Assembly: GCA_046351515.1 (NCBI GenBank)
Contig: JAXLYJ010000005.1
Location: 306,892 to 370,891, forward strand
DNA: 64,000 bases
Reading direction: 5' to 3'
DNA from: Polyangiales bacterium
Lineage (GTDB): Bacteria > Myxococcota_A > Polyangia > Polyangiales > Ga0077539
Made by a program: the position numbers and the translations under genes
Notes under the pieces: generated by a model
Database searches by the model: none
What the model saw: the letters and a program-made list of their open reading frames with translations, nothing else
Told to the model about the DNA's origin: nothing
Part shown: positions 1 through 64,000 of the stretch, piece after piece
Position numbering within the stretch: position 1 is the first letter of the stretch
Layout of the letters: every line of letters begins with the position of its first letter

Positions 1-12
1 TCGCGCGCGCAC

Positions 13-870
13 TCACCGCGCCAGACAGCCGCCCTCTCGCGCCGTGCGCTCGATCTCGCTGAACACCGCTTGCCGCATCTCGTCCGGGATCGAGTGACCG
101 ACGCCCGCAAACGACCGCAGCGTCGCGTCCATGCCTTGTCGCGCGAGCGCGTCGATCGTCGTGCGCGCGCCGATAATCGGCATCCGCTCGTCGGCCTCGC
201 CGTGAAACGCTCGCACCGTCGGTCGCATGCCCGCCGCCCGCGTCACGCCGCGGTTCTCGAGCGGCAGCCGCCCGCCGATCGGCATCACGAGCCTGACGTC
301 CAAGTTGCCGCGCGCCGCGATCGCGAACGAGACCATCCCGCCCTGCGAAAAGCCGAGGACGATCGGCTTTCCGCAGCGGCCTGCGTCGAGCTTGCTCCGC
401 ACGCGCGTGGCGATGGTCGTCGCGGCGCGGTCGATGGCACGCGCGACGGACTCTTCGCTTCCGCCGGGAAGCCACCACGCAAACCCGTTGCCGAACGACT
501 CGGTCCCGCGCATCGCGAGCACTCGCGCAGAGACCGGCGTCGCGCGCAGCCAGTTCACGAAGCTCTCGGGCGTGTCGCCGAGCCCGTGGATCGCGATGAT
601 CACCACGCGCCCCGCCGGCCCCGGATCGGGCCCGACGAGCACTTCGACGTACTCGGACTGCCCTGGCGCAGTCGGAGCGCTTGGCGCAGCGGGTTGCGGT
701 TGCGGCTGCGGTTGCGGTTGTGCGACCGGTCGCGCCGACGGCGCGGGCGTAGGTTGTGCGCTGCTCGGGCTGCGATGCTCAGCGCTGTTAGCGGGCGCTG
801 GATCGCGACACGAGACCAGTGCGACGAGAGAGAGGACAGCGATACGCGCGCTCACGGTGCGCGCATTCAA
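13..870 (-). CDS. Secreted phospholipase/carboxylesterase-family alpha/beta hydrolase (lipoprotein-like signal, (PQ)n linker)
   Basis: 285-aa ORF. N-terminal signal with Cys (LVALVSC). GFSQGG nucleophile-elbow motif and HGxxD, typical of the PLCE/carboxylesterase fold. PQPQPQPQP low-complexity linker. Confidence 0.7.
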   Translation of the reverse strand: MNARTVSARIAVLSLVALVSCRDPAPANSAEHRSPSSAQPTPAPSARPVAQPQPQPQPQPAAPSAPTAPGQSEYVEVLVGPDPGPAGRVVIIAIHGLGDTPESFVNWLRATPVSARVLAMRGTESFGNGFAWWLPGGSEESVARAIDRAATTIATRVRSKLDAGRCGKPIVLGFSQGGMVSFAIAARGNLDVRLVMPIGGRLPLENRGVTRAAGMRPTVRAFHGEADERMPIIGARTTIDALARQGMDATLRSFAGVGHSIPDEMRQAVFSEIERTAREGGCLAR

Positions 871-932
871 GCACAGGCCTCGCCCCGACGGAGCGCCGTT
901 CGACGCACCACCGATCGCGCGCTTGTGCCACG

Positions 933-2564
933 ATGAAGCGATCGCTCATGGCTCGTGTTCGCATCCCTGAAACACCGACGCCGCCCGCGTCGACGCGCGC
1001 TGCATCGAGCCCGCCGCGGCTCAAGTCCGCGGTTCGACCGCGCGTCGTGCGGTCCGGGGCTTCGGCGATCGCAGCGCTGTGCTCGCTCGTCGCTGCATGC
1101 GTAGGACGAATCAGCGATCCGTCCATGGACGCGAGCGCAGATCGAGCCCTGACCGACGCGGTCGTCGACCGCTCGATCGATCGCAGCCTCGGGGACGGGA
1201 CGATCGGCGATGTGGCGGCGGACGTTGGAGAGTGCGGCGCGAGCGGCGCGCGTTGCGAGGGCCGCTGCGTCACGCTCGCGGACGACGTGAACAACTGCGG
1301 CGAGTGCGGGCGCGTCTGCGCGGTTCCTCGCGCGACCGCGCGGTGCACGAACGGAGCGTGTCGTGTTGCGACGTGCGAGACGGGCTTCGGAGACTGCAAC
1401 CTCGACCCGACGGACGGCTGCGAATCGTGGCTCGGATCCACGGTCAACTGCGGGCGATGCGGTAACGTGTGTGACGTCGCGAGGCCGTTCTGCGACGAGG
1501 CGCAGCGCGTGTGCAGCACGGGTTGCGACGTTGGGCTCGCGCGTTGCGGCGCGCTCTGCGTCGACACCCGCGCGAGCGTCGAGCACTGCGGAGGTTGCTC
1601 GCGCGCGTGCTCGTTCGCCAACGCGACGGCGCGGTGCGACGCGGGCCGCTGCGCGCTCGCCGCGTGCAATCCGGGCTTCGCAGACTGCGACGCAAACGCC
1701 TCCAACGGCTGCGAAACCGCCCTGGGAACGCCCACCAACTGCGCGCGTTGCGGCGACCGCTGCGACGCCACGACGCCCGTGTGCGACCTCGTCGCGCGAA
1801 GCTGCACCAACGGCTGCTCTGCGCCGACCACCCGCTGCGGCGGGCTGTGCGTGGACCGCGCGAGCTCCATCGATCACTGCGGCGCGTGCGACAACCGCTG
1901 TCTCTATCTCAACGCAACGGCGCGCTGCTCGAGCGGGACGTGCTCGATGGACGCTTGCCTCGTCGGCTACTCGGACTGCGATCGCAGCGCGGCCAACGGC
2001 TGCGAGGTCGAGACCGCGCGCTCGCTCTCCAACTGCGGCCGCTGCGGACAGCTGTGCGCGCCGGCCAACGCCGTCGCCGTGTGCTCGAGCGGACTGTGCG
2101 CGTACTCCTCGTGCAACGCGGGCTTCGCCGACTGCGATCGCAACGTGGCCAACGGCTGCGAGACCTCGCTCTCGACCAGCGCAACCCACTGCGGCGCCTG
2201 CGGCAACACGTGCAGCCCCATCAACGCGACCGCGCGCTGCGTCGGCGGAGCGTGCTCGTACAGCGCCTGCAACGCGGGCTTCGGAGACTGCGATCGCAAC
2301 GCCGCCAACGGCTGCGAGACCTCGATCGCCTCGTCGCTCACGCACTGCGGCGCCTGCGGACGCCCGTGCGTCGTGCCCCACGCGATCGCGCAGTGCGCCG
2401 GGGGGCGCTGCGACTACCGAGAGTGCCTTGCGCCGTACGCAGACTGCGATGGTGACCGCTCGAACGGCTGCGAGACGGACACCACGTCCTCTGCGCAGCA
2501 CTGCGGAGCGTGTGGCACACCGTGCGCCGCGCCTCGCTCGTGCCTCGCTGGAATCTGCCGTTGA
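933..2564 (+). CDS. Secreted cysteine-rich tandem-repeat protein (about 48-aa 8-Cys modules, HCGxCGxxC...GFxDCDxNxxNGCE)
   Basis: ORF 819..2564. The first ATG (933, MKRSLMARV) precedes a hydrophobic lipobox-like segment (SLVAACVG). It contains at least 10 tandem modules with invariant Cys spacing and recurring CGxCG, NATARC and NGCE(T) motifs. Confidence 0.65.
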   Translation: MKRSLMARVRIPETPTPPASTRAASSPPRLKSAVRPRVVRSGASAIAALCSLVAACVGRISDPSMDASADRALTDAVVDRSIDRSLGDGTIGDVAADVGECGASGARCEGRCVTLADDVNNCGECGRVCAVPRATARCTNGACRVATCETGFGDCNLDPTDGCESWLGSTVNCGRCGNVCDVARPFCDEAQRVCSTGCDVGLARCGALCVDTRASVEHCGGCSRACSFANATARCDAGRCALAACNPGFADCDANASNGCETALGTPTNCARCGDRCDATTPVCDLVARSCTNGCSAPTTRCGGLCVDRASSIDHCGACDNRCLYLNATARCSSGTCSMDACLVGYSDCDRSAANGCEVETARSLSNCGRCGQLCAPANAVAVCSSGLCAYSSCNAGFADCDRNVANGCETSLSTSATHCGACGNTCSPINATARCVGGACSYSACNAGFGDCDRNAANGCETSIASSLTHCGACGRPCVVPHAIAQCAGGRCDYRECLAPYADCDGDRSNGCETDTTSSAQHCGACGTPCAAPRSCLAGICR

Positions 2565-2631
2565 TTCGGCGTTCAACGCGCGGCGCGCGTTGAGCCCGCC
2601 GCGCGCGATCGGTATCGTTCGGGACGCTGAG

Positions 2632-4446
2632 ATGTCTTTTCTCGTTCGAGCATCGTCGCGCGGGTTCGCGGGCGCTTCGCGTCGCGCGTCGCTGCGGTCG
2701 GTCGCCTCGGCGGCGCTCTTCGCGCTCGCCCACTGCGCGCTTCCTCACGCGGCCTTTCGCACAGACGCCGAGGTCTCGGACGGGACGCTCGCCGACGGAC
2801 CGTGCGGAGCCGGCTTCGTTCGTTGTGGAACGCAGTGCGTCTCGATCAACGTCGACCCGTCGAACTGCGGCGCGTGCGGCAACGGCTGCTCCGTCGCCAA
2901 CGCCGTCGCTCGATGCACCGGCGGAGCGTGCGGCGTCGAGCGCTGCCTCGACGGCTTCGGCGACTGCGACAACAACGCCGCCAACGGCTGCGAGACGCGG
3001 CTCGACTCGACCGATCACTGCGGCGCGTGCGGGCGTCGCTGCGACGGGAGCACGCCCAACTGCGACGCGCTCACCCGCGCGTGCGTGACGGGCTGCTCGC
3101 CGCAGCAAACACGGTGTCAGGGCGCGTGCGTCAACCTCCTCAGCGACCCATCCAACTGCGGCAGTTGCAGCAACGCGTGCTCGCTGCCCAACGCGACCGC
3201 GGGATGCTCTGCGGGCGCGTGCGTGATCGCCTCGTGCCTCGACGGATTCGCGGACTGTGACGGAAACGCGGCCAACGGCTGCGAGGTCACGCTCGGCACC
3301 GCGTCCAACTGCACGCGCTGCGGCGACGCATGCAGCGGATCGACGCCGGTGTGCGGCGGTCGCGCCGCGGGATGCGCCAGCGGATGCACGGGCAGCACCG
3401 TGCGCTGCGCAATGGACTGCGTCGACGTCACCACGAGCAGCGCCCACTGCGGTCGCTGCAACAACGCGTGCGTCCTGCCCAACGCCACCTCCTCGCGCTG
3501 CGAAGGCGCCGTTTGCCGTCCGACCACGTGCGCCGCCGGCTTCGGTGACTGCGACGGCAATCCGCTGAACGGCTGCGAGACGGACCTGCGCACCTCGACG
3601 ACCCACTGCGGAGCCTGCGGCGCGGGCTGCGCGCCGCCCAACGCGACCGCGCGATGCTCGATGGGCATGTGCTCGTTCTCGAGCTGCAACGCAGGCTTCG
3701 CCGACTGCGATCGCATCGTCTCCAACGGCTGCGAGACCAACACGAACACGAGCATCACCCACTGCGGCGCGTGCAACGCGGCGTGCACTCCCTCCAACGC
3801 GACCGCCGTTTGCTCTGGCGGATCGTGCGGGTACGGCGTCTGTTCGGCCGGCTTCGCCAACTGCGACGGCGTCGCGCGCAACGGGTGCGAGGTCGACACA
3901 CGCATCTCGCTCACCAACTGCGGGGCCTGCCGCGTCGATTGCCGACGCCCTCACGCGAGCACCACCTGCGAGAGCTCAGCGTGCGTGCTCGGCGCCTGTG
4001 ATCCCGGCTTCGGCAACTGCAACATGATCGCAGCGGACGGCTGCGAGGCGGACTTCGCGACCAGCGTGCTGCACTGCGGAGGCTGCGGCAACGCGTGCCT
4101 CAGCCGGCCCAACTCGACGCCCCTTTGCGCTTCTGCAGCGTGTACGTTTCGGTGCGTCGCGGGCACCGGCGACTGCAACGCGATGCCCGCGGATGGCTGC
4201 GAATCGTTGCTCAACGACCTCGGCAACTGCGGCGCCTGCGGACGGACGTGCGCGTTGGCCAACGCGACCGCTTCGTGCTCGACCAAGGCGTGCTTGATCG
4301 TGAGCTGCGACCCAGGCTTCGCCGACTGCAACGGCCGCCCCGCGGACGGCTGCGAGACGCCGCTCGGCACCGCGATGCACTGTCTTTCGTGCGGCAACGC
4401 GTGCACCGCCGCACAGACGTGCACGAGCGCCGGCTGCCGCCCCTGA
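2632..4446 (+). CDS. Secreted cysteine-rich tandem-repeat protein, paralog of 933..2564
   Basis: In-frame ATG at 2632 (MSFLVRASS...) inside the 1363..4446 ORF, whose upstream part is a frame artifact. Signal-like N-terminus (AALFALAHCALP). About 12 repeats of the same 8-Cys module (NCGACG...NGCE). Confidence 0.65.
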   Translation: MSFLVRASSRGFAGASRRASLRSVASAALFALAHCALPHAAFRTDAEVSDGTLADGPCGAGFVRCGTQCVSINVDPSNCGACGNGCSVANAVARCTGGACGVERCLDGFGDCDNNAANGCETRLDSTDHCGACGRRCDGSTPNCDALTRACVTGCSPQQTRCQGACVNLLSDPSNCGSCSNACSLPNATAGCSAGACVIASCLDGFADCDGNAANGCEVTLGTASNCTRCGDACSGSTPVCGGRAAGCASGCTGSTVRCAMDCVDVTTSSAHCGRCNNACVLPNATSSRCEGAVCRPTTCAAGFGDCDGNPLNGCETDLRTSTTHCGACGAGCAPPNATARCSMGMCSFSSCNAGFADCDRIVSNGCETNTNTSITHCGACNAACTPSNATAVCSGGSCGYGVCSAGFANCDGVARNGCEVDTRISLTNCGACRVDCRRPHASTTCESSACVLGACDPGFGNCNMIAADGCEADFATSVLHCGGCGNACLSRPNSTPLCASAACTFRCVAGTGDCNAMPADGCESLLNDLGNCGACGRTCALANATASCSTKACLIVSCDPGFADCNGRPADGCETPLGTAMHCLSCGNACTAAQTCTSAGCRP

Positions 4447-4500
4447 GGGGGGAAGACGTCCACTCCCGCGCGACGCGGATTTCCGCTATACGCACGGCGC

Positions 4501-5385
4501 ATGAGCGACGACAAATCGCCGGTGGTTTCTGCGTTCGCCGAGCTGCGCGAGTTCTTCACGCTGCGTGACGCCGAGGGGGCCGCGCGCTCGCTCGGCGAAG
4601 AGCACGCCGCCGCGAGCCGCGCGCTGCGCGTGGCCGCGCAACGGGTCCGCGCCGCGCAGAGCCTCGCGCAATCGGGGCAACGAGCGGAGGCCGAGCGCGT
4701 TCTTCGCGAGTCCATCGCCTCCCTCGACGCCGCGCGCGAACGTTGGCCGGCCATCGCGCCGCTGGTCGGCGAGCTTCCTGCGATCGAGCCCGGCGAAGAA
4801 GCCCTCGATGAAGAGATGGACGACGCCCGCGTCGAGGCGTTGGAGCGCGCCCTCGGCCAGGCGTCGCGCGCGGTCGCGAAGATCGACGGCGTCGTGGCGG
4901 ACAAGCGGGGGCGGTTGGCGGCGCGCGCGCGGCGCAACGGCGTCGTGGCCGCGGCGCTCGTCGTGGCCATCGGCGGCGCCTGGCGGCAGGCGCGGGTCGT
5001 CAAGCTCACGCCGCGCGCCTCGGCGACGTTCGGTGCGCAGTACCTGCCGGCCAACGCCACGGACGGATACATCGCGACGAACTGGCTCCTTCCCGACGGA
5101 ATGACGGGCTGGCTCGAGGTCTCCTTCGACCGCCGGCGAGTCTCGACGCTCGAGATGACCAACGTGCAGAACCTCTCGCACTACGGAGCCGCTGAGACCA
5201 CAGTCGAGTTCTACGCGGGCGAGCGAATGCTGCGATCGATGGAGGTCTCGATGCGCTCGACGGTGAACACGGCGATGCCAGCGAAGGTCAACGTTCCTGT
5301 GCGCGACCCGATCGACCGCATTCGCATCCACGTGCGAACGTTTCACGACCTCGGCGGAGGCTTGAGCGAGGTGGTCGTTCGATGA
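4501..5385 (+). CDS. Hypothetical membrane-anchored protein with C-terminal discoidin (F5/8 type C)-like domain
   Basis: 294 aa. Coiled-coil-like N-terminus, one TM segment (VVAAALVVAIGGAW). C-terminal GWLEVSF...V..L motif resembles galactose-binding-like domains. Its stop overlaps the next start (ATGA). Confidence 0.5.
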   Translation: MSDDKSPVVSAFAELREFFTLRDAEGAARSLGEEHAAASRALRVAAQRVRAAQSLAQSGQRAEAERVLRESIASLDAARERWPAIAPLVGELPAIEPGEEALDEEMDDARVEALERALGQASRAVAKIDGVVADKRGRLAARARRNGVVAAALVVAIGGAWRQARVVKLTPRASATFGAQYLPANATDGYIATNWLLPDGMTGWLEVSFDRRRVSTLEMTNVQNLSHYGAAETTVEFYAGERMLRSMEVSMRSTVNTAMPAKVNVPVRDPIDRIRIHVRTFHDLGGGLSEVVVR

Positions 5386-5912
5386 CCTCGGTGTTCTCCA
5401 AGCGAGGGCTCGCTTCGGTGCTCGCGGCGCTCGCGGCGCGGGTGCAGAAGCTCGCTCCCGAGCCGAGCGTGCCGCGCAGCGCGCTCGCGCTGGTCTTGAT
5501 TGTGTGCGCAAATATCATCGGAGTGGCGGCGCTCTACCGCACGAGCAAGCGGATCTTCTCGCCGATGCTGCACGAGCCCGAGCCGTCGCCCATCCCTCAG
5601 CGCACCTCGATGGAGCGCTTCGGAATGACCGAGACCGTGCGTCGCGAGGTGTTTCGCGAGCTCGCCGACGCTGAGATCAACGAGCGTCGCCGCGCGATCA
5701 CGATGAACACCTGGGGAGGGCACGCGTGGTCGCGCGAGGACGACCTCGGCTACGTCCAGCGCGCGCGGGCGAGGGAGGTGGCCGCTCGCTATCACCTCTC
5801 GTTGACGCAGATGTACCTCGTGCTCGACGAGGGGATTCGCAATCGATGGCCGGGCCCGGATGGACAGCCGTTGCGAGCGACGAGCGAGCCCATTTCGTTG
5901 AGGAGCGAGTGA
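5382..5912 (+). CDS. Hypothetical protein (one TM segment), translationally coupled
   Basis: 176-aa ORF. ATGA overlap with the upstream gene and TGATG overlap with the downstream gene. No recognisable motifs. Confidence 0.45.
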   Translation: MTSVFSKRGLASVLAALAARVQKLAPEPSVPRSALALVLIVCANIIGVAALYRTSKRIFSPMLHEPEPSPIPQRTSMERFGMTETVRREVFRELADAEINERRRAITMNTWGGHAWSREDDLGYVQRARAREVAARYHLSLTQMYLVLDEGIRNRWPGPDGQPLRATSEPISLRSE

Positions 5913-7771
5913 TGGCAGCGACCAAGAACGTCGTCGCGGACGAGCTCTCGGTCCACCGCGTCGCGCCCGAAGGTGGGCGGTGGACGGACTGGCTCTTCGC
6001 CGTGGTGTGGGTGCGGCTCGCGGTGTTTCTCGCGGTGCTCCACGAGGTGGTCCCGTGGCTCTTTCAAAACTCGCGCAACCTGCTCGAGTACATGGACGAC
6101 CACCAGTTTTACAGCTGGGAGATCGCCAACAAGATCACCGTCCTTCGCTACCACCAGCTCCCCGCGTGGAACCCGTACTGGTGCGGCGGCACGCTCGGCG
6201 TCGCGGCGCCCGAAGACATCTTCTTCGCGCCCGACAACCTGCTTCGGTTGTTTCTCGACGTCGGCATCGCGCGGCACCTCTCGGTGATCCTGGGCATGGT
6301 GCTCGCGGCCGAAGGGACGTTTCGCCTCTCCCGTGCCGCGGGCTCGTCGGGGTTCGCGTCGATGTGCGCGGCGTTCGTGTACGCGATCAACACGATCTTT
6401 CCGCTGTGGATCTCGAACGGGTTCTTCAACTTCATCGTCGGCTTCGGGCTCATGCCGTGGGTCGGCTGGTGCTTGATCATCGGCGTCGAGAAGCCCGCGT
6501 ATCGCCTGCTCGGCGGGTTCTTCATGGCGTGGATCTTCTTGAGCGCCGGGACGTATCCGGCGCCGTACACGCTCATGCTCGTCGGCGTTCTCACCGCCTC
6601 GCTCTCCGTCGCGTACGCGGGAAAGGGGCCCGGCCAGTGGCGACGACCGTTCGAGAGCGCGATCGTGCTCGGCCTGGTGTTCGCGCTGCTCGCGGCGGCG
6701 AAGTTCGTCCCGCTGATGCTCTTTCTCAAGCAGTTCAGCCGCACGTGGAACCCGATCGAGTCGTTCTCCGCGCAGACGATCCTCGCGAATTTCACCGTCC
6801 TGCACGCGCCCGTCCTCGTGCTCGCGGGGCTCGCGCCGCTCACCCGTGATCGTTGGGCGGTGATCTTCACCATCGCGATCGGCGTATTCTTCGTGATGGC
6901 GATGGGCGACTTCGACCCGGTCGCGCCGTATCACTTGATCAAACAAGTCCCGCTCTTCAAGCAGCTGCGCTCGCCCGAGCGGCACGTGATCTTGGTGTTC
7001 TTGTTCGTCGCGCTGAGCGCCGCGCGCACGATCACCGCGATCGAAGACTGGATCCCGCGGTTTCTCTCTTCGATCGTCGCTCGCAAGCCGCTCGAAGAGC
7101 TGCCCGCTCCGCTTCGCTTGTCCTTCGTCGCCGCGGGGACGCTCGCCGTCGCGCTCGCGTTCGGCCCGAAGTTCGTCGACCTCGTGAAGAGCTGCGGTCC
7201 CACGTACGCGACCGTGCTCTACACCTTCGAGCCGCCGCGTCGCTTCGAGCAGGACTTTCGACAGCACCGCGGAAACCGCCGGGACGGCCACGTCTTTCCC
7301 GCGATGAACATGGGCTCGATCTACTGCATCACCGGCATCCCCGTGCCCGAGTCCCCAGCGCTGCGCGCAGACCTCGCGCAAGAAGAGTTCGCGCTAGATC
7401 CGACCAGCGCCACGGTCCGGCGGCTCTCGTGGTCGCCCAACGAGATCGTCCTCGACGTCAACGCCTCGCGCCGCGCTCGCGTGATCGTCAACCAGAACCA
7501 CCATCACCATTGGCGCAGCAGCGTCGGGACCGTCGTCTCGCACGAGCGACTGCTCGCCGTGGATGTTCCGCCGGGACACCACCGGTTGGTCCTTCGCTTC
7601 GTCGACCGCGCGCTGCAGCTCTCGGTCACCGTGTCCGTGCTGACCTTGCTCGCGCTGATCGCCTTCGCGAGCTACGCGACCGCGCGCTGGGCGAGGGCGT
7701 GGATCACCGCGCTGCGCGGCGCGCTCTTCTCCGCACCCAAACCCACGAACAACGAGGAGCCCGGCGCGTGA
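5912..7771 (+). CDS. Polytopic integral membrane protein (YfhO/GT-C-like putative glycosyltransferase, 10 or more TM segments plus periplasmic C-domain)
   Basis: Internal ATG at 5912 (MAATKNVV) in ORF 5726..7771. Many hydrophobic helices with W, F and Y-rich loops. C-terminal soluble domain, then a final TM segment. Architecture resembles YfhO and ArnT families. Confidence 0.55.
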   Translation: MAATKNVVADELSVHRVAPEGGRWTDWLFAVVWVRLAVFLAVLHEVVPWLFQNSRNLLEYMDDHQFYSWEIANKITVLRYHQLPAWNPYWCGGTLGVAAPEDIFFAPDNLLRLFLDVGIARHLSVILGMVLAAEGTFRLSRAAGSSGFASMCAAFVYAINTIFPLWISNGFFNFIVGFGLMPWVGWCLIIGVEKPAYRLLGGFFMAWIFLSAGTYPAPYTLMLVGVLTASLSVAYAGKGPGQWRRPFESAIVLGLVFALLAAAKFVPLMLFLKQFSRTWNPIESFSAQTILANFTVLHAPVLVLAGLAPLTRDRWAVIFTIAIGVFFVMAMGDFDPVAPYHLIKQVPLFKQLRSPERHVILVFLFVALSAARTITAIEDWIPRFLSSIVARKPLEELPAPLRLSFVAAGTLAVALAFGPKFVDLVKSCGPTYATVLYTFEPPRRFEQDFRQHRGNRRDGHVFPAMNMGSIYCITGIPVPESPALRADLAQEEFALDPTSATVRRLSWSPNEIVLDVNASRRARVIVNQNHHHHWRSSVGTVVSHERLLAVDVPPGHHRLVLRFVDRALQLSVTVSVLTLLALIAFASYATARWARAWITALRGALFSAPKPTNNEEPGA

Positions 7772-8229
7772 GCGACCACCCCTTTCGGTGCCTGTTTCGC
7801 GTGCGGTTCGCCGAGGTCGACGCGCAGCGAATCGTCTTCAACTCGCGCTACGGCGAGTACACCGACCTCGTCGCTGGCGAGCTGTTCTGCGCGATGTTCT
7901 CGGTCTCATCCGCGCGAGACACGATCGACACGCGGCTGGTGAAGCAGACCACGCAGTGGCGTCGACCTGCGCGCTTCGACGACGTGCTCGAGGCGCGCGC
8001 GTGGCCGAGCCACATCGGCACAAGCTCGTTCACGATTCGCACTGAGTTTCGTCGCGAAGGCGAAGAACAGCTGCTCGTCGAGGTCGAGACCGTGTACGTC
8101 GCGATCGACTCCGAAGGCATCGGCTCGCGGCCGCTCAGCGAGCACGAGCGCGCGTGCATTCACGGGGGAGCGCGCGGAGTCGTCGTCGACCTCTCGGGCC
8201 CGCGACGAAGCGCCCTCGTCGAGCGCTGA
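7768..8229 (+). CDS. Acyl-CoA thioesterase, 4HBT/hotdog fold (YbgC/FadM-like)
   Basis: GTG at 7768 overlaps the upstream stop (GTGA). Protein FRCLFRVRFAEVDAQRIVFNSRY...TVYVAID is the classic 4HBT motif (RVxxxDxD...vfn). Confidence 0.7.
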   Translation: MSDHPFRCLFRVRFAEVDAQRIVFNSRYGEYTDLVAGELFCAMFSVSSARDTIDTRLVKQTTQWRRPARFDDVLEARAWPSHIGTSSFTIRTEFRREGEEQLLVEVETVYVAIDSEGIGSRPLSEHERACIHGGARGVVVDLSGPRRSALVER

Positions 8230-8278
8230 CCGTGGCCACGAGCTTCGGGATGCTCGTCGTGTCGCGTGCGCTCGAGGC

Positions 8279-8758
8279 TCAGAGCAGCGCGGCGATGTCC
8301 TTCTCGATGGCCTCGGGCGTGTCGTTCGGCCCGTAGCGACGAACGATCTTGCCGCTGCGGTCGATCAAGAACTTCGTGAAGTTCCACTTGATCGACTCGG
8401 TGCCGAGCAGGCCGGGCGCCTCGTGCTTGAGGTATTGGTACAGCGGCGCCGCGGTAGGACCGTTGACGTCGATCTTCGAGAACATCTTGAACGAGACGCC
8501 GTAGTTGCGCTCGCAGAACGTCGCGATCTCGTCCGCGCCGCCCGGCTCCTGCTGCCCGAACTGATTGCAAGGAAAGCCCAGGATCTCGAGCCCCTTGTCG
8601 TTCAGCTTCTTGTGCAGCGCCTCGAGGCCCTTGTACTGCGGCGTGAACCCGCACTTGCTCGCGGTGTTCACCACGAGCAGGACCTTGCCTTCGAACTGCT
8701 TGAAATCAACGGGGCGACCGGTCAGGTCGTCCATCGTGAACTCGTGAATCTTCGCCAT
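8279..8758 (-). CDS. gpx: Glutathione peroxidase
   Basis: 159 aa. Motifs VVNTASKCGFTPQY and LGFPCNQFGQQEPG, with WNFTKFLIDRSGKIV, are diagnostic Gpx/BsaA signatures. Confidence 0.9.
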   Translation of the reverse strand: MAKIHEFTMDDLTGRPVDFKQFEGKVLLVVNTASKCGFTPQYKGLEALHKKLNDKGLEILGFPCNQFGQQEPGGADEIATFCERNYGVSFKMFSKIDVNGPTAAPLYQYLKHEAPGLLGTESIKWNFTKFLIDRSGKIVRRYGPNDTPEAIEKDIAALL

Positions 8759-8818
8759 GTGCGCGCCCGTACGCTCGCGCGGGGCAAGAAGTTTCGCCAG
8801 TCCCCCGAAGCGGTGATT

Positions 8819-9052
8819 TTAGCCGGACTTCTTGCGCGCTTTTTCGAGCAGCTCGCGGACGAGATCCGAGCGCGTAAACGCGGTCCCTTCATCGTCCTTC
8901 GCGCTGGTCTGCTTCTTCGCCTGCGCGTCGAGCCACTTCACCAGCGCCGAGGGAAGCGTCACGTGAACGCGCATCGGAGCGTCGATCTTGGCGGGTCGGC
9001 CAGCGCCCGGACGAGCGCCGCCATGCTTCTTCTTGGGAGTCTTGGCCTTCAT
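8819..9052 (-). CDS. Small basic DNA-binding protein, ribbon-helix-helix (CopG-like) with AT-hook-like GRP motif
   Basis: ORF 8819..9091. Likely start MKAKTPKKK. RPGAGRPAK (AT-hook-like), then RVHVTLPSALVKWLDAQA...SRSDLVRELLEKA, which is RHH-like. Confidence 0.4.
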   Translation of the reverse strand: MKAKTPKKKHGGARPGAGRPAKIDAPMRVHVTLPSALVKWLDAQAKKQTSAKDDEGTAFTRSDLVRELLEKARKKSG

Positions 9053-9116
9053 GCAGCGCACGATTGTGGCCGCTTTGGTTGATTGATGCACACGAAATCG
9101 CTGCGCGCTCCGGCGC

Positions 9117-9955
9117 TCAGCGCGCGGTCAAATCTACAGAGTACAGCACTCGCGGCCGTAGGGAAAACTCCGGCGCAATGCGCTCGTAGAACGCGGCCAC
9201 CGCCTCGTCCACCCAAGGCACGCACGCGCGCTCGAACCCTCGCTCGGCGAGGTCTCGCAGCGCGCTTTTCGCCACGGCCGCGCCCCACCCACGGCCCCGC
9301 GCGCTCGCTCGTGCTCCGAGCGGACCGAAGGTCCCCGCCGCTGCGCAGTGCCCCGAGTGCGCAGCAAACGCTGCGATTTCTCTGTCCGATCGCGCTACGA
9401 AGAGCCCGCCGCGCCCGAACGCCGCCCGCGCTTCGTCCGCCCACGCCTCGGAGAAATCTGCGCGCACCCACCGCGCGAGCTCCCCGAACGCGTCGTCGTC
9501 ACAGACGCGCTCGACCGCCGTCGCGACCGTGGGCTCGGGCGGCTGCACCCCGCGCGTGGTGACCCACAAATCAAGATGCCGCGATTTTTCCTGCCCGCCG
9601 AGCGATCGAAACGCGAGCTCGTCCTGTGAACCCACAGACACCCCCGAGCGCAGGTACCACCGCGGCGGTCCACCGGACCACAGCCGCGTCGCGCCGAGCG
9701 CTCGACACTCCTCCGCGAGCCGCTCGATCCGCACTCGCTCCGAGCTCGCTCCCGCTGCTCCGAGCAGCCATGCCCTCGTCCCCTCGATCACCGCGATCGC
9801 TGCGCCCGAGTCGTCGTCGATGACCGCGCACAGCGAGGCGCGATGCGCCGCGACGAGCTCCTCGGTGATCTCTCTCTCGATCGAGCGCGCGAGCGATTCG
9901 TCTTCGATCCATCGCGCGACCACGGCCTGCGCGGCGCGTTCGAGTGCGGTCATCG
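9117..9955 (-). CDS. GNAT-family N-acetyltransferase (two-lobed)
   Basis: C-terminal 279 aa of ORF 9117..10547. The N-terminal part of that ORF overlaps yjbQ on the opposite strand and was rejected. GNAT motif A-like [34 protein letters not shown]. Confidence 0.5.
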
Positions 9956-10019
9956 CGACCAACGGTCGCACACTCTTGATCGCCGCGCGCGCCCGCGCTC
10001 GGTGCAACACTGCGCGCCC

Positions 10020-10454
10020 ATGAAGAGCCACCGAAAGATCCTGGTCTTGCACGTCCCGGCGCGGACGGGCTTCGTCAACATCACCGAGCAAGTGCGCGAG
10101 GCTGTGCGCGAGAGCGGAGTTCGAGAAGGACTCTGCCTCGTCAACTCGATGCACATCACGTCGAGCGTCTTCATCAACGACGAAGAGTCCGGGCTCAAAC
10201 AAGACTACCTGCGGTGGCTCGAGAAGCTCGCGCCGTTCAACGCCGGAAGCGACCCCAACAAGGGCGGCTACCGCCACAACGCGACCGGCGAAGACAACGC
10301 TGACGCGCACATGAAGCGGCAGATCATGGGGCGCGAGGTCGTCGTCGCGATCACGAACAGCGCGCTCGATTTCGGGACGTGGGAGCAGATCTTTTACGGC
10401 GAGTTCGACGGCCTTCGCGACAAGCGCGTGCTCATCAAGATCATCGGAGAGTGA
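10020..10454 (+). CDS. yjbQ: YjbQ/UPF0047 family protein (secondary thiamin-phosphate synthase-like)
   Basis: Internal ATG ([25 protein letters not shown]...). Motifs [24 protein letters not shown] and [19 protein letters not shown] are strongly conserved YjbQ signatures. Confidence 0.85.
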
Positions 10455-10458
10455 GCGA

Positions 10459-11712
10459 TCAGCGCCCGATGTCGCGCCACTGGGCGTCGCCGTACGCGAG
10501 TTGACCGCTCCACTCGGCGAGCGAGACGCCGTCGATTCGCGTGGCAAATTGCAAGTCGGTCATCAGCCACGTGTGCACGTTGCCCGGGATCATGAAGGTC
10601 TTGAACGTCGCGAACTCCCCGCCGATGTTCGTGCGCAGCTCCAAGAGCGCCGTCGTGAAATCCCCCGGCGGAAAGATCCCCGGCGCGTTGCACGACGGAT
10701 TGTACCCGTAGCTCATGAACGTCCGGATCACCTCGTCCCAGTCCGACGAGATGAGTCCGAAGCGCCGATCGGGGTAGCGCCGCAGGACGAAGCGCAGCGT
10801 CTCGAGCATGGACGCGTCGGGCGCGCGGCAAGCGACGCAGCCCGCGGGCATGGTGTTCGTGAGGTTCCACGCGGCGCGAAACTGGTTCATCAAGCAGGGC
10901 TTGAGGTACGTCGATGAAAAGATGGGCCCAGAATCATCGAGCAGGTGCACCGGCGTCGGCGCGAACACGCGCGCGGTGCGGTCGTAGTTCCACGCGGCGC
11001 CGAAGCCTCCGGCGCTCGATCCTGCGATGACGACCGAGCCCAGCGACGGAAACGTTGCTCGGATCCGCGCGAGAAACTGCCCCATGTTTCGGTAGCCGAG
11101 GTGCGCGCGCCCCGTGACCGCCGAGCGCTCGACGTCCCCGCCGTGAATGTCTCCCGAGCAGTACGGAATGAAGACGTAGTTCCAGCTCGCGAAGGGGTTG
11201 TTGTTCGCCGCGCGGTTGAAGGTGCCGCCCGAGCCGAGCGCGACCAGGACCGTGCGAAACGTCGCTTCGTTGAAGCCATCAGCGTGCAGCGTCCCGACCG
11301 CGCACGTCGCCGCGTCGAAGCACGCCCCGCCGCCTTCGAGCACGATGAGCAGGCGGTTCGAGCCGCGCGAGAAGTTCACGCCGAACCCCGTCGGCGTCCC
11401 GTTCATGCAGCGCGCCTCGGGGACGGGGACCCACTGCCACGCCTGCCCATTCGGCACGACCGGCGCTCCGACCGGCGGCTCTGCGGGGGGCTGCGGCCCG
11501 GGATCCATGCTGTCTGCGCCCACGTCGGCGCTCGCATCGGACGGCGCGAAGAACACGTCTTCGAACGGCGGCTCTTGGACATCGGGCGCGCTGTCACCGC
11601 CCACGTTCGCGCGATCCGTGCTCGCGTCGCGACCGACGATCGACGGCGCTCCGCACGCGAACAACAGCGCCGCGAAGAGCGAGAACAACGCACGAGACAA
11701 AGGGCACCGCAT
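10459..11712 (-). CDS. Secreted pectin-acetylesterase-family (PAE/Notum-like) hydrolase, lipoprotein
   Basis: Likely start MRCPLSRALFSLFAALLFACG (lipobox). LIVLEGGGACFDAATC, YCSGDIHGG and GSSAGG match PAE family motifs. Confidence 0.6.
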   Translation of the reverse strand: MRCPLSRALFSLFAALLFACGAPSIVGRDASTDRANVGGDSAPDVQEPPFEDVFFAPSDASADVGADSMDPGPQPPAEPPVGAPVVPNGQAWQWVPVPEARCMNGTPTGFGVNFSRGSNRLLIVLEGGGACFDAATCAVGTLHADGFNEATFRTVLVALGSGGTFNRAANNNPFASWNYVFIPYCSGDIHGGDVERSAVTGRAHLGYRNMGQFLARIRATFPSLGSVVIAGSSAGGFGAAWNYDRTARVFAPTPVHLLDDSGPIFSSTYLKPCLMNQFRAAWNLTNTMPAGCVACRAPDASMLETLRFVLRRYPDRRFGLISSDWDEVIRTFMSYGYNPSCNAPGIFPPGDFTTALLELRTNIGGEFATFKTFMIPGNVHTWLMTDLQFATRIDGVSLAEWSGQLAYGDAQWRDIGR

Positions 11713-11854
11713 CGAGCGCCGATGTTGGCATGCACGGCTCGGCGTGGCGCGGATCGACCGCCGCGCGCGAGCGGAGAAAACAAAAAGCCCCCGAGTGTCT
11801 CCACTCGAGGGCTCTTTGTTTTGTGCGGTGCGTCTCACTCGCTCCGCTCGGCTT

Positions 11855-11929
11855 TGGCGATCCCAACGGGACTTGAACCCGTGTTACCGACGTGAGAGGC
11901 CGATGTCCTAACCGCTAGACGATGGGACC
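11855..11929 (-). tRNA. tRNA-Glu (anticodon CUC)
   Basis: Hand-folded cloverleaf on the minus strand: GGTCCCA acceptor, anticodon loop CTCTCAC, T-loop TTCAAGT, discriminator G plus CCA. Confidence 0.8.
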
Positions 11930-11979
11930 AATTTCAGAGCGCTCCGTACCTCGAATGGTGTTCGTTGTACATTGCGATC

Positions 11980-12053
11980 TGGCTCGGGGACTAGGATTCG
12001 AACCTAGATAGACGGAGCCAGAATCCGTCGTCCTGCCGTTAGACGATCCCCGA
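11980..12053 (-). tRNA. tRNA-Gln (anticodon CUG)
   Basis: Minus-strand cloverleaf: TCGGGGA acceptor, anticodon loop TTCTGGC, 4-nt variable loop, T-loop TTCGAAT, G73 plus CCA. Resembles E. coli tRNA-Gln. Confidence 0.8.
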
Positions 12054-12179
12054 ATTGGATCTCTTGTTCGCTCACGCTGTTTCGTGAGCGGGGCGGTCTT
12101 GTATCTACCAGGAGCCGGGGTGTCAAGCATCGATGTCGAGAAAAAATCTCGGTCCGTGTTCGACCTGCAATTCCGCAGC

Positions 12180-13079
12180 TCAAATGCTCGTCACGAAGCG
12201 CTCGATCCTCGCCCACATCTCGGGGTGAACGCCCTCGGCGCCCAGCGTCACGCCGTGCGCGCTCGCGTTGTCGTACCGCTCGACCTCGAGCAAGAGCGCT
12301 CCGCCATCGTCCCCGCTCGCCTGCTGCTGCACGTCTCGCATCGCGTCCGACGCGCTCGTGTCGCCGCTCGCGGCGATCAACAACACTCGCTTTCGCGCTC
12401 GCAGCGCCTGCAGCAAGGGCGCCACCAACTGAATGCCTCGCGCCTCGGAGGACGGAGAGATCAACACGAGGCCCGCGACCGGCGCCCCCGAGCGCGCCGC
12501 GTACAGCGCCGCTGCCGTCGCTCCGATGCCCGAGCCCACAATCACGATCTGCGTCGTCCCGACGCGCTGGCGCAGGTAGTCCACGGCCGCGGCGACGTCG
12601 TGCTCGAGCCCCATCCACCGCGCTCGATCGTTGCCAAACGCGGTCCAGCGCAGCGTCCCGTCGTTGCTGTTCGTGCTCTCTCCGTGGCCGCGCAGGTCGA
12701 CGGCGAGAGTGCTGACGTGGTTGCGCCCTCGCTCGACGTCGTTGATCGGCCCCGCGATGCGCGGAGCGAACCGCGCCCACTCCCCGCGATTCGATGAGAG
12801 CTGATGGACGAAGAGCACCGCCGCGCCGCCGCGCCGCCGCAGCCGCAGGTCGCCGACGAGCGTCCAGCCGTCGGCGGTCGAAAACCGAACCAGCTCGGGG
12901 TCGGGCGCCGTCGCGTCGGGTGCTTCTCCGTTGGGACCTCGCGGACCGGCGTCGTTCGTCGAGCCGCTGCGTTGAGAGCAGGCGCTGAGCGCGATGCACA
13001 ACACGCTCAGGTTGAGCCACAGGCTGGTCACGCGCGAAGTGTACACTCTCGGACCGCATGGCGCGCACCGCTGCGGCAC
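12180..13079 (-). CDS. Secreted alpha/beta-hydrolase-fold lipoprotein
   Basis: 299-aa ORF. Lipobox CIALSAC, HGESTN and GSGIGA nucleophile-like elbow. Start uncertain: ATG 13079 overlaps the divergent cinA-like start, and GTG 13031 is an alternative. Confidence 0.5.
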   Translation of the reverse strand: MPQRCAPCGPRVYTSRVTSLWLNLSVLCIALSACSQRSGSTNDAGPRGPNGEAPDATAPDPELVRFSTADGWTLVGDLRLRRRGGAAVLFVHQLSSNRGEWARFAPRIAGPINDVERGRNHVSTLAVDLRGHGESTNSNDGTLRWTAFGNDRARWMGLEHDVAAAVDYLRQRVGTTQIVIVGSGIGATAAALYAARSGAPVAGLVLISPSSEARGIQLVAPLLQALRARKRVLLIAASGDTSASDAMRDVQQQASGDDGGALLLEVERYDNASAHGVTLGAEGVHPEMWARIERFVTSI

Positions 13080-13831
13080 TCGTGATCGGCAACGAAGTTC
13101 TGTCAGGAAAAATCCAGGACACCAACTCGAACGACCTCGCTCGTATGCTCCGCTCGGCCGGGGTCGAGCTGCGTCGCATCGTCACCGTCCCCGACGAGCG
13201 CGCCGTCATCGCCCACGCGCTCAACGAGCTTCGCGCGGCCGTCGACGTCGTCGTCACGTCTGGCGGCATCGGCCCCACACACGATGACGTCACCATCGAG
13301 TCCGTCGCCCTCGCGTTCGGCCGCCAAACGGTGCGCGACCCTGCGCTCGAAGCCGCGCTGCGCGCGCACTACCAAGAGCGCTGCACCGACGAACACCTCC
13401 GAATGGCCTCGGTCGTCGAGGGAACGATGCTCTTGCGCGGCCAGGACGGCCGCGCGCCGTGGCCCGCGATGCAAGTGGGCAACGTCTTCGTTTTGCCAGG
13501 AATTCCTCAGCTATTTCGCGCGCAGCTGGACCTGATTCGACCCGCTGTCGCCAACGCTGAGCGCTCGTTCGCGTACGCGTGCGTCGTGTGCCGCGGCGAC
13601 GAGCCGTCGCTCAAGCTCGACATCGACGCGGTGGTCTCGGCGTTCGACGACGTGTCCATCGGAAGCTATCCGCGCTGGTACGCAGACGACGCGAGCGAGG
13701 GGCTCGACGGTTTTTCCGTGAAGGTCACGTTCGACGGCGAGCAGCGCGAGCGCGTGGACGCCGCAGCCCGCGCGTTCGCCGCGCGCGTCGACCCTGCGCG
13801 CCTCGTGCGCGTCGAGCACGGCGGGCGCTGA
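13058..13831 (+). CDS. CinA-like/MoaB-MogA molybdopterin-binding domain protein
   Basis: ALVIGNEVLSGKIQDTNSN...VVVTSGGIGPTHDDVT is the canonical MoCF-biosynthesis/CinA N-terminal domain signature. Confidence 0.7.
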   Translation: MARTAAALVIGNEVLSGKIQDTNSNDLARMLRSAGVELRRIVTVPDERAVIAHALNELRAAVDVVVTSGGIGPTHDDVTIESVALAFGRQTVRDPALEAALRAHYQERCTDEHLRMASVVEGTMLLRGQDGRAPWPAMQVGNVFVLPGIPQLFRAQLDLIRPAVANAERSFAYACVVCRGDEPSLKLDIDAVVSAFDDVSIGSYPRWYADDASEGLDGFSVKVTFDGEQRERVDAAARAFAARVDPARLVRVEHGGR

Positions 13832-13888
13832 GCATCGACCGCAGGGCCCGTGCGAACGGCCCGCGTTTGTGCTAGCGATCCGTTCGCT

Positions 13889-14470
13889 ATGCGCTCGTTG
13901 TTTCTCTCGCTCTCGGTCTTCGCGATCGCGGCCTGCTCGCAGCCGCAGCCCTCGTCGCTCTCGGTCCGCGCGGATCCGCGCCCGACCGCGGCGCAGCCCT
14001 CGCAGCCTGCACACAACCCGCCGAGCGCGCAGGGCGGGACCGCGCAGATCGGTCACGCAGACCCGCACGGAGAGAGCAACCGCGCGCCATCGCTCCCAAT
14101 CGTGCCCGGAGGCACCCGACGCTTCGGCGAGCCGCTCGCAGCGGACGCGACGCGCACCACGCTCGACCAGGCGCTGCGCACGCACGAGCAGCTCCGCGAT
14201 CGCGCCGTCCGCGTCGACGGACAGATCGTCGCGGTGTGCCAGCACCAGGGCTGCTGGATGGAGATCCGCGACGGAAGCACGCAAGCCCACGTTCGGATGC
14301 ACGGGCACAGCTTCTTTCTCCCGCGCGACGTCAATGGAAAGCGCGCTTCGATGTCCGGCACGATCGTCGCTGCGCACCCGCCCACGGAGTGTGACGAGAG
14401 CGCGCGCGCGGCCACCGGGCAAGTCGCGCAGATCGAGTTCGACGCGACGGGCGTCGAGGTCTACGACTGA
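13889..14470 (+). CDS. DUF4920-like lipoprotein
   Basis: Signal plus lipobox (LSLSVFAIAACS). C-terminal QIVAVCQHQGCWMEIRDG...HSFFLPRD resembles DUF4920. Confidence 0.55.
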   Translation: MRSLFLSLSVFAIAACSQPQPSSLSVRADPRPTAAQPSQPAHNPPSAQGGTAQIGHADPHGESNRAPSLPIVPGGTRRFGEPLAADATRTTLDQALRTHEQLRDRAVRVDGQIVAVCQHQGCWMEIRDGSTQAHVRMHGHSFFLPRDVNGKRASMSGTIVAAHPPTECDESARAATGQVAQIEFDATGVEVYD

Positions 14471-14507
14471 TCAGCGCTTGGGGATCGCTCGTTGGGGGGG
14501 CACGGAC

Positions 14508-15745
14508 TCACGGACGAACGCGCACGCTCTGACCGAGCGCCGTCGTGATCGCCGGCATGCGCTCGCGGGAGATGCGCTCGTCGGCGTGGCGCATTGGAGC
14601 GACGTGCATGTCGCTGGAGAAATTCACGTTCCACGTCGCGACGGCGGACATCGAGACCAGAGAGAGCTGGCCGCCTTCGCCGACTTCGAACTGCACGCGC
14701 AGCAGCGCTCCGTCGCGCGTTCGCGGGTCGTACATGATCCCGAGCGGGTCGTCCGCCGCCCTCGCAGGAAGCCCTGCGTGCCATGCGCTTCCGAAATTCG
14801 AGAGCAGGTTGCCCAGCGAGTACGCGATCACCGCGTCTCCGCGCGGGCTCGTCGTGCGCTCGACCGTTTGCAAGACGCTCGGCCCCGCGCCCAGCACCAG
14901 GTCTGCTCCTGCGTCGATGAAGCGTCGCGCGAGCGCCCGCTGGTTGGCGTTGGGATTGGCCGCGCGATCGCGCCCCCAATGCGCGCACACGACCACGACC
15001 TCCGCGCGCTCGTGCGCGGTTCGCAGCGCGTCGAGCACTCGTTGGAGGTCCCTCGCGACGAACGCGCGCGCGTCAGCCGCACCAGGCGCAAACGCAGATC
15101 GCTCGGTGTATCCCAGCACTGCGACGCGCACTCCATCGCGCTCAGTGACCCACGGCGTGTACGCGTCGTCTTCCGAGCGGCCCGCGCCGATCGCCCCGAG
15201 CTGCGCTTGATCCAAGGCGTCGATGGTCTGCTCGAGTCCTTCGGGCCGTTGATCCATCGCGTGATTGGTCGCGAGGACGACCGCGTCGAAGCCCACTCGA
15301 GAGAGGTTGCGCGCGAACGTCGGATGCCCGCCGAGCGCAGGGTTGTCTCCGACCCACGGCGTGCGAGCGCTCACCGTCAGCGGCCCCTCGAGCGGAACGA
15401 TTGCCACCTCGCGCGGCGTGATGATCGGCGCCAGCCTGGTGAGCATGTACGCGAGCCCGCCCATCTCTCGGTACGACTGCGCGAGCTGAACGACGTGTCG
15501 ATGCAGCACGATGCTGCCCGTCGAGGTGACCACCACTCGGCGCGGACCCGCGGGTGCGGCGGGCGCGGCGTCTTCGATGGCGGCATCGGGCTCGTCGTTC
15601 GGCTCGACGACGTCGGGTACGGCGACCGCGGCTTCGACCACGGGCGAGGGCGCGGCGGCGTCGCGCGCCGGCGTTCGGCTGCACGCTGCGAACAACGTCG
15701 CCGCGAGCGGCGAGAGGCTTCGGTGATTCAACGCTCGAAACATCG
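14508..15745 (-). CDS. CapA/PgsA-family metallophosphatase-like protein (poly-gamma-glutamate capsule synthesis family)
   Basis: Internal start MFRALNH with lipoprotein-like signal. VLATNHAMD, VVVCAHWG and AYSLGNLLS are CapA (PF09587) motifs. Confidence 0.7.
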
Positions 15746-16681
15746 GTCTGGAATCTGTTGTTGGTGCCGAACGAGCTCCGTCGCTCGAACCAGTCGATCG
15801 GTCACAGGGTCGTGGTAGCCAGAGACCGCAGTCACGCCTTCGACCGCGGAGCTCCAGTAGCGATTGTGTCGGTGCATCCAGAGCTCGCGCGCGTACTTTC
15901 CGAAGACGCTCGCGAGCGAGATGGCGGGCTCGCTCGCGTCGCCGTCCATCACGAACGCCAGCGTTCCGACGGACGAGACGAAGTACTCGGATCGCTCGCG
16001 TCGCTCGCACTCGGTGCGCACCAACGCGAAGCGAGACGAGAGCGCCTCGTGGTACTTCGCGCGCGCGCCCACCTTTCCGAGCGAGGCTTCGACGAGCGCG
16101 TCTCTGGGGGCGAGCGCTTGCACGAGCGAGAGCATCGCGTCGAGGTCGACGTCCATGCGCGAGCGGCCTCGCGCCTTTTGCTCGTTGATCCGCCCTGCGC
16201 ACTGCACGGACACGCGCACCGCCTCGATCGCAAACCCGCGGTCTTTGAGCGCCTGCGCACGCTCGCGATCTTCGTCGCCGATCGCTCCCTCGAACGCGGG
16301 CAGCGGCACCGCGTCGTCGAAGCAGATCTTGGGCGCCACGCCTTCGGGGCAGAGCGCTCTGAGCGCCGCGCCGCTCTCGATCGTCGTGAGCCCTGCAAAT
16401 TCAGTGAGCGATCGCGGTTTCTCTCCGCAGTGAACCTCGAGCATCGCGAGCACGCGCGACTCGATCGCCTTCATGCTGCCGTGCGCGCAGAGCTCCTTGG
16501 AGTCGCCGATCCCCGCGCGCTCGACGGCGCGAAAGATCGCCTTTCGGTCGCGCAGCTTCGAGCGGTCGACGCGCACCCGCACTCCTGTCACGGTCATGGG
16601 CCCGAGCCGGGACCCGAGCCCGTTCTCGTCGACGCCCAACAGGATCGCTTCTTCGCTCACAACGGCGACGATGGGTACCAC
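15728..16681 (-). CDS. Divergent RNase HII-like protein
   Basis: N-terminal GVDENGLGSRLGPM and DSKEL align to RNase HII DEvGRGpl and DSKkL catalytic motifs. The rest of the 317-aa protein is diverged. Confidence 0.5.
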   Translation of the reverse strand: MVPIVAVVSEEAILLGVDENGLGSRLGPMTVTGVRVRVDRSKLRDRKAIFRAVERAGIGDSKELCAHGSMKAIESRVLAMLEVHCGEKPRSLTEFAGLTTIESGAALRALCPEGVAPKICFDDAVPLPAFEGAIGDEDRERAQALKDRGFAIEAVRVSVQCAGRINEQKARGRSRMDVDLDAMLSLVQALAPRDALVEASLGKVGARAKYHEALSSRFALVRTECERRERSEYFVSSVGTLAFVMDGDASEPAISLASVFGKYARELWMHRHNRYWSSAVEGVTAVSGYHDPVTDRLVRATELVRHQQQIPDRCFER

Positions 16682-16810
16682 AATGCGAAGCCCCCGCCGT
16701 CACCGGAACCTTCGTGCCGCGACGGTTGTCTCGTCGCTCTGTTCTTCGCAAAGCTCCCGCCGACGCCGCGCGTCTCTCGCGAGCCGTCTCTGTCTCAGCC
16801 GAGGTCCCTC

Positions 16811-18031
16811 ATGAAGCACTCTGCCTTCGCATTGCTCCTGCTCGCAGCCAGCGCGAACGCCTGCGCGACCACCGCTCCATCGCGCGCAACCACCGCAGCC
16901 AACACGCTCTCGGCGACGCGCGTTCGATCCGTGCAGGGCCCCGAGTTCAGAGTGGTCGGACGCGCGGACGGCTCGGGGGACGCATACGACGCGCGGCTGC
17001 TCTTCGAGCGCGCCGCGACCGCGCTGCAGACCCGGCGCTACGATGAGGCCGTCGCAGACTACGACCGGCTGATCCGAGAGTTTCCCCAGTCGAACCTGGT
17101 CGCCGCGTCGCAGTTCAACCGCGGACAAGCGTTTCAGAGCACCAACCGCGCGCCCGAGGCCATCGAGGCGTACACAGCTTCGGCGTCCGTGGCGCAGGGC
17201 AGCAACAACGACCTGGCTCGGGACGCTTGGTTTCGCGTGGCGGCCGTCGGTGAGAGCGCGAACCGACCGGCGGACATCATCACGGCGACGGATCGAGTGC
17301 TCGCGCTGCCAAGGATTTCGCTGGTCGATCGCGTCGAAGCGCTCGGCCGACAAGCGGCGGCGAGGCTCGCGCTCGGCGATCGACCGGGCGCCGCGCGCGT
17401 GGCGCAGGACGCGGTCTCGCTCGCGCCCACGGTCGAAGCGGTGAGCGCGCTCGGGGACGACACCTTCATCGCGCAGGCGCGGTTCGTGTTGGCCGAGGTC
17501 TCGAGGCTCGAAGGGGCGGCGATCACGATCCGCATCGACGCGCCGGACGCTGAGCTCAACCTCGCGATCGAGCGACGGGTGCAGCACGTGACGCACGCGC
17601 ACGTGCTCTACAACGACGCGATCCGCGTCGGAAACCCGCACTGGGCCGCGGCGTCGGGCTACGCGATCGGCGAGATGTACCGCGCGCTGTATGGGGCCAT
17701 CGTCGAGACCCCGCTGCCGTGCGACTGGGAAGAGCCCGCGATTCGCATCTATCGGCAACGCACGGGGACGCGGCTGCGTCCGCTCGTTCAAGGCGCGCTT
17801 CGGGCGTGGGAGGCCACCATCGGAATGGCTCGTCGCAACGCGATCGCCGACAACGCGTGGGTTCGACGCGCGGACGAGCAGGTCGAGTCGCTGCGCAACC
17901 TCGTGTTGCACGGGCCTGATCCGGCCCTGTTGCGCCCCGCGAGCAACTGCCTCGCGCCGAACAGCGCGAACAGCGCGAGCTCGACGAGCACTCAATCCAC
18001 GCCCTCGAACGTGAACGCCGCGCGGCCGTAA
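16811..18031 (+). CDS. TPR-repeat lipoprotein
   Basis: ATG 16811 (MKHSAFALLLLAASANACA) inside ORF 15554..18031, whose 5' part overlaps two minus-strand genes and is an artifact. YDEAVADYDRLIREFP and similar TPR-like helices. Confidence 0.6.
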   Translation: MKHSAFALLLLAASANACATTAPSRATTAANTLSATRVRSVQGPEFRVVGRADGSGDAYDARLLFERAATALQTRRYDEAVADYDRLIREFPQSNLVAASQFNRGQAFQSTNRAPEAIEAYTASASVAQGSNNDLARDAWFRVAAVGESANRPADIITATDRVLALPRISLVDRVEALGRQAAARLALGDRPGAARVAQDAVSLAPTVEAVSALGDDTFIAQARFVLAEVSRLEGAAITIRIDAPDAELNLAIERRVQHVTHAHVLYNDAIRVGNPHWAAASGYAIGEMYRALYGAIVETPLPCDWEEPAIRIYRQRTGTRLRPLVQGALRAWEATIGMARRNAIADNAWVRRADEQVESLRNLVLHGPDPALLRPASNCLAPNSANSASSTSTQSTPSNVNAARP

Positions 18032-18103
18032 AAACTATTCGTCGATGAGTCTTGACATGGCCTCATCACGGAAGTAGTAACCGCGGCCTCCAACGAGCGA
18101 GCT

Positions 18104-18176
18104 GCTGGCGTAGCTCAATCGGTAGAGCGCCAGTTTTGTAAACTGGTGGTTGTGGGTTCAAGTCCCGTCGCCAGCT
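18104..18176 (+). tRNA. tRNA-Thr (anticodon UGU)
   Basis: Cloverleaf GCTGGCG..., anticodon loop TTTGTAA, T-loop TTCAAGT. No encoded CCA. First gene of a thrU-tyrU-glyT-thrT-tufB-like cluster. Confidence 0.8.
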
Positions 18177-18222
18177 CTGAAACAGCAGCACGCAGCGACA
18201 CTGGGCTTGCGTGACATTTTCT

Positions 18223-18308
18223 CGGAGAGTTGCCCGAGCGGCCAAAGGGAGCAGACTGTAAATCTGCCGGCTTATGCCTACGGTGGTTCGAATCCACCAC
18301 TCTCCACC
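18223..18308 (+). tRNA. tRNA-Tyr (anticodon GUA)
   Basis: GGAGAGT acceptor, anticodon loop CTGTAAA, long variable arm (class II), TTCGAAT T-loop, A73 plus CCA. Confidence 0.85.
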
Positions 18309-18316
18309 ACTACCAA

Positions 18317-18392
18317 CGCGGGAGTAGCTCAGTTGGTAGAGCGTCAGCCTTCCAAGCTGAATGTCGCGGGTTCGAATCCCGTCTCCCGCTCC
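18317..18392 (+). tRNA. tRNA-Gly (anticodon UCC)
   Basis: GCGGGAG acceptor, anticodon loop CTTCCAA, TTCGAAT T-loop, CCA encoded. Confidence 0.85.
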
Positions 18393-18396
18393 ACAC

Positions 18397-18472
<76 letters not shown>

Positions 18473-18790
18473 TCAACCGCGAGTCGGGAGGGACTCGCAT
18501 CGCGACACGAGCGCGACGATCGCAGCGAAAGCAGCGGTCCGATCGCTCATCGGTTCGCGTGCGAGCCGTCTGAGCTCTCTTCGCCTGTGCGAGCGCGAAG
18601 CGAGAGCGAGCATTCGCGGGACGTACGGCCACAGAGGCCGCGCTGCTCCGTCACGGTGACGGATTCAACAACACAGCGCTGACCTCTGTCGTCGATCACG
18701 TCGCGTACGCGTCGCAGCGTCGCGCGTTTCTGCATTGGGGCAGGGGCGGCGGCGAGGCCACCGTGCGCGCGCATCGCAGGAGAAGCTCCA

Positions 18791-19987
18791 ATGAGCAAGG
18801 AGCGGTTCGAGCGCAGGAAGCCCCACGTCAACGTGGGAACCATCGGCCACATCGACCACGGCAAGACCACGCTGACGGCGGCGTTGAGCGCAGTGCTCAA
18901 GCGTCGCTTCGGCGGAGCGTACGCAGTGAAGGACTACGCTGCGATCTCGAAGGGCGGAACCGTTCGCGACGAGACCAAGACGGTCACGATCGCCTCGGGT
19001 CACGCCGAGTTCGAGACGCGCAAGCGTCACTACGCGCACGTCGATTGCCCGGGCCACGCCGACTACGTGAAGAACATGATTACGGGCGCGGCGCAGATGG
19101 ACGGGGCGATCCTCGTCGTCTCGGCGCTCGACTCGATCATGCCTCAGACCCGCGAGCACGTTCTGCTCGCGCGTCAGGTGGGCGTCGATCGAATGGTCGT
19201 GTTCATCAACAAGTGCGACGCGGCCGAGGACCCCGAGATCATCGACCTCGTCGAAATCGAGGCGCGCGAGCTGCTCACGCGCAACGGCTTCGACGGCGAC
19301 GGAGCTCCTGTGATCCGCGGCGCTGCGTTGCCTGCGTTGCGCGGCGACGCGCGGTGGGAAGACTCCATCGTGGCGTTGGCCGAGGCGCTGGACGAGTACG
19401 TGGTTCCGCCCGAGCGCGACGAGCGCGGGGCGTTTCTGCTCTCGGTCGAGGACGTCCACTCGATCCGCGGCGTCGGAACGGTCGTCACCGGCCGCGTCGA
19501 GCGCGGCGTCGTTCGCCCCGGCGACAACGTTGAAATCGTGGGTCTCGAGGACCGCCCTCGAACGACGGTCGTGACCGGCGTCGAGATGTTCAAGAAGACC
19601 CTCGACGAGGCGATCGCCGGAGACAACGTCGGCGTGGTCTTGCGCAACGTGGCTCGCTCGGACATCGAGCGTGGCCAGGTCGTCGCCGCTCCTGGAAGCG
19701 TCACGGCGAAGCGCAAATTCACCGCTGAACTCTACGTCCTTACCAAGCAAGAAGGCGGACGGCACACTCCCTTCGAGAGCTCGTACCGCCCGCAGTTCTT
19801 CATCCGCACCGCCGACGTCACCGGAACGGTCCGCTTGCTCGACCGCGAGCACGCATCGCCCGGCGACACGGTCAACATCGAGGTCGAGCTCACCGAACCC
19901 ATCGCGCTTGAAGCGAGCACTCGCTTCGCGATCCGCGAGGGCGGCCACACCGTCGGCGCGGGCCGCGTGACGGCGCTCGTGAGCTGA
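18791..19987 (+). CDS. tuf: Elongation factor Tu
   Basis: 398 aa. Contains GHIDHGKTT (G1), DCPGHADY (G3), NKCD (G4) and all three EF-Tu domains. Confidence 0.97.
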
Positions 19988-19998
19988 GCACCCACGCC

Positions 19999-20039
19999 CG
20001 CAGGCTCGTGAAGGCGACGCATTCTTCATCGAGCCTGCG
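19999..20039 (+). terminator. Possible stem-loop downstream of tuf (10-bp arms cgcaggctcg/cgagcctgcg, 21-nt loop)
   Basis: Inverted repeat read directly from the sequence. The following tract is only weakly U-rich (cgtttctcc). Confidence 0.25.
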
Positions 20040-20074
20040 CGCGTTTCTCCTGCGCGTGACAGACTCGCGCACCG

Positions 20075-21109
20075 ATGGCCGTTGTTCGTCCCTCGACATG
20101 CGTAGCGATCGTGGGGGACGAAGCTGATGGAGCGCTGCGGCTCGTGCGCGCCGTCACTCAGCGCGCGGTGCGTTCGGTCGACGTGGCGATGGATTTCAAC
20201 CCGCCGATGGATGATGGCGGGGCGTTCGAGATCGTCGAGACCGACAAGCGTCGATACCTGTTCGTGCGAAGCGGAGATGACGGGCTCGCGGCGGTGCCCC
20301 GCACGTTCGACGCGGTGGTGCTCGCGTTGAGCGCCGAGCGTTCGGTGACGGCGAGGACGCGCGAGCTGGTATTCGAGCTCTCGTTGACGCATCGCGGACC
20401 GCTCGTCGTGGTGATCTCGGGCTGCGAGTCGGCGAGCGGCGAACCCCACCTCGTCGAGATCGAAGCGCGCGAGCTGCTCGATCAGTTCGGCTTCGACGCG
20501 GACGCAGTCGCGTGCGCGAGGATGCACGGGCTCGACGCGTCCGAGTGGCTCGCATGGCTCGACGATCACGCCTCCGTGTGCGCAGCACCACTGGAGCTCC
20601 CGCTGATCGCACGCGTCGAGCGGCAGAGCTATCGCGGCGCGATGCAGCTCGGCCTCGCGCAAGGCAGGATCGAACGGCGAGCGAAATACCAGGCACTCCG
20701 AGGTGCGATCGCGCTGCCGTGCGCGTTCGAAGAGAGCACGCTCGTCAGTCGAAGCGCGGCGTCATTTGGTGTCGGATCACTGGTCGCGCGCCCCAGGCAA
20801 ACGGGGCTCGAGCCGTCCGATTGGGTGGTGGACGCGTCCATCGCTCGCTCGATCCAGCGGCTTCGCGCGGCGCTGATCGTGACCGAGCCGCTCCTTGATG
20901 GATTGAGCGCCGAGCCGCTGTCGATCGAGTGGGGCAGCAATCGCGTGGACATCGCGCTCGAAGTGCAGCGCGTGTTCGCGGGTGATCGTCTCGCGCTGGT
21001 GACGGTGCGCTCGGACGAGCCGTTCTTCGCCATCGAGAGGGCGGGCGCGACGGTGGTTTCTCGGTTCGAGTTGGAGCGCATCGGCCGCGTTGTGTTCGCG
21101 TCGGACTGA
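20075..21109 (+). CDS. EF-Tu paralog with degenerate GTPase motifs (pseudo-GTPase, tuf-like)
   Basis: 344 aa, collinear with tuf. G1 GHIDHGKT is replaced by GDEADGAL, G3 DCPGH by RSGDD, and G4 NKCD by SGCE. Yet [10 protein letters not shown] is identical to tuf (28 of 30 nt identical). Domain 2 (PLIARVERQSYRGAMQLGLAQGRIERR against [25 protein letters not shown]) and domain 3 (FAIERAGATVVSRFELERIG against [19 protein letters not shown]) are clearly homologous. Confidence 0.6.
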   Translation: MAVVRPSTCVAIVGDEADGALRLVRAVTQRAVRSVDVAMDFNPPMDDGGAFEIVETDKRRYLFVRSGDDGLAAVPRTFDAVVLALSAERSVTARTRELVFELSLTHRGPLVVVISGCESASGEPHLVEIEARELLDQFGFDADAVACARMHGLDASEWLAWLDDHASVCAAPLELPLIARVERQSYRGAMQLGLAQGRIERRAKYQALRGAIALPCAFEESTLVSRSAASFGVGSLVARPRQTGLEPSDWVVDASIARSIQRLRAALIVTEPLLDGLSAEPLSIEWGSNRVDIALEVQRVFAGDRLALVTVRSDEPFFAIERAGATVVSRFELERIGRVVFASD

Positions 21110-21211
21110 GCGATCGCAGCTGAAAATGCTCGATGACGCGCCAGTTCGTCACAGCCCCCTGGACGGCGCCACGATGATGCGCTACATGACCGCTCCGCTT
21201 CGAACAAACCC

Positions 21212-21376
21212 ATGGGGTCCAAGAGTGATCGAGTCGCCGTGACGCTGGTCTGCAGCGTGTGCGGAACAAGAAACTACAAGACCTCGCGGTCGAAGCGGCC
21301 GGACGCAAAGCCGGTGGAGCTGAAGAAGTTCTGCAAGACGTGCAACGCTCACACGACGCACGTCGAGACGAAGTGA
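21212..21376 (+). CDS. rpmG: 50S ribosomal protein L33
   Basis: 54 aa, below the 60-aa cutoff of the ORF track. MGSKSDRVAVTLVCSVCGTRNYKTSRSKRPDAKPVELKKFCKTCNAHTTHVETK has the Cys4 zinc ribbon, and the KTxxN...KKFCxxCxxHxxHxETK signature is typical of L33. Confidence 0.85.
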   Translation: MGSKSDRVAVTLVCSVCGTRNYKTSRSKRPDAKPVELKKFCKTCNAHTTHVETK

Positions 21377-21405
21377 AGAAGCTCCGATCGTAGAGTGGAA
21401 TAGAT

Positions 21406-21478
21406 ACGGGACTAGCTCAGTCGGTAGAGCAGCGGATTCCAAATCCGCAGGTCGTGGGTTCGAGTCCCTCGTCCCGTG
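21406..21478 (+). tRNA. tRNA-Trp (anticodon CCA)
   Basis: ACGGGAC acceptor, D-loop AGTCGGTA, anticodon loop TTCCAAA, G73. Sits in the conserved rpmG-tRNA-Trp-secE-nusG arrangement. Confidence 0.85.
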
Positions 21479-21521
21479 CAAGAATCAATACCAGTTGTGA
21501 CCCTGTAGGAGCCTCCTAGCC

Positions 21522-21908
21522 TTGTCCACGCAGACTGAACAACGCGCGCCAGCCTCGCTCCAGCTCGGAGTGCAGAAGTACCTGTACACTGGGTATTTCG
21601 TGGGCGGCGTGATCGTCGCGTGGTTGGTTCACAACATCGTCGACAAGGCGTGGGACGGACACGACGGAGTCGCGTCGCTGATCGGCGTTGTCGCCGGCAT
21701 CCTCGCTGTCGTGTGGGCTTGGAAGAACGAGCGCATTCGCACGCTCTCCAAAGAGATCATCGACGAGCTCGCCGCGGTGAGCTGGCCGACGAAGCAAGAG
21801 ACGCAGACCGCGACGTTCATCGTGTTGGTGACGTCGGTCGTGGCGGCGGGCGTGATCTTCTTCATGGATCGCGTGTGGGGTTACTTGACCGAGTGGCTGG
21901 TCAAGTAG
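21522..21908 (+). CDS. secE: Preprotein translocase subunit SecE
   Basis: C-terminus ELAAVSWPTKQETQTATFIVLVTSVVAAGVIFFMDRVWGYLTEWL is the conserved SecE TM3 core. Two extra N-terminal TM segments. Confidence 0.85.
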   Translation: MSTQTEQRAPASLQLGVQKYLYTGYFVGGVIVAWLVHNIVDKAWDGHDGVASLIGVVAGILAVVWAWKNERIRTLSKEIIDELAAVSWPTKQETQTATFIVLVTSVVAAGVIFFMDRVWGYLTEWLVK

Positions 21909-22186
21909 CGCTCGACGTCGAGCGAGCGGTGTCGGGGGCGACAAACACAGGGTGAGCGCTGAGCGGCGTTCACCCTGCGTGCATTTGAGGGGCGAAAATC
22001 TCGCGGCGTCGCTGGTGACATGGCCGACGGTGCGTGCTAGAAACCGCGTCCCTCGCACGGGGACGTTGTTGGTCCTCGCGTCGTTCACCCAATGGTGTGC
22101 GTGAGCGACGCGGGTGATTTCTCTGTGCGGCCGAAGCAGAACACGCCGTGTGAAGAGCACGGTGCGAACGTGAACGAGGCGCGCCC

Positions 22187-22720
22187 ATGGCGATGCGGTA
22201 CTACATCATTCAGGCGTACAGCGGCTTCGAAGGCCAGGTGAAATCCAGCCTTCAAGAGCGCATCAAGAACGCAGGCATGCAGAAGTTCTTCGGCGAGATC
22301 CTCGTTCCGTCGGAAGAAGTGCAGGTCAACCGCAACGGCAAGTCGCGCACGGAGAAGCGCCGCTTCTATCCCGGCTACGTGTTCATCCAGATGGAGATGA
22401 ACGAGCAGACCTGGCACCTCGTGAAAGAGACGCCGAAGGTGACTGGCTTCATCGGCGATCAGAACCCGCAGGTCGTGAAGGACAAGGATATCCAAGTCAT
22501 CCTCGACCAGATGGAGAAGGGCACGTCGCCGACCGCGGTGCGCGCGCACTTCGACGTGGGCGATCAGGTCCGAGTGATCTCTGGCGCGTTCGCGAACTTC
22601 TCGGGGACCGTCGAAGAAGTGAAGGCCGACCGACAGAAGGTGAAGGTCATCGTTCCGATCTTCGGCAGGCCGACGCCGGTGGAGCTCGGCTACAACGAGG
22701 TCGAGAAAATCACCGCGTGA
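22187..22720 (+). CDS. nusG: Transcription termination/antitermination factor NusG
   Basis: 177 aa. N-terminal NGN (YIIQAYSGFEGQV...FYPGYVF) and C-terminal KOW (GDQVRVISGAFANFSGTVEEV) domains. Confidence 0.95.
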   Translation: MAMRYYIIQAYSGFEGQVKSSLQERIKNAGMQKFFGEILVPSEEVQVNRNGKSRTEKRRFYPGYVFIQMEMNEQTWHLVKETPKVTGFIGDQNPQVVKDKDIQVILDQMEKGTSPTAVRAHFDVGDQVRVISGAFANFSGTVEEVKADRQKVKVIVPIFGRPTPVELGYNEVEKITA

Positions 22721-23008
22721 ATCTGCGACAAGCTCGCTGGAGCTCTGGCGCTCTCCCGATTGCGCGTGAAAAAAGTGCATGAGGGGGCTTGGACACGGCG
22801 CGAATTTGCGGTAGACGGCCGCCCCCGTTGTTCGTGAGAACAGCCGGTGCTCTTCATCACTGCTGACTTAGACGATTCGTGATGCACAGCACGACCCGCG
22901 CAGCACCCGCCGCTGCGATCTTGGGATTGTGCGAGGCCTCTGGTGAGCGACGCTCGATGCGCGAGCAGGTCGATCGCCGAAGCCGCTAGCAGAACTTCGA
23001 GGACGACC

Positions 23009-23434
23009 ATGGCGAAGAAGATTGTTGGACAGGTCAAGATTCAGGCTCCGGGTGGAGAGGCCAAGCCAGGCCCCCCGATCGGACCGGTCCTCGGCGCCGC
23101 CGGCGTGAACATTCCGATGTTCATCAAGGACTTCAACGCGAAGACCGCGGGACAGAAGGGCATGACGATCCCGGTCGTCATCACTGTCTATTCGGACAAG
23201 AGCTTCACGTACGAGCTCAAGACCCCGCCCGCGTCGGTTCTTCTGGTGAAGGCGCTCGGCAAGGACAAGGGCAGCGCGAAGCCGAACCGCGACAAGATCG
23301 GCAAGCTTCCGATGTCGAAGATCACCGAGATCGCGAAGCAGAAGATGCAGGACCTCAACTGCGACGACCTCGAGGCCGCCAAGCGAATGATCGCTGGGAC
23401 CGCGCGCTCGATGGGCATCGACGTCGAGGGCTGA
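23009..23434 (+). CDS. rplK: 50S ribosomal protein L11
   Basis: [46 protein letters not shown] is a canonical L11 N-terminus. Confidence 0.95.
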
Positions 23435-23669
23435 GAAGTTTCATCGGTGACCTCGGGGCTCTGGTTCACGACGAGTGACGAGGGCTTCGAGAGCAGACGA
23501 CACGGGATGCTCGCGCATCGGGTCGTCGTGCTTGTCACCGAGCGAGTCGCGCGAGCGGTCAAGGACCACCGACGGTGTCTTCGCAATGGTGCGGAGGGTC
23601 GCGGTGGGAGGCCTGGTGAGTGATCGGGCGACGAGCGCGCTCACAGAGCCAGTCCGCAGGAGGAGTTGA

Positions 23670-24383
23670 ATGGCGAAGATCTCCAAGAAGCGCCAGTCGA
23701 TCAATAAAGAGGTCGACACCACGAAGCGCTACTCGCTCGACGAGGCAGCGGCTCTCGTGAAGAAGGGCGCGAAGGCGAAGTTCGACGAGACCGTCGAGAT
23801 CGCCGTGCGTCTCGGGGTCAACCCGAAGCACGCCGATCAGATGGTCCGTGGCGCCATCGTGCTGCCGCACGGCACCGGTCAGACGGTTCGCGTGCTCGTG
23901 TTCGCGAAGGGTGACAAGGCCAAGGATGCGCAGGCTGCGGGCGCCGACCACGTCGGTGCTGAGGAGCTCGTGCAGAAGGTGGCCGACGGCTTCCTCGATT
24001 TCGACCGCGTCATTGCCACGCCGGACATGATGGGTCAGGTCGGAAAGCTCGGTAAGGTCCTCGGTCCCCGCGGACTCATGCCGAACCCGAAGGTCGGCAC
24101 CGTGACGTTCGACGTGACGAACGCGGTGCGCGAGTCGAAGGGCGGCAAGGTGGAGTACCGTGTCGAGAAGGCGGGCATCGTGCACGCGCGTCTCGGCAAG
24201 GCGAGCTTCACGGCCGACGCGATCCGCGAGAACGCGAGCGCGCTGGTGGCTGCACTGGTCCGCGCCAAGCCCCCGAGCGCGAAGGGCACGTACCTCAAGA
24301 GCATCACGCTCTCGACGACGATGGGCCCTGGCGTGAAGGTGGACACGGCGGCGTTCACTGCATCGAAGTCTGAGGAGGCCTGA
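23670..24383 (+). CDS. rplA: 50S ribosomal protein L1
   Basis: 237 aa. [33 protein letters not shown] is L1. Confidence 0.95.
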
Positions 24384-24384
24384 G

Positions 24385-24963
24385 ATGAACCGCACCGAGA
24401 AGACCGCGAAGATCGCGGAGATCAAGGCGAAGTTCGACAAGGCGATCTCCGTCGCGCTGGTGGATTTCAAGGGTCTGTCGGTCGCGCAGGTCAGCCAGCT
24501 CCGTCGCGAGTTCAAGAAGGAGAAGGTCGAGTACCGTGTGATCAAGAACACGGTCATTCGTCACTCTCTGAAGGACTCGGCGTACGAGAAGCTGGTCGGC
24601 GACCTCTCGCCGGATCGCAAGAACAGCACGAGGGCTCACGCTTCGCTCCGTGGAATGACGGGCGTCGCGTTCTCGTACGAGGATCCGGCGGCGGCGGCCA
24701 AGGTTCTTCTGAAGTTCCAGAAGGACCAGGGCGACAAGGCCAAGTCGATGAAGGTCAAGACCGGCTTGTTGTCGGGTGACCTCATCGAGGCGGACGCGCT
24801 GTCGAAGGTGCCGGGTCTCAAGGAGACGCAGGCTTCGATCTACGGCATGCTGTTGGCTCCGGCCGCTGAGATCTACATGTCGCTTGTGGGTCCGGGCGCG
24901 ATGATCGTCGCCCTGCTCGAAGCGCACGTGGCGAAGCTCGAGGCCGAAGGCAAGACGGGCTGA
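24385..24963 (+). CDS. rplJ: 50S ribosomal protein L10
   Basis: 192 aa. Starts 1 nt after the rplA stop. Typical L10 N-terminus ([30 protein letters not shown]). Confidence 0.9.
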
Positions 24964-25139
24964 TTGCGCTCCGAGGTTCCCGCGCACGTCAGTGGAACCT
25001 CCGCTCTCGAGAAACGGTTCTCGAGAGTCGTCGAAGTGACCCCCTCAAGTTTGATCGCTCCGAAGCGCACACCGAAGCAGTTGAATACGTGGGCGTGAAA
25101 TTCGGGGCCTGAAGAAGAGTTCAAAAGGAGATTCTCAAA

Positions 25140-25517
25140 ATGGAAACGCAGCAGCTCGTCGACACGATCAGCAAGCTCACCCTCAAGCAGGCGGCGGACC
25201 TCGCGGCCGAGCTCAAGAAGTCGCTCGGACTCGAAGGCATCTCCTTCGGCGGCGGCGGCGGCGGCAACGCGGCTCCGGCCGCGGCGGCTGCTCCGGTCGA
25301 GGAGAAGACGGAGTTCACCGTCGAGCTCACCGGCGCTGGCGCGAAGAAGATCGACGTCATCAAGGTTGTCCGTGAGATCACCGGACTCGGCCTGGGCGAG
25401 GCGAAGGCTCTCGTCGAGGGCGCGCCGAAGGCTCTCAAGGAGAACATCGGCAAGGCCGAGGCCGAGGACATCAAGAAGAAGCTCGAGGGCGCTGGCGCCA
25501 CGGTCACCCTCAAGTGA
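25140..25517 (+). CDS. rplL: 50S ribosomal protein L7/L12
   Basis: 125 aa. Gly/Ala-rich hinge and [30 protein letters not shown]-terminal domain. Confidence 0.95.
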
Positions 25518-25581
25518 TCCGAGCCCGTCGCAGGCGTTTGCTGAGTGAGCATTCACTGAGCTCGTGACCGGCGACACTGTA

Positions 25582-25660
25582 GAGGCGACGCAACGTGAGC
25601 ACTCGTGATGAGCGAGCGCGAGCGGGGTGTCGCCTCTCTGCTTTTCTCCCGCAGCGCTCG
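25582..25660 (+). terminator. Possible bidirectional terminator between convergent rplL and the sulfotransferase gene (8-bp inverted repeat gaggcgac/gtcgcctc followed by tctgcttttctcc)
   Basis: Inverted repeat plus T-rich tract seen directly. The loop is large, so the structure is uncertain. Confidence 0.25.
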
Positions 25661-25682
25661 CCACGGTCGTCGCGCGGGCAAA

Positions 25683-26876
25683 CTACGACGTCGAGCGCCG
25701 CTCGAACGGCTCGAGGCGACGACGCAGCGTTTCGTCATCGAGGCCGAAGTCGCTGAGCGCGTGCTTGTGCGCGCCGTGCCGGTGCTTGGGATGCTCGGCC
25801 GCGTACCGCCTCGCGTCGGCGAAATGCGCCTCGCCCCAGCCCATCGCGAAGCGCTCGTTGATCGCGCGAACGACGGACACTGGATCGCTCGTCAGCGCTT
25901 CGTACTCGACGTCGAGCCGCTGTTCAGCAGGCAGCCACGATCGTGCTTCGAGCGACGCGCGCAGGGTGCGTTCGCAGTGATCGAGCGCCTCCCGCCCGAC
26001 CGCGCGCGGGTCGGACTCGCGCACGATCGGCAGGCGAACGCCGTGAATCAAGCTGCACAACGACGAGACGCACGCGTCGAGCGCGCGGTGGCACTCGACG
26101 ATGCGCGCGTCGGGGTACGCCTCGATCAGCGCTCGCAAGAACAACACGTGCGAGGGATCTTTGAGCACCCACGTTGGTTGCTCGTCCCGCTGCCAGAGCT
26201 GCAGCAGCGATCGATGCTCGCGGTACGCGAAGCTCACATCTGCGGTCGCGAGCCAGCGCTGATAGCGCTCGGCGGGGGGGCTCGCGGGGAAGATTCCGCT
26301 GTTCTCGAGGATGAAATGGCACTCGTCTGGGCTCGTCGCTTCGACGTCGTGGATGAGCCGGACGTGAGGCGCCGCTGCGTAGAAGAGCGCCATGTCACGC
26401 GCGCACTGCTCGACGCGGTCGTCGTCAGCGCGGTCTGCGATGGGGCGATACAGCTCGAACAGCTTCGGCGAGCGCGCTCCCTCGATCGAGGCCAACATGC
26501 GCTGCAACAGCGTGGTGCCCGTTCGAGGCAGGCCGAGGATGAAGATCGGCGGCGCGATCGGGCGTGTGGATCCGGCGGCCGATCGCGCGCGCTCGACGTG
26601 CAGCCGATTGATTAGCGCGCGCAACACTCCCTGCCGTGTGAGCTTCGCTCCGAGCCACGTGAGCTGGTCGGTCTCAGCGACAGACTCGAGCAGCAGTTGG
26701 ATCGGTGTCTCGAAGTCGCGCGCGCCGAAGTCACTGAGATTCGTCACACGCCGCGCTTCGGCGCAGAGCTCGTCGAGCGTGGATGAGTTGGTGTTCAAAC
26801 CGATTCGTCGGCCTTGTTCGAGGACGGTGTTGGCGACGCGAAACCATCGCGGAAGATCGCTCTTTTGCCAGGTCAT
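25683..26876 (-). CDS. Sulfotransferase-family protein (PAPS-dependent, Sulfotransfer_3-like)
   Basis: 397 aa. ILGLPRTGTTLLQRML is the 5'-PSB PAPS-binding loop. Later RxxxDP and HRALDACVSS regions are consistent with bacterial sulfotransferases. Confidence 0.65.
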   Translation of the reverse strand: MTWQKSDLPRWFRVANTVLEQGRRIGLNTNSSTLDELCAEARRVTNLSDFGARDFETPIQLLLESVAETDQLTWLGAKLTRQGVLRALINRLHVERARSAAGSTRPIAPPIFILGLPRTGTTLLQRMLASIEGARSPKLFELYRPIADRADDDRVEQCARDMALFYAAAPHVRLIHDVEATSPDECHFILENSGIFPASPPAERYQRWLATADVSFAYREHRSLLQLWQRDEQPTWVLKDPSHVLFLRALIEAYPDARIVECHRALDACVSSLCSLIHGVRLPIVRESDPRAVGREALDHCERTLRASLEARSWLPAEQRLDVEYEALTSDPVSVVRAINERFAMGWGEAHFADARRYAAEHPKHRHGAHKHALSDFGLDDETLRRRLEPFERRSTS

Positions 26877-27072
26877 CTGTTGTCCGAGGGAGTCTTTGCG
26901 GCTGCACGGATCGCCGCCGTTCGCGCACGCGCCGCTGTGCGGCGTCGCTCGATGATCGTCGCGAGTGAACCATCTTCATCATCAACGCGAGCGCGTTCGT
27001 AACGATCGGAAATGCCGCGTCACGCGCTGTTCGCGCTCGACGCTCGCGTGTTGCGGCATACGCGCAGTCACG

Positions 27073-28461
27073 GTGTTTACGTCGCTCTTCAAGCGCTCGA
27101 ATCGCGCGTCGCTCCCGCGGGTCGCGCGACTCTCATCGAAGGTCCTTCACGCTGCCGTCGACGCGCACGGCGCGCACGCGTGGGCGGTGCTCGCGCGTGA
27201 GCACGGCGGCTCGTTTGTGGCATCGACGGGCGAGCTCTGCACTGCCGAGCCCGCGCTCGTCGAGTCGTTCTTGATGCACCGCGCGCACACCGAACACCGC
27301 GCGAAAGCGTACCGGCTCGCTGCGAAGGCGATGCCCGGCGCGGACGGGCTGCTCTTTCAAGACGGAGAGCCGTGGAAGGAGCAGCTCCGCGCGGTGATGC
27401 CGATCTTTCATCACGAGCGCATCGACGCGTTTGCGGCGACCGTCGCAGACACGCTTCGCACGTTTGCGCGACGCGCTCCCGATGGAGCGGACCTGTACCA
27501 CGCGATCACCGAGGCGAGCGCGGAGATCGCGCTGAAGGTCCTGCTCGGGCTCGATCCAGCGAGCGGTCCGGGCCTCGCGGTTCGCGAGCAGCTCGTTTCG
27601 TACAAGCTCGAGACGATGCGCGTCGATCGTTCGATGCGACTCGATGTGCTCGGCGGTCCGCCGATCGAAGCGGTGCTCGCCGCGCCGCGCGTCCTGCGCT
27701 CGATGCTGACGTTGCGCGATCGAGTGGCGATCATTCGCGACGAGCTCGCGCGAGCGAGGCGCGCCGGGATGCTCGATGACACGATCGTCGCGGTCGCCAA
27801 CGTCGCCGCGGACGAGCAGCGCTTCGCGGATTGGATCAATCACCTGTACGGCGCGTACAACGCCGTCGACTACGAGCTCACCGCGGCGCTCGTGTGCCTC
27901 GCGCGTGCGCCCGAGTGGATCGAGGCGCTGCGAGACGAGCTCGACGCGCAGCCGGCCGCCGCTCGCGCGGATCATCGCTCGCTCGCTGCGCTGCCGGTGT
28001 TGCGCGCGATCGTGCGAGAGACCGAGCGCGTGTGCCCCGTCGCAAACGCCGTGTTTCGTCAGGCGGGAGAGCGCTTCGAGTGCCAAGGCGAGTCCTTCGC
28101 CGAGGGCACGCAGGTGATGCTCAACCTCTATGCGCTCATGCGTCACCCTGACCATTGGGAGGAGCCGGATCGGTTCGACCCGAGCCGCTGGATCGGTGAG
28201 CGCGAGGCGAAGATCGCGGAGCGAGCGTTTGTTCCATTTCTCGCGGGGCCGCGACGATGCTTCGGGCGGACGCTGGCCGAGCTCGTGTTGCACGTCGGGC
28301 TGTCGACGATCGTGCGCGAGTTCGACGTCGTTGCGCGCGCCGATGGCGTCGACGTCACCGGACATTTCATCCCGAGATTCGAGCGCCCGATCGCGTTCGA
28401 GTTGCGCGAGCGCGTGAGCTCACCCTCGTCGATCGGCTCGCGCTCCGCGGATCGATGCTGA
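27073..28461 (+). CDS. Cytochrome P450
   Basis: ORF 26965..28461. FVPFLAGPRRCFGRTLAELVL is the heme-thiolate loop (FxxGxRxCxG). ETERVCP is the ExxR K-helix motif and AVDYELTAA is I-helix-like. Start uncertain: GTG at 27073 is proposed. Confidence 0.8.
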   Translation: MFTSLFKRSNRASLPRVARLSSKVLHAAVDAHGAHAWAVLAREHGGSFVASTGELCTAEPALVESFLMHRAHTEHRAKAYRLAAKAMPGADGLLFQDGEPWKEQLRAVMPIFHHERIDAFAATVADTLRTFARRAPDGADLYHAITEASAEIALKVLLGLDPASGPGLAVREQLVSYKLETMRVDRSMRLDVLGGPPIEAVLAAPRVLRSMLTLRDRVAIIRDELARARRAGMLDDTIVAVANVAADEQRFADWINHLYGAYNAVDYELTAALVCLARAPEWIEALRDELDAQPAAARADHRSLAALPVLRAIVRETERVCPVANAVFRQAGERFECQGESFAEGTQVMLNLYALMRHPDHWEEPDRFDPSRWIGEREAKIAERAFVPFLAGPRRCFGRTLAELVLHVGLSTIVREFDVVARADGVDVTGHFIPRFERPIAFELRERVSSPSSIGSRSADRC

Positions 28462-29804
28462 GCAGGTCGGCCATGACGAGTGACTCTGTCGTTCGGGCGA
28501 GCGCGACCGCGCGGCGCTCTGCGCTGTTTGTGTGCATTCCGCTCGTGGGGCACTGCAACCCGTTGATCGCGCAGGCCAAGGCGCTGCGCGCGCGTGGATT
28601 TCGCGTGGCGATCGCGTCGTTCGCCGAGCTGCGCGCGCACGTCACCGCCGCGGGCGTCAGCTTCGTCGACCTCGGGCCCACGCCCGGAGGCGCGACGGCG
28701 ATGAGCGATGTCTTCGAGCGAGCGAGCGCGGCGCGGAGCTTCTTCGCCTCGTCGAAGTTGCTGCTCGAGTGGACGCTCTCGCTGTGGACGCCGCTGTTCG
28801 ACGCGCTCGTCGCGCAGATGCGAGTCGACCGTCCGTCGGTCTTGATCGCGGACCTGATGACGAGCGGAGCGATGGACGCCGCCGAGGCGCTCGACGTGCG
28901 GCTCGTGGTCAACAACGCCGACCTGCTGCCGGCGCTTTCGCTAGGGCTTCTGCCGGTGGCGGACGATGTTCCGCCGCTGTTTTGGGGGCGATCGAGGCGC
29001 TCGATCGGCGCCAAAGAGAAGCTCGCGATCGCCGCCCTTCGATCGATCGCCGTCCGTGAAGCGACCCGCACGGTGGGCGCGACCTTGAATCAACTGCGGC
29101 GGAGTCGAGGGCTGTCGGCGCGCGATGTACACGCGCGGCTCGCGGGAACGTTTGTGATCACGAATTCAACGTTCGCCATCGAGTACCCGCGTCCGTTGCG
29201 GGCGAGCATGGTGATGCTCGGACCGATGCTCGATCGCGACGAGCCTCGGGAGCTCGGCGAGCTCGGCGACTGGTTGAATCGCCCGGAGCCGGTCGTGTAC
29301 GCGAACCTCGGGACCATCGTCGCGCCTGACCGTGCGCTGCTCGATCGGATGAACGACGCGTTTGCGAGGCTCTCTGCGCGGGTCCTGTGGACGCTGCGCC
29401 CTGCGCTGCGCGAGCGATTGCGGCGGCCGGTGGCGAGCAACGTTCGGCTCGTCGAGCGCGTGCCGTCGATGCGAGCGGTGCTCGCGCACGAGCGGGTTCG
29501 TGCGTTTGTGAGTCACTGCGGCGTCAACTCGGCGCACGAGTCGCTGTGGGAAGGGTGCCCCATCGTGGGGCTCGGCGTGTTCGCCGACCAAGACGACATG
29601 GCGTGGAGAGTCGAGGACGCGGGCGTCGGCGTGAGGCTCGATTCGCGCAAGGCGAGCGCGATCGAGATCGCTTCGGCGATCGAGCGCGTGATGCGCGACG
29701 AGTCGATGCGCGCGCGCGCTCGCGAGGTGCGCGCGAGCTTCGAGGCAGCCGGCGGGGCAGAAATGGCGGCGTTGCTCATCGAGCAGTGCGCCGCGCGCGA
29801 ATGA
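28455..29804 (+). CDS. GT1-family UDP-glycosyltransferase (macrolide-GT/CrtX/Rgt-like)
   Basis: ATG overlaps the P450 stop by 7 nt. N-terminal FVCIPLVGHCNPLIAQAKAL and C-terminal FVSHCGVNSAHESLWEGCPIVGLGVFADQ (PSPG-like donor box) are GT1/MGT signatures. Confidence 0.8.
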   Translation: MLSRSAMTSDSVVRASATARRSALFVCIPLVGHCNPLIAQAKALRARGFRVAIASFAELRAHVTAAGVSFVDLGPTPGGATAMSDVFERASAARSFFASSKLLLEWTLSLWTPLFDALVAQMRVDRPSVLIADLMTSGAMDAAEALDVRLVVNNADLLPALSLGLLPVADDVPPLFWGRSRRSIGAKEKLAIAALRSIAVREATRTVGATLNQLRRSRGLSARDVHARLAGTFVITNSTFAIEYPRPLRASMVMLGPMLDRDEPRELGELGDWLNRPEPVVYANLGTIVAPDRALLDRMNDAFARLSARVLWTLRPALRERLRRPVASNVRLVERVPSMRAVLAHERVRAFVSHCGVNSAHESLWEGCPIVGLGVFADQDDMAWRVEDAGVGVRLDSRKASAIEIASAIERVMRDESMRARAREVRASFEAAGGAEMAALLIEQCAARE

Positions 29805-29820
29805 AAGACAGAGAGGAACA

Positions 29821-32079
29821 GTGACGATGAGCGACGAGCTTGCCCGCGGAACAGCGGCGATTCCTTCGGACTGGCCTGGGCGAGGGCCGATCGACCTCGC
29901 GGTGCACGACCTGCCTCACGCTTCGTCTTCGGTCGAGTGGTGGTACGTCAACGCGCACGTCGAGACGGACAAGGGCGCGAAGCTCTCGGTGTTCGCGAGC
30001 TTCTTCGTCGTGACGGTGTCCGACGAGGACGCCGCGCGAACGGGCAGCAAACATCGGCACTTCGTGACGTGGGCGGTGATCGACCCCGAGCGCAGAGCGT
30101 ACGTGGCCGAGGCGCTGCTCGACCCGAAGACGCCCGCCGATGGCATCGAGCGGCTCGATCGCGGAGAAGGTTCGACGGACGTCCGAATTCGGCGCGCGAT
30201 GAGGGAGATGTTCGAGCGAGGAGGCGTTCCGAAGCCAGATCGTCTGCTGCGCACATCGAGCGTGGCGACGGATCGACTGGCGATCGCGATGGACGCGCAG
30301 CGGTTTACGAAGCTCGACGACGGGAGGTATCGCTTGGAGCTCGCGTCGAGCGACGGCGCGACGGGCGCGACGCTCGATTTCTCCCTCGAGAAGCCGGTGA
30401 TTCGCCACGGAGACGACGGCGTCGTCGCGGGCTTCACGGTGAAGCGAATGTTCTACTACTTCGTTCCTCGCTGCGGCGTGAGCGGCACCGTTCGCGTCGC
30501 GGGCGAAGAGCAGCGCGTGGTGAGCGGTCGCGGCTGGTACGACCACGAGTTTGGCGAGCACGCGTCTGGCGCGGCCGGCAAAGAGCAGTCCGTCGCGTGG
30601 AACTGGATCTCAGCGCAGCTCGATGACGGCACCGACGTGAGCGCGTACGAGACCTACGACGAGGGCGATGGAAACAAGCCGCTCGAGCGCCGCGTGGTGA
30701 TCATTGCCGCGGACGGAGCACGCACGGTGCACAGTGATTTCACGCTCGAATCGTCGGAGCCGTGGACGAGCACACGCACGTTCAACGCGTACCCGACGCG
30801 TTGGAAGCTCACGGTGCCTTCGGCTGACCTCGTGATCGACGCGCGCGCGGCGTTCGTGGCCCAGGAGTTTTGCACGCTGCTGTCCCCGCCGGCGTTTTGG
30901 GAGGGACGCATGGACATCCGCGCGAATCGCGCGGGCATCGAGGTGCAAGGCGTCGGGTTCGTCGAGCGGTCGGGGATGCAAGAGTCGACCACGCTCGATC
31001 GCTTCTTCACTGCGGTCGGTCGCGAGTCGCGTCGCGCGGTGGATCAGCTCATCCCGGCGAGGCTCGAACGGCAAGACCTCGTGCGACTGTTCGCGAGCGA
31101 GCGTCACGCGGATCACATGAACGGGGTCGACGCCGAGCAGCTCTCGGCGGTGCTCACTCGTCCGGTTCGCGACATCGCGCTGCGCGGCGGAAAAGCCTGG
31201 CGCTCGTTCGCGCTGCTCGCCTCGCTCGACATGGTGGGCGGCGACTCCGAGCGGCACCGGCACTGGCTCGCGTTTCCTGAGCTGCTGCACACGGGGAGCT
31301 TGATCCTCGACGACGTTCAGGATCGAAGCGAGGTGCGTCGCGGCGGTCCGTCGCTGCACCGGTTGATCGGCGAGCCGCTCGCGATCAACGCGGGCAGCGC
31401 GTGCGCGTACCTCGCGCTGCTCGTCGGGCTGAAGGACGAGATGACGGCGGACGTTCGCGTGCGCGTTCACGAAGAGTTCTTTCAGGCGCTTCGCGCGGCG
31501 CACGCGGGGCAGGCGCTCGACATCGCAGGGTTGCATCACTTGCTTCCCGTGGTCGTCGAGAGCGGCGACGGAGCGCTGCTCGAAGAGCGGGTGAGGGCGA
31601 TCCATCGACTGAAGTCTGCGATTCCGCCGGCGGCGCTCGCGCGCGCGGCGGTGCACATTGCCGGAGGAACGCGGGAGCAAGAAGCGGCGCTCGACGCGCT
31701 CTTCGACGCGTTCGGCGTGGCGTTTCAAGGGATGGACGACGTGCTCAACCTCCGCGGCTTCGAGGGCAACCTCAAGGATCGCGGCGAGGACGTCGCTGAA
31801 GGAAAGGTCACCGCGCCCGTGGCGAAGGCGATGAGCCGGCTCGCGCTCGAGGGGCGCCGCGAGCTGTGGGCCATTCTCGATTCGAGCACGAGGGACCGCG
31901 CGAAGATCGACCGAGCGATCGCGTTGATGGAGTCGTGCGGCGCGATCGACGCGGTCGAGCAAGAAGCGCGTTCGTTGATCGAGACGACGTGGGAGCGCGT
32001 GGCGCCGGTGTTCGAGGACTCGCTCTCGAAGCTGATGATCCGCTCGTTCGGCTGGTACATCCTCGAGCGGCACTACTGA
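29821..32079 (+). CDS. Fusion protein: N-terminal CrtC/AttH-like carotenoid 1,2-hydratase-like lipocalin domain plus C-terminal trans-polyprenyl diphosphate synthase domain
   Basis: GTG start with AGAGAGGA RBS. N-terminal SVEWWYVNAHV...SFFVV matches the CrtC/AttH signature. C-terminal LILDDVQDRSEVRRGGPSLH (FARM), GQALD, FQGMDDVLN (SARM variant DDxxN) and AEGKVT match the isoprenyl diphosphate synthase fold. Confidence 0.65.
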   Translation: MTMSDELARGTAAIPSDWPGRGPIDLAVHDLPHASSSVEWWYVNAHVETDKGAKLSVFASFFVVTVSDEDAARTGSKHRHFVTWAVIDPERRAYVAEALLDPKTPADGIERLDRGEGSTDVRIRRAMREMFERGGVPKPDRLLRTSSVATDRLAIAMDAQRFTKLDDGRYRLELASSDGATGATLDFSLEKPVIRHGDDGVVAGFTVKRMFYYFVPRCGVSGTVRVAGEEQRVVSGRGWYDHEFGEHASGAAGKEQSVAWNWISAQLDDGTDVSAYETYDEGDGNKPLERRVVIIAADGARTVHSDFTLESSEPWTSTRTFNAYPTRWKLTVPSADLVIDARAAFVAQEFCTLLSPPAFWEGRMDIRANRAGIEVQGVGFVERSGMQESTTLDRFFTAVGRESRRAVDQLIPARLERQDLVRLFASERHADHMNGVDAEQLSAVLTRPVRDIALRGGKAWRSFALLASLDMVGGDSERHRHWLAFPELLHTGSLILDDVQDRSEVRRGGPSLHRLIGEPLAINAGSACAYLALLVGLKDEMTADVRVRVHEEFFQALRAAHAGQALDIAGLHHLLPVVVESGDGALLEERVRAIHRLKSAIPPAALARAAVHIAGGTREQEAALDALFDAFGVAFQGMDDVLNLRGFEGNLKDRGEDVAEGKVTAPVAKAMSRLALEGRRELWAILDSSTRDRAKIDRAIALMESCGAIDAVEQEARSLIETTWERVAPVFEDSLSKLMIRSFGWYILERHY

Positions 32080-32099
32080 GCGAGAGCGAGAACGACACC

Positions 32100-33143
32100 G
32101 TGATCGCGACATCGCTCAGCGCTGAGGACGACCTTCGCCACGCACACGGCGACGATCCTCACTGGAACGAATCGTTCTATTTCAATTTCTTCGACGCCGA
32201 CCGCGGCCTCGGCGGCTTCACGCGCATCGGGTTTTCTCCGTCGCGCGGCGTGGTGGACATGGTCCTGTGTGTCTATCGCCCGAGCGGCGGCGTGCTCGTC
32301 GTGCGCAGGGTCGCGCCGTTTTCAGCGCTGAGTGAGCGGCGCTCGCTCGTCGAAGTGGGGCCGCTGCGATTCGAGTGCGTCGAGCCTCTGCATCGTTGGC
32401 GGCTGTTCTTCGCGGGCGACGCGTTTTCGATCAGCGATCCAGCGGTCGTGCTCGCCCTGACGAGGCACGGGCTCGTGGATGTCGCGCGGGCGGGGCTCGC
32501 GATCGATCTGGAGTTTACCGCGCTTCATCCAGTGTACGTGTTTCCGAAGCTGCCGCAGCGGAGGATGTCGCTCGGCGAGTCGCTCGGCGCTCGGCGGTCG
32601 TTTGGGGACATCGTCGCGCGGGCCAGGAGGGTTCCGGCGCGGCTCGCGAGCGCCGTGAAGATGCGAGACAACCATCACTTCGAGCAGGCGGGGCGCGTGC
32701 GCGGGCTCGTCGCGATCGACGGCGAGCGAGTCTCGATCGACGGCACGGGGATGCGCGATCGATCATGGGGCCTTCGCGATTGGACGGTGCCCACGCGCTG
32801 GTGGTGGATCAACACGCAGTTCGGCGACGACCTCGCGTTCAACGCGTTTCGCATTCACCTGTTCGGCTACGACGCGTGGGGCGGCTACGTGTGGAACAAC
32901 GGTCGTCTCAGCACGCTCGGCGATTGGAAGCGCCACGAGCGACAAGACGGCACCGCGTTGCTCACGTTGCCCGCCGAAGACGGCGCGGTGCACGAAGTGA
33001 TCGTCGAGCGACTCATGCCCGTCCCGTTCTCGATCAGCGAGCCCGGGTTCGACACGGTGCTCGACGAGGCGATCGCGAGGTTTCGATGGAACGGGCGGGC
33101 GTCGCTCGGCATCGACGAGAAAATGGAGCGTGTTTTTCCATGA
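32100..33143 (+). CDS. Hypothetical protein, possibly second CrtC/AttH-like beta-sandwich domain protein
   Basis: ORF 31866..33143. Proposed GTG 32100 start just after the upstream stop. HWNESFYFNFFD...WWWINTQFGDD aromatic-rich beta motifs. Its stop overlaps the next start (ATGA). Confidence 0.4.
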   Translation: MIATSLSAEDDLRHAHGDDPHWNESFYFNFFDADRGLGGFTRIGFSPSRGVVDMVLCVYRPSGGVLVVRRVAPFSALSERRSLVEVGPLRFECVEPLHRWRLFFAGDAFSISDPAVVLALTRHGLVDVARAGLAIDLEFTALHPVYVFPKLPQRRMSLGESLGARRSFGDIVARARRVPARLASAVKMRDNHHFEQAGRVRGLVAIDGERVSIDGTGMRDRSWGLRDWTVPTRWWWINTQFGDDLAFNAFRIHLFGYDAWGGYVWNNGRLSTLGDWKRHERQDGTALLTLPAEDGAVHEVIVERLMPVPFSISEPGFDTVLDEAIARFRWNGRASLGIDEKMERVFP

Positions 33144-35830
33144 GCATCCTGATCGACCTCTCGAGCGAGCGCGCGCGTGACGTCGCGCAGGTGGGTTCGA
33201 AGGCCTGCTCGCTCGCCTCGCTCGCGCGCGAGGGCTTTCGGGTCCCCGCCGCGGTGGTCGTCGACAGCGCAGCGTTCGACCGCGCGATCGACGCGCTGGG
33301 CTTGCGCGAGGCGCTCGTCGCGCTGCACGAGGACCGCTCGATCGACGAGCCATCGCTGCGCGAGCGAGCGACGGAGATCCAAGCGTGCATCCGCCGCTCG
33401 AGCCTCGAGCCACCGCTGATCGACGCCGTCCGCGCGTGGGTCACCGACGAGAGCGCTCGTTGGGCGGTGCGCTCGTCAGCGATCGCCGAGGACCTCGGCG
33501 ACGCGAGCTTCGCGGGCGTGTACGAGTCCGTGCTCGGAGCGCGGGGAGCGGACGCGGTCATCGACGCGATCCGGCAATGTTGGGCGTCGTTCGTCTCTGC
33601 GCATGCGATCTCGTATCGAAGGCGGCACGCGACGACGAACTTTCGCGGCGCGGTCCTCGTGCAGGCGCTGATCGACGCGGATGCTGCAGGCGTCGCCTTC
33701 ACGCGAGAGCCGACGACGGGCGCGACGGACGTCGTCGTCATCGAGTCGACGCGCGGTCTGGGCGAGGCGCTCGTCTCGGGGCACGTCTCGCCGGACGCGT
33801 TTTGGGTGCGCAAGCGCGACGGGGTGATCCTACGATCACGCATCGTCGAGAAGCGCTCGGCGACGAGGCTCGCTCCGCAGGGAGTCGAGCTCGTGGCGCT
33901 CGATGAGCGTCAGTCTTTCGCTGCGTCGATTGACGATCGAACGGCGCGCGCGATCGCCGCGGTCGCAACGCAGATCGAGCGTGTTCGCGAGCGCTGCGTC
34001 GACGTCGAGTGGGCGACGGCCGGCGGAGCGCTGTGGGTGCTGCAGGCGCGCGCGATCACCGCGGGAGCGTCATCGCAAGACGCGCGGACCAGCATCGACG
34101 TGAGCGACGACTTCGTCCCTGCGTTGCAGAGCAAAATCGATCCGCGCTTCGTCTGCTACTCGCGAGGAAACATCGGCGAGGTGCTCCCTGGCTGCGTGAC
34201 CCCCCTCGCGTTCAGCTTGTCGGTCCCGCCGCTCGAGCATGCGTTTCGGTCGATGGGCGCGAGCACGGGAGTGCTCCCGGCGCTCGGCGAAGAGCCGGTG
34301 ATCCTCGGGATGTTCTTTCATCGGTTGTACTTGAACGTGAGCGTGTTTCTCGCGATGGCCGACGCCTCGCCGGGAGCGTCACGAGACGCCGTGTACGAAG
34401 AGCTCGTCGGGCCAGTGAGCGAGCGATCGTCGGCGTTCAAGTGGAGCGACCTTCGACCGTCGCGCATCAAGCAAGGCCTGCGCGTGTGGGGCGCCGCGCT
34501 CGCGCAGGACAAGCGCGCGGAGTCCGACCTGGCCGAGTGCGTGCGCGAGCTCGACCGAGAGCGAGCGAGGATCGACGAGTTTCCTCCAGAGCAGTGGGCG
34601 TTGGATCGATTTGTGTCCGAGCCGCTGCTGGTCGCGAGGCGCTCGCGCGCGGTCGACGTTCACATCGTGATCTCGCAGGGGGCGTCGTCGAACTATCGAT
34701 TCTTGAAGGAGCAGTGCGCGAAGCACCTCGGCGACGAGCGCGGCTCGCTCGCAGCGTTGTTGGTCTCGGGAATCGGCTCGCTGGCGAGCGCGGATCCTGC
34801 GGTCGCGATCGACACGCTCGCGCGAGAAGCGCTCGCGCACGCGACGGTCCGGGCGCTGTTCGAGCACGAACACGACGATCGAGCGCTGTGGTCCGCGCTG
34901 CAAGCGAGGCGAATGAGCGACGAGGGGGCCGCGGCGTTTCTGCGCGCCTTCGAGGTGTTCTTGGTGAGGCACGGGCACCGAGGCGTGGGCGAGGGAGATT
35001 TTCGCAACGCGACGTGGCGCGAAGAGCCCCCGCGCGTGCTCGCGTTCGTGCGTGCGCAGCTCGCGACGGGCGGCGTCGAGGCGAGCGCGCGGCTCGATCG
35101 GCAGCGCGCGTTGGCTGAGCGTGCTCGCGCAGAGAGCGCGGCGCGGATCGGCGCGTTGAGTCGATCGGTGTTCACGGCGGTGCTTCAGGGCTCGCTGCGG
35201 TACCTGCGCCTGCGCGAAGAGAGCAAAGACGTCGTGATGCGCTTCGGTGATCTGACGCGTCGAGTGGTGCGCGCGTTGAGCGCGCGGCTGGTCGAAGCGC
35301 AGCGGCTGCACACCGAGGACGACGTGCACTTTTGCACGGTGAACGAGCTGCTCGCGATGGCGAGGGGCGAGCTCGACCGAGAGCAGATCGAGTCGATCGT
35401 GGCTGCGAGGCGGGCGGACTTCGCTAGGTGCGAGGCGATCGACGTTCCCAAGCTGATCGAGGGAAGGGCGCGGTGGATACGCGCGCAGGCTCGAGAGGCT
35501 CCGTCGGGGGCGCTCGCGGGGGTGGCGGCGAGCGCAGGCGTCTTCGAGGGAACCGCGCGGGTGCTGAGCGATCCGTCCGACGGAGCGCGGCTCGAGAAGG
35601 GCGACGTGCTCGTCGCGCCGGTGACCGACCTCGCGTGGACGCCGCTGTTTTCACGGGCGGGCGCCGTGGTGGTCGAGGTCGGCGGGCTTCTGTCCCACGG
35701 CAGCGTCGTGGCGCGCGAGTACGGGCTGCCGGCGGTCGTGGGCGTCGCCGGAGCGCTCGGGGTGATTCGCGATGGCGCGCGCGTGCGGGTGGACGGCGAT
35801 CGCGGCGAAGTGACGGTGCTCGCCCCCTGA
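33140..35830 (+). CDS. PEP-utilizing-enzyme family phosphotransferase with rifampicin-phosphotransferase-like architecture (PPDK_N ATP-grasp, central domain, C-terminal phosphohistidine swivel domain)
   Basis: ATG 33140 inside ORF 32375..35830. N-terminal VGSKACSLASLAREGFRVPAAVVV...WAVRSSAIAEDLGDASFAGVYES is the PPDK/PpsA N-terminal ATP-binding domain. C-terminal GDVLVAPVTDLAWTPLFSRAGAVVVEVGGLLSHGSVVAREYGLPAVVGV is the mobile His domain. There is no C-terminal TIM-barrel, which resembles rifampicin phosphotransferase (Rph) rather than PpsA. Confidence 0.7.
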   Translation: MSILIDLSSERARDVAQVGSKACSLASLAREGFRVPAAVVVDSAAFDRAIDALGLREALVALHEDRSIDEPSLRERATEIQACIRRSSLEPPLIDAVRAWVTDESARWAVRSSAIAEDLGDASFAGVYESVLGARGADAVIDAIRQCWASFVSAHAISYRRRHATTNFRGAVLVQALIDADAAGVAFTREPTTGATDVVVIESTRGLGEALVSGHVSPDAFWVRKRDGVILRSRIVEKRSATRLAPQGVELVALDERQSFAASIDDRTARAIAAVATQIERVRERCVDVEWATAGGALWVLQARAITAGASSQDARTSIDVSDDFVPALQSKIDPRFVCYSRGNIGEVLPGCVTPLAFSLSVPPLEHAFRSMGASTGVLPALGEEPVILGMFFHRLYLNVSVFLAMADASPGASRDAVYEELVGPVSERSSAFKWSDLRPSRIKQGLRVWGAALAQDKRAESDLAECVRELDRERARIDEFPPEQWALDRFVSEPLLVARRSRAVDVHIVISQGASSNYRFLKEQCAKHLGDERGSLAALLVSGIGSLASADPAVAIDTLAREALAHATVRALFEHEHDDRALWSALQARRMSDEGAAAFLRAFEVFLVRHGHRGVGEGDFRNATWREEPPRVLAFVRAQLATGGVEASARLDRQRALAERARAESAARIGALSRSVFTAVLQGSLRYLRLREESKDVVMRFGDLTRRVVRALSARLVEAQRLHTEDDVHFCTVNELLAMARGELDREQIESIVAARRADFARCEAIDVPKLIEGRARWIRAQAREAPSGALAGVAASAGVFEGTARVLSDPSDGARLEKGDVLVAPVTDLAWTPLFSRAGAVVVEVGGLLSHGSVVAREYGLPAVVGVAGALGVIRDGARVRVDGDRGEVTVLAP

Positions 35831-35842
35831 GCGCTGCGCGGC

Positions 35843-36190
35843 TCAGTTCTGCTGGCTCGCGGGCAGCTGCTCGGCCATGAACTCGAGCCCCTGACGGGTG
35901 ATGAGGAAGCGGACCGTTCCGGTTCCGCGCTCGGTGTCGATCGTGGCTTCGAAGGCAGGGCCGCCGACGGTGCCGAGCATCATGTCGCGTCGGAGGTTGT
36001 CGATCTTGCCCTGAACGAGCGGAGCGTTGATCTTGGCGCTGCCTGTGTCCGTTCGGTACAAGTCCCAAGCGGCGTCGAACAGGATGCGAGCGAGCGAAGA
36101 GCTGAGCGGCTGTGTGCTGAAGAGCACGGAGATCAGCCGCCATTTGAAGTCGTCGTCGGGGGAGGGGGCGTCGTTCGAGTCGTCTTGCAT
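35843..36190 (-). CDS. Hypothetical small protein (115 aa) upstream of and divergent from rpoB
   Basis: ORF only. No motifs recognised. Codon usage is consistent with the genome. Confidence 0.35.
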   Translation of the reverse strand: MQDDSNDAPSPDDDFKWRLISVLFSTQPLSSSLARILFDAAWDLYRTDTGSAKINAPLVQGKIDNLRRDMMLGTVGGPAFEATIDTERGTGTVRFLITRQGLEFMAEQLPASQQN

Positions 36191-36559
36191 TGGGCGACAG
36201 AATCACTGTGAGAATTTCGAGGAAATCACGGGGACCGCAAAGAGCGGGCCAGGGGGGCTTGCACGCGTGGTGCGGCCGGGTTAGAAGGCCGCTCCCTCGT
36301 ACTTGCCAGTGTTGTCACTGACGAGGCCGAGTCCGTTAGCCCTGAACTGGAGGAGACGAGAGGCCGCAGCAGAAGCGTTGCAAGTCGACAGCATCGCCCG
36401 ACCGATCGTCCGAGTCATACTACTCCGAACGGAACCGGCGCGCCGCAGCGAAGAAATCGCCTGAAAATCTTCAGGCAACTTCACGCTGCAGCACGGTTGC
36501 CGACCCTTGTGAGCTCTTCTCGCTGAGCCTCTCTCTCCCGACCCGTGCAGAGAGGATCC

Positions 36560-40750
<4,191 letters not shown>

Positions 40751-40781
40751 TTTCTCGAGGACTTAGAAAGGACACACCCAC

Positions 40782-45413
<4,632 letters not shown>

Positions 45414-45506
45414 TGCGCGGTCGCTGAGCCGCTGCAAGGGGGAGGCGGTCGGCGTGACAGCCATGGGGGAGGCCGAGCGTTCGCGCGTCGTGGCAAGATC
45501 CGCGGC

Positions 45507-46217
45507 GTGAACGCTCGCTCGCTGGTGTGCTCATCCGCCGTGATCGTCGCGCTCGTCGCGTGTCGCGAGCCCGCGCAGACGCCCACCAACGGCACCGTCG
45601 TGGCGCGCGCGCCGGTCGAGCCTCCGCCCTCGCGCGACCGCGGCACACACAATCAAGATGCAAGCGAAAACACTGATCGAATCGGCGAAGCTCCGAGGGG
45701 CGTCGACGCGATTGCCGGCCTGCGCTGCTCGCTCTCGAGGCAGGGCAGGCTGAGCCCGGTCGGAGAGTTTGGCGCAGAGGACGTCAACGACGATCGGGTG
45801 CTCGACCTGGTCGAGCGCGTTCCGGCGGTGTACGCGCAGAGCGCGGGAGGGCTGCTGATCGCCTCGACCGCGCGGCGCGTGTCCTTGCCGTGGCCTCGCA
45901 TCGCGCGAGGAGAGCGTTGTGTCATCGACGATCCTGACGCGAGGGCGTACGCGCGGCGAATGTGCCCTTCGCGCCCGCTCACGTACTTTGCGCGTCGCCC
46001 CGGTGCGCAACCTTCCGTCGAGGACTCGCAGGCAGAGGCGCTGCGAACCGTGGCCTGCGCGCGGGCTTGGGGCGTCGAGGTCACGGCGATTGTTCGCTCG
46101 CTCGACGCGATCCGCCGGGCGGGAGCGCTGCCCGAGGGGGTTCAATTCGACGCGCTCGCGGCGTTTGCGCGGCAGCTCAATCCTCCGTGGATCCTGTCGA
46201 ACGCGAGCACACGCTGA
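45507..46217 (+). CDS. Hypothetical secreted lipoprotein-like protein carrying one QCP..VACARxWG module
   Basis: Signal-like N-terminus (SLVCSSAVIVALVAC). The motif ALRTVACARAWGVEVTAIVRSL is shared with the next gene. Confidence 0.45.
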   Translation: MNARSLVCSSAVIVALVACREPAQTPTNGTVVARAPVEPPPSRDRGTHNQDASENTDRIGEAPRGVDAIAGLRCSLSRQGRLSPVGEFGAEDVNDDRVLDLVERVPAVYAQSAGGLLIASTARRVSLPWPRIARGERCVIDDPDARAYARRMCPSRPLTYFARRPGAQPSVEDSQAEALRTVACARAWGVEVTAIVRSLDAIRRAGALPEGVQFDALAAFARQLNPPWILSNASTR

Positions 46218-46280
46218 CCGAGCACGCGCCGCCCTCCTGGGTTGGCGGTCGAGCGGTGATGGCCACAGCGCAGGTTCGCT

Positions 46281-48416
46281 TTGGACCGCTGCGGGCCTCA
46301 TCACGGGCTCGGGTTGCTGCGGAACACCCCGGCCCTGTGTCATCGTTGCAGAGTCGTGCAACGCCCTCGACCGTCGTTCGGCTTCTTCGCGGAGCGTTCT
46401 GGCTTCGGGTCGCTTCGAGACCGTCGCTCGCTCGCGACGGTCGCGGCCGCGCTCGCGCTCGTCACGCGCAGCGCAGTGTCCTCGGCGCAAGCGCAGCCAC
46501 GGGTCACGGCGCCGAGCGCGGCGACGAGCGCCTGCAACGCTGCACAACGCGGGTTCTCCGCGGCGGTTCACGCTGCGCAAGCGAGGCTGCGACCCGCTCG
46601 AAGCGGGACGGTCTCGACGTGGCCGTTCAACCAGTGCCTCGCCACGCAGCACGGCGTGTGGCGACTGACCGTGGATGATCCCGTGGTGCGCGCGACGTCG
46701 TACGGCGCGGTGCTCGCTGGAGGCACGGTGAATGCGGTGTTCTACACGGCCACCGGCGCGGCGATCCGTGCGCCGCACGAGCTCTTGGCTGAGCACGGAG
46801 CGGTCGCGACTCGGCCCTCGGGCGCGGTCGTCGGGGTCGAAGATCTCGACGCTGACGGAGCGGCCGAGCTGCTGCTGCAGACGGGACCGACGCCCAATCG
46901 CTCGATGCGCGCGCTGACCGTGCGCAACGGCGCGATCGAAGTGCTCACGCTTCGATCGACGATCAACGTGAACGCCGTGGCGAGCGTCGATCACGATGAG
47001 CGCCGCGAGCTCGTCGAGTACGTGCGATTTCAGCCGCCCTCGAGCTGCGAGCAAGACAGTCCGGCGGTGCGCGCGGTCGAGGCGCTGACGATCGCGGCGT
47101 TTCACGACGGCGGCGCGTTTCGCGCCGATGGCGATCAGGCGCGGGCGCTGTTGCGCGGTCAGTGTCCCGAGCGGCCGGCGGTGATCGTCCCGCATCAGGG
47201 CATCAACAACAGCAACGCCGACGAGGTGTTCGAAGAGGCGATGCGGCGCGTGGCGTGCGCGCGCGTTTGGGGGATGAGCGCTGAGGCGATCGCGAGGACG
47301 TTTCCATCACGATGGCCGACGGTTTGGAGCTGCGTGACGCCCGCCGTGGTCACCGCGTTTGCCGCGAGTATTCGACCGCCGGTCACGCTCGCGCCGATGC
47401 CTCGCGTGACGCTCGCCGCCGACGCAGAGACGCACGTCGAGGGGATCGACGTGGATGATTTCGTACCCGAGGGACGAGCCACAGACGAGGCGCTTGCAAA
47501 CGTTACGCGCGCGTGCCGAGCGAACGAGACGCGCGTCGCAGCGACGTACGCCGCGCTCATTCGCCAATCGAGACAGAGCCTGTCGCAAGACGAGCTCGAC
47601 GACTTCTTCGGGCACTACGGCAATTGTTTCGTCGGTGAGTCGCGCGACGCGTGGGTCTCGACCTTTGTTCGAATGCGCTGGGATCCGTCGGCCTCCGACG
47701 ATGAGCCCGGAATCCGCGGAACGGGCCGCGTCGCGTACCTCGGCGCGCGCGCGACGCTCTTCGACGCTCCGACGACGATCGAGCGCTTGTACGACAGCTC
47801 GACGTTGCGGCAGGTCTTCGCCACGTACGATTTCGACAACGACGGGATGAGCGAGGCGATCGTGCGCAGCTACAGCTCGTCCAACGAGTCCGAGGGTGAT
47901 TCGACGATCGAGATCATGACGGCGCGGGGAGGTTCGGTGCACGCGTACGAGCCGCAGGGCGGCGTTCCAGAGTTCGAGCGCATGATCGACTACGACGACG
48001 ACGGACGACCGGACCTGTTCAACTTTCGCTCGTTTGTGCTCACGTCCGACGACGAGGGCGGCGCGGTGTACGGCCTGAAGACGATCGCTCACGGTCGCAA
48101 CGACGGAACGTTCTCTTCGGACGACACCGTGGCTCGCGATTTCGTCCGCGCGCAGTGCCCCGCGCCCCCCGAGCGCCTCGTCCAGCTCGAGGGCGGTGAC
48201 ATCGACCGCAGCGTCACGTTCAACGCGATCCTCTGCGCGCGCTTCTACGGCGAGAGCTCCGAGCGCCTCGTGCATCGATTGTTCGCCGACACCGCGCAGT
48301 TGGAAGACGGAGACCGCGCGTGGCTTCGCGTCGCCGCGCAAGCAGCGCTCTGGCGTACGCCGTTCGCGCTCATCGCCCCGTCGCCGACCGCTGCGCGTGG
48401 CGCGAATCGCCCGTGA
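46281..48416 (+). CDS. Large hypothetical secreted protein (possible Tat-like signal RRSLATVAAALALV) with two QCPxRP...VACARxWG modules and DxDxDG Ca-binding-like loops
   Basis: ORF. True start uncertain. Motifs AMRRVACARVWGMSAEAIART, FNAILCARFYGESSERLVHR, QCPERP and QCPAPPERL. DFDNDGMSE and DYDDDGRPD are FG-GAP/EF-hand-like loops. Confidence 0.45.
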   Translation: MDRCGPHHGLGLLRNTPALCHRCRVVQRPRPSFGFFAERSGFGSLRDRRSLATVAAALALVTRSAVSSAQAQPRVTAPSAATSACNAAQRGFSAAVHAAQARLRPARSGTVSTWPFNQCLATQHGVWRLTVDDPVVRATSYGAVLAGGTVNAVFYTATGAAIRAPHELLAEHGAVATRPSGAVVGVEDLDADGAAELLLQTGPTPNRSMRALTVRNGAIEVLTLRSTINVNAVASVDHDERRELVEYVRFQPPSSCEQDSPAVRAVEALTIAAFHDGGAFRADGDQARALLRGQCPERPAVIVPHQGINNSNADEVFEEAMRRVACARVWGMSAEAIARTFPSRWPTVWSCVTPAVVTAFAASIRPPVTLAPMPRVTLAADAETHVEGIDVDDFVPEGRATDEALANVTRACRANETRVAATYAALIRQSRQSLSQDELDDFFGHYGNCFVGESRDAWVSTFVRMRWDPSASDDEPGIRGTGRVAYLGARATLFDAPTTIERLYDSSTLRQVFATYDFDNDGMSEAIVRSYSSSNESEGDSTIEIMTARGGSVHAYEPQGGVPEFERMIDYDDDGRPDLFNFRSFVLTSDDEGGAVYGLKTIAHGRNDGTFSSDDTVARDFVRAQCPAPPERLVQLEGGDIDRSVTFNAILCARFYGESSERLVHRLFADTAQLEDGDRAWLRVAAQAALWRTPFALIAPSPTAARGANRP

Positions 48417-48565
48417 GCGCTCGGCGATACGCCGCATCCGCGAACCGCTGACCCCCGCGATGTCACAGCGGCTCTGCCTTCGGTTGGCGACACGCGACTC
48501 AGAGATCTCCGCATATTTCCCAGGAGATTGCTCGTGGCGTGCAGTCCTTCCGGCCGGGCTCCGCG

Positions 48566-49956
<1,391 letters not shown>

Positions 49957-49960
<4 letters not shown>

Positions 49961-50552
49961 CGACTCGCGTCTGTCTCGATCGGCATCGCCTTCACGCGCG
50001 CAGAAATCGCACGAAAATCAGGGTGCTTCGCGTCGCGCAAGAGGTCGAACACGACCGTCTCTGCAGTGGTGATCTTCGCGCCGCACTCGCGGAGCGTCTC
50101 GAGCGCGACCCTCTTGCACTCAGGGTCGCGCGAGGCGACGGCGTCGAACGGGACATGCACCTGGTAGCCCTTGTGAAGGAGATCGCGCACCGTTTGAAAC
50201 ACACACACGTGCGTTTCCATTCCAGTCACGATGACGGTGCGCGCGTCGACGAGCGCGAGCGCGTCGGTGACACCCTTCACGCAGCACGCTGAGAACTGCG
50301 TCTTCTCGAACACGGGCACGTCGAACGCGTCGAACATCGCGCGCACCGCCGGAACGGTGTTTCCCAGGCCCTTGGGGTACTGCTCGGTCGCCACGGTGTG
50401 CACCTTCAGCAGCCGCGCGGCTTCGAGGAGCAGCTCGTGCGCTGCCACGATCCGGCGCTGATGCGGCGCTGGCATCGCAGGCAGAAGGCGTTCTTGCACG
50501 TCGACCACGAGCATCGTCGTGCGGTGAGGATCGAGCTTGAGTGCGTCCATGG
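49957..50552 (-). CDS. Isochorismatase-family (cysteine) hydrolase
   Basis: Internal start MDALKLDPHRTTMLVVDVQ inside ORF 49957..50811, whose upstream part overlaps rluA-like and was rejected. VDVQxxL plus VTGMETHVCVFQTVRD match the isochorismatase fold. Its stop overlaps the response-regulator start (ATGA). Confidence 0.7.
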
Positions 50553-50583
50553 CCCGTGGATCGTAGTACAGTCGCGTCGCTGC

Positions 50584-51312
50584 TTGGCTGAGATCGAGAC
50601 GCTCTACGAGGACCGCGCGATCGTCGCGGTGCACAAGCCCGCGGGCTGGACGGTGATCCCTGCGCGAGACGAGCCCGAAGAGCGATGTCTGCGCGCTCGG
50701 CTCGAAGCCTCGCGAGGCGAGAAGCTCTGGGTGTGTCACCGCATCGACCGAGACACGAGCGGCGTCGTGCTCTTCGCGCGCACCGCAGAGGCGCACCGCT
50801 CGGTGAACCATGGGTTCGAGTCGCGCTCGGTCTCCAAGCGCTACGCGGTCTTCGTCCGCTCATCGAGCGCGCTCGCCGACTCGGGCGCGATCCGCGTCGC
50901 GCTGCACAGCGCGCGCAAAGGAAAGATGCGACCCGCGCTCGACGGCGAACCGGACGCGCTTTCAGCAGAGACCCACTGGGAGCTCATCGCCGCTCGCTCG
51001 GCGAGCGTGGGGTTTGTCTCGCGGCTCGAGGCCCGACCGAAGACCGGGCGACAGCATCAGATCCGCGTGCATTTTCGCTGGATGAACGCGCCTCTCCTCG
51101 TCGACTCGCTCTACGGCGCCGCTTCTTCGCGCGCCGATGGTGAGCTCGGCGAGGGCAGCCCCGCGCTGTCGCGACTAACGCTGCACGCCTCGAGCCTGAC
51201 GCTCGCGCACCCGACGAGCGGCGCGCCGCTCACGATCGACGCGGCCCTGCCCGAAGACCTCGCCGCGCTCGACCGCTGGATCGTCGACGGTCAATCGAAG
51301 CGCTCGGAGTGA
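50584..51312 (+). CDS. RluA-family pseudouridine synthase
   Basis: HRIDRDTSGVVLFA (catalytic Asp motif) and GRQHQIRVHF are RluA/RsuA family signatures. TTG 50584 start proposed inside ORF 50398..51312. Confidence 0.75.
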   Translation: MAEIETLYEDRAIVAVHKPAGWTVIPARDEPEERCLRARLEASRGEKLWVCHRIDRDTSGVVLFARTAEAHRSVNHGFESRSVSKRYAVFVRSSSALADSGAIRVALHSARKGKMRPALDGEPDALSAETHWELIAARSASVGFVSRLEARPKTGRQHQIRVHFRWMNAPLLVDSLYGAASSRADGELGEGSPALSRLTLHASSLTLAHPTSGAPLTIDAALPEDLAALDRWIVDGQSKRSE

Positions 51313-52001
51313 ATTCGCTCTCGCGAAAACCCGAGCTCGCCCTTCAAGACGGCGCGCACTTCTTTGACCATTCGCTGCAGCCCGCAGACGTACGCGTCCA
51401 CGTCGCCGCCGAGCTCGTTCACGAGCTCTCTGCAGTGGGTCTGCACGTAGCCGCGTCGACCGCTCCATGACTCGTCGGCGCGAGAGAGCGTGGGGACGAA
51501 GCGAAACCGCGCGGGGTGCGCGCGCTCGAGCGCCTCGAGCTCGTCGCGATACAGCAAATCACGGTCCGATCGCACGCCGAGCAGCAGCGTGAATCGCTCG
51601 TCGCACTCTCGATCGGACAGCGCGGAGAGCAGCATCGATCGCAGCGGCGCGAGGCCCGTGCCCGTCGCGATCATCAGCGCCGGGCGAAGCACGGGGTCGA
51701 GCGTGAAGAAGCCTTGCGCGTGCGAGATCTCGAGCGACGCGCCGTCGGCGAGCGTGTGCAGCGCCGTTGATCCAGGGCCGCCTTCGACGCGCGTGACCGC
51801 GATCTCGAACTGTCCGTCGGCGCGGGGAGGGGAGGCGATCGAGTACGATCGCGTCACAAACTCCTGGTTTTCGACAGGGATTCTGAGAGAGACCCACTGA
51901 CCTGCGACGAACGAGAAACCCTCGCCTGGGTCGAGCGTGAGCTCGCGAACGTTGTGTGTGAGCGCTCGTGTCCTGGCCACGCGCGCGGTGCGGAGAGACA
52001 T
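51291..52001 (-). CDS. Ferredoxin-NADP reductase-like FAD/NAD(P)-binding oxidoreductase
   Basis: RSYSIAS (RxYS FAD motif), MIATGTGLAP (NAD(P) motif), C-terminal YVCG. Likely start MSLRTARV. Confidence 0.75.
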   Translation of the reverse strand: MSLRTARVARTRALTHNVRELTLDPGEGFSFVAGQWVSLRIPVENQEFVTRSYSIASPPRADGQFEIAVTRVEGGPGSTALHTLADGASLEISHAQGFFTLDPVLRPALMIATGTGLAPLRSMLLSALSDRECDERFTLLLGVRSDRDLLYRDELEALERAHPARFRFVPTLSRADESWSGRRGYVQTHCRELVNELGGDVDAYVCGLQRMVKEVRAVLKGELGFSRERIHSERFD

Positions 52002-52057
52002 CGCGCGGGACGATAGCGCCTTCGCGCGCCGGGCCAAGGCGCGCGTGAAGCGCGAGT

Positions 52058-52750
52058 TCAGAAGCGACCCGAGAGCCCGATCGAGGCGCTGCGCGGGTCG
52101 AGAGAGGCGTACGGCGCGACGGTGGTGAGCGCGGCGCGAAGGCGATCATCGCGCAGGTCCAAGCGGCTCGCGATGGCGATGGACGCGTACCAAACGGCGT
52201 TTGTGGCCATCGACGCGGCGAACAGGTGGTTGATCGCGGGCGTGACGTCTTGCGGAGGCGTGGCCCACGCGGCGGCGGCCCAGGCTCCGTGGCCGAGCGC
52301 GGCGAGGCTGAAGAACGCGGTTCCGATCCACGCGGCGCCGCCCTCGGGCCCGCGCGTGGGACGGCTAAACGGAACGACCGCGAAGATCGTCCCTGTGAGC
52401 GTCTGAAGCACGCCGTTGATCGTCCAACCCACGGAGTATCCGACGAGGTTGCTGTGCGGCGGTGCCTGGGTCGCCGCGTAGATTCCCCCGACGAGCTGAG
52501 GCGCGCCGATGGTGAGCGTCACTCCAGCGAAGGCGCGCCAACCGCGGGTATACGCCTCGTCCGAGCGCTGCCTCTCGCGCCAGCGCAGGGCGCTTCGATA
52601 GCGTTCGATGCAGGCGTTGTTGTCGGCGAACGTGCAGTCCGTGGTGGACGGAAGGTCCAAGCCCGTCTGCGCGAGCGCGTTCGAGGCGAGCCACGAAGAC
52701 GAGATCGCGAGCGAAACAGCAGAGAGGGCCACGGTCGCAACGAGTCGCAT
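52058..52750 (-). CDS. Hypothetical secreted protein, possibly small outer-membrane beta-barrel (C-terminal Phe)
   Basis: Signal peptide MRLVATVALSAVSLAISSSWLASNALAQ. Alternating aromatic/aliphatic pattern. Terminal ...SIGLSGRF. Confidence 0.4.
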   Translation of the reverse strand: MRLVATVALSAVSLAISSSWLASNALAQTGLDLPSTTDCTFADNNACIERYRSALRWRERQRSDEAYTRGWRAFAGVTLTIGAPQLVGGIYAATQAPPHSNLVGYSVGWTINGVLQTLTGTIFAVVPFSRPTRGPEGGAAWIGTAFFSLAALGHGAWAAAAWATPPQDVTPAINHLFAASMATNAVWYASIAIASRLDLRDDRLRAALTTVAPYASLDPRSASIGLSGRF

Positions 52751-52812
52751 TTGCCCGTCAAACGCCGGACGAGCGCGACGCTTACACCCCTGACCGCTGC
52801 TTCGACACCCTC

Positions 52813-54849
52813 TCAGTCGAAGGTGACAGTGTTGATTTGGCCCGCGGACACCGAGACGTTTTGTGTGCGAATGCGCGCCGGCGGCGTGAGGCAACGAACG
52901 ACGTGCTCACCGGCGTCGAGCATGAGGCGAACCGGAGCGCGCCCTGCTCGTCGACCATCGACGCTGACCTCGCACTGCGAGGCGCTGGTGATCATGAGCG
53001 AGCCGGTGGTGCTCGAGGCCCGAGCGCTGCTTCCGTTGCGCGCGTTGCGAGAGGGCTCGCTCGTGCGGGCGACGCTGCTGTCCGCGTTGTTGCTCGTCTC
53101 GGGCGAGGTCGTGCGCGCGGCGATGGCTGCCGTGTTGACGTCGGGGTTCGCTTGCGGAGGGTCGCGATCGACCGTCGGCGTTCGCGTCGCTTGGGGCTGC
53201 GCGGGCTGTTGCTGCGGCTGCGTGGGCTGCGGCTCTGGCGCTTGCTGCACGGGCGTCGCGCGGAGCTGCACGGGAACGGTGTGGTTCTCGTTGGGCAGCA
53301 GCGTGAGCTGGAGCGAGTCGAACCCAGGCGCAGTGACCTCGATGGCGACCGGCGCGTTGGAGCGGGGTACGAACGCGGTGTTCGACCCGTAGATCGGCAC
53401 GCCACCGACGACCAGCCGTGCGTTGGGCGGCAGCCCGACGAACGTGAACGTCACCGTCGCGGACGGCGTCGAGTTGGTGCTGTGCGGCGTGGGGCGGGAC
53501 ATCATGTACGCCGCGAACGCTCCGCCGAGGATCGCGATCGCGACGAGCACCGCAGCGATGATCGCGTTGCGCGTGCGATTGGGCCCGGTGAAGAGCGCTG
53601 CCGGGCCGCGCGTGGTCGAGTTGCGCTGCGAACGCCCCGCGCCCGCGAGGGGCAGGAGCTTCGGCGACTTCTGGCTCGTGTCGGGATCGATCGAACGAAC
53701 GGTGGTCGGAACGTCTTCGTTCGTCGTGTCGTAGAGCGAGACGGCGGCGGGCGTGCGCACGGTGTCTCCGCCGAACTCGAAGGCGGGATCCTTCGGCACG
53801 GGCGGAGAGGAAGACACTGCCGGCGCGAGCGGCTGGGGCTCAGGCAGGTGCTGCGGAGCCTTGAGCACTTGCATCGGGACCGAGGCGTACTCGCGGTGAC
53901 GCTCGATGAATTGGCGGATGTCCGCGAGCATCTCCGAGGCGTTGGTGTACCGTTTGACGCGGTCTTTTTCGAGCGATCGATCGACGATGCGCGACAGCTC
54001 GAGCGGCACGTCGAACTGCGAGAGCGACGGGTGCGGCTCGGTGATCACCTTGACGATCTGATCGTTGTACGTCTCACCGTCGAACGGAACGCGTCCCGCC
54101 AGGCACTCGTACAGCACCACTCCCACCGCCCAAAGGTCCGCGCGCGCGTCGAGGTTGCGCTCGCCGCGGGCTTGCTCGGGGGACATGTAGTGCGGCGTTC
54201 CGACGGTGGTGTTGGTCTGCGTCACGTTGAGCGCGACGCCATCGCCGGGGTTGATCGCCTTGGAGATTCCGAAATCGAGGATCTTGACGTGCTGCTCGCC
54301 GGTGACCGAGCGCGTGAGATAGATGTTCTCGGGCTTGATATCGCGGTGAATGATCCCCTGCGCGTGCGCGACGGCGAGCGCCTGCAGCACCTGCGCGATG
54401 ATCGTGATCGTGTCCGCGACGTCGATCCGTCGCTGACGCATGAGCAGCGTCGCGAGGTCGTGCCCGTTCAACAGCTCGAGCACGAGGTACAGCGAACCGT
54501 CGCTGTCTTCTCCGGCGTCGAGCACCTCGACGACGTTGGGGTGCTGGATTCGCCCAGCCGCTTGCGCCTCGTTGATGAACCGCTTGGCCGCGTCGCCGGT
54601 CTGGCGATGGTGCGCGTGCAGGATCTTCACCGCGACGCGTCGGCGCGTCATCGCGTGCTCGGCCTCGAACACGACGCCCATGCCGCCCCGGCCCAGGATG
54701 CGAAGAAGTCGGTACTTGCCTGCGACGACAGATCCGATTTCGCGTTCGATCGCGGCTGCAGACAAAGGTGAGGCTCCTCCGACGAAACGTCGCTGGGCAC
54801 GACGGCCAGCTTGCGCACGAACATACCCCGGTCGCAGCCCGCGAGTCAT
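52813..54849 (-). CDS. Serine/threonine protein kinase with TM segment and C-terminal PEGA domains
   Basis: GRGGMGVVFEA...VAVK (ATP site), HRDIKPENI, DFG, GTPHYMSPE. TM segment AIIAAVLVAIAILGGAFAAYMM. Pro/Gln-rich linker and PEGA-like C-terminus. Confidence 0.85.
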   Translation of the reverse strand: MTRGLRPGYVRAQAGRRAQRRFVGGASPLSAAAIEREIGSVVAGKYRLLRILGRGGMGVVFEAEHAMTRRRVAVKILHAHHRQTGDAAKRFINEAQAAGRIQHPNVVEVLDAGEDSDGSLYLVLELLNGHDLATLLMRQRRIDVADTITIIAQVLQALAVAHAQGIIHRDIKPENIYLTRSVTGEQHVKILDFGISKAINPGDGVALNVTQTNTTVGTPHYMSPEQARGERNLDARADLWAVGVVLYECLAGRVPFDGETYNDQIVKVITEPHPSLSQFDVPLELSRIVDRSLEKDRVKRYTNASEMLADIRQFIERHREYASVPMQVLKAPQHLPEPQPLAPAVSSSPPVPKDPAFEFGGDTVRTPAAVSLYDTTNEDVPTTVRSIDPDTSQKSPKLLPLAGAGRSQRNSTTRGPAALFTGPNRTRNAIIAAVLVAIAILGGAFAAYMMSRPTPHSTNSTPSATVTFTFVGLPPNARLVVGGVPIYGSNTAFVPRSNAPVAIEVTAPGFDSLQLTLLPNENHTVPVQLRATPVQQAPEPQPTQPQQQPAQPQATRTPTVDRDPPQANPDVNTAAIAARTTSPETSNNADSSVARTSEPSRNARNGSSARASSTTGSLMITSASQCEVSVDGRRAGRAPVRLMLDAGEHVVRCLTPPARIRTQNVSVSAGQINTVTFD

Positions 54850-54980
54850 CAGGGGAAGTCACCGCCGACCAAACCCGCCATTTCGCACAGCGGTCGGCCG
54901 GCTTTTCGTCCACTTTGTCGCGCCTGCCCTGCGCTTTGATCGAACGAGCGTCAGCGTGAATCGTCGCCTTCGCTGCCCGT

Positions 54981-56102
54981 TTGCGTCACGATCGCCGCTC
55001 GCTCATGGCTCCGAGACTGCCCGTTCTCGCGTCGCGCGCCGACGCGACCCGCGCCTGTACGTTTTGCCCGAAGCTCTGTCGACCGGCGTGTCCCGTCGCG
55101 ACGGTGACCGCCAACGACGCGCTCTCTGCGTGGGGGATCATGGGCGCTCTGCACGCGGTCGCCTCGGGCGCGAAGAGCGCCGACGCCGAGACGTTGGCCT
55201 CGTCCTACGCATGCACGGGCTGCGAGCACTGCCAATCGCACTGTGAGCTGTCCGTCGACGTCGCCAGCGCGGCGCTCGAGGCGCGCTCCGTCGCGCACAG
55301 CAACGGAATGGAGCCCGAGGCAGTGCGGTCCTTCGTCGCGGAGCTGCCCGCGCGCGCAGAGCGGGTGCGTGCGCTCGCAGAGCGGATCGGCGCGGTCGAC
55401 GCGGCCCCGACCGGCGTCGTGCTCTTCGCGGGGTGCACGATGGTCGCGACCGCCCCGAGCCACGTCGCGGCCGCGCAGCGCGCGATCGAGCGGCTGATCG
55501 GTCCGATTTCGCTCGTGGCGGACCTGTGCTGTGGAGCTCCGTGGTTGGAGGCCGGGGACGTCGATGGGTTTCGTGCGCGCGCTGAAGCGCTCTCGGACCG
55601 AGTTCGTCGGGCGAGCGCCGTGATCGCGCTCGATCCTGGCTGCGTTCACGCGATGCGCGTCCGAGCTCCGCAGCTCGGGGTCAACGCTCGATCGATGGAG
55701 TGGCTCGAGCAGTTCTTTTTGCAGCGAATCGAGCGACTTCCGCAGAGCGCCCTGGCCGCGATGGGCCGCTTCGCCGTTCACGACTCGTGTCGCGCGGGGC
55801 GTGGGCTGCGCTCGTACGACGCGCCGCGCGCGGTGATCGAGCGGCTCACCGGCGTTCGCCCCATCGAGCTCGCGATGAACCGAGAGCGCTCGCAGTGCAG
55901 CGGCGGCGGCGGTCTGTTGCCCGTCACGTCGCCCTCGACGGCCGATGCCATCACCGACGAACTCGCGTTGCTCGTGCGCGACTCGGGCGCCGACCACGTC
56001 CTCGTGGGCTGTCCCACCACCAAGCACAGACTGACGCGCGTCGGCATCTCGGCCTTTACGTTGAGCGATCTGTTCTGCGAACTTGGGCGAGGAGAGGCAT
56101 GA
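54981..56102 (+). CDS. (Fe-S)-binding oxidoreductase with CCG-type cysteine-rich domains (GlpC/LutA/HdrD-like)
   Basis: CTFCPKLCRPACP and CTGCEHCQSHCE ferredoxin-like motifs, plus two CCG motifs (CCGAPW, CSGGGG). Its stop overlaps the next start (ATGA). Confidence 0.6.
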   Translation: MRHDRRSLMAPRLPVLASRADATRACTFCPKLCRPACPVATVTANDALSAWGIMGALHAVASGAKSADAETLASSYACTGCEHCQSHCELSVDVASAALEARSVAHSNGMEPEAVRSFVAELPARAERVRALAERIGAVDAAPTGVVLFAGCTMVATAPSHVAAAQRAIERLIGPISLVADLCCGAPWLEAGDVDGFRARAEALSDRVRRASAVIALDPGCVHAMRVRAPQLGVNARSMEWLEQFFLQRIERLPQSALAAMGRFAVHDSCRAGRGLRSYDAPRAVIERLTGVRPIELAMNRERSQCSGGGGLLPVTSPSTADAITDELALLVRDSGADHVLVGCPTTKHRLTRVGISAFTLSDLFCELGRGEA

Positions 56103-57043
56103 CGCAACGCAAGAGCATTGACGTGGTGGTGAACCCTCGCGCGGGCGCAGGTCGCGCCGCGAGGCTCGTGGGTGACCTCGTTCGAGAGCTCGCGCGGCGC
56201 GGCTGGGACGTGGAGGTTCACCGCACCGAACGCCCGGGACACGGCGGGGTCATCGTCCGAAAGCTCATCGACGGCGGCGCCAAGACGATCGCGGTCATGG
56301 GCGGCGACGGCTCGTTTCACGAAGGCGCGCAGGGCCTGCTCGACCGCGAAGGAAACCTCGATGTCCGCGAGGCCACGCTCGCGTTCGTGCCGGCTGGGAC
56401 GGGCGGTGACCTCAAGAAGACCCTCGGCGTTCCGGATGATCCTGCGGACGTGGCGAAGTTCATCGACGAGGCGAGGCCGCGCAAGATGGACCTCGGCCAG
56501 CTCGATCATCGATCGCACGAGGGGCACGAGGCGCGTCGGTTGTTCGTCAACATCGCGTCGTTTGGCGTCGGCGGTCTGGTCGACAAGCTCGTCAACGAAG
56601 GGCCCAAATGGCTCGGCGGAAAGGCGACGTTCTTCCTCGGGACGCTGCGCGCGAGCCTCGCGTACAAGAACGTGAAGGTCCGCGTCGAGTGCGACGGCGA
56701 GCCCTTCTACGACGGCCCGATGTACGCGATCTCCGTCGCCAATGGCCGCTATTTTGGCGGCGGAATGATGATCGCTCCCGACGCAGACCCGTTCGACGGA
56801 ACGTTCGAGGTCATCGCGCTCGGCGACATGGGCCGCGTGCAGTCCACGCTGCTCGCGACGAAGATCTACAAGGGCTCGCACTTGCAAGAACCCCTCGTGA
56901 GCCACCGCCGCGCCAAGGTCGTACGCGCCTTCGCGACCGGCGTCGAAGACTGCTTGCTCGACGTCGATGGCGAAGCGCCCGGCAAGCTCGACGCGACGTT
57001 TACAGTGCTTCCTTCAGCGGTCCCCGTGTTGGTGCGCGCTTGA
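56099..57043 (+). CDS. Diacylglycerol-kinase-catalytic-domain lipid kinase (YegS/BmrU family)
   Basis: VVVNPRAGAGRA...IAVMGGDGSFHEGAQGL...GTGGDL are DAGK_cat signatures. Its stop overlaps the next start (TTGA). Confidence 0.75.
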   Translation: MTQRKSIDVVVNPRAGAGRAARLVGDLVRELARRGWDVEVHRTERPGHGGVIVRKLIDGGAKTIAVMGGDGSFHEGAQGLLDREGNLDVREATLAFVPAGTGGDLKKTLGVPDDPADVAKFIDEARPRKMDLGQLDHRSHEGHEARRLFVNIASFGVGGLVDKLVNEGPKWLGGKATFFLGTLRASLAYKNVKVRVECDGEPFYDGPMYAISVANGRYFGGGMMIAPDADPFDGTFEVIALGDMGRVQSTLLATKIYKGSHLQEPLVSHRRAKVVRAFATGVEDCLLDVDGEAPGKLDATFTVLPSAVPVLVRA

Positions 57044-58641
57044 CCGACGAAGGCCGCCAGCGCGCGCTGCGCTACCTCGCCGCGGCGGCCTCGGGCACGA
57101 CGCTCTATCTCTCTGCGCCGCCGTTCAAGCTCTGGCCGCTGTGCCTGTTGGCCGCGACGCTGCTCGCGTGGGCCGTGCGAGAGCAGCGCGCGCGCTCAGC
57201 GTTTGGCCTGGGTTTGGTCGCGGCGATCTTCTACTGGATCTTCGCCGCGCCGTGGCTGGTCGCGACGGTCACGCGCTTCACCGGCCTGCCCACGATCGCC
57301 GCCGTCGTGCTGTTTCTTCTCTACTGCTTCGGTCAGTCGCTGATGATCGCGATCCAGTGCGCGATCGCTGCCTCGATTCGCGCGGTGGTGGGCGCGACCA
57401 TCGCGGTCGCGCTGAGCGCGCTGTTCTGCGAGCGCTACATCTCGGCGGTCTTTGCCTGGCAATTCGCGGCGCCGCTCGTCGAGTCTCGCTGGCTCCCGCA
57501 GCTCGCGGACGTCGTCACGGTCTCGGGCGTCTCGGCGCTGTTGCACGCGTGCGCGACGGCCTTTGTCGCGTGGGCGAGCGAGCGCCGCGCGGGAGCCGTG
57601 CAAGCGAGCACTCGGCGCACCGCGATCGTGATGGCCGCGCTGTTCGCTGGGTGGGTGGGCTACGGCGCCGTTCGTGCGACGCAGTTCGCGAGCGCCGAGC
57701 AGCGGCCCGCGGTGCGCGTGGCGCTGTTGCAACCGGCGGTTCCGCCGCTCGTTCGCTGGGACGAAGCCGCAGCGGCGTCGATCCTCGCGAAGCTGCACGC
57801 GCAGACGACGCAGGCGATCAACGAGCGGCCCGACCTCATCGTGTGGCACGAGGGCGCGTACCCGTATGTCCTTCCGCACGAGGCCTCCGTCGATGGCCTT
57901 CGCGCTCCGCCCGCGTATCCGGTGCGAGAGGCACCGCCGATCGTGTTTGGGCTGATGAGCGCGGGCGTCGGGATGGTGCGCTACAACGGTGTGTTCTTGC
58001 GAAACGAAGACGCGACGCTCTCGCGTCCCGTCGCGAAGAGAGCGCTCGTCCCGTTCGGCGAGTCCGTCCCGCTCGCGAGCACGTTGCCCTGGTTGGCGCG
58101 GCTGTTCTCTCAGTCTGGCGGAATCTCTCCGGGCACCGGCAGCCCCATCCTTCGCACGCGCTCGGGCCTGGCGCTCGGGATTCTCATCTGCTTCGAAGAC
58201 ACGCTCGCGCACGCCGCGGCCGACGCCGCAGACGGGGCGCTCATCGTCAACCTCACGAACGACGGTTGGTTCGACTCGCCCACGGCGCTCGAAGAGCACT
58301 TGCTCATGGCTCGCTGGCGCTCGATCGAGCTTCGCCGCGAGACCGTCCGCGCGGTGAACACCGGCGTTTCGGGGCGCATCGACGTGCTCGGTCAGATGGC
58401 GACGCGCGGACCGGTGAACCGCGAAGCCGTGCTCGTGGTGACCGCGCGCACGTGGGACACGCGCACGCTCGCCCCGCACTTTGCGCGCTGGGGCGGCGCG
58501 CTCGCCGGGCTCGCGATCGCGGTTTGCTCGGTGATTCGCTGGCGATCGCTCCGCGCCGCGCGCGCCGAAACCCCTCCCGCGTCGAGCGAGGCGCCAGCGA
58601 CCGAGCCTCGAGCGCCCGATGTCACGGAGCCTCCGCTGTGA
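57040..58641 (+). CDS. lnt: Apolipoprotein N-acyltransferase
   Basis: N-terminal 6 to 8 TM segments, then a CN-hydrolase domain with E-K-C triad context (VWHEG, ILICFEDT, NDGWF). TTG start proposed inside ORF 56608..58641. Confidence 0.8.
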   Translation: MTDEGRQRALRYLAAAASGTTLYLSAPPFKLWPLCLLAATLLAWAVREQRARSAFGLGLVAAIFYWIFAAPWLVATVTRFTGLPTIAAVVLFLLYCFGQSLMIAIQCAIAASIRAVVGATIAVALSALFCERYISAVFAWQFAAPLVESRWLPQLADVVTVSGVSALLHACATAFVAWASERRAGAVQASTRRTAIVMAALFAGWVGYGAVRATQFASAEQRPAVRVALLQPAVPPLVRWDEAAAASILAKLHAQTTQAINERPDLIVWHEGAYPYVLPHEASVDGLRAPPAYPVREAPPIVFGLMSAGVGMVRYNGVFLRNEDATLSRPVAKRALVPFGESVPLASTLPWLARLFSQSGGISPGTGSPILRTRSGLALGILICFEDTLAHAAADAADGALIVNLTNDGWFDSPTALEEHLLMARWRSIELRRETVRAVNTGVSGRIDVLGQMATRGPVNREAVLVVTARTWDTRTLAPHFARWGGALAGLAIAVCSVIRWRSLRAARAETPPASSEAPATEPRAPDVTEPPL

Positions 58642-59306
58642 GCACCCGCGGCGCGAGTCGCAAGAAGCTGCGCATCGGCGCGCTCGAAGAGCGCACAGGT
58701 CTCACTCGCGACGCGATTCATCACTACGTTCGCGAGGGGTTGGTGCCGCCGCCCGAGAAGACCAGCGCGACGGTGGCGTGGTTCGATCAACGACACGTCG
58801 CGCGTCTGCGATCGATTCGCGTTCTTCGTGACGAAGGGTTGCCGGTCGCCGCGGTCAAACGATTGCTCGAGGATCCGGCGATCGCGGCGATGAGCGGTGA
58901 GCAGCTCGCGGCGCTCGCGAGGTCACTGGTGGCTGTGGGACTGCGAGAGGTGCCGCGCGCGTCGGTGTGCGACGAGCGCGGTCGATCGCTCGCGTCGGCG
59001 CTGCGCATGGCGGACCGTGTCGACGAGAATCCCGCGCTCGCCGACGCGCTCAACGCGCTGTCGTCATCGCTGACGCCGGCGCTGATGGTCGCGCTCGAGC
59101 GCGAGGTCATGCCTTCGCTTCGAACCACGGCGCGCGCCTACGTTGAAGAGCAGCGGACGTTGGACAACGAAGTGACCGCGCGCGTCGCAGCGACGGTGGC
59201 CGAGCGCATCGGCGCGCTGTTCACTGCGGCGCTCGCCGAGGCGCTCACCGCGCGCGCGCTCGCGTCGCGCAAGCGGACCCTCTCGGGCGGCGGTCGCAAA
59301 GCGTAA
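58638..59306 (+). CDS. MerR-family transcriptional regulator
   Basis: GTG overlaps the lnt stop (GTGA). LRIGALEERTGLTRDAIHHYVREGL is the MerR HTH. Confidence 0.7.
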   Translation: MSTRGASRKKLRIGALEERTGLTRDAIHHYVREGLVPPPEKTSATVAWFDQRHVARLRSIRVLRDEGLPVAAVKRLLEDPAIAAMSGEQLAALARSLVAVGLREVPRASVCDERGRSLASALRMADRVDENPALADALNALSSSLTPALMVALEREVMPSLRTTARAYVEEQRTLDNEVTARVAATVAERIGALFTAALAEALTARALASRKRTLSGGGRKA

Positions 59307-59326
59307 TTGTTGTACCTTCCCGGCCC

Positions 59327-60193
59327 ATGACGAACGCATCGAACAAGGGTCGCGTCGCGGTGCTCGGCGCGGGAACGATGGGCGCAGGGATCGCTCAAGT
59401 GGCTGCCATGTCGGGCTACGCCGTGTCGCTCTTCGACGTCTCCTCGGCGCAGATCGAAAAGTCGTTGGCTGCCACGGCGCAGTCTCTCGACAAGCTCGTG
59501 GCGAAAGCGAAGATCGACGCTGCGGCGAAGGACGCTGCGCTCGCTGCGATTCAGCCGTTCGCTGACGTCTCGAAGGCGGTCGAAGCGGCGACGGTGGTGG
59601 TCGAGGCCGTGCCCGAGCGGATCGAGCTGAAGCGCGAGTTGTTTCACGCGGTGGATCGCGCTGCTCCGTCAACGGCGCTGCTCGGGACCAACACCTCGTC
59701 GCTCTCGATCACGGAGATCGCGTCGGTCGTGAAGGACCCTTCGCGCGTGGTGGGGTTGCACTTCTTCAACCCAGTTCCGGTGATGGAGCTGCTCGAGGTG
59801 GTGAAGGGCGTTCGAACGAGCGAGGCGACGGTCGATGCCGCGCTCGCGTTCTCGAGGTCGCTCGGTAAGACGGCGATTGTTGTGAGGGATTTTCCTGGGT
59901 TTGCGACGTCGCGACTCGGCGTGGCGATCGGCGCCGAGGCGATCCGAATGCTCGAGCAAGGAGTCGCGAGCGCCGAGGACATCGATCGCGCGATGGAGCT
60001 CGGCTACCGACATCCGATGGGGCCGTTGAAGCTCACGGACCTCGTCGGGCTCGACGTGCGGCTCGCGATCCTCGAGCACTTGCATCGAGAAGTGGGCGAG
60101 CAGTTCAGGCCCCCGGCGCTGCTGCGGCAGATGGTGCGAGCGGGAAAGCTCGGCAAGAAGTCCGGCGAGGGCTTCTACAAGTGGCCGCAGTGA
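59327..60193 (+). CDS. hbd: 3-hydroxyacyl-CoA/3-hydroxybutyryl-CoA dehydrogenase
   Basis: VAVLGAGTMGAGIAQV Rossmann motif, HFFNPVPVMELLEV, and C-terminal dimerisation domain. Confidence 0.9.
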   Translation: MTNASNKGRVAVLGAGTMGAGIAQVAAMSGYAVSLFDVSSAQIEKSLAATAQSLDKLVAKAKIDAAAKDAALAAIQPFADVSKAVEAATVVVEAVPERIELKRELFHAVDRAAPSTALLGTNTSSLSITEIASVVKDPSRVVGLHFFNPVPVMELLEVVKGVRTSEATVDAALAFSRSLGKTAIVVRDFPGFATSRLGVAIGAEAIRMLEQGVASAEDIDRAMELGYRHPMGPLKLTDLVGLDVRLAILEHLHREVGEQFRPPALLRQMVRAGKLGKKSGEGFYKWPQ

Positions 60194-60197
60194 ACGC

Positions 60198-61394
60198 TTA
60201 GCGACGCGGATCGGGGCGGCCGATCACGCGGGGGCAGTTCGGACCGACGCACGCGTTCACGCGGGGCACGTTGAGGTTGACCGTTCCGCCCGCGGCAGCG
60301 GAGTTGATCGTCGTGGCTGCGGTGCCGGTCGTGCGAACGGTGGTCGCTGTGCCGTTGGTCGTCGCGGCGGTCGCAGAGATGGTGGTCGAGCCCATCTGCA
60401 CGTTGCTGCCGGTGTTCACGACGGCCGCAGCGGTTCCAGGGCGAACGCTGTTTCCTCCGACCGAGACGACCGTGGTGCCGCCCGTGTTCACGACAGGGGT
60501 GTTGGCGACGGCCGTGGCGTTGTTGCTGACGACCACGCCCGTTCCGCGGACCGGAACGGCGCCGTTCACCACGACGTTTCCAGTGGTGCCCGCGACGCCG
60601 CCGGAGGTCGTGACCACCGCGCCCACGGGGCGACCCGTGGCCGTGACGACGGTGGTGTTTCCGACGGGAACCGCAGCGTTTCCAGTGGTGACTACCGCGG
60701 GGCCGCCCGTCCCAACGTTGGTGCTTCCGCCCGTCACGACGACGGCGCTGCCGCCGACGCTGCCCGAGGCTCCACCCGTGACGACCACGGCGCTGCCTCC
60801 AACGGGACGCGCGGTCGCCGTTCCACCGGCGGGAACCCAGCCCGTCGGCGTCCCGCCGTTGACCACCACGGTGCTGCCCTGCGTGGGAACGTTTCCGTTC
60901 ACGATGACAGTGCTTCCCTGCGTGGGGACGTTTCCATTCACAACGACGGTGCTTCCGCCGACCGGCTGCGCCACAGGGCCGCCCGAGTTGACGACCACCG
61001 CTCCGCCGCTCGAGACGGGCGTCGCGTACGGCCCCACCGGCTGCACGTTCGCGGGGCGCCAGTAGCCAGGATAATACTGGCCGCCCTGGTAGACCGGGCG
61101 CTGCCAGACCGTTCCCGGTCGCGGCATCTCCCAGTGGCCTTCGACCCACACCCACGAGCCGCCACGCCAGTCATGGTAGCCGTCGACCCAAACGCCACCC
61201 GCGGGCTGCGGCGGGCGCTCCAGCTGCACGTTCACCGTCGTTTGCGGAGGCGGAGGCTGCGTGACGGTCACCGCCGTCGGAACGCTGTCGTAGTACACGT
61301 CCGACGAGACATCGCCGCGCACCGTGTAGAAGCACGCGGGCGTCAGCGACGAAACCAAAGCGAGCGCGCCAGTCAGCAGAGCAGATCGGTTCAT
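60198..61394 (-). CDS. Lipoprotein with N-terminal WxxGxW-type repeats and a long Gly/Thr/Val-rich repetitive region
   Basis: Likely start MNRSALLTGALALVSSLTPAC. GVWVDGYHDWRGGSWVWVEGHWEMPRPG (YxWxxGxW). Then VVVNGNVPTQGSTV-type imperfect tandem repeats. Confidence 0.55.
   Translation of the reverse strand: MNRSALLTGALALVSSLTPACFYTVRGDVSSDVYYDSVPTAVTVTQPPPPQTTVNVQLERPPQPAGGVWVDGYHDWRGGSWVWVEGHWEMPRPGTVWQRPVYQGGQYYPGYWRPANVQPVGPYATPVSSGGAVVVNSGGPVAQPVGGSTVVVNGNVPTQGSTVIVNGNVPTQGSTVVVNGGTPTGWVPAGGTATARPVGGSAVVVTGGASGSVGGSAVVVTGGSTNVGTGGPAVVTTGNAAVPVGNTTVVTATGRPVGAVVTTSGGVAGTTGNVVVNGAVPVRGTGVVVSNNATAVANTPVVNTGGTTVVSVGGNSVRPGTAAAVVNTGSNVQMGSTTISATAATTNGTATTVRTTGTAATTINSAAAGGTVNLNVPRVNACVGPNCPRVIGRPDPRR
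60870..60960. repeat. Imperfect 39-bp tandem repeat (2.3 copies) inside the lipoprotein gene, encoding VNGNVPTQGSTV(I/V)
   Basis: ggtgct[g/t]ccctgcgtggg[a/g]acgtttcc[g/a]ttcac[g/a]a[t/c]gac read directly at 60870..60908 and 60909..60947, with a partial third copy. Confidence 0.6.
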
Positions 61395-61570
61395 CCTTCG
61401 TTCTCTCTTGTTGGAGGACGCGCTGTTATACGCCGGGGCGCGACGAATCATCCAATGCCCCCGTTGGCTCGTTGACTCGCCGGCACATTTCCCCAGTTCT
61501 CGCGCGGCGAAGTTGAGTAGCGTTGCCCCGCTCGACGCGCACGCGCAGCCCCTCGCAAGGAGATTCTCTG

Positions 61571-62770
61571 GTGACGAACACGGTCTACATCCTCGACGCG
61601 CTCCGAACCCCGATCGCTCGCTACAAGGGCGCGCTCGCGCAGGTGCGCCCCGATGATCTGGCGGCGCACGTGATCCGCAGCCTCTGCGCGCGCAACGCTC
61701 GCGCGAGCGAGCGCGTCACCGAGGTCGTGTTCGGCGCGACCAATCAAGCAGGCGAGGACAACCGCAACGTCGCCCGCATGGGAGCGTTGCTCGCGGGGCT
61801 GCCGTACGAGGTCACCGGCGTGACCGTCAATCGCCTGTGCGGAAGCGGCCTCGAAGCGCTGCAATCCGCGGCGCGCATGATCGCGACCGGCGAGCACGAC
61901 TGCGTGATCGCCGGCGGCGTCGAGAGCATGACGCGCGCGCCGTTCGTGATGCCCAAGGCGCAAGATGCGTTCGATCGCACGCCGCCCAAGGTGCAGGACA
62001 CCACGATCGGCTGGCGCTTCGAGAACCCGAAGATGGCCGAGCGGTTTCCGCTCGAAGGCATGGGCGAGACGGCAGAGAACGTCGCTGCGCAGAAGAGCAT
62101 CTCGCGCGCGGACCAAGACGCGTTCGCGGTCGAGTCGCACCGGCGCGCGGTCGCTGCGGCCGAGCGCGGAGCGTTTCGAGACGAGATCGTCGCCGTCGAG
62201 ATCGCGCAGAAAAAGGGCCCCGCGATCGTGTTCGACCGCGACGAGTGCCCGCGCGCCGACGCCTCGCTCGAGGCGCTGGCGAAGCTTCAGCCCGTGTTTC
62301 GCAAGGGAGGGAGCGTCACCGCGGGCAACAGCTCGCCGATCAACGACGGGGCATCGGCGCTGTTGGTGGTGAGCGAGGCTGTGGTGAGAGAGCTCGGCGT
62401 CGAGCCGCTCGCGCGCGTGGTGGCGAGCTCGGTCGCTGGTGTCGAGCCGAGCGTGATGGGGTTGGGGCCGATTCCTGCGGTGCGAAAGCTGCTCGCGCGC
62501 ACTGGATGGACGCGCGAGTCGATCGACACGCTCGAGCTCAACGAGGCGTTCGCCGCGCAGGCGCTCGCGTGCGTGCGCGAGCTCGAGCTCGATTCAGCGA
62601 AGGTGAACCCCGACGGCGGAGCGATCGCGCTCGGTCATCCCATCGGTTGCTCTGGCGCGCGCATCGTCGCGACGCTGGTGCATCGCATGAAGCGCGAGGG
62701 TCACAAGCGCGGGGTCGCGTCGCTGTGCATCGGGGTCGGGCAGGGGATCGCGTCGGCGTTCGAGCGCTGA
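61571..62770 (+). CDS. Acetyl-CoA C-acyltransferase (thiolase)
   Basis: [11 protein letters not shown] (active-site Cys), [21 protein letters not shown]. The first ATG at 61523 gives an atypical 16-aa extension, so the proposed start is GTG 61571 ([15 protein letters not shown]). Confidence 0.9.
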
Positions 62771-62774
62771 GCGC

Positions 62775-63350
62775 TCAGGCTGCCGCGCGGAGGCGCTCGC
62801 GCAGGGCGGTGCGCGCGCGGTGCAATCGCGAGCGAACGCTGCTCTCGGTGGTCTCGAGTCGATCGGCGAGCGCTTGCAGCGCAGAGCCTTCGACGTAGTG
62901 CTCGAGCACGACGACGCGCCACTGCTCGGGCAGCTCGGCGACCGCTTCTTCGAGCATCGCGCGCTGGCGGTGCGCTTCGACGCGGTGGTCGGCGCGCTCG
63001 GCCCACTCGCCGCTCGAGGTGAACGCCGTCGCGTGCACAGACTGTTCGACCTCATTGAGGTGATCGTCGAACGAGGCGTAGCGACGACGGCGCTCGCTGC
63101 GCATGCGCATGAGCGCGGCGTTGGCGGTCACGCGATAGAGCCACGTCGAGAACTGCGAGTCGCCGCGGAAGGTGTGGAGGCGACGGATGACTTGGAGCAG
63201 CGCGTCCTGCACGAGGTCCGCGCGGTCGTGGGGAGCGATCGGGAAGCGCTGCACCTGTCGCTCGACCACCGGTCGGTAGCGCGTCAGGAGCGCGGAAAGA
63301 GCGGAACGATCGCCCTGTCGAGCTTTTTCAACGAGTTGAATATCGCTCAT
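62775..63350 (-). CDS. ECF (group IV) RNA polymerase sigma factor
   Basis: Region 2 (DRADLVQDALLQVIRRLHTFRGDSQFSTWLYRVTANAAL) and region 4 (VVLEHYVEGSALQALADRLETTESSVRSRLHRARTALRE). Confidence 0.8.
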   Translation of the reverse strand: MSDIQLVEKARQGDRSALSALLTRYRPVVERQVQRFPIAPHDRADLVQDALLQVIRRLHTFRGDSQFSTWLYRVTANAALMRMRSERRRRYASFDDHLNEVEQSVHATAFTSSGEWAERADHRVEAHRQRAMLEEAVAELPEQWRVVVLEHYVEGSALQALADRLETTESSVRSRLHRARTALRERLRAAA

Positions 63351-63581
63351 GTGTGCGGCCGAACCGCTCGTTGAAGCAACCGTTGTTTCCATCGTGTTCG
63401 AGACTACGTCGCTTCAAATACAGGCGTTACGGAGAATCGACACAAGGTGGCGAAAAACAGAGTTCGAGCGGAATAGTCGATTTGAGTGTTTGTTGGTCGA
63501 AATTCGTGAACGGTTTTGGAAGACCCCAACGAGCGTGTCGGAACCGACCGAGTCCGTGGTGTAGCCTCGGCTGCGTCGGCG

Positions 63582-63986
63582 ATGAGCAAAGAGCTGGTTT
63601 CACGGGTCGAGGCGTTTCTTCAAGCCAGGGACTGGGTCACGACCCGCCTGGGCGACACGACGATCCGATCGAGCTTCAAAGTGTCGCGCGGGACGATGTA
63701 CCCGCTCGTCACGACGTGCGACGCGAGCTGGGTGAAGCTCGCGGTGGTTCCGCTCGGTCGCCTGCCGCCTGACCTCGTGAAGGCCGAGAAGCTGTACTCC
63801 CAGCTGCTTCGATGGAACGGCGAGATCATGTTCGCGCGCTTCTCTCTCGACGAGGACGGCGACGTGATCTTGTCCGTGGAGTTTCCCGTGAAGGACTTGG
63901 ACAACAGCGAGCTTGGCGACGCGCTCGACGTGCTCACGTACTACGCGAACAAGTACGGGCCCGACATCAAAGCGACGATCGCCTGA
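63582..63986 (+). CDS. YbjN-like (putative sensory transduction regulator / T3SS-chaperone-like fold) protein
   Basis: Approximately 135 aa, with an acidic C-terminus. Pattern TRLGDTTIRSSFKVSRGTMYPLVTT...EKLYSQLLRWNGEIMFARFSLDEDGDVILSVEFPV resembles the YbjN family. The call is weak. Confidence 0.4.
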   Translation: MSKELVSRVEAFLQARDWVTTRLGDTTIRSSFKVSRGTMYPLVTTCDASWVKLAVVPLGRLPPDLVKAEKLYSQLLRWNGEIMFARFSLDEDGDVILSVEFPVKDLDNSELGDALDVLTYYANKYGPDIKATIA

Positions 63987-64000
63987 GGCGCATCACTCGG

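What the first reader, a model, noticed from the sequence alone, without database searches (positions are those of the whole stretch)
933..4446. Tandem paralogous secreted proteins built from a roughly 48-aa 8-cysteine module
Two adjacent genes encode about 10 and 12 copies of a module with fixed Cys spacing, (H/N)CGxCGxxCx(3-4)NAxAxCxxGxCx(4)CxxGFxDCDxNxxNGCE(T). It alternates with a second 8-Cys variant (NCGxCGxxC...C..GC...C.G.C). This does not match the classic Myxococcus DGC/CxxCxxDDGN repeat I know. It could be a new extracellular disulfide-rich repeat, with an adhesin, matrix or binding-scaffold role. High internal nucleotide similarity also makes the locus recombination-prone, so copy number may vary.
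Basis: seen in the sequence. Interest (0 to 1): 0.65.

Follow-up and report, generated by a model that had tools for sequence, protein, structure and literature searches.

The report
Tandem cysteine-rich repeat lipoproteins (STIG1-like)
Two neighbouring genes of a Polyangiales (myxobacterial) genome encode probably lipid-anchored secreted proteins built almost entirely of an 8-cysteine repeat; the repeat is real and very widespread, already sits in a named but unstudied NCBI family and partly in the plant STIG1 domain family, and has no solved structure or known function.

Summary
Window 933-2564 and 2632-4446 (+) encode proteins of 543 and 604 aa with 74 and 89 Cys. Both have the layout leader / 3-Cys starter / A-B-A-B / run of 4 or 6 A modules / 5-Cys cap. 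A is 51-53 aa and B is 46 aa, each with 8 Cys.

The family is very large: 13,724 cluster representatives, mostly Myxococcota, some Bdellovibrionota. In many members the array flanks lectin-like domains.

The recombination and copy-number idea is not supported. Modules share at most 73% nucleotide identity. Four genomes keep the same tandem pair with the same module order and near-identical module lengths.

Best reading: surface or periplasmic lipoproteins forming rigid disulfide-locked rods that act as a scaffold or adhesion stalk. The function is inferred, not shown. This is a new member of a known but uncharacterised kind, of moderate to low interest.

The parts
933..2564 (+). Gene1: 543-aa cysteine-rich repeat protein. 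Layout is leader, 3-Cys starter, A-B-A-B-A-A-A-A, 5-Cys cap. The 933 ATG gives an unusually long N-region, so the true start may lie further downstream; GTG at 1047 is a candidate.
   Evidence: ORF and translation. NF041328 109 bits and Stig1 48 bits. GC3 0.855. Orthologues P0105, L001:6367-8004, L127:4377-5969 and L128:4193-5953 carry the same module order, with module lengths identical apart from one 51-aa module in L127. Candidate start codons.
1089..1100 (+). Gene1 lipobox V-A-A-C (Cys56) at the end of a hydrophobic stretch, followed by the conserved sequence (A/V)GRI(S/G)D.
   Evidence: Read from the sequence. A hydrophobic segment at aa 38-56. The same C-(A/V)GRI(S/G)D context occurs in the orthologues P0105 and L001. 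No dedicated signal-peptide predictor was available.
1233..2561 (+). Gene1 repeat array, aa 101-543. The 3-Cys starter (Cx6Cx3C) begins at 1233. Modules are A 1296-1448, B 1449-1586, A 1587-1739, B 1740-1877, A 1878-2033, A 2034-2189, A 2190-2345, A 2346-2501, and cap 2502-2561.
   Evidence: Module segmentation and coordinates.
2632..4446 (+). Gene2: 604-aa cysteine-rich repeat protein. Layout is leader, 3-Cys starter, A-B-A-B-A-A-A-A-A-A, 5-Cys cap. It is identical to MAG Polyangiales protein U0269_09885.
   Evidence: P0001 is 100% identical. NF041328 119.8 bits and Stig1 24.7 bits. GC3 0.873. Collinear orthologues are P0002, P0007, P0027 and P0040.
2725..2736 (+). Gene2 putative lipobox L-A-H-C (Cys35), followed by the conserved motif ALPHA. 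The His at position -1 is atypical.
   Evidence: Read from the sequence. Orthologues align at this Cys with the lipobox-like sequences LGAC, SVGC, AAGC, TIAC, LSAC and LSSC, usually followed by ALPHA.
2803..4443 (+). Gene2 repeat array, aa 58-604. The starter begins at 2803. Modules are A 2866-3018, B 3019-3156, A 3157-3309, B 3310-3447, A 3448-3606, A 3607-3762, A 3763-3918, A 3919-4074, A 4075-4227, A 4228-4380, and cap 4381-4443.
   Evidence: AF2 of aa 323-490 gave pLDDT 95.5. AF2 of aa 55-198 gave pLDDT 92.9.

Best explanation
Gene1 and gene2 are an old, stably kept tandem pair of exported proteins. They are most likely lipid-anchored lipoproteins, and everything after the leader is one continuous disulfide-rich repeat array.

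- It consists of the last three Cys of one module plus the first five of the next: Cx6Cx7CE-x8-CGxCGxxC-x8-C-x4-C.
- Each array opens with a 3-Cys starter and closes with a 5-Cys cap. This gives 9 closed 8-Cys units in gene1 and 11 in gene2.
- A type-B module is a cap-like head fused to a new starter. The starter-plus-head unit is the part homologous to the C-terminal half of the plant STIG1 domain.

**Predicted shape.**
- One beta-hairpin per module bridges successive covalent units.
- The array is therefore predicted to be a stiff, rod-like, EGF-array-like stalk.
- The conserved [DN]C[DN]-x4-[ND]GCE-x-[ND] cluster may bind Ca2+. This is inference only.

**Likely role.**
- The rods would act as an envelope or surface scaffold, spacer or adhesion stalk. 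This parallels the role proposed for the unrelated Cys-rich stalk of TraA.
- In many relatives the same array flanks lectin-like binding domains.

**Shown versus inferred.**
- Shown: sequence anatomy, family membership, conservation and the confident predicted fold.
- Inferred: lipidation, disulfide pairing, rigidity, Ca2+ binding and biological role.
For: **Anatomy and Cys bookkeeping**
- Starter 3 Cys + n x 8 + cap 5 accounts for every Cys. Gene2 has 88 array Cys plus the lipobox Cys (89). Gene1 has 72 plus 2 in the leader (74).
- 98.6% of 3,613 internal modules in 265 family proteins have exactly 8 Cys.

**Family membership**
- NF041328 is above its cutoff for both proteins, and 39 of 40 pure-A segments hit it.
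- Stig1 is above its cutoff. It is confined to starter/B-containing segments: 31 of 32 of those hit, while 37 of 40 pure-A segments have no Pfam hit.

**Fold**
- AF2 gave pLDDT 95.5 with pTM 0.73, and pLDDT 92.9 with pTM 0.65.
- The models show one hairpin per module spanning Cys4 to Cys6.

**Export**
- Lipobox-type N-termini are conserved in orthologues.

**Conservation**
- The tandem pair is present in four genomes with the same module order and near-identical module lengths, at 46-62% protein identity for gene2 and 61% for gene1 against L001.

**Scaffold role**
- Relatives carry arrays of 8-16 A modules next to PF00754, PF00147, PF13385, PF01839, PF07603, PF18885 and similar domains.
- The family has 13,724 representatives, some up to 4,295 aa.
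- A stalk role for Cys-rich repeats was proposed for TraA (PMC3325183).
Against: - There is no experimental datum for any member. The held literature has nothing on MXAN_6577, NF041328 or bacterial Stig1.
- These two proteins have no binding or enzymatic domain of their own, so "stalk for what?" remains open.
- Model coordinates could not be read, so disulfide pairing rests on Cys counting, not on measured distances.
- The gene2 lipobox is atypical (His at -1), and no signal-peptide predictor was available.
- The downstream genes that look operonic here are not linked to the pair in other genomes, so context gives no functional clue.
Confidence: 0.6

Rival explanations
1. STIG1-like secreted ligand. 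The proteins, or fragments released from them, act as extracellular signalling or receptor-binding peptides, as plant STIG1/GRI do (recalled from memory, not retrieved here), rather than as structural rods.
For: Stig1 Pfam matches are above the gathering score, and 31 of 32 starter/B segments match. A sub-threshold CPL1-like match (a secreted fungal effector family) appears in 10 of 32 segments.
Against: Only profile positions 37-84 of 85 match. The bulk of each protein is A repeats that Stig1 does not recognise. The proteins are 543-604 aa with an N-terminal lipobox, not small free peptides. Relatives are multi-domain surface proteins of up to 4,295 aa.
Confidence: 0.08
2. Metal-binding or redox protein. 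The cysteines stay reduced and coordinate metals (metallothionein-like, Zn-ribbon-like or Fe-S-like) through the CGxCGxxC motifs, for metal sequestration or electron transfer in the envelope.
For: CxxCxxxC spacing is reminiscent of metal-binding motifs. One of 40 pure-A segments gave a marginal Fer4 hit (E 0.0077). Some relatives carry PF11617, recalled from memory as a putative metal-binding motif.
Against: The proteins are exported to the oxidising envelope. There is an invariant even count of 8 Cys per unit with starter and cap bookkeeping. AF2 gives a confident beta-hairpin and EGF-array-like geometry without any cofactor. The Fer4 hit is isolated and far below its threshold.
Confidence: 0.07
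3. Glycan-decorated surface layer component. The pair is the substrate of the neighbouring YfhO-like membrane protein (5912-7771) and is glycosylated at the recurrent N-A-T loops, forming part of a glycoprotein coat.
For: N-x-[ST] sequons recur in the Cys3-Cys4 loop, 4 in gene1 and 8 in gene2. The 619-aa protein with at least 9 TM segments follows on the same strand. A remote homologue of it carries PF09586 YfhO, and in L125 the family sits in a sugar-nucleotide and glycosyltransferase cluster.
Against: The three-gene module is absent next to the pair in L127 and L128, and occurs without Cys-rich genes in L123 and L125. Position 14 of the module is T in only 53% of copies, with A, S or V otherwise, and it starts a beta-strand, so a structural role is more likely. 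No oligosaccharyltransferase was identified.
Confidence: 0.07
4. Artefact. The pattern comes from spurious long ORFs in 70% GC DNA, or from low-complexity sequence, rather than from real genes.
For: High-GC DNA gives overlapping long ORFs in all six frames of this region.
Against: GC3 is 0.86-0.87 in the called frames. More than 4,500 homologues exist. Orthologues at 46-62% identity keep every Cys and nearly every module length. Curated HMM hits exist.
Confidence: 0.01

Closest known systems
NCBIfam NF041328, MXAN_6577-like cysteine-rich protein (subfamily model, 145 positions)
   Same: Both proteins score above the curated cutoff (109 and 119.8 bits against 100). They cover profile positions 18/20-144, which correspond to starter + A + B + next head. 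39 of 40 pure-A segments also hit it.
   Different: The model is the length of a small protein of about 145 positions. These proteins are 4 times longer, with 9 and 11 units. The name carries no function and no paper was found. The namesake M. xanthus protein could not be retrieved for comparison.
Pfam PF04885 Stig1 (plant stigma-specific STIG1/GRI cysteine-rich secreted proteins)
   Same: The starter-plus-head unit (C-x3-C-x6-C-x3-C-V-[DN]-x7-9-CGxCGxxC-x8-C-x4-C) matches profile positions 37-84, above the gathering score. Both are secreted Cys-rich proteins.
   Different: Only half of the profile matches. The A-type tail (CxxGFxDCDx4NGCE) is absent from the model, and pure-A arrays are not recognised. 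The host is bacterial, the proteins are multi-unit and probably lipid-anchored, and there is no evidence of ligand function.
TraA cysteine-rich stalk repeats (TIGR04201) and the Myxococcus cysteine-rich repeat TIGR02232
   Same: All are myxobacterial, exported, tandem Cys-rich repeats. The TraA repeats were proposed to form a rigid stalk presenting a binding domain at the cell surface (PMC3325183). The present arrays most plausibly work in the same way.
   Different: Neither model hits at E<=1. The Cys number and spacing differ: the TraA logo has 3 invariant and 2 semi-conserved Cys, against 8 invariant here. TraA uses a C-terminal MYXO-CTERM tag, whereas these proteins end at the cap and use an N-terminal lipobox.
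Tandem EGF / calcium-binding EGF arrays (Notch, fibrillin, NELL)
   Same: These are the best structural neighbours of both AF2 models. They share small hairpin-based disulfide modules arranged head to tail as a rod. Both also have a conserved acidic/amide cluster near a module junction.
Pfam PF21671 CPL1-like (fungal secreted cysteine-rich protein)
   Same: Weak matches occur over the B-tail/starter plus A-head region: E 0.0034 for gene1, and 10 of 32 starter/B segments at E<=0.01.
   Different: All matches are below the gathering score (17.9-19.2 bits against 27.4). This is probably the same shared STIG1-like Cys framework and is not evidence of membership.

Membership tests
NCBIfam NF041328 (MXAN_6577-like cysteine-rich protein) | Whole-protein HMM score at or above the curated cutoff of 100 bits | tested here: met
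   Gene1 scores 109 bits (E 1.8e-31) and gene2 119.8 bits (E 8.1e-35).
NCBIfam NF041328 (MXAN_6577-like cysteine-rich protein) | Near-full-length match to the 145-position profile | tested here: met
   The best stretches cover profile positions 18-144 and 20-144. Pure-A segments cover 40-144.
NCBIfam NF041328 (MXAN_6577-like cysteine-rich protein) | Size and architecture like the namesake MXAN_6577 | not testable with these tools
   The MXAN_6577 sequence was not retrievable.
Pfam PF04885 Stig1 | Score at or above the gathering threshold of 24.1 bits | tested here: met
   Gene1 scores 48 bits. Gene2 scores 24.7 bits, which is marginal. 31 of 32 starter/B-containing segments match, with a best E of 1.3e-10.
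Pfam PF04885 Stig1 | Match over the whole Stig1 domain profile (85 positions) | tested here: not met
   Only positions 37-83/84 align.
Pfam PF04885 Stig1 | The main repeat of the protein is the Stig1 unit | tested here: not met
   37 of 40 pure type-A tri-module segments have no Pfam hit at E<=0.01, and only 1 hits Stig1.
Pfam PF04885 Stig1 | Small secreted ligand that binds a receptor kinase or phosphoinositide (the plant function, recalled from memory) | not testable with these tools
   This needs biochemical testing. The size (543-604 aa) and the lipobox argue against a free small ligand.
EGF-like / calcium-binding EGF domains | Six Cys per module of about 40 aa and a match to an EGF-type Pfam model | tested here: not met
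   There are 8 Cys per 51-53 aa. No EGF family appears at E<=1 or E<=10 or in 72 scanned segments.
EGF-like / calcium-binding EGF domains | Significant fold similarity to solved EGF domains | tested here: inconclusive
TIGR02232 (Myxococcus cysteine-rich repeat) and TIGR04201 (TraA-type repeat) | HMM match to the repeat model | tested here: not met
   The NCBIfam scan at E<=1 returned only NF041328. TIGR-numbered models are in the library, as one search lists some. The presence of these two particular models was not independently verified.
Bacterial lipoproteins (signal peptidase II substrates) | A hydrophobic h-region followed by the lipobox [LVI][ASTVI][GAS]C | tested here: inconclusive
   Gene1 has V-A-A-C56, which fits. 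Gene2 has L-A-H-C35, which is atypical at -1, but its Cys aligns with LGAC, LSAC, LSSC and SVGC in orthologues. This was judged by inspection only, because no LipoP or SignalP tool was available.

The most novel reading that the evidence does not exclude
The type-A unit could be a structurally new 8-Cys fold, since it has no significant PDB neighbour. Myxococcota and Bdellovibrionota would have built it by extending an ancient STIG1-like disulfide core that they share with plants and fungi.

Polymerised into interlocked, possibly Ca2+-stiffened rods of 9 to about 70 units, it would be the main bacterial counterpart of eukaryotic EGF-type matrix arrays. It would set the reach of surface lectin and adhesion domains used in social or predatory cell contact.

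The strictly conserved 9-unit plus 11-unit tandem pair would then be a length-calibrated two-component surface spacer.
Probability: 0.2. Interest if true: 0.55.

Novelty: new member of a known kind. Interest (0 to 1): 0.33.

Why it matters
- **Scale.** The repeat is among the larger uncharacterised extracellular protein families visible here. It has 13,724 cluster representatives at 50% identity, and some proteins reach 4,295 aa.
- **Where it occurs.** It is concentrated in social and predatory bacteria (Myxococcota and some Bdellovibrionota).
- **What is missing.** It has no Pfam model for its main unit, no solved structure and no paper.
- **What a corrected unit definition would allow.**
  - A proper domain model could be built on the 3+5 Cys phase, the starter and cap logic, and the STIG1 relationship.
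  - Misannotations could be corrected. One example seen here is the UniRef name "Tryptophan synthase alpha chain" for a Sandaracinus homologue.
  - Experiments on envelope architecture and cell-cell or cell-prey adhesion could be better targeted.
- **The locus itself.** It is an ordinary, stable chromosomal member of this family. It is not a hotspot of repeat variation.

Tried and rejected
- **Recombination-prone, variable copy number: rejected.** TRF finds only one array, with 72% matches. The best module pair is 73% identical at the nucleotide level and the longest exact repeats are about 20 nt. Orthologues in four genomes keep the same module order, with near-identical module lengths.
- **Operon-based function from the downstream genes: rejected as a functional link.** The genes are the 294-aa, 176-aa and 619-aa membrane proteins and the thioesterase.
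  - The three-gene module is absent beside the pair in L127 and L128.
  - It occurs without Cys-rich genes in L123 and L125.
  - No Pfam or NCBIfam family was found for these proteins.
- **PDB sequence search.** It returned only spurious hits to the leader, at E>1.
- **Foldseek against AFDB50.** The library was unavailable.
- **The look-up of encoding contigs for the exact gene2 product.** The product is not on record.
- **Inferring disulfide pairs from co-loss of Cys.** This was impossible because 98.6% of modules keep all 8 Cys. Model coordinates are not exposed, so S-S distances could not be measured.
- **Literature searches.** Searches for MXAN_6577/NF041328, Stig1 + Myxococc*, and Myxococcota + cysteine-rich + repeat + lipoprotein gave nothing relevant.
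- **Promoter and terminator scan.** It was uninformative.


Full report
**1. What is there**

The window has 70-72% GC across this region, so long ORFs appear in all six frames. Two + strand ORFs carry the feature.
- Gene1 is 933-2564 (543 aa from the first ATG, 74 Cys).
- Gene2 is 2632-4446 (604 aa, 89 Cys).
- GC3 is 0.855 and 0.873 in these frames.
- Gene2 is 100% identical to a deposited protein, MAG Polyangiales bacterium U0269_09885.
- The two proteins are 47% identical to each other over about 500 aa.

**2. Anatomy of the repeats**

Cutting at each CxxCxxxC gives two module types.
- Type A is 51-53 aa with Cys gaps 2,3,8(9),4,4(3),6,7.
- Type B is 46 aa with Cys gaps 2,3,6,6,3,6,3.

The order of modules is:
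- gene1: leader, 3-Cys starter (Cx6Cx3C), A B A B A A A A, 5-Cys cap (C2C3C5C4C);
- gene2: the same, with six A modules in the final run.

The A pattern occurs 14 times, all inside these genes, and nowhere else in six frames of the 64-kb window.

A logo of 574 canonical A modules from relatives gives CGxCGxxC-x3-[NH][AG]T-x2-C-xxGxC-x[VIL]xx-C-xxG[FYW]x[DN]C[DN]-x4-[ND]GCE-[VT][ND][TL]. Gly41, Cys42 and Glu43 are 99-100% conserved.

The module length (48 aa), the copy numbers (10 and 12) and the word "alternates" are only approximate.

**3. The closed unit is phase-shifted (inference from counting)**

A module head has 5 Cys and a tail has 3, both odd numbers. Each array begins with a lone 3-Cys starter and ends with a lone 5-Cys cap.

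With every Cys paired and the same pairing in each repeat, the only consistent closed unit is [tail or starter, 3 Cys] + [next head, 5 Cys].
- This gives 11 units in gene2: 88 Cys plus the lipobox Cys makes 89.
- It gives 9 units in gene1: 72 Cys plus 2 in the leader makes 74.

Type B is then a cap-like head fused to a new starter. Each protein is thus three concatenated starter...cap arrays, with 1, 1 and 4 A modules in gene1 and 1, 1 and 6 in gene2.

Of 3,613 internal modules in 265 family proteins, 98.6% have exactly 8 Cys. That fits obligatory disulfides, but it also made co-loss analysis of pairings impossible.

**4. Comparison with known families**

| Test | Result |
|---|---|
| NCBIfam NF041328 (MXAN_6577-like cysteine-rich protein), cutoff 100 bits | gene1 109 bits, gene2 119.8 bits; profile positions 18/20-144 of 145 covered |
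| NF041328 on pure-A tri-module segments | 39 of 40 hit at E<=0.01 |
| Pfam Stig1 (PF04885), cutoff 24.1 bits | gene1 48 bits, gene2 24.7 bits; only profile positions 37-84 of 85 |
| Stig1 on starter/B-containing segments | 31 of 32 hit |
| Any Pfam family on pure-A segments | 37 of 40 have no hit |
| CPL1-like (PF21671) | sub-threshold only |
| TIGR02232, TIGR04201, EGF or furin-like models | no hit |
| PDB sequence search | no real match |

The module is therefore not unrecorded. NCBI curators already model it, but under a name that has no function. The plant-characterised Stig1 domain corresponds only to the starter-plus-head unit.

The held literature contains nothing on MXAN_6577, NF041328 or bacterial Stig1 domains.

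**5. Predicted structure**

| Segment modelled | Alignment depth | Mean pLDDT | pTM |
|---|---|---|---|
| Gene2 aa 323-490 (A-A-A plus next head) | 40 sequences | 95.5 | 0.73 |
| Gene2 aa 55-198 (starter-A-B-head) | 32 sequences | 92.9 | 0.65 |

- Each module shows one beta-hairpin running from Cys4 through Cys5 to Cys6, which crosses the head/tail junction.
- There are also short bridges around GF and after GCE.
- The starter forms its own short hairpin.
- Hairpins therefore tie successive covalent units together, which suggests a continuous stiff array rather than beads on a string.

Searches against solved structures gave only weak matches, all to tandem EGF arrays.
- Foldseek: best E 0.12, with TM below 0.5.

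The AFDB library was unavailable. The fold resembles EGF arrays in general style only, and no solved relative was found.

**6. Export**

- Gene1 has a hydrophobic stretch ending in V-A-A-C56, followed by GRISD. Its orthologues have LLAAC-AGRISD (L001) and AAGC-AGRIGD (P0105).
- Gene2 has L-A-H-C35 followed by ALPHA. Its orthologues have LGAC, SVGC, AAGC, TIAC, LSAC and LSSC at the aligned Cys, usually followed by ALPHA.
- This is the signature of signal peptidase II lipoproteins. It was judged by inspection only, and the His at -1 in gene2 is atypical.
- Neither protein has a C-terminal sorting tag. Both end at the cap.
- The 933 ATG gives a 42-aa N-region, so the true gene1 start may be further downstream. 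GTG at 1047 is a candidate.

**7. Distribution and stability**

- The word-index search found more than 4,500 homologues. Most are called hypothetical. One Sandaracinus member is misnamed "Tryptophan synthase alpha chain" in UniRef.
- A profile of the tri-A alignment found 13,724 cluster representatives at E<=1e-3, 8,366 at E<=1e-10 and 3,355 at E<=1e-30. Some proteins reach 4,295 aa.
- Among the best 120 homologues there are 1,204 A modules, typically 8-16 per protein. They often flank 100-400 aa of other domains: PF00754, PF00147, PF13385, PF01839, PF07603, PF18885, PF11617 and PF02412.
- The same scan also returned arrays in Bacteriovoracaceae (L004, 6 modules), Bdellovibrionales (L009, 4 modules) and a Lentisphaeria MAG (L006, 2 modules).

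The tandem pair itself is conserved in four genomes: the window, L001 (GCA_013298625.1), L127 (GCA_030694465.1) and L128.
- It sits in the same broad neighbourhood in each. Chlorite-dismutase-like and acetyltransferase genes lie upstream in L001, L127 and L128. The Abhydrolase_2 esterase lies directly upstream in the window, L001 and L128.
- The gene1-like module string is [51,46,51,46,52,52,52,52,20] in every genome. The one exception is a single 51-aa module in L127.
- The gene2-like layout is A-B-A-B-A6-cap in all four genomes. In L127 (P0040) the cap is followed by an extra Cys-rich tail.
- Protein identity to the window genes is only 46-62% for gene2 and 61% for gene1 against L001.
- Modules share at most 73% nucleotide identity (median 65%), and the longest exact repeats are about 20 nt.

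The claim that the locus is recombination-prone with variable copy number is therefore not supported. The duplication is old, and both the copies and their lengths are maintained.

**8. Context**

In the window and in L001, the following genes come after the pair on the same strand:
- a 294-aa protein;
- a 176-aa single-TM protein;
- a 619-aa membrane protein with at least 9 TM segments;
- a 4HBT thioesterase.

The three-gene module is missing next to the pair in L127 and L128. It stands alone elsewhere, in L123 and L125. In L125 it lies inside a sugar-nucleotide and glycosyltransferase cluster, and one remote homologue carries PF09586 YfhO. I therefore do not use it to infer the function of the Cys-rich pair.

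**9. Mechanism**

The best-supported reading has four parts.
- The proteins are lipid-anchored envelope or surface proteins.
- Their whole mature part is a rigid, disulfide-locked rod of 9 or 11 units.
- The rod serves as a scaffold, spacer or adhesion stalk.
- The conserved [DN]C[DN]-x4-[ND]GCE-x-[ND] cluster is a candidate Ca2+ site, by analogy with calcium-binding EGF. This is inference and was not tested.

The nearest functional precedent is the stalk role proposed for the unrelated Cys-rich repeats of TraA (PMC3325183).

The strict conservation of two different lengths in tandem suggests that the two proteins are not redundant and may work as a pair. This too is inference.

The rivals are a STIG1-like ligand, a metal-binding or redox protein, a glycoprotein substrate of the neighbouring YfhO-like protein, and an artefact. 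Each has weaker support and is listed with its tests.

**10. Verdict**

The proteins are extracellular disulfide repeats, they are not TIGR02232, and a scaffold or adhesin role is plausible.
- It is partly wrong. The repeat is not unrecorded and the locus is not unstable.
- The proteins are new members of a catalogued but functionally and structurally uncharacterised family.
- The locus itself is ordinary. The family as a whole is a reasonable target for structural and functional work.

Noticed in passing
window 4501-5385, 5382-5912, 5912-7771 (+): A three-gene module follows the Cys-rich pair: a 294-aa protein (weak sub-threshold NADase-type discoidin hint, E 0.08), a 176-aa single-TM protein, and a 619-aa membrane protein with at least 9 TM segments. 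The membrane protein belongs to a family of about 105 proteins, all annotated hypothetical, and one remote member carries PF09586 YfhO. In L125 the family sits in a sugar-nucleotide and glycosyltransferase cluster. The module is present here and in L001 but not beside the pair in L127 or L128, so it looks like a lineage-specific insertion of a putative glycan-transfer module.
   Followed up: partly
window 2866-4380 and 1296-2501 (Cys3-Cys4 loops of A modules): The loop before the hairpin carries a recurrent N-A-T, which is an N-x-[ST] sequon. There are 4 in gene1 and 8 in gene2. Family-wide, N is present in 76% of modules and T in 53%. It is probably a structural strand cap. Because a YfhO-like gene lies nearby, protein glycosylation was noted as an untested possibility.
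   Followed up: partly
L004 (Bacteriovoracaceae MAG), L009 (Bdellovibrionales MAG), L006 (Lentisphaeria MAG): Full type-A modules (6, 4 and 2 copies) occur outside Myxococcota, notably in Bdellovibrionota, the other predatory former deltaproteobacteria. MAG contamination was not excluded.
   Followed up: partly
P0121-P0127, P0142 (family members): Giant relatives of 2,000-4,295 aa have up to 26 matched tri-module stretches, which means tens of modules in one protein.
   Followed up: no
P0034, P0040, P0083 (C-termini; also L127:6001-7869): Some gene2-like relatives carry an extra short Cys-rich tail after the cap, for example CVCAGSQPLCGGVCCASTEACVTGACV. The window proteins lack it.
   Followed up: no
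window 13-870 (-): The upstream divergent gene is an Abhydrolase_2 esterase (PF02230, E 8.6e-15). It has a lipoprotein-like N-terminus (LVSC) and a (PQ)n linker. It is also directly upstream of the pair in L001 and L128.
   Followed up: partly
window 11855-12053 (-), 18104-18472 (+), 21406-21479 (+): There are seven tRNA genes: Glu-Gln on the minus strand, a Thr-Tyr-Gly-Thr cluster, and Trp 3 kb further on. From memory, this layout resembles the conserved tRNA / tuf / tRNA-Trp / secE-nusG core region. If so, the window is ordinary chromosome rather than a mobile element. The intervening genes were not checked.
   Followed up: no
window 7702-8229 (+), 8279-8758 (-), 8819-9091 (-): A 4HBT thioesterase and a glutathione peroxidase (PF00255, E 1.9e-43) follow, then a small ORF with a weak ribbon-helix-helix hint. 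The thioesterase and peroxidase are syntenic in L001.
   Followed up: partly
P0111 (Sandaracinus amylolyticus homologue): UniRef names this Cys-rich repeat protein "Tryptophan synthase alpha chain". This is an evident annotation error that may have propagated across the family.
   Followed up: no

Follow-up and report, generated by a model that had tools for sequence, protein, structure and literature searches.

A likely EF-Tu-derived pseudoGTPase encoded directly downstream of tuf in a Polyangiales bacterium

Few bacterial proteins are as conserved and abundant as EF-Tu, and gene conversion normally prevents duplicates of its gene from diverging. An open reading frame of 344 codons (positions 20075 to 21109, + strand) lies next to tuf in a Polyangiales genome and encodes a protein that resembles EF-Tu with its GTPase motifs altered. 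We were interested in what this protein is, whether it is maintained and how it might act. The window analyzed here is the whole 64-kb stretch of DNA around the gene; it belongs to a metagenome-assembled genome, as do all relatives with which it was compared. The source organism is an uncultured, soil-type myxobacterium. The gene order was tRNA(Thr-Tyr-Gly-Thr)-tuf-[ORF]-rpmG-tRNA-Trp-secE-nusG-rplKAJL, all on the + strand. The leader tRNAs of this tufB-type operon, tRNA-Thr(tgt), tRNA-Tyr, tRNA-Gly(tcc) and tRNA-Thr(ggt), were located by ARAGORN at 18104..18472, and the identical quartet precedes tuf in L006, L011 and L045. The tuf gene (18791..19987, 398 aa) carries Pfam GTP_EFTU, D2 and D3 and scores 584 bits against TIGR00485 (cut-off 522). 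As a preliminary description of the locus had placed it, the ORF follows tuf within the tRNA-tuf-secE-nusG cluster, after a spacer of 87 nt and before rpmG (21212..21376; Pfam Ribosomal_L33, E 1e-17), whose product is 94% identical to the copy in L001. Beyond rpmG come tRNA-Trp(cca) (21406..21479, ARAGORN), secE (21522-21908) and nusG (22187-22720), both called as ORFs whose orthologs in L003 and L045 carry Pfam SecE and NusG, and then rplK, rplA, rplJ and rplL (up to 25517), also ORF calls, with Pfam L11, L1, L10 and L12 in the orthologs from the same two loci. Only two EF-Tu-like regions were present within the window, which contained no second canonical tuf; a str operon downstream of rpoC was not found there either.

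The relationship of the ORF product to EF-Tu was examined by profile comparison. Against the product of its own tuf, BLASTP gave an E value of 1e-9. The family profile aligned with an EF-Tu profile in hhalign at a probability of 99.6% (E 8e-25) over 339 collinear columns, in agreement with the collinearity described before. Residues 1-171 alone matched 32 EF-Tus at 98.9% (E 1e-17), spanning EF-Tu 9-203, and a search with the family profile recovered EF-Tus at E 1e-17. For 10 of 12 family members, the best-scoring EF-Tu came from a tuf of the clade itself. In the multiple alignment the protein shares 19% identity with EF-Tu, and its length falls 54 aa short, close to the loss of about 55 residues noted earlier. 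An AF2 model reached a pLDDT of 87.4 and a pTM of 0.87, with values below 50 at aa 36-49 only; the alignment used comprised the family plus EF-Tu rows, so this three-domain model gives no independent test of the EF-Tu hypothesis. From the single sequence AF2 gave a pLDDT of 37, which was uninformative. With the model as Foldseek query, every top match was an EF-Tu (E about 1e-21, TM up to 0.67). The predicted fold is that of a G domain (P-loop NTPase, TRAFAC), as in class I pseudoGTPases, and the three-domain architecture of EF-Tu may be retained. These results indicate that the ORF very probably encodes a maintained EF-Tu-derived pseudoGTPase. It would have arisen when the tuf of this clade was duplicated, in the simplest case in tandem at the tufB locus, and in some lineages the gene was presumably relocated later.

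Alignment of the motifs bore out the earlier statement that every nucleotide-binding motif is destroyed. Within the G-domain remnant (aa 1-170, 20075..20584; delimited by hhalign, motif alignment and AF2), the P-loop GHIDHGKT of EF-Tu is replaced by GDEADGAL (aa 14-21, 20114-20137), the switch II motif DCPGH by RSGDD (aa 65-69, 20267-20281) and NKCD by SGCE (aa 115-118, 20417-20428). Switch I is shortened to a MDxNPP loop (MDFNPP at 20189-20206) that is specific to the family and absent from EF-Tu. The losses extend beyond this one protein: the P-loop K-[ST] is missing from every family member, none has a conserved D..G-H in place of DxxG plus the catalytic His, and the N and K of NKxD are gone in 12 of 12 members, with the D kept in 3. 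Thus G1, G3 with its catalytic His, G4 and G5 are lost, G1, G4 and G5 throughout the family. TIGR00485 scored 13.5 bits on the protein (cut-off 522.4) and Pfam GTP_EFTU 12.6 bits (threshold 26.5, aa 76-153 only); Pfam D2 and D3 gave no match, leaving no Pfam domain above threshold. The motif losses predict a protein that would be unable to bind GTP and could not act as a GTPase.

The family to which the protein belongs was found to be small. An exhaustive phmmer search yielded 8 representatives and the profile search 10 members; in all, about 12 sequence clusters were obtained, every one from Polyangiales/Myxococcales-type assemblies and without G motifs, with full-length ORFs of 333-372 aa. 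The ortholog P0002 in L001 is likewise 344 aa long, 63% identical and free of indels, in the same tuf-ORF-rpmG synteny. A scan of 241 million metagenome records added one locus, L041, equivalent to L007, and the family is genuinely rare. No account of an EF-Tu-like pseudoGTPase from bacteria, myxobacteria included, emerged from literature searches. The EF-Tu-derived pseudoGTPases thus form a small family, unnamed until now and confined to a Polyangiales/Myxococcales-type subclade. The position inside the operon, earlier taken to be fixed, turned out to vary: the gene stands beside tuf in 5 lineages (same strand, directly downstream, spacers of 50-87 nt) and elsewhere in 5; half of the members are unlinked to tuf or any translation gene, which counts against the explanation favoured below, and in two related genomes tuf is followed by rpmG with no ORF between.

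The adjacent tuf was also compared. It keeps intact G motifs and 164 of 190 EF-Tu invariants, and it is unusually divergent, with 65-66% identity to the EF-Tu of Sorangium and Polyangium; the pseudo-copy probably descends from it. In a sister lineage, the tuf of the same operon (4721-5950 in L003, 4709-5938 in L004) is itself degenerate by motif alignment: His84 is changed to Leu, NKxD reads NFCD and GGRHTPF is gone. Like the ORF, this gene erodes canonical EF-Tu features under selection (dN/dS 0.36) in the same clade and operon; unlike the 344-aa family, it keeps the P-loop (GHAGHGKT) and three Pfam domains, together with 103 of 190 invariants. Judged by these motifs, it is best described as an intermediate stage outside the family, a rare snapshot of the route toward a pseudo-enzyme. 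Because it has no catalytic His, we infer that this lineage has a second tuf elsewhere. The tRNA-tuf locus of this Polyangiales subclade could be a fast-evolving, graded series of EF-Tu pseudo-enzymes, running from a divergent intact EF-Tu through the sister lineage's EF-Tu devoid of His84 and tRNA motifs to the nucleotide-dead 344-aa family, which would intercept factors that recognize the helix-D surface, such as interbacterial toxins, phage proteins or EF-Tu-binding antibiotics, or titrate EF-Ts or L7/L12 and so throttle translation. We consider this extended reading unlikely; if true, it would provide the first bacterial EF-Tu mimic serving as decoy or regulator.

Residues conserved across the family suggested where the pseudoGTPase might act. 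Invariant and near-invariant positions are concentrated in aa 1-170 and densest at aa 126-143, and the invariant S86, A87, S90, E128, E130, R132, E133, G139 and D143 gather in the most conserved block (20330..20503). This block holds the equivalent of helix C (SAERSVTARTRE, 20330-20365), that of helix D (20450-20479; AF2 helix at aa 124-137) and GFDAD (20489-20503), so that the pattern under selection on the helix C/D face reads SA.RSV..TR..., then a 10-residue stretch, then GFDAD. EF-Ts and the C-terminal domain of L7/L12 both contact EF-Tu at helix D, and the L148A substitution cuts ribosome binding 5-fold (PMC9825190, PMC5770553); L148 aligns with family residue L126. Because helix D docks EF-Ts and L7/L12 in EF-Tu, a protein-protein binding mode is proposed: the pseudoGTPase would act through its helix C/D face independently of nucleotide, mimic nucleotide-free EF-Tu, engage a partner that recognizes helix D (EF-Ts, L7/L12 or some other protein), and thereby modulate EF-Tu recycling or recruitment. 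EF-Ts also touches domain III of EF-Tu, and domain III is the least conserved part of the pseudoGTPase, which speaks against this mechanism; so does the possibility that conservation of helices C and D partly reflects a folding constraint of the G-domain core and not a binding surface. Taken by itself, the helix-C/D mechanism is put forward tentatively, as a possible rather than a probable mode of action. For the best explanation as a whole, a maintained EF-Tu-derived pseudoGTPase working through helix-C/D protein binding, we estimate a probability of roughly 0.55.

One alternative is that the ORF is a decaying, lineage-specific tuf duplicate or a chance reading frame in high-GC DNA. Its extreme erosion relative to EF-Tu would fit, as would the rarity of the family and a dN/dS above that of the housekeeping neighbours, and many long spurious ORFs do occur in high-GC genomes; here, the opposite-strand ORF 18665-20662 (665 aa) and others were rejected as spurious by codon-position GC content. 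By the same measure, the pseudoGTPase gene shows a coding-type profile (GC1/2/3 of 0.72/0.49/0.81) that matches neighbouring genes. Between the window and L001, not one indel or stop was found across 344 codons at a dS of 0.76, and dN/dS was 0.38 (Fisher p = 3e-12); when neutral evolution was simulated to the 30% divergence observed, 0.3% of runs left the ORF free of stops. The family gene gave a dN/dS of 0.49 both for L003 versus L004 and for L008 versus L007. Degeneration also fails to account for the full-length ORFs in about 12 diverged clusters and for conserved motifs such as MDxNPP that EF-Tu does not have. These substitution patterns point to a gene kept by selection and not decaying, as had been proposed on first sight, and the pseudogene or chance-ORF reading is very improbable and already largely refuted. 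Another reading retains the domain II and III functions: the beta-barrels had been described as conserved and able to bind aminoacyl-tRNA, and the protein could on that account be a GTP-independent regulator bound to tRNA or the ribosomal A site. The EF-Tu-collinear architecture and the predicted beta-rich C-terminal domains agree with this, and the best EF-Tu matches of the profile search were mitochondrial EF-Tus of nematodes, whose tRNA ligands are unusual (PMC4342817), although this is likely a word-index artefact. The domain II-like beta region (aa 176-253, 20600..20833) was modelled as beta strands at a pLDDT of about 90 from the alignment that included EF-Tu, but its sequence is almost wholly eroded, with 5 of 43 EF-Tu-invariant residues surviving, and alone it did not align significantly in hhalign (E 0.13), although its best match falls at the right place. 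The domain III-like region (aa 257-344, 20843..21106) aligned weakly by itself (probability 45%, E 2e-4) in register with EF-Tu 304-394; it keeps 5 of 53 invariants and is the least constrained part (dN/dS 0.63, against 0.25-0.32 upstream, window versus L001). Neither GGRHTPF, which contacts the T-stem, nor GRGTVVTGR is present, and deletions have removed the switch regions from which the acceptor-end pocket is built. With the residues eroded in this way, tRNA binding is probably lost as well; the claim of conserved tRNA-binding barrels fails, the idea of a tRNA-binding regulator loses its basis, and we hold this reading to be quite improbable.

Rates of divergence bear on two further readings. 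Between the window and L003, identity falls to 48% for tuf and about 37% for the family gene, whereas the flanks remain at 79% (RNase HII-like), 91% (secE), 94% (nusG) and 95% (rplA); the tuf/pseudo-tuf pair gave dN/dS values of 0.36-0.49, compared with 0.09-0.14 for neighbours. Such speed would suit an arms-race module with a decoy or guard, in which the pseudo-copy, perhaps together with the fast-evolving tuf, displays the surface of EF-Tu, above all helix D, and titrates or senses toxins, phage proteins or antibiotics that target EF-Tu. An Rhs toxin, an ADP-ribosyltransferase acting on EF-Tu, anchors at helix D (PMC9825190), and EF-Tu is known as a target or cofactor of CDI toxins and Q-beta replicase, PDB complexes of which were among the structure matches. 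However, pairwise dN/dS stays below 1, giving no direct sign of positive selection, and relaxed constraint explains the rapid divergence equally well. The pseudoGTPase has retained neither the P-loop Asp hit by the Rhs toxin nor the sites attacked by Lit/Doc, and toxin, immunity or defence genes were adjacent in none of the contexts examined. No PADLOC match at E <= 0.1 was obtained for the ORF, for one unlinked family member or for that member's neighbour, and a defence system recognizable by homology in PADLOC-DB was thus ruled out. A decoy role is distinctly unlikely on this evidence; if the protein were a decoy or titrator, it would show that elongation is controlled or protected at a further, new level. 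Alternatively, the pseudoGTPase could be a dedicated partner that complexes with the product of the upstream tuf in a pseudoenzyme-enzyme pair and regulates or stabilizes it, the two genes co-evolving. This would explain its same-strand position immediately 3' of tuf in the 5 linked lineages, the acceleration of both genes in the same lineages, and an upstream tuf in L003/L004 that has itself lost the catalytic His, the NKxD Lys and GGRHTPF. It does not fit the five other lineages, in which the family gene lies far from tuf, or MAG-91, where tuf is directly followed by rpmG and the family gene is on a separate contig, and a dedicated partnership seems improbable. For a protein associated with translation, a dN/dS of 0.4-0.5 is high, which counts against the explanation favoured above.

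Among known systems, bacterial EF-Tu itself (TIGR00485; GTP_EFTU + GTP_EFTU_D2 + GTP_EFTU_D3) shares with the pseudoGTPase an apparently collinear domain order, helices C and D and the core strands of the G domain, and differs in having the G motifs, a full switch I, the tRNA-binding motifs and 54 aa more. The EF1A-family adaptors Ski7 and Hbs1 would offer a functional parallel, their GTPase-like domain being mainly a binding platform; they are eukaryotic, whereas the pseudoGTPase derives independently, in bacteria, from EF-Tu itself. Ski7 and Hbs1 carry N-terminal extensions. The GTPase-like domain of Ski7 was crystallised with bound GTP (PDB 4zke), unlike the pseudoGTPase, which has neither the P-loop Lys nor the Thr. 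The actEF-Tu or EF-Tu3 of Streptomyces was the sole clearly distinct bacterial EF-Tu-like subfamily in a 2015 survey of translational GTPases, where it is treated as a stress-expressed translation factor resisting EF-Tu-targeting antibiotics (PMC4342817). It resembles the present family as a lineage-restricted, divergent extra paralog that has escaped concerted evolution with the main tuf, but it is described as having intact GTPase motifs with substitutions at antibiotic-binding sites, and the motifs of the pseudoGTPase are destroyed. Class I pseudoGTPases such as the N-terminal domain of AAGAB (PMC12490416) likewise combine a G-domain fold, lost nucleotide motifs and a presumed protein-protein role; AAGAB is not EF-Tu-derived, and the nucleotide-free state is, in our case, a prediction from sequence. 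Literature searches found no EF-Tu-derived bacterial pseudoGTPase. To our knowledge, none of the known class I pseudoGTPases derives from EF-Tu. A maintained EF-Tu derivative without the motifs that hold GTP and tRNA would be to bacteria what repurposed EF1A paralogs such as Ski7 are to eukaryotes, and with it the pseudoGTPases would gain a member that descends from a translational GTPase. Because its sole retained surface contains the docking helix, it could also serve as a natural separation-of-function variant for studying the EF-Ts/L7-L12 interface.

The 10-residue stretch that is identical in the tuf and ORF products had attracted attention for differing at only 2 of 30 nucleotides. The 28/30 identity was confirmed, but the significance attached to it was not. 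Unlinked tuf/family pairs in one genome also show 28/30, and the nucleotide flanks of the stretch are only 13-21/36 identical. Because unlinked pairs show the same value, it is no sign of gene conversion or of recent duplication; the identity reflects codon bias plus amino-acid conservation.

Signals for expression were inspected between tuf and the ORF. The start chosen here is ATG 20075; the NCBI start, GTG 20111, would cut into the conserved beta-1 strand. A stem-loop lies in the spacer (19994..20045, followed by GCGCGTTTCTCC) with a fold of -44.5 kcal/mol, which is not significantly more stable than shuffled sequence (z -1.9), and a consensus terminator scan did not call it. Its stem is preserved in L001 with both arms changed (CAGGCTCG/CGAGCCTG versus CAGGTCC/GGACCTG), and it may be a partial terminator, an attenuator or a processing site. 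An AGGAG motif stands 8 nt upstream of the tuf ATG, and no Shine-Dalgarno motif precedes the ORF. Because of the stem-loop after tuf and the ORF's want of such a motif, the pseudoGTPase would probably be translated from transcripts that read through from tuf, and in far smaller amounts than EF-Tu.

The ORF (window 20075-21109, plus strand, 344 aa) is located in a Polyangiales metagenome-assembled genome, within the gene order tRNA-Thr/Tyr/Gly/Thr (18104-18472), tuf (18791-19987), ORF, rpmG (21212-21376), tRNA-Trp (21406-21479), secE, nusG, rplK, rplA, rplJ and rplL. Because the window is about 68% G+C, long spurious ORFs are plentiful on both strands. The codon-position G+C of the ORF was 0.72/0.49/0.81, a pattern typical of real genes that matches those of tuf (0.68/0.45/0.87) and of the ribosomal protein genes. 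The NCBI record (P0001) describes a hypothetical protein of 332 aa starting at GTG 20111, 12 codons downstream of ATG 20075. These 12 codons (20075-20113; strand beta-1, ..CVAIVG..) are conserved in orthologs and paralogs. ATG 20075 is likely the true start, because initiation at GTG 20111 would cut off this conserved first strand.

Curated models scarcely detected the ORF: no Pfam family reached its threshold (GTP_EFTU, E 0.11), and NCBIfam gave only weak sub-threshold EF-Tu matches (TIGR00485, 13.5 bits versus a cut-off of 522). BLASTP against the neighbouring EF-Tu showed 29% identity over EF-Tu residues 75-276 (E 1e-9). Homology was settled by profile methods. The alignment of 12 family members (the ORF and its EF-Tu-derived relatives without G motifs) matched the EF-Tu alignment with a probability of 99.6% and E 8e-25 over 339 collinear columns in all three domains, bearing out the collinearity proposed in the preliminary description. 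In profile-profile comparisons of single parts, the N-terminal 171 residues gave 98.9% (E 1e-17), domain III aligned in register (E 2e-4), and domain II was not significant, its best match nonetheless being correctly placed. The motif losses had been read correctly: GHIDHGKT has become GDEADGAL, DCPGH has become RSGDD and NKCD has become SGCE. In the family alignment, the P-loop Lys-Ser/Thr, the DxxG-His and the NK of NKxD were retained in no member. In 27 canonical EF-Tus, 190 positions reach at least 95% invariance; of these, 25/94 of the G domain, 5/43 of domain II and 5/53 of domain III are present in the ORF. It has neither GGRHTPF nor GRGTVVTGR, and constraint is lowest in domain III (dN/dS 0.63). 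The earlier suggestion of conserved tRNA-binding beta-barrel domains is not supported by these results.

A ten-residue stretch was correctly reported to be identical to the tuf copy, with 28/30 nucleotides identical. Recent duplication or conversion was rejected as its source, because four further tuf/family pairs, among them an unlinked one in MAG-91, also show 26-28/30 identity, and the flanking codons are unrelated. Identical amino acids and strong GC3 codon bias explain the identity.

The same tuf-ORF-rpmG order was found in L001 (Logan DRR438532), whose ortholog is also 344 aa and is 63% identical without an indel. The Nei-Gojobori dN/dS for this pair was 0.38 at dS 0.76, with a significant synonymous excess (Fisher p = 3e-12), and the reading frame survived in only 0.3% of neutral simulations at equal divergence. 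Two further ortholog pairs each gave 0.49. An exhaustive phmmer search over 1.8 billion representatives returned eight diverged relatives, a 109-aa fragment and seven proteins of 333-372 aa, with 27-56% identity in the matched stretch, and a profile search brought the family to about 12 clusters. All members with a named source come from Myxococcales, Polyangiales or 'Deltaproteobacteria' MAGs. The intact L001 ortholog, the dN/dS value and the simulations argue strongly against a decaying pseudogene, and the earlier view of a neofunctionalised gene that is not decaying is upheld; the original observation was essentially right, its tRNA-binding and fixed-position parts aside. The comparisons indicate, with a probability of about 0.9, that the ORF is a real, selectively maintained EF-Tu-derived pseudoGTPase. 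By sequence its product falls within the class I pseudoGTPase definition (concept: PMC12490416), and it lies outside EF-Tu proper: tests for each of the defining catalytic features all came out negative. A 2015 survey of translational GTPases recognized one distinct bacterial EF-Tu-like subfamily only, actEF-Tu/EF-Tu3 of actinomycetes, treated there as a stress-expressed translation factor (PMC4342817). No description of an EF-Tu-derived pseudoGTPase in bacteria was found in the literature, and the family would be a previously undescribed one. Its nearest functional analogues are Ski7 and Hbs1, eukaryotic paralogs of the EF1A family that serve as binding platforms.

The fold of the ORF product was predicted with AF2 from an alignment of family members and EF-Tus (pLDDT 87.4, pTM 0.87). 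The model contains an alpha/beta N-terminal domain and two beta-rich domains, and the ten-residue stretch lies in a helix at residues 124-137, corresponding to helix D. The top 50 Foldseek matches were all EF-Tu (E about 1e-21), with TM up to 0.67 against GTP-form structures. The model supports the three-domain architecture and is not independent proof of it, since EF-Tu was part of the input and a model from the single sequence gave no usable information. Low confidence was limited to residues 36-49, the switch I remnant bearing the family-specific MDxNPP. This MD[FI]NPP motif (window 20189-20206, aa 39-44) replaces EF-Tu switch I and is kept in most members; the P0007/P0009/P0014 subgroup has a deletion of the entire segment.

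The positions invariant across the family cluster in the G-domain remnant, in strand beta-4 plus helix C (DAAVLVLSA.RSV..TR), helix D with the next loop (15 residues) and the LD..A turn. Helix D of EF-Tu is the docking site for EF-Ts and the L7/L12 C-terminal domain, and L148A slows association of the ternary complex five-fold (PMC9825190, PMC5770553); in our mapping to E. coli numbering, family residue L126 aligns with L148. Based on these conserved blocks and the role of helix D, the product could be an EF-Tu mimic free of nucleotide: having given up GTP and tRNA binding, it would interact with other proteins through the retained helix C/D face, and might titrate EF-Ts, L7/L12 or a different helix-D-binding partner, or recruit it. 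This model is our best current inference and a tentative one. An Rhs toxin that ADP-ribosylates EF-Tu also anchors on helix D (PMC9825190), and PADLOC defence models gave no match for the ORF; a toxin or phage decoy role is a less likely rival reading. A role as partner of the adjacent EF-Tu, next to which only some lineages carry the gene, is another.

Five lineages carry the gene between tuf and rpmG (the window and loci L001/L002, L003 = L006, L004/L005 and L044) and five carry it elsewhere (L008, L007/L041, protein P0008, L042 and L043), so the position is not fixed as had been thought. In two relatives, L011 (MAG-91) and L045, tuf is directly followed by rpmG, which is taken to be the ancestral state. 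For 10/12 family members, the top score against 32 EF-Tus went to one from the same clade. The family and the local tuf also have clade-specific states in common: Ser in SA.[DR]S[IV], GFD.D, and a ten-residue replacement of LVEMEVRELL. The most economical origin we infer is duplication of the clade's own tuf, simplest in tandem at this locus, with later relocation in some lineages. In lineages without linkage to tuf, the gene has a neighbour of 463-481 aa in convergent orientation with no Pfam hit on record (L008 9051-10496 and L007 1025-2416, both minus strand), followed by a Ser/Thr kinase. It has a possible remote match to the family G-domain remnant (hhalign probability 82%, E 1e-5; segments KREYVFVR..., GGFDADDCPVV and LALALDERA) and may be a further, more eroded paralog.

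The 87-nt tuf-ORF spacer carries a GC-rich stem-loop (19994-20045) followed by GCGCGTTTCTCC. The stem is retained in L001 with substitutions on both strands. TTTCTCC and GTGACAGACT, downstream of the stem-loop and a few bases 5' of the ATG, are retained in L001 as well. The stem-loop was not statistically exceptional and was not called in the terminator scan; it may act in attenuation or processing. No Shine-Dalgarno-like motif precedes the ORF, and tuf has AGGAG. The stem-loop and the missing motif suggest that the ORF is probably expressed at a low level by read-through from tuf.

The upstream tuf is evolving abnormally fast. It is intact and scores above the TIGR00485 cut-off; it retains just 164/190 invariants, however, and has 65-66% identity to Sorangium/Polyangium EF-Tu and 57-62% to EF-Tus of other phyla, which share 63-93% among themselves. 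In switch I it has K-T-V-T-I, not R-G-I-T-I, a variant that is clade-wide, as it is also present in the L045 tuf, which is otherwise canonical. The RNase HII-like gene, secE, nusG, rplK and rplA are 79-95% identical between the window and L003 (nusG 94%, secE 91%), and tuf 48%. The tuf at the tufB position of this sister lineage (L003 4721-5950, equal to L006 6721-7911; L004 4709-5938) is degenerate: the catalytic His (DCPGL), the NKxD Lys (NFCD), GRGTVVTGR and GGRHTPF are gone, 103/190 invariants remain, and its scores fall below every EF-Tu family cut-off (339-346 bits versus 449-522; TIGR00485, 339 versus 522). It is still constrained (dN/dS 0.36) and appears to be midway towards a pseudo-EF-Tu. 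Given what is established about EF-Tu catalysis, an EF-Tu without His84 is unable to serve as sole elongation factor, which implies another, canonical tuf elsewhere in the L003 and L004 genomes. A second tuf was not found for the window's genome; the window holds only two EF-Tu-like regions.

Upstream of the tRNA-tuf cluster, window 15728-16681 (minus strand) encodes a 317-aa protein whose match to the RNase HII Pfam model is confined to the N-terminal ~50 residues. The gene is kept there in L003, L004 and L011 (70-79% identity), accompanied by a TPR protein in L003 and L004. An insertion of ~11 kb (25683-36190) separates rplL from rpoB, which are normally contiguous and are so in L045. It carries a sulfotransferase (25683-26876, minus strand), a cytochrome P450 (26965-28461), a UDP-glycosyltransferase (28257-29804) and a CrtC-lipocalin/polyprenyl synthetase fusion (29821-32079), and looks like a small terpenoid/carotenoid-type tailoring cluster.

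Follow-up and report, generated by a model that had tools for sequence, protein, structure and literature searches.

A candidate terpenoid-glycoside gene cluster inserted between rplL and rpoB in an uncultured Polyangiales lineage

What separates rplL from rpoB by 11,042 bp in this contig, and does the intervening DNA have anything to do with the RNA polymerase gene beside it? The window analysed here is a stretch of 64,000 nucleotides from a Polyangiales bacterium, in which rplL, encoding ribosomal protein L7/L12 (25140..25517, + strand; Pfam Ribosomal_L12 and L12_N), forms the left anchor of the interval and rpoB (36560..40750, + strand; assigned from its ORF and translation) the right one. 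Among 79 loci from GTDB genomes, the median rplL–rpoB gap was 170 bp and the 95th percentile 491 bp; only three loci had a gap of at least 600 bp, the largest being 4154 bp, and the two GTDB genomes that come nearest, with an RpoB N-terminus 80% identical, had gaps of 339 and 500 bp. The interruption is thus as unusual as an earlier note on this DNA had supposed.

Inserted and resident sequences could be separated by blastn against relatives. Homology ended at position 25519 with locus L169, or at 25650 with L172 (91.6% nt identity up to that point), and restarted exactly at 35843. The accessory island delimited in this way (25651..35835) is ∼10.19 kb long and contains six genes, and its right junction was placed within 35831–35842. 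The left junction coincides exactly with the end of a hairpin and U-rich tract behind rplL (25579..25650, + strand), which resembles a terminator (RNA fold −41.9 kcal/mol, z = −2.7) and is also found in L169 and L172. Beyond the right junction lies a conserved antisense ORF of 115 aa (35843..36190, − strand), which has 57 homologues but neither a Pfam match nor a fold match. The earlier note had described a block of ∼10.3 kb and seven genes; the genes lie where it placed them, but this small ORF does not belong to the inserted part, as it already stands beside rpoB in island-free relatives, being the only gene between rplL and rpoB in L169 and in the P0144 contig. Closer to rpoB, in its leader or promoter region, a conserved 14-nt motif, AGTCATACTACTCC (36414..36427, + strand), recurs exactly, ∼115–135 nt upstream of rpoB, in L005, L006, L169 and L171–L173. 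Terminator hairpin, antisense ORF and leader motif make up the resident layer of the site in this Polyangiales clade.

The flanking genes of these relatives are very similar to those of the window: rplL shares 84–94% aa identity with its counterparts in L169 and L172, and the N-terminal 400 residues of RpoB are 97–98% identical to those of L169 and L171–L173. L169 (92% nt identity in rpoBC) and the P0144 contig have just rplL, the small ORF and rpoB, with spacers of ∼166–200 bp and no island. In L171–L173 (93–95% nt identity in rpoB) the island site is occupied by a spacer of 1.3 kb, in which a P450 fragment with an in-frame stop shares 75% nt and 67% aa identity with window positions 27572–28085. 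With an empty site in some close relatives and nothing but a P450 pseudogene in others, the site is a hotspot of gain and loss in this clade. The six-gene cluster is dispensable. The 10.2-kb island would have entered with the terminator on its left and the 3′ end of the small ORF on its right.

In composition, the island resembles its host: its GC content is 0.679, compared with 0.668 in the remaining window, and the codon-usage distances of its genes (0.068–0.11) fall within those of control host genes (0.059–0.186). Neither repeats above background at the island edges nor a tRNA gene at the junctions was found, the nearest tRNA gene being 4 kb off, and the seven genes between rplL and rpoB contain no integrase or transposase domain in Pfam. 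We therefore rejected a mobile element or classical genomic island. The earlier view of a lineage-specific insertion of host-like composition, free of any mobile-element signature, agrees with these results and with the empty or decayed site in relatives. One might also suspect that assembly or binning produced a chimeric contig, in which unrelated DNA was linked between rplL and rpoB, since the DNA comes from a metagenome-assembled genome (‘MAG: Polyangiales bacterium’, locus tags U0269_) and no independent contig was found across either junction. However, three independent JGI contigs (L171–L173) carry the P450 remnant at the exact site, between rplL and the small ORF, an independent Logan assembly matches the island interior at ∼100% identity, composition is host-like, and both junctions lie at sensible intergenic points, one after a terminator and one after a stop codon. 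We give hardly any credence to an artefact.

We next describe the gene content, for which the Pfam families named as present by the earlier note all scored above their gathering thresholds, with the exception of PF07143 (CrtC) in the second of its two CrtC-like ORFs. The leftmost gene, on the − strand, encodes a sulfotransferase of the Sulfotransfer_3 family (25683..26876; PF13469, 124 bits) and diverges from five co-directional genes. Since no sigma-70 promoter consensus was found in the divergent intergenic region between them (26877..27072), it is from the gene coordinates that we infer its role, as putative promoter region of the sulfotransferase gene on one side and of the five-gene operon on the other. 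The five genes, on the + strand, encode a cytochrome P450, a GT1-family UDP-glycosyltransferase, a hydratase::prenyl-synthase fusion, a lyase-like protein and an Rph-like phosphotransferase, and with junctions of −7, +16, +20 and −4 nt they form an apparent operon. The P450 (∼27073..28461, with a presumed GTG start; Pfam p450, 138.9 bits) carries FLAGPRRCFG, which resembles the heme-Cys motif, and its best NCBIfam models are RiPP (ApyO) and terpene P450s, each under its cut-off. The GT1 (28455..29804; Pfam UDPGT and EryCIII-like_C) overlaps the end of the P450 gene by 7 nt, as had been noticed before, provided that translation starts at the ATG at 28455, and among solved structures it comes closest to generic UGTs of bacteria and plants, e.g. 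YjiC.

The same five genes occur elsewhere. In L159, from a metagenome, the fusion, lyase, Rph-like, P450 and GT1 genes are contiguous and intact, with 35–51% aa identity to those of the window. L003 has a sugar dehydratase, the fusion, an unrelated GT-B-like protein, the lyase and the Rph-like gene, the last one split by a frameshift or an assembly error, and no P450. Both loci lie away from rplL and rpoB. In L004, whose fusion is 91% identical, the gene order of the window is kept as far as the contig reaches. A homologue of the sulfotransferase (68% aa identity) is present in L004, and none was found in L159 or L003; we regard it as a peripheral tailoring gene. Co-localisation of the gene set in unrelated contexts, with five of five genes in L159, and the joint recurrence of the five co-directional window genes at loci unrelated to rpoB fit a biosynthetic cluster, and the island carries its own prenyl-diphosphate synthase. 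Our preferred reading, to which we assign a probability of roughly 0.7, is that the island is a self-contained biosynthetic cluster inserted into the resident rplL–rpoB spacer, with the chemistry proposed below. Its product is probably a glycosylated terpenoid.

The fusion gene (29821..32079, + strand; Pfam CrtC_N, Lipocalin_9 and polyprenyl_synt) joins an N-terminal CrtC/AttH-like domain to a C-terminal trans-prenyl diphosphate synthase. Residues 38–383 match PF07143 with 67.9 bits (cut-off 22.5) and PF17186 with 73.3 bits (cut-off 26.2), and this two-barrel domain matches AttH (PDB 2ICH) with E = 6e-14. It has an invariant EWWY and an invariant WYDHEFG, the hydratase-type motif here being GWYDHEFG, and W239, D241, H242 and E243 do not vary among 27 homologues; the D-H motif may correspond to the catalytic acidic residue of characterised CrtC. 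The synthase domain matches PF00348 with 143.9 bits, and GGPP synthases in the PDB; among NCBIfam models IdsA scores best, with 118 bits where the cut-off is 468. In the first Asp-rich motif, DDVQD, residues D497, D498 and D501 are invariant across the fusion family. In the second one, DDVLN, D639, D640 and N643 are invariant, so that Asn stands in place of the third Asp in the whole family. The product of the domain would be an all-trans prenyl diphosphate, possibly of ∼C20. The fusion has 829 full-length homologues, and ∼75 of 84 loci with fusion homologues are devoid of the remaining island genes; the role of the fusion is therefore independent of the cluster.

These domains bear directly on a carotenoid reading such as the earlier note put forward. 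In it, a C40 carotenoid synthesised elsewhere would become a myxobacterial glycosyl-carotenoid through hydration of CrtC type, glycosylation of CrtX type and oxidation by the P450. The Pfam CrtC N-terminal lipocalin and Lipocalin_9 matches of the fusion speak for it, as does its position next to the GT1 and the P450. However, a Pfam scan of 38 larger ORFs of the window detected neither CrtB nor CrtI, and neither family was seen in the genes called for L003 or in the scanned ORFs of L159. The window scan covered the seven ORFs between rplL and rpoB, SecE, NusG and 29 ORFs of the flanks; rplK, rplA, rplJ, rpoB, rpoC and some nine candidate ORFs of smaller size lay outside it. Moreover, the CrtC-like domain is always joined to a prenyl diphosphate synthase in the 829 homologues, and this invariable fusion points to a linear prenyl substrate. 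We also know of no role for a kinase–lyase pair, described below, in known carotenoid pathways. A carotenoid substrate is thus distinctly improbable; of that earlier proposal, a cluster that makes or tailors a glycosylated terpenoid stands in modified form, on the basis of L159 and the related set in L003, but its carotenoid flavour does not.

The next gene encodes a protein of 347 aa with DUF7065 and DUF7064 (32100..33143, + strand; assigned by profile, motif and predicted fold). It had been described as a second CrtC/AttH-like ORF, but it does not match Pfam CrtC and shows homology to 25-phosphosteroid lyase (25-PSL), with E = 3.5e-6 against the PDB entry as a single sequence and 1.2e-12 as a profile, in an alignment that is partial and covers profile positions 6–100 and 188–223. 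Its motif GTGMRDRSWGLR has the pattern G-x-RDRSWG-x-R, in which PDB variant 9G4C has Asn instead of the Asp, and G217, R219, D220, S222, W223, G224 and R226 are invariant in 16–18 homologues. An AF2 model (pLDDT 89.5) shows a two-barrel fold of AttH type; Foldseek placed 9FZN, 9G2I and 9G4C at ranks 1–5 (E 6e-14 to 2e-13, TM 0.57–0.62), followed by AttH and kievitone hydratase, and the structural match with 25-PSL has TM ∼0.6 at 17–18% identity. By hhalign, GMRDRSWG of the lyase-like protein was aligned on GWYDHEFG of the fusion. On sequence, catalytic motif and predicted fold, we take the protein to be a homologue of 25-PSL.

In Sterolibacterium, 25-hydroxysteroid kinase (25-HSK) and 25-PSL together dehydrate a tertiary isoprenoid alcohol via a phosphoester whose group-transfer potential is unusually high (PMC8449060, PMC11061730). 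The partner kinase of 25-PSL is a 43-kDa, ADP-forming enzyme of APH type, and no lyase candidate gene was near the kinase gene (PMC8449060). As 25-PSL, the sole characterised homologue, acts in catabolism (PMC11061730), the island could instead serve to break down or detoxify a hydrophobic alcohol of exogenous origin, for instance a terpenoid or a steroid, with ATP-dependent dehydration as in anaerobic sterol degradation. Two other kinase–lyase loci, both without the fusion gene, would suit such a function, the pair in L167 sitting with a TetR regulator, a FadL-type porin and FAD/Fe-S oxidases, and the pair in L168 with an enoyl-CoA hydratase. In the island, however, no transporter, regulator or beta-oxidation gene was found by Pfam, the prenyl diphosphate synthase, GT1 and sulfotransferase are anabolic or tailoring functions, and the five-gene set is kept together with the synthase fusion. 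We consider catabolism unlikely here.

The last gene of the apparent operon (33140..35830, + strand; Pfam PPDK_N and PEP-utilizers) is coupled to the lyase-like ORF by ATGA, as the earlier note had said, and encodes a phosphotransferase of Rph architecture that is similar to PEP synthase. PPDK_N spans residues 16–315 and PEP-utilizers residues 819–889, giving ATP-grasp, middle and His swivel domains, and its His motif GGLLSHGSVVAREYGLPAV is aligned with GGLMTHGAVIAREYGLPAV of 5FBS, with the phospho-carrier histidine kept. Such a three-domain enzyme right beside rpoB invites the other interpretation of the earlier note, an island for inactivation of xenobiotics or RNA polymerase inhibitors next to their target gene, with an Rgt-like GT1 and the Rph-like enzyme as rifamycin phosphotransferase; the latter does score 348.6 bits with the rifamycin phosphotransferase model NF041857. 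But the cut-off of this model is 999, the score with NF000283 is 229 bits against a cut-off of 1700, and the GT1 reaches 28.8 bits with the Rgt model NF000354 against a cut-off of 800, whereas the Rph-like enzyme scores higher with a PEP-synthase subfamily model (411.6), PigC (366.3) and RedH (355.8). In a phmmer comparison with Listeria Rph (255 bits), residues 11–308 and 594–894 were aligned but residues 309–593, the substrate-domain region, were not. The enzyme is closer to its lyase-linked homologues in L167 and L168 (500–529 bits, by a scoring method that differs from the phmmer value of 255). Moreover, its gene is coupled to that of a phosphate-lyase homologue, in a pair that recurs or is fused elsewhere, the five-gene set is found away from rpoB, and the island is absent from relatives with nearly identical RpoB N-termini. 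An inactivation function is therefore highly improbable, and the tempting reading of an ‘Rph-like’ enzyme beside rpoB as a resistance gene is unsupported here.

Association with the lyase homologue offers another role for this enzyme. Both genes are adjacent in the window, L003, L159, L167 and L168, i.e. in five independent loci. Fusions of the two are seen in at least four proteins, namely P0226, which combines PPDK_N, PEP-utilizers and DUF7065/7064, and P0211, P0215 and P0267, and in P0281 the lyase homologue is fused to an APH-type kinase. For the Rph-like enzyme, membership in an ATP-driven kinase/lyase pair, by which an alcohol would lose water, is the more likely role. Since the partner of 25-PSL is of APH type, the proposed kinase role of the Rph-like enzyme is drawn from genomic association. 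Pairs or fusions of Rph-type and DUF7065/DUF7064 proteins may even represent a widespread, apparently undescribed two-component ATP-dependent system in which a poor leaving group, a tertiary or hindered isoprenoid hydroxyl, is phosphorylated and then expelled; this generalisation is tentative, and we put it somewhat short of even odds.

Returning to the biosynthetic cluster, we infer the substrates, the order of steps and the product as follows. The synthase domain of the fusion would make an all-trans prenyl diphosphate, and the fused CrtC/AttH-like domain would hydrate an isoprenoid double bond to give a tertiary alcohol. Phosphorylation of an alcohol would fall to the phospho-histidine domain of the Rph-architecture enzyme (ATP → AMP + Pi), and the 25-PSL homologue would expel the phosphate, leaving an alkene or a carbocation. 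The P450 would hydroxylate, the GT1 glycosylate and the sulfotransferase sulfate. On the more tentative two-component reading given above, splitting ATP into AMP + Pi would offset the equilibrium described for 25-HSK, which forms ADP and is placed unfavourably, and the kinase–lyase pair with the AttH-hydratase::prenyl-synthase fusion would provide a non-canonical route to a terpene alkene or carbocation. To add water and then remove it would be futile unless the two steps differ in regiochemistry or the alcohol has another origin.

Thus, rplL–rpoB, although among the most conserved gene adjacencies of bacteria, can be a hotspot of accessory DNA in one myxobacterial clade, and intact, decayed and empty states of the site are all seen. 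A kinase–lyase dehydration would give a testable function for two large and poorly annotated protein groups, DUF7065/7064 (∼2,900 representative clusters) and lyase-linked Rph/PEP-synthase-like enzymes; if the two-component reading is true, many proteins that genomes list as ‘Rph’ or ‘PEP synthase’ would be alcohol-activating kinases of lipid or terpenoid metabolism rather than resistance genes. The orphan candidate cluster, with its unusual fusion, from uncultured soil Polyangiales is also a target for heterologous expression.

Several known systems resemble parts of this pathway. Fungi have bifunctional prenyltransferase–terpene synthase fusions, in which, as proposed for the island fusion, a chain-elongating synthase domain is joined to a second domain acting on the isoprenoid chain, but the island partner is, from its family assignment, an AttH/CrtC-type beta-barrel and not an alpha-helical class I terpene synthase. 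A DDxxN second motif occurs in type III (eukaryotic-type) GGPP synthases and would be compatible with activity of the fused synthase; yeast GGPPS (2DH4) is among its PDB matches. We know of no characterised CrtC with a fused prenyl synthase, and none of this architecture was found in the literature searched. With the CrtC/AttH superfamily (PF07143, PF17186; 2ICH; kievitone hydratase 7A0T), the N-terminal 400 residues of the fusion share both Pfam domains; unlike its members, the island domain is covalently joined to a prenyl diphosphate synthase, and no carotenoid genes were found among the ORFs scanned nearby. Rph of Listeria monocytogenes (5FBS/5HV1) has the same ATP-grasp, middle and His swivel domains and the same catalytic His motif as the island enzyme, which differs in scoring far under the equivalog cut-offs, in its unaligned middle region 309–593 and in having no rifamycin link. 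The 25-HSK/25-PSL system of Sterolibacterium denitrificans (9FZN, 9G2I, 9G4C) shares with the island a lyase similar in sequence, RDRSWG motif and predicted fold, its presumed pairing with an ATP-using phosphotransferase and a presumed substrate that is an alcohol on an isoprenoid chain. In contrast to that system, the phosphotransferase in the island is an 896-aa protein of Rph/PEP-synthase type that has a phospho-His domain and is expected to release AMP + Pi, its gene is start/stop-coupled to that of the lyase through the ATGA overlap, and the context is one of prenyl synthase, P450, glycosyltransferase and sulfotransferase instead of sterol catabolism.

The earlier note had described the normally short rplL-rpoB spacing as broken by about 11 kb, and this is correct: rplL (25140-25517) is separated from rpoB (from 36560) by 11,042 bp. 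The first 400 residues of RpoB were searched against one genome per GTDB species, and the best 80 loci were retained; rplL lies upstream of rpoB in 79 of them. Across these 79 loci the median gap is 170 bp and the 95th percentile 491 bp; just three are 600 bp or longer (642, 1512 and 4154 bp). In the two nearest GTDB genomes (80% identity) the genes lie 339 and 500 bp apart. The longest surveyed gap (4154 bp) belongs to a Myxococcales MAG, L007, in which a separate 4.1-kb insertion (5844-9994) carries genes for a 697-aa protein, Cys-rich and apparently secreted, and for a second protein of 257 aa. This cargo is unrelated to the genes in our window, and L007 is an independent breach of the junction; together with the survey it indicates that the rplL-rpoB junction can be breached in Myxococcota, though rarely. 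In L080, an Alphaproteobacteria MAG chromosome, rplL is absent from the 10 kb upstream of rpoB, and a polyprenyl-synthase-like match lies ∼4 kb upstream.

All genes previously listed for this gap were found where they had been placed. They are a sulfotransferase on the minus strand (25683-26876; Sulfotransfer_3), a P450 (∼27073-28461; p450), a GT1 glycosyltransferase (28455-29804; UDPGT/EryCIII-like_C) that overlaps the P450 stop by 7 nt, a 752-aa fusion protein (29821-32079; CrtC_N, Lipocalin_9 and polyprenyl_synt), a 347-aa ORF (32100-33143; DUF7065 and DUF7064), an 896-aa Rph-like enzyme (33140-35830; PPDK_N and PEP-utilizers) that overlaps the preceding stop codon by ATGA, and a 115-aa ORF on the minus strand (35843-36190). 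The Pfam assignments of the sulfotransferase, P450, GT1, fusion and Rph-like proteins all exceed gathering scores.

Synteny in relatives bears out an insertion: the L169 and P0144 contigs lack the island, and L171-L173 hold only a P450 remnant. By blastn, L169 matches the window at 84-92% identity; the match breaks off at the rplL stop (25519) and picks up again exactly where the small ORF stops (35843). The L169 spacer is 166 bp long and has the same terminator-like hairpin as the window, where the rplL hairpin reaches −41.9 kcal/mol (z = −2.7). L171-L173 are closer to the window than L169 (rpoB 93-95% identical in nucleotides, RpoB N-terminus 98% identical in amino acids) and match the rplL 3′ region as far as 25650, followed by a 1.3-kb spacer with a P450 fragment bearing an in-frame stop, and then the small ORF. 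From these homology limits, the insertion spans ∼25651-35835 and comprises six genes, and both the rpoB leader and the small ORF belong to the resident sequence. Thus, the seven-gene block proposed earlier holds for six genes and not for the small ORF.

The P450 fragment is 75% identical in nucleotides and 67% in amino acids to window positions 27572-28085, which shows that an island of this type once held the same site in a sister lineage and then decayed. We take its 25% divergence to be about what a neutral site would accumulate, since rpoB differences among these genomes are mostly synonymous; this is our own rough estimate. The decayed-site spacer (L172 2297-3615; L171 5140-6160) holds, besides the pseudogene fragment, a 29-nt tandem duplication (AGACACATCGCCGCGCGCGTAGGCCGAAC twice), and its remainder has no match in the window. 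The host-like composition and lack of mobile-element marks reported earlier were also confirmed: GC content is 0.679 in the island against 0.668, codon usage is within the range of ordinary host genes, flanking repeats are only background-level GC-rich ones, no target-site duplication was found in the junction sequences, and there is no tRNA, integrase or transposase at the island borders. A contig spanning an island junction was sought by exact-protein look-up of the Rph-like protein, which returned no record. A recombinational gain-and-loss hotspot directly downstream of a terminator is the description that fits the site best.

The resident small ORF belongs to a family with 57 homologues in Myxococcota and a strongly conserved core, GTIGGPAFEA-x-IETERG-x-GTVRF. 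It stands alone and antisense between rplL and rpoB in the P0144 contig and in L169, and it adjoins rpoB only in this clade; a distant homologue occurs at an unrelated locus in a Myxococcaceae MAG. It has no match in Pfam or NCBIfam, and its AF2 model, a confident alpha/beta fold (pLDDT 79), has no Foldseek match in PDB below E = 0.1. Between this ORF and rpoB, ∼115-135 nt upstream of the rpoB start codon, lies the 14-nt motif AGTCATACTACTCC (36414-36427), which is exact in L005 (9881-9894), L006 (9909-9922), L169 and L171-L173. It is conserved across this Polyangiales clade and could serve as a promoter or leader element. The Rfam search found only tRNAs, with no leader or attenuator family in the rplL-rpoB spacer; a sigma-70 promoter scan gave zero matches, which is uninformative at the 67% GC of the window, and terminator-like matches other than the rplL hairpin were at chance level. 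Further upstream, between tuf (18683-19987) and tRNA-Trp/secE, a 349-aa ORF without Pfam match (20060-21109, plus strand) is present in L169 (353 aa) and missing from the P0144 contig; it is a second insertion that varies by lineage within the conserved tuf-secE-nusG-rplKAJL-rpoBC string.

The fusion is one of a large family: 829 full-length matches were found at ∼40-55% identity, most of them in Myxococcota, with Sandaracinus amylolyticus included, and at ∼75 of 84 loci the other island genes do not accompany it. In L159, the fusion, the DUF7065/DUF7064 ORF, the Rph-like enzyme, P450 and GT1 form an uninterrupted run of intact genes in one direction amid unrelated flanking genes. L004, whose fusion is 91% identical, has sulfotransferase, P450, GT1, fusion and the start of the next gene in the window order, and L003 has a sugar 4,6-dehydratase/epimerase, the fusion, a GT-B-like protein, the DUF7065/DUF7064 ORF and an Rph-like gene that is split, possibly by assembly error. 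The fusion is paired with GT1 genes in L087, L088, L102 and L152. The recurrence of this set at loci apart from rplL and rpoB, and the tight junctions in the window (−7, +16, +20 and −4 nt), indicate that the island is a co-inherited and probably co-transcribed biosynthetic unit. The earlier suggestion of a tailoring cluster for a terpenoid or carotenoid is thereby upheld as to biosynthesis and not as to carotenoids, as a Pfam scan of the 38 larger window ORFs turned up no carotenoid genes. The anomaly is real and rare, and an accessory biosynthetic cluster in a clade-specific hotspot accounts for it.

The commonest neighbour of the fusion is a ∼620-aa polytopic membrane protein (18 of 84 loci, including L095, L101, L103, L119, L130 and L146) without a Pfam or PDB match, so it gives no clue to the general role of the fusion. 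A second frequent neighbour, ∼210 aa and without a Pfam match, occurs at 14 loci including Sandaracinus.

The earlier note had also raised a resistance island, in which Rph-like and Rgt-like enzymes would inactivate rifamycins beside the RNA polymerase gene. The Rph-like enzyme does share its catalytic His motif and domain architecture with Rph, but its residues 309-593 do not align with Listeria Rph. Against two rifamycin-phosphotransferase models it scored 348.6 bits (cut-off 999) and 229 (cut-off 1700), no better than against PigC, RedH and PEP-synthase models; the GT1 scored 28.8 against the Rgt model (cut-off 800), and its closest solved structures are generic UGTs. Moreover, over the 400 N-terminal residues compared, RpoB is 97-98% identical in relatives that lack the island. 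Rifamycin inactivation is therefore not supported, and we retain the biosynthetic reading.

The 347-aa ORF, formerly labelled a second CrtC/AttH-like protein, is not CrtC by Pfam, and its place in the AttH superfamily is retained by predicted fold. It matches 25-phosphosteroid lyase (25-PSL; PDB 9FZN, 9G2I and 9G4C) with E = 3.5e-6 as a single sequence and 1.2e-12 as a family profile, and the match includes the family-invariant G-x-RDRSWG-x-R motif, whose Asp is Asn in 9G4C as compared with 9FZN. The five best Foldseek matches of its AlphaFold model (pLDDT 89.5) are 25-PSL (E ∼1e-13, TM ∼0.6), followed by AttH 2ICH, decalin-forming pericyclases and kievitone hydratase. Direct BLASTP of this ORF against the fusion N-domain found nothing, and the catalytic motifs are linked only by profile-profile alignment, in which the lyase motif falls on the invariant GWYDHEFG of the fusion. 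Fold and motif alignment thus indicate two diverged AttH-superfamily members in the island, and judged by their sequences the motif of the fusion is hydratase-type and that of the lyase-like member Arg-rich and lyase-type.

The Rph-like gene adjoins the lyase gene in five independent loci, two of which lack the fusion: L167 (TetR, FadL-like porin, lyase, Rph-like enzyme, Fe-S/CCG protein and two FAD oxidases) and L168 (lyase, Rph-like enzyme and enoyl-CoA hydratase). In a profile search of 1.84 billion representative proteins, the lyase family has 2,908 members at E ≤ 1e-3, some of which are fused to kinases. P0226 combines PPDK_N, PEP-utilizers, DUF7065 and DUF7064, and over residues 1-865 it aligns with the window Rph-like protein from end to end (E = 2e-92); P0211 and P0215 join PPDK_N to the lyase, P0267 joins PEP-utilizers to it, and P0281 joins it to an APH/EcKL-type kinase. 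Since the lyase is joined to two unrelated kinase types, these fusions are the strongest evidence available here that it acts on a kinase product, and we propose that the Rph-type enzyme is its kinase in this lineage. Rv3168/Rv3169 may be a parallel to P0281, whose APH-type domain, compared with PDB for a tie to Rv3168, gave no match. An AMP-forming, phospho-histidine mechanism is established for Rph; if the Rph-like enzyme shares it, a tertiary alcohol would be phosphorylated in an effectively irreversible step.

In a possible pathway, the synthase domain of the fusion, with an invariant DDVQD and a second motif, DDVLN, which we take to resemble the DDxxN of eukaryotic-type GGPP synthases, would build a prenyl diphosphate, and water would be added to a double bond by the hydratase-type domain fused to it. 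A hydroxyl could then be activated by the Rph-like kinase and expelled with the lyase to give an alkene or cation, and P450, GT1 and sulfotransferase would complete a terpenoid that is hydroxylated, glycosylated and possibly sulfated. The weakness of this scheme is that adding water only to remove it again achieves nothing, unless regiochemistry or substrate differs.

We found no description of the CrtC::prenyl-synthase fusion, DUF7064/7065 or the Rph-like/lyase pairing in the literature searched. The pairing is the most interesting content of the island: an enzyme system characterised only very recently is extended by it to biosynthesis and to a new type of kinase. In Sterolibacterium, the kinase 25-HSK makes a tertiary C25 phosphoester and 25-PSL removes the phosphate, so that the two jointly dehydrate a tertiary alcohol on an isoprenoid side chain (PMC8449060, PMC11061730). 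The group-transfer potential of this phosphoester is slightly above that of ATP, and the ADP-forming 25-HSK reaction is therefore freely reversible (PMC8449060, PMC11061730), whereas the proposed kinase in the island is Rph-type.

Follow-up and report, generated by a model that had tools for sequence, protein, structure and literature searches.

A conserved bacterial fusion of an AttH/CrtC-type barrel with a polyprenyl diphosphate synthase, a candidate bifunctional enzyme of terpenoid lipid synthesis

Introduction

One open reading frame of a Polyangiales bacterium seems to encode two enzymes, a hydratase of the CrtC/AttH type and a polyprenyl diphosphate synthase. Is this a real protein or two genes joined by error, and if it is real, what could such a protein make? 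To our knowledge, the prenyltransferase fusions studied so far have canonical alpha or beta-gamma cyclase partners and almost all of them are fungal. What is new here is that a GGPPS-like synthase is joined to an AttH/CrtC acid-catalysis barrel, i.e. to a different catalytic fold. Coordinates below are those of the window, the whole stretch of 64,000 nucleotides that was analysed.

Results

The fusion gene occupies 29821..32079 on the forward strand and has 752 codons when counted from GTG. It is likely that the true start is the ATG at 29827 and not the GTG at 29821, which gives a protein of 750 aa: GAGAGGA lies 9 nt upstream of this ATG, and a 91%-identical homologue (P0001) begins at it. 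Three Pfam families are found in the protein, each above its cut-off: CrtC (PF07143, aa 38–245, E=2e-18, 67.9 bits vs cut-off 22.5), Lipocalin_9 (PF17186, aa 255–383, E=3e-20, 73.3 bits vs 26.2) and polyprenyl_synt (PF00348, aa 444–703, E=7e-42, 143.9 bits vs 27), the last spanning profile positions 3–251 of 251. An earlier note on this DNA had proposed a CrtC/AttH-like domain at the N-terminus and a polyprenyl diphosphate synthase at the C-terminus, and had suggested a search for PF07143 together with PF00348. Both domains are borne out and occur in one protein, with PF17186 in addition; neither half was missed by the domain searches. The motifs that it listed are likewise all located in the ORF, namely EWWY (aa 39–42), FF(V/R) within FASFFV (aa 58–63), the FARM DDVQD (aa 497–501), GQ..D as GQALD (aa 563–567), the SARM DDVLN (aa 639–643) and EGK (aa 660–662).

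A frameshift or an assembly error joining two genes is hardly conceivable. The codon-position GC pattern is unbroken along the ORF (GC3 0.84, frame plot), hundreds of independent homologues have equal length and a conserved junction, and nothing was found in favour of an artefact. On the unbroken frame signal and the collinear homologues we ruled it out. The fusion of both enzymes in one protein is genuine.

More specifically, at least 829 homologues were found at E<=1e-5 among protein clusters. The best 120 of these 829 all have the CrtC, Lipocalin_9 and polyprenyl synthase domains, and their identity to the fusion protein is about 47–55%, except for the one at 91%. Alignment of 31 of the best 120 showed them to be collinear over the full length, junction included; the resulting family alignment has 32 sequences, and residue invariance below refers to these. 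The fusion is encoded in 497 GTDB species-level genomes, mostly of Myxococcota but also of Cyanobacteria, Bacteroidota, Acidobacteriota and Gemmatimonadota. The homologues come from isolates and MAGs, including the complete genome of Sandaracinus amylolyticus. The domain combination was thought to be unusual and non-standard; it is not peculiar to the present genome and belongs to a large conserved family of about 500 bacterial species in at least four phyla, widespread in soil and water bacteria. An exact-sequence look-up of the fusion protein gave no database record. No paper on an AttH/CrtC–prenyltransferase fusion was found in the full-text literature, subscription-only papers lying outside that search, and the family appears to have been studied by nobody so far.

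The AlphaFold2 model of the fusion protein has a pLDDT of 90.8 and a pTM of 0.89. In this model a connector of about 7 residues leads from the end of the barrel (aa 384) to the first helix (from aa 392), and the AttH barrel and the synthase half are predicted to be packed rigidly against each other. No signal peptide or lipoprotein features were found in the protein; the fusion enzyme is cytoplasmic. It is also soluble, at about 750 aa.

What does the synthase half make? The trans-isoprenyl diphosphate synthase domain (aa 444–703; 31150..31929, forward strand) has the all-alpha isoprenoid synthase fold, with the FARM at 31309–31323 and the SARM at 31735–31749. The earlier note had taken DDVLN for an altered second Asp-rich motif and a possible sign of a non-canonical reaction, such as cyclisation or prenyl transfer in place of chain elongation. 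This part did not hold. In human GGPP synthase (GGPS1; the sequence used is an exact match to PDB 2q80), an ordinary chain elongator with DDYAN, the segment aligned to FQGMDDVLNL is FQIRDDYANL, and judged from this alignment DDVLN is the normal SARM of eukaryote-type GGPP synthases. K458, R461, H490, D497, D498, D501, R506 and R507 are invariant in the 32 family sequences, as are K598, D639, D640, N643, K652 and K662, and the basic IPP/diphosphate-binding residues (GGK..R, the H before the FARM, RRG, K(S/T), K...EGK) align with human GGPS1. Since the IPP- and Mg-binding residues and the SARM Asn are all invariant, the motif gives no reason to propose prenyl transfer or cyclisation; with the elongation residues all invariant, ordinary chain elongation is to be expected.

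Compared with type-III GGPP synthases (human GGPS1 2q80 and yeast Bts1 2dh4; archaeal and bacterial GGPP and long-chain synthases), the domain shares an uninserted FARM DDxxD, the SARM DDxxN, RRG, GQxxD, K(T/S), EGK and small residues at positions −4/−5 before the FARM; identity to human GGPS1 is 30% over 209 aa. The differences are that the present synthase is joined to an N-terminal AttH domain whereas theirs is a stand-alone hexamer or dimer, and that the fusion protein is below every NCBIfam product-specific cut-off. The chain-length 'floor' segment is CAYLAL (31402..31419, forward strand), which aligns with NYVYFL of human GGPS1. In yeast Bts1 the floor is formed by Tyr107/Phe108. In the family alignment most members have Tyr-Phe at the floor, as in type-III GGPP synthases, while the present protein has Ala-Tyr. 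The family product is most likely C20 because the Tyr-Phe pocket floor is kept; with Ala-Tyr at this place, the present protein may yield a longer chain. All 16 NCBIfam matches are far below the product-specific equivalog cut-offs, the best one (IdsA_Meth) with 117.9 bits vs 468, and the chain length is therefore a proposal. Genes of precursor supply occur within 3 kb of the fusion gene: IspH at 3 loci, mevalonate-PP decarboxylase at 2 and HMG-CoA reductase at 2.

The hydratase half consists of a CrtC-type N-terminal lipocalin barrel (aa 38–245; 29932..30555, forward strand) and a second barrel, Lipocalin_9 (aa 255–383; 30583..30969, forward strand). The N-terminal domain has a fold like AttH and kievitone hydratase, with the double barrel of AttH. 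The CrtC/AttH proteins, including kievitone hydratase (PDB 7a0q) and the archaeal hydroxy-GDGT synthase Hgs, share with it PF07143 and PF17186, both above cut-offs, and an acidic Asp in a G-x-(W/Y)-x-D motif amid aromatic residues. Isoprenoid C=C bonds are the target of all characterised members. Unlike them, the present protein is fused to a prenyl-chain synthase, is cytoplasmic and has a family-specific helical insert of about 40 residues, roughly aa 100–150 (helices 104–113 and 121–132 by DSSP on the model). The insert has invariant residues of its own and falls outside the alignment to AttH 2ich.

In the family alignment of 32 sequences, the motif GWYDHEFG (30532..30555, forward strand) contains the invariant Asp241; W239, H242 and E243 are invariant too, along with many aromatic residues. 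GWYDHEFG aligns with WLDREW of AttH 2ich and with GMRDRSWG of the downstream ORF 32100..33143, which itself aligns with GSRDRSWG of 25-phosphosteroid lyase (25-PSL). A D-to-N variant of 25-PSL at the Asp of RDRSWG has been deposited as 9g4c. We propose that Asp241 is the Brønsted acid of the hydratase half, and by its motif, rather than by alignment with a CrtC sequence, we infer that it is the counterpart of CrtC Asp268. In CrtC proper, His239, Trp241 and Tyr266 are essential (R. gelatinosus numbering; PMC4717167). At the spacing expected for these three, placed independently of a CrtC alignment, the fusion protein has Y212, F214 and W239, which are aromatic but not identical. The close relatives that have been characterised all form a tertiary alcohol by adding water to an isoprene C=C (bioRxiv 10.1101/2025.10.20.683597; PMC4717167), and CrtC acts to some extent on C20 geranylgeraniol and not at all on shorter chains (PMC6013536). 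The AttH superfamily also holds non-hydratases: Diels-Alderases, the epoxide-rearranging PenF/AsqC and a phosphate lyase.

Judged by its conserved residues, the hydratase half looks catalytic. A lipocalin-like binder that holds the synthase product or hands it over, e.g. to a membrane protein or a glycosyltransferase, seems improbable to us. AttH 2ich has been described as a lipocalin-like lipid binder (PMC2954199), and a polytopic membrane protein is a conserved neighbour in 21 of 83 loci. Against a non-catalytic barrel, acidic residues E39, D101, D140, E349, E361 and E382 are invariant together with D241, H242 and E243 at 47–55% identity, and this set includes the Asp common to the enzymes of the superfamily.

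The gene neighbourhood was surveyed by all-against-all clustering of ORFs from 83 loci, by jackhmmer counts and by a Pfam census. In the window, the fusion gene is preceded by a GT1 glycosyltransferase gene (UDPGT / macrolide-GT-like; 28473..29804, forward strand; Pfam UDPGT and EryCIII-like_C), whose longest ORF runs from 28257 with a likely start near 28473; its NCBIfam MGT subfamily match is below the cut-off. Upstream of it lie a cytochrome P450 gene of uncertain start (26965..28461, forward strand; Pfam p450, E=3e-40) and a divergent sulfotransferase gene (Sulfotransfer_3; 25683..26876, reverse strand; Pfam, E=1e-35). The order sulfotransferase–P450–GT–fusion is kept at one other locus, L086, where the P450 is again upstream of the GT and the sulfotransferase in the same position is 68% identical; a GT1 gene precedes the fusion also at L004. 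Across four phyla, a GT-B glycosyltransferase lies no more than 3 kb from the fusion in 14/83 loci by jackhmmer association counts. An FkbM methyltransferase is near it in 10/83 and a P450 in 8/83, FAD_binding_4 oxidase genes recur, and in the Pfam census of the 335 ORFs within 3 kb (82 loci) no family is more frequent than UDPGT. In some proteins the tailoring domain is part of the same polypeptide, as GT1+AttH+PT (P0186, P0212) or Sulfotransfer_3-...-AttH-PT (P0175, P0183). The adjacent genes and the fused GT and sulfotransferase domains suggest that Myxococcota, Cyanobacteria and Bacteroidota make a new family of hydroxy-terpenoid lipids that carry sugar or sulfate. The commonest conserved neighbour is the polytopic membrane protein mentioned above, of about 600 aa and without a match in Pfam, NCBIfam or PDB. 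Many genomes, e.g. that of S. amylolyticus, have the fusion gene without tailoring neighbours. Since such neighbours are absent in many genomes and the membrane protein accompanies the fusion in a part of the loci, the end product may differ by clade. The counts of a promoter and terminator scan over 25000–37000 were not above those of shuffled sequence.

Myxococcota, Cyanobacteria, Bacteroidota and Gemmatimonadota make hydroxylated carotenoid glycosides, some of them with methylated sugars. Could the protein simply be a fusion of CrtE (GGPP synthase) and CrtC (carotenoid 1,2-hydratase), non-consecutive enzymes of the carotenoid pathway, much as phytoene synthase and lycopene cyclase are fused in fungi? 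In that case the GT and methyltransferase encoded nearby would make glycosides of 1'-hydroxy-carotenoids, of the myxol or myxobacton type. The host taxa are known makers of such compounds, GT and FkbM methyltransferase genes adjoin the fusion, and the natural substrates of CrtC are C40 carotenoids (PMC4717167; PMC6013536). We nevertheless consider this origin rather unlikely. Phytoene synthase (SQS_PSY) and phytoene desaturase (Amino_oxidase) are absent from the families common to at least two of the 335 neighbour ORFs of 82 loci (the census gave the best 25 families per batch, beyond which single occurrences are possible), and so the present family, unlike CrtC, is without carotenoid gene context in these common families. 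The same two Pfam families are absent from the 21 other ORFs of the window. The predicted rigid packing (pTM 0.89), the sulfotransferase fusions, the P450s and a kinase/phospho-lyase pair foreign to carotenoid pathways speak against it as well, and the present cluster sits alone between rplL and rpoB. We regard a carotenoid cluster as unsupported, as precursor-supply genes (IspH, mevalonate pathway) and tailoring genes appear but not crtB/crtI.

Discussion

Our preferred reading, in which we have about as much trust as doubt, is that the fusion protein is a bifunctional chain synthase and hydratase which seeds a glycosylated and/or sulfated terpenoid lipid. It would fit the domain identities, folds, conservation, gene context and fusions observed here; the substrates, the chain length, the site of hydration and the order of steps are our suggestions. 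The synthase half would condense IPP onto an allylic diphosphate and so form an all-E polyprenyl diphosphate. The hydratase half would accept the hydrophobic tail of this chain, either as such or after the chain has been dephosphorylated or transferred, Asp241 would protonate a trisubstituted C=C, and capture of water would give a tertiary alcohol, with chemistry as in CrtC, kievitone hydratase and the archaeal hydroxy-GDGT synthase. The P450 and the GT1 glycosyltransferase, whose genes are co-transcribed with the fusion, and the adjacent sulfotransferase would then act on the hydroxylated isoprenoid and turn it into a glycosylated and/or sulfated terpenoid lipid.

The closest analogy in design is found in the fungal prenyltransferase-cyclases (PaFS, which makes fusicoccadiene, variediene synthase, and PvCPS, which makes copalyl diphosphate). 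The order is the same, with the later-acting domain N-terminal and a GGPPS-like prenyltransferase with a DDxxN SARM C-terminal, and so is the presumed logic that a chain is made and processed on one polypeptide. However, the N-terminal domain is here an AttH beta-barrel and there an alpha-helical class I or a beta-gamma class II cyclase, the connector of about 7 residues is predicted to be rigid whereas theirs is a long flexible linker, and the present family is bacterial. No class I (alpha; DDxxD/NSE) or class II (beta-gamma; DxDD) cyclase domain was found in the fusion protein.

It is possible, though we think unlikely, that the AttH domain is itself a Brønsted-acid terpene cyclase or rearrangement enzyme that forms a ring in the synthase product. 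This would make the protein a bacterial prenyltransferase-cyclase whose cyclase fold is new; it would protonate either a C=C or an epoxide supplied by the P450 or FAD enzyme encoded nearby, as in class II cyclases or PenF/AsqC. The mechanism of CrtC has been modelled explicitly on squalene-hopene cyclase (PMC4717167), PenF and AsqC of the CrtC superfamily rearrange epoxides on prenyl chains by a cationic mechanism (PMC6013536), the same superfamily contains the pericyclases CghA and Fsa2, and P450 and FAD_binding_4 oxidase genes recur nearby. On the other hand, the closest relatives of known function, both by structure and by sequence, are hydratases, and no member of the superfamily has a known cyclase activity on a linear polyprenyl chain. 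The links with glycosyltransferase and sulfotransferase suit a new hydroxyl acceptor, but a cyclised alcohol would suit them equally.

Two further genes follow the fusion. The earlier note had called 32100..33143 (forward strand) a second CrtC/AttH-like ORF; the AttH-like fold stands, but the protein is not CrtC, as Pfam assigns it to DUF7065+DUF7064. It is a distant member of the AttH superfamily in the DUF7065/7064 (Rv3169-like) family and a candidate tertiary phosphoester lyase. Its best PDB sequence match is 25-PSL (E=3.5e-6), with 26% identity over 263 structurally aligned residues. The next gene (33140..35830, forward strand) encodes an 896-aa protein with PPDK_N and PEP-utilizers domains (Pfam), similar to Rph, PigC and PEP synthase and to be seen as an ATP-dependent phosphotransferase. 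The lyase-like gene ends in an overlap with the start of this gene (ATGA); judging from this overlap, the two are translationally coupled. The pairing of a DUF7065/7064 gene with the kinase recurs at three other loci (L088, L089, L090), and the order fusion, lyase-like gene, kinase at two (L087, L090). The Rph equivalog of NCBIfam is matched with 348.6 bits vs a cut-off of 999, and the PEP-synthase-like, PigC and RedH models match equally well, all below cut-off. We also considered a rifamycin-resistance Rph adjoining rpoB and set it aside, the score being far under the cut-off and the pairing with DUF7065/7064 being kept in unrelated contexts.

In Sterolibacterium denitrificans, 25-hydroxysteroid kinase (25-HSK) and 25-PSL (PDB 9fzn) carry out the ATP-dependent dehydration of a tertiary isoprenoid alcohol, a strategy so far known only from the degradation of cholesterol under anaerobic conditions. 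The lyase-like protein is weakly similar to 25-PSL and keeps the Asp of RDRSWG, and its gene is here coupled to that of an ATP-dependent phosphotransferase. The partner kinase is, however, of the PPDK_N/PEP-utilizer (Rph/PigC-like) and not of the APH type, and the context is biosynthetic (synthase, GT, P450) whereas theirs is steroid catabolism. Within our preferred scheme of a chain synthase and hydratase, the pair, which belongs to the present subclade only, would probably phosphorylate an alcohol of this terpenoid, and loss of the phosphate would then give an alkene.

There are two known routes to a terpene carbocation, ionisation of the diphosphate (class I) and protonation by the DxDD acid (class II). 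A more daring idea is that the fusion, the Rph-like kinase and the 25-PSL-like protein together form a new route for building or reshaping terpene skeletons; we find this doubtful. A tertiary carbocation would be formed at the omega end of the fresh polyprenyl chain through protonation by the Asp of the AttH barrel, and/or the tertiary alcohol so formed would be phosphorylated at the expense of ATP with subsequent elimination of phosphate. If this is true, cyclisation from the tail or a contra-thermodynamic double-bond shift would be expected, and the AttH fold would stand as a third class of terpene cyclase/isomerase, a beta-barrel one that is hard-wired to its own prenyltransferase. As a side observation, a Polyangiales MAG encodes a protein with 100% identity to the product of ORF 32100..33143.

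A conserved family of fusion proteins

The ORF at 29821..32079 (+) comprises 752 codons counted from GTG, followed by a stop. Translation probably begins at the ATG at 29827: GAGAGGA precedes it by 9 nt, and P0001, a homologue with 91% identity, has its start at the same place. In a window with a G+C content of about 67%, GC1/GC2/GC3 of the ORF are 0.69/0.50/0.84, which is the pattern of a real gene and continues unbroken through the domain junction. All motifs from which the earlier note had read a CrtC/AttH-like half and a polyprenyl synthase half were found: EWWY at aa 39-42, FASFFV at aa 58-63, DDVQD at aa 497-501, GQALD at aa 563-567, DDVLN at aa 639-643 and EGK at aa 660-662. Pfam domain search recovered both halves above the curated thresholds, specifically CrtC at aa 38-245 (E=2e-18), Lipocalin_9 at aa 255-383 (E=3e-20) and polyprenyl_synt at aa 444-703 (E=7e-42, covering the entire profile). 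Each half clearly belongs to a known superfamily.

The same note had called this architecture unusual and non-standard, and our searches show instead a conserved family. Among 5.8 billion proteins the fusion has 829 matches at E<=1e-5; the best 120 of the 829 are 713-803 aa long and carry the same three domains throughout, one being 91% identical to the window fusion and the rest about 47-55%. An alignment of 32 sequences is collinear over the full length, including the junction, with about 130 invariant columns. Together with the continuous GC pattern, this collinearity argues against a frameshift or assembly error that has joined two separate genes. When the N-terminal 400 aa were compared with 1.84 billion cluster representatives, 136 matched at E<=1e-30. 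Judged from the listed lengths, 67 of the 150 best representatives are fused (>=720 aa), and among the representatives listed, barrels of about 400 aa that seem to stand alone occur only at about 30% identity.

In a survey of 185,579 species, each represented by a single genome, 497 genomes encode a relative. The majority are Myxococcota (Polyangiales, Kofleriaceae, Nannocystaceae and Sandaracinus amylolyticus, the last with a complete 10.3-Mb genome). Other carriers belong to Cyanobacteria (Pseudanabaena, Cyanosarcina), Bacteroidota (Spirosoma panaciterrae, Telluribacter humicola, Chitinophaga), Vicinamibacterales, Terriglobia and Gemmatimonadaceae. The ORF that follows the fusion in the window is 100% identical to a protein of a Polyangiales MAG, the kind of genome from which the window itself comes. 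Several MAG records with a Myxococcota-like fusion gene (L006, L019, L021, L027 and L030) bear the titles Bifidobacteriaceae, Enterobacteriaceae or Klebsiella pneumoniae; the titles look unreliable, and the taxonomic conclusions make no use of them. Public annotation of the relatives includes the bare "polyprenyl synthetase family protein", and our full-text literature search found no paper on an AttH/CrtC-prenyltransferase fusion. The family is real, widespread and uncharacterised.

The synthase half

The second Asp-rich motif, DDVLN, had been taken as an altered form pointing to a non-canonical reaction. This clue was mistaken. In a pairwise alignment (30% identity over 209 residues) FQGMDDVLNL of the window fusion pairs with FQIRDDYANL of human GGPS1, whose reference sequence is 100% identical to PDB 2q80. 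Judged from this match, DDxxN is normal for eukaryote-type (type III) GGPP synthases. It is equally regular in the prenyltransferase domains of bifunctional terpene synthases from fungi, and both groups are ordinary chain-elongating enzymes. Moreover, the residues that bind IPP, allylic diphosphate and Mg2+ are all kept and invariant in the 32 sequences: K458, R461, H490, D497, D498, D501, R506, R507, K598, D639, D640, N643, K652 and K662. Synthase-derived enzymes with new chemistry are usually marked by loss of such residues. The C-terminal domain would add IPP to an allylic diphosphate until the chain reaches C20 or slightly more, a step strongly supported by this conservation.

In yeast Bts1 the pair Tyr107/Phe108 forms the floor that halts elongation at C20. 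The fusion-family consensus INAGxACYFLA retains a Tyr-Phe pair (the human GGPS1 counterpart is NYVYFL), which makes C20 the product that we consider most likely for the family. The window fusion and its 91% relative have Ala-Tyr (CAYLAL) at the floor position, a pair that might permit a longer chain. No product-specific NCBIfam model reached its cut-off for the window synthase half, so the chain length is something that we infer rather than assign.

The barrel half and its connection to the synthase

The sole solved relative of the barrel by sequence is the AttH protein 2ich. D241 of the GWYDHEFG motif is invariant in the 32 sequences and aligns with the Asp of WLDREW in 2ich and, via the downstream ORF 32100..33143 of the window, with the Asp of RDRSWG in 25-phosphosteroid lyase (25-PSL). 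From the motif, rather than from an alignment to a true CrtC sequence, we infer that D241 is the equivalent of CrtC Asp268. The CrtC/AttH proteins characterised so far (CrtC, kievitone hydratase and the hydroxy-GDGT synthase of archaea) all add water onto an isoprene C=C bond to give a tertiary alcohol (PMC4717167; PMC6013536; 10.1101/2025.10.20.683597). The essential Asp of CrtC has been proposed to protonate the double bond in the fashion of squalene-hopene cyclase (PMC4717167). CrtC has some activity with C20 geranylgeraniol and none with shorter chains (PMC6013536), a range that fits a substrate of C20 or longer for the fusion barrel. By homology, the barrel would bind the tail of the chain, Asp241 would protonate a trisubstituted double bond, and capture of water would yield a tertiary alcohol.

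Protonation in the manner of a cyclase is also what a barrel that cyclises or rearranges the chain would need; the characterised hydratases are a precedent for water addition, and we consider chemistry beyond mere hydration unlikely. That the barrel merely binds a lipid or passes it on, very improbable in our estimation, has to be weighed against the invariant D241. Many aromatic residues are invariant along with D241 (W40, W41, Y42, Y212, Y213, W239, W260, W262 and W360). The family also has a helical insert of about 40 residues at aa 100-150, with D101, D120, E129, P137, P139 and D140 invariant.

In the predicted model of the fusion, aa 384 closes the last barrel strand and aa 392 opens the first helix. 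Residues 392-454 form helices, conserved in the 32-sequence alignment, that run on into the synthase fold, and pTM of the whole chain is 0.89. The short junction, the continuous helices and this pTM predict a fixed two-domain body, not domains on a flexible tether. Such a body suggests that the product could be handed directly from the synthase half to the barrel half. Bifunctional terpene synthases likewise combine a prenyltransferase with a catalytic domain acting downstream of it, but their N-terminal domain is an alpha or beta-gamma cyclase, whereas that of the fusion is a beta-barrel, which places the fusion outside that family. The function of the fusion is directly testable.

Gene block and neighbours

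The fusion gene belongs to an inserted block of about 10.2 kb (25683-35830), which separates rplL (25140..25517) from rpoB (36545..40750). The rest of the region is standard (tuf-nusG-rplA-rplJ-rplL-rpoB-rpoC; rplKAJL), an unusual site for accessory genes. The block consists of a sulfotransferase gene (25683..26876, -) and genes for a P450 (26965..28461, +), a GT1 glycosyltransferase (28473..29804, +), the fusion (29821..32079, +), a DUF7065+DUF7064 protein (32100..33143, +) and an 896-aa PPDK_N/PEP-utilizers protein (33140..35830, +). With gaps of only -4 to +21 nt, the five + strand genes look like one operon. The order sulfotransferase-P450-GT-fusion is repeated on L086, a contig from a relative with 91% identity in the fusion protein. 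The longest GT and P450 ORFs overlap or run further upstream (28257..28472 and 26965..~27300); since their counterparts on L086 have only 431 aa and 384 aa, respectively, the true starts probably lie further downstream, that of the GT near 28473. Between the PPDK-like gene and rpoB there is a small ORF at 35843..36202 (-), with 119 codons from stop to stop and a GC3 of 0.85.

Longer fused versions give the strongest evidence that these enzymes may share one substrate molecule. The homologues P0186 (1078 aa) and P0212 (1029 aa) have a GT1 domain ahead of CrtC-Lipocalin_9-polyprenyl_synt, and P0175 (1513 aa) and P0183 (1496 aa) have, in this order, Sulfotransfer_3, a stretch of about 550 residues faintly similar to GT-B, and the three fusion domains. 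Another homologue, P0182, possibly eukaryotic, combines a PX domain at its N-terminus with a degenerate synthase domain.

Neighbourhoods were surveyed by ORF clustering of 83 loci with jackhmmer association counts, and by a Pfam census of the 335 ORFs within 3 kb of the fusion gene. A GT-B glycosyltransferase lies within 3 kb in 14 of the 83 loci, mostly adjoining and on the same strand, and these loci span Myxococcota, Acidobacteriota, Cyanobacteria and Bacteroidota. Its frequent companions are FkbM methyltransferases (10 loci), P450s (8), LMF1-like membrane proteins (5) and FAD_binding_4 oxidases (4). The adjacency and the domain fusions support a step in which P450, GT1 and sulfotransferase would decorate the product. 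Genes for precursor supply also occur near the fusion (IspH at 3 loci, mevalonate-PP decarboxylase at 2 and HMG-CoA reductase at 2). A CrtE-CrtC fusion in service of carotenoid glycosides would agree with the glycosyltransferases; phytoene synthase and desaturase are absent from the recurrent families listed for the 335 ORFs and from the 21 other ORFs of the window, and we regard this reading as improbable.

In about 21 of the 83 loci, belonging to Kofleriaceae, Nannocystaceae and Polyangiaceae, a polytopic membrane protein of about 600 aa is encoded directly downstream of the fusion (for example L062:10796-12595, L057:12251-14002 and L083:4253-6028). It has no Pfam, NCBIfam or PDB match; its invariant motifs are ADDH, DDARGP and NRN, and it could be a GT-C-like transferase. 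The LMF1-like proteins (LMF1 is a lipase maturation factor) have about 760 aa and adjoin the fusion in Bacteroidota and at one cyanobacterial and one myxobacterial locus (L053:12246-14528, L068:7360-9654, L084:12249-14552, L034:6906-9155, L008:7506-9869).

The downstream pair

ORF 32100..33143 had been described as a second CrtC/AttH-like ORF. Pfam assigns it not to CrtC but to DUF7065+DUF7064. Its best PDB sequence match is 25-PSL (9fzn, E=3.5e-6), with AttH behind it at E=0.034. An ATP-dependent kinase first phosphorylates the tertiary alcohol on the side chain of cholesterol, and 25-PSL then eliminates phosphate from the resulting tertiary phosphoester (PMC8449060; PMC11061730). The lyase-like gene is translationally coupled to the PPDK_N/PEP-utilizers gene 33140..35830, whose start overlaps its stop as ATGA. 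Members of the latter family include rifampicin phosphotransferase, PigC/RedH and PEP synthase, and every NCBIfam match of the window protein is below cut-off.

The pairing is kept in unrelated contexts (L088, L089 and L090). In L087 and L090 the gene immediately upstream of the lyase-like gene ends ...FQIVDDVLNLRGFEG...LRAFGWYVLQRHY, a C-terminus typical of the fusion family, which indicates that the order fusion, lyase-like gene, kinase recurs in a subclade. In the window's subclade, the kinase and the lyase-like protein might dehydrate an alcohol of the same scaffold in an ATP-dependent manner, a step suggested by the weak but specific similarity and the conserved coupling. The overall picture of chain synthesis, hydration, tailoring and kinase-lyase dehydration has, in our judgement, about an even chance of being correct.

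The Rph/PigC/PEP synthase-like gene 33140..35830 ends about 700 nt upstream of rpoB. A link of its protein to RNA-polymerase inhibitors is unlikely, because it scores far below the Rph cut-off and its gene's partnership with the DUF7065/7064 gene is conserved elsewhere. APH-type phosphotransferases, of the 25-hydroxysteroid kinase family, occur near the fusion or the lyase/kinase pair at L066:3796-5151 and L090:4799-6154. At L087:7399-7992, upstream of the DUF7065/7064 gene, the fusion-family gene is reduced to its C-terminal ~130 aa, and a Rieske oxygenase lies on the opposite strand where the remainder would be expected; either the gene is a remnant of a truncation or the assembly is chimeric.
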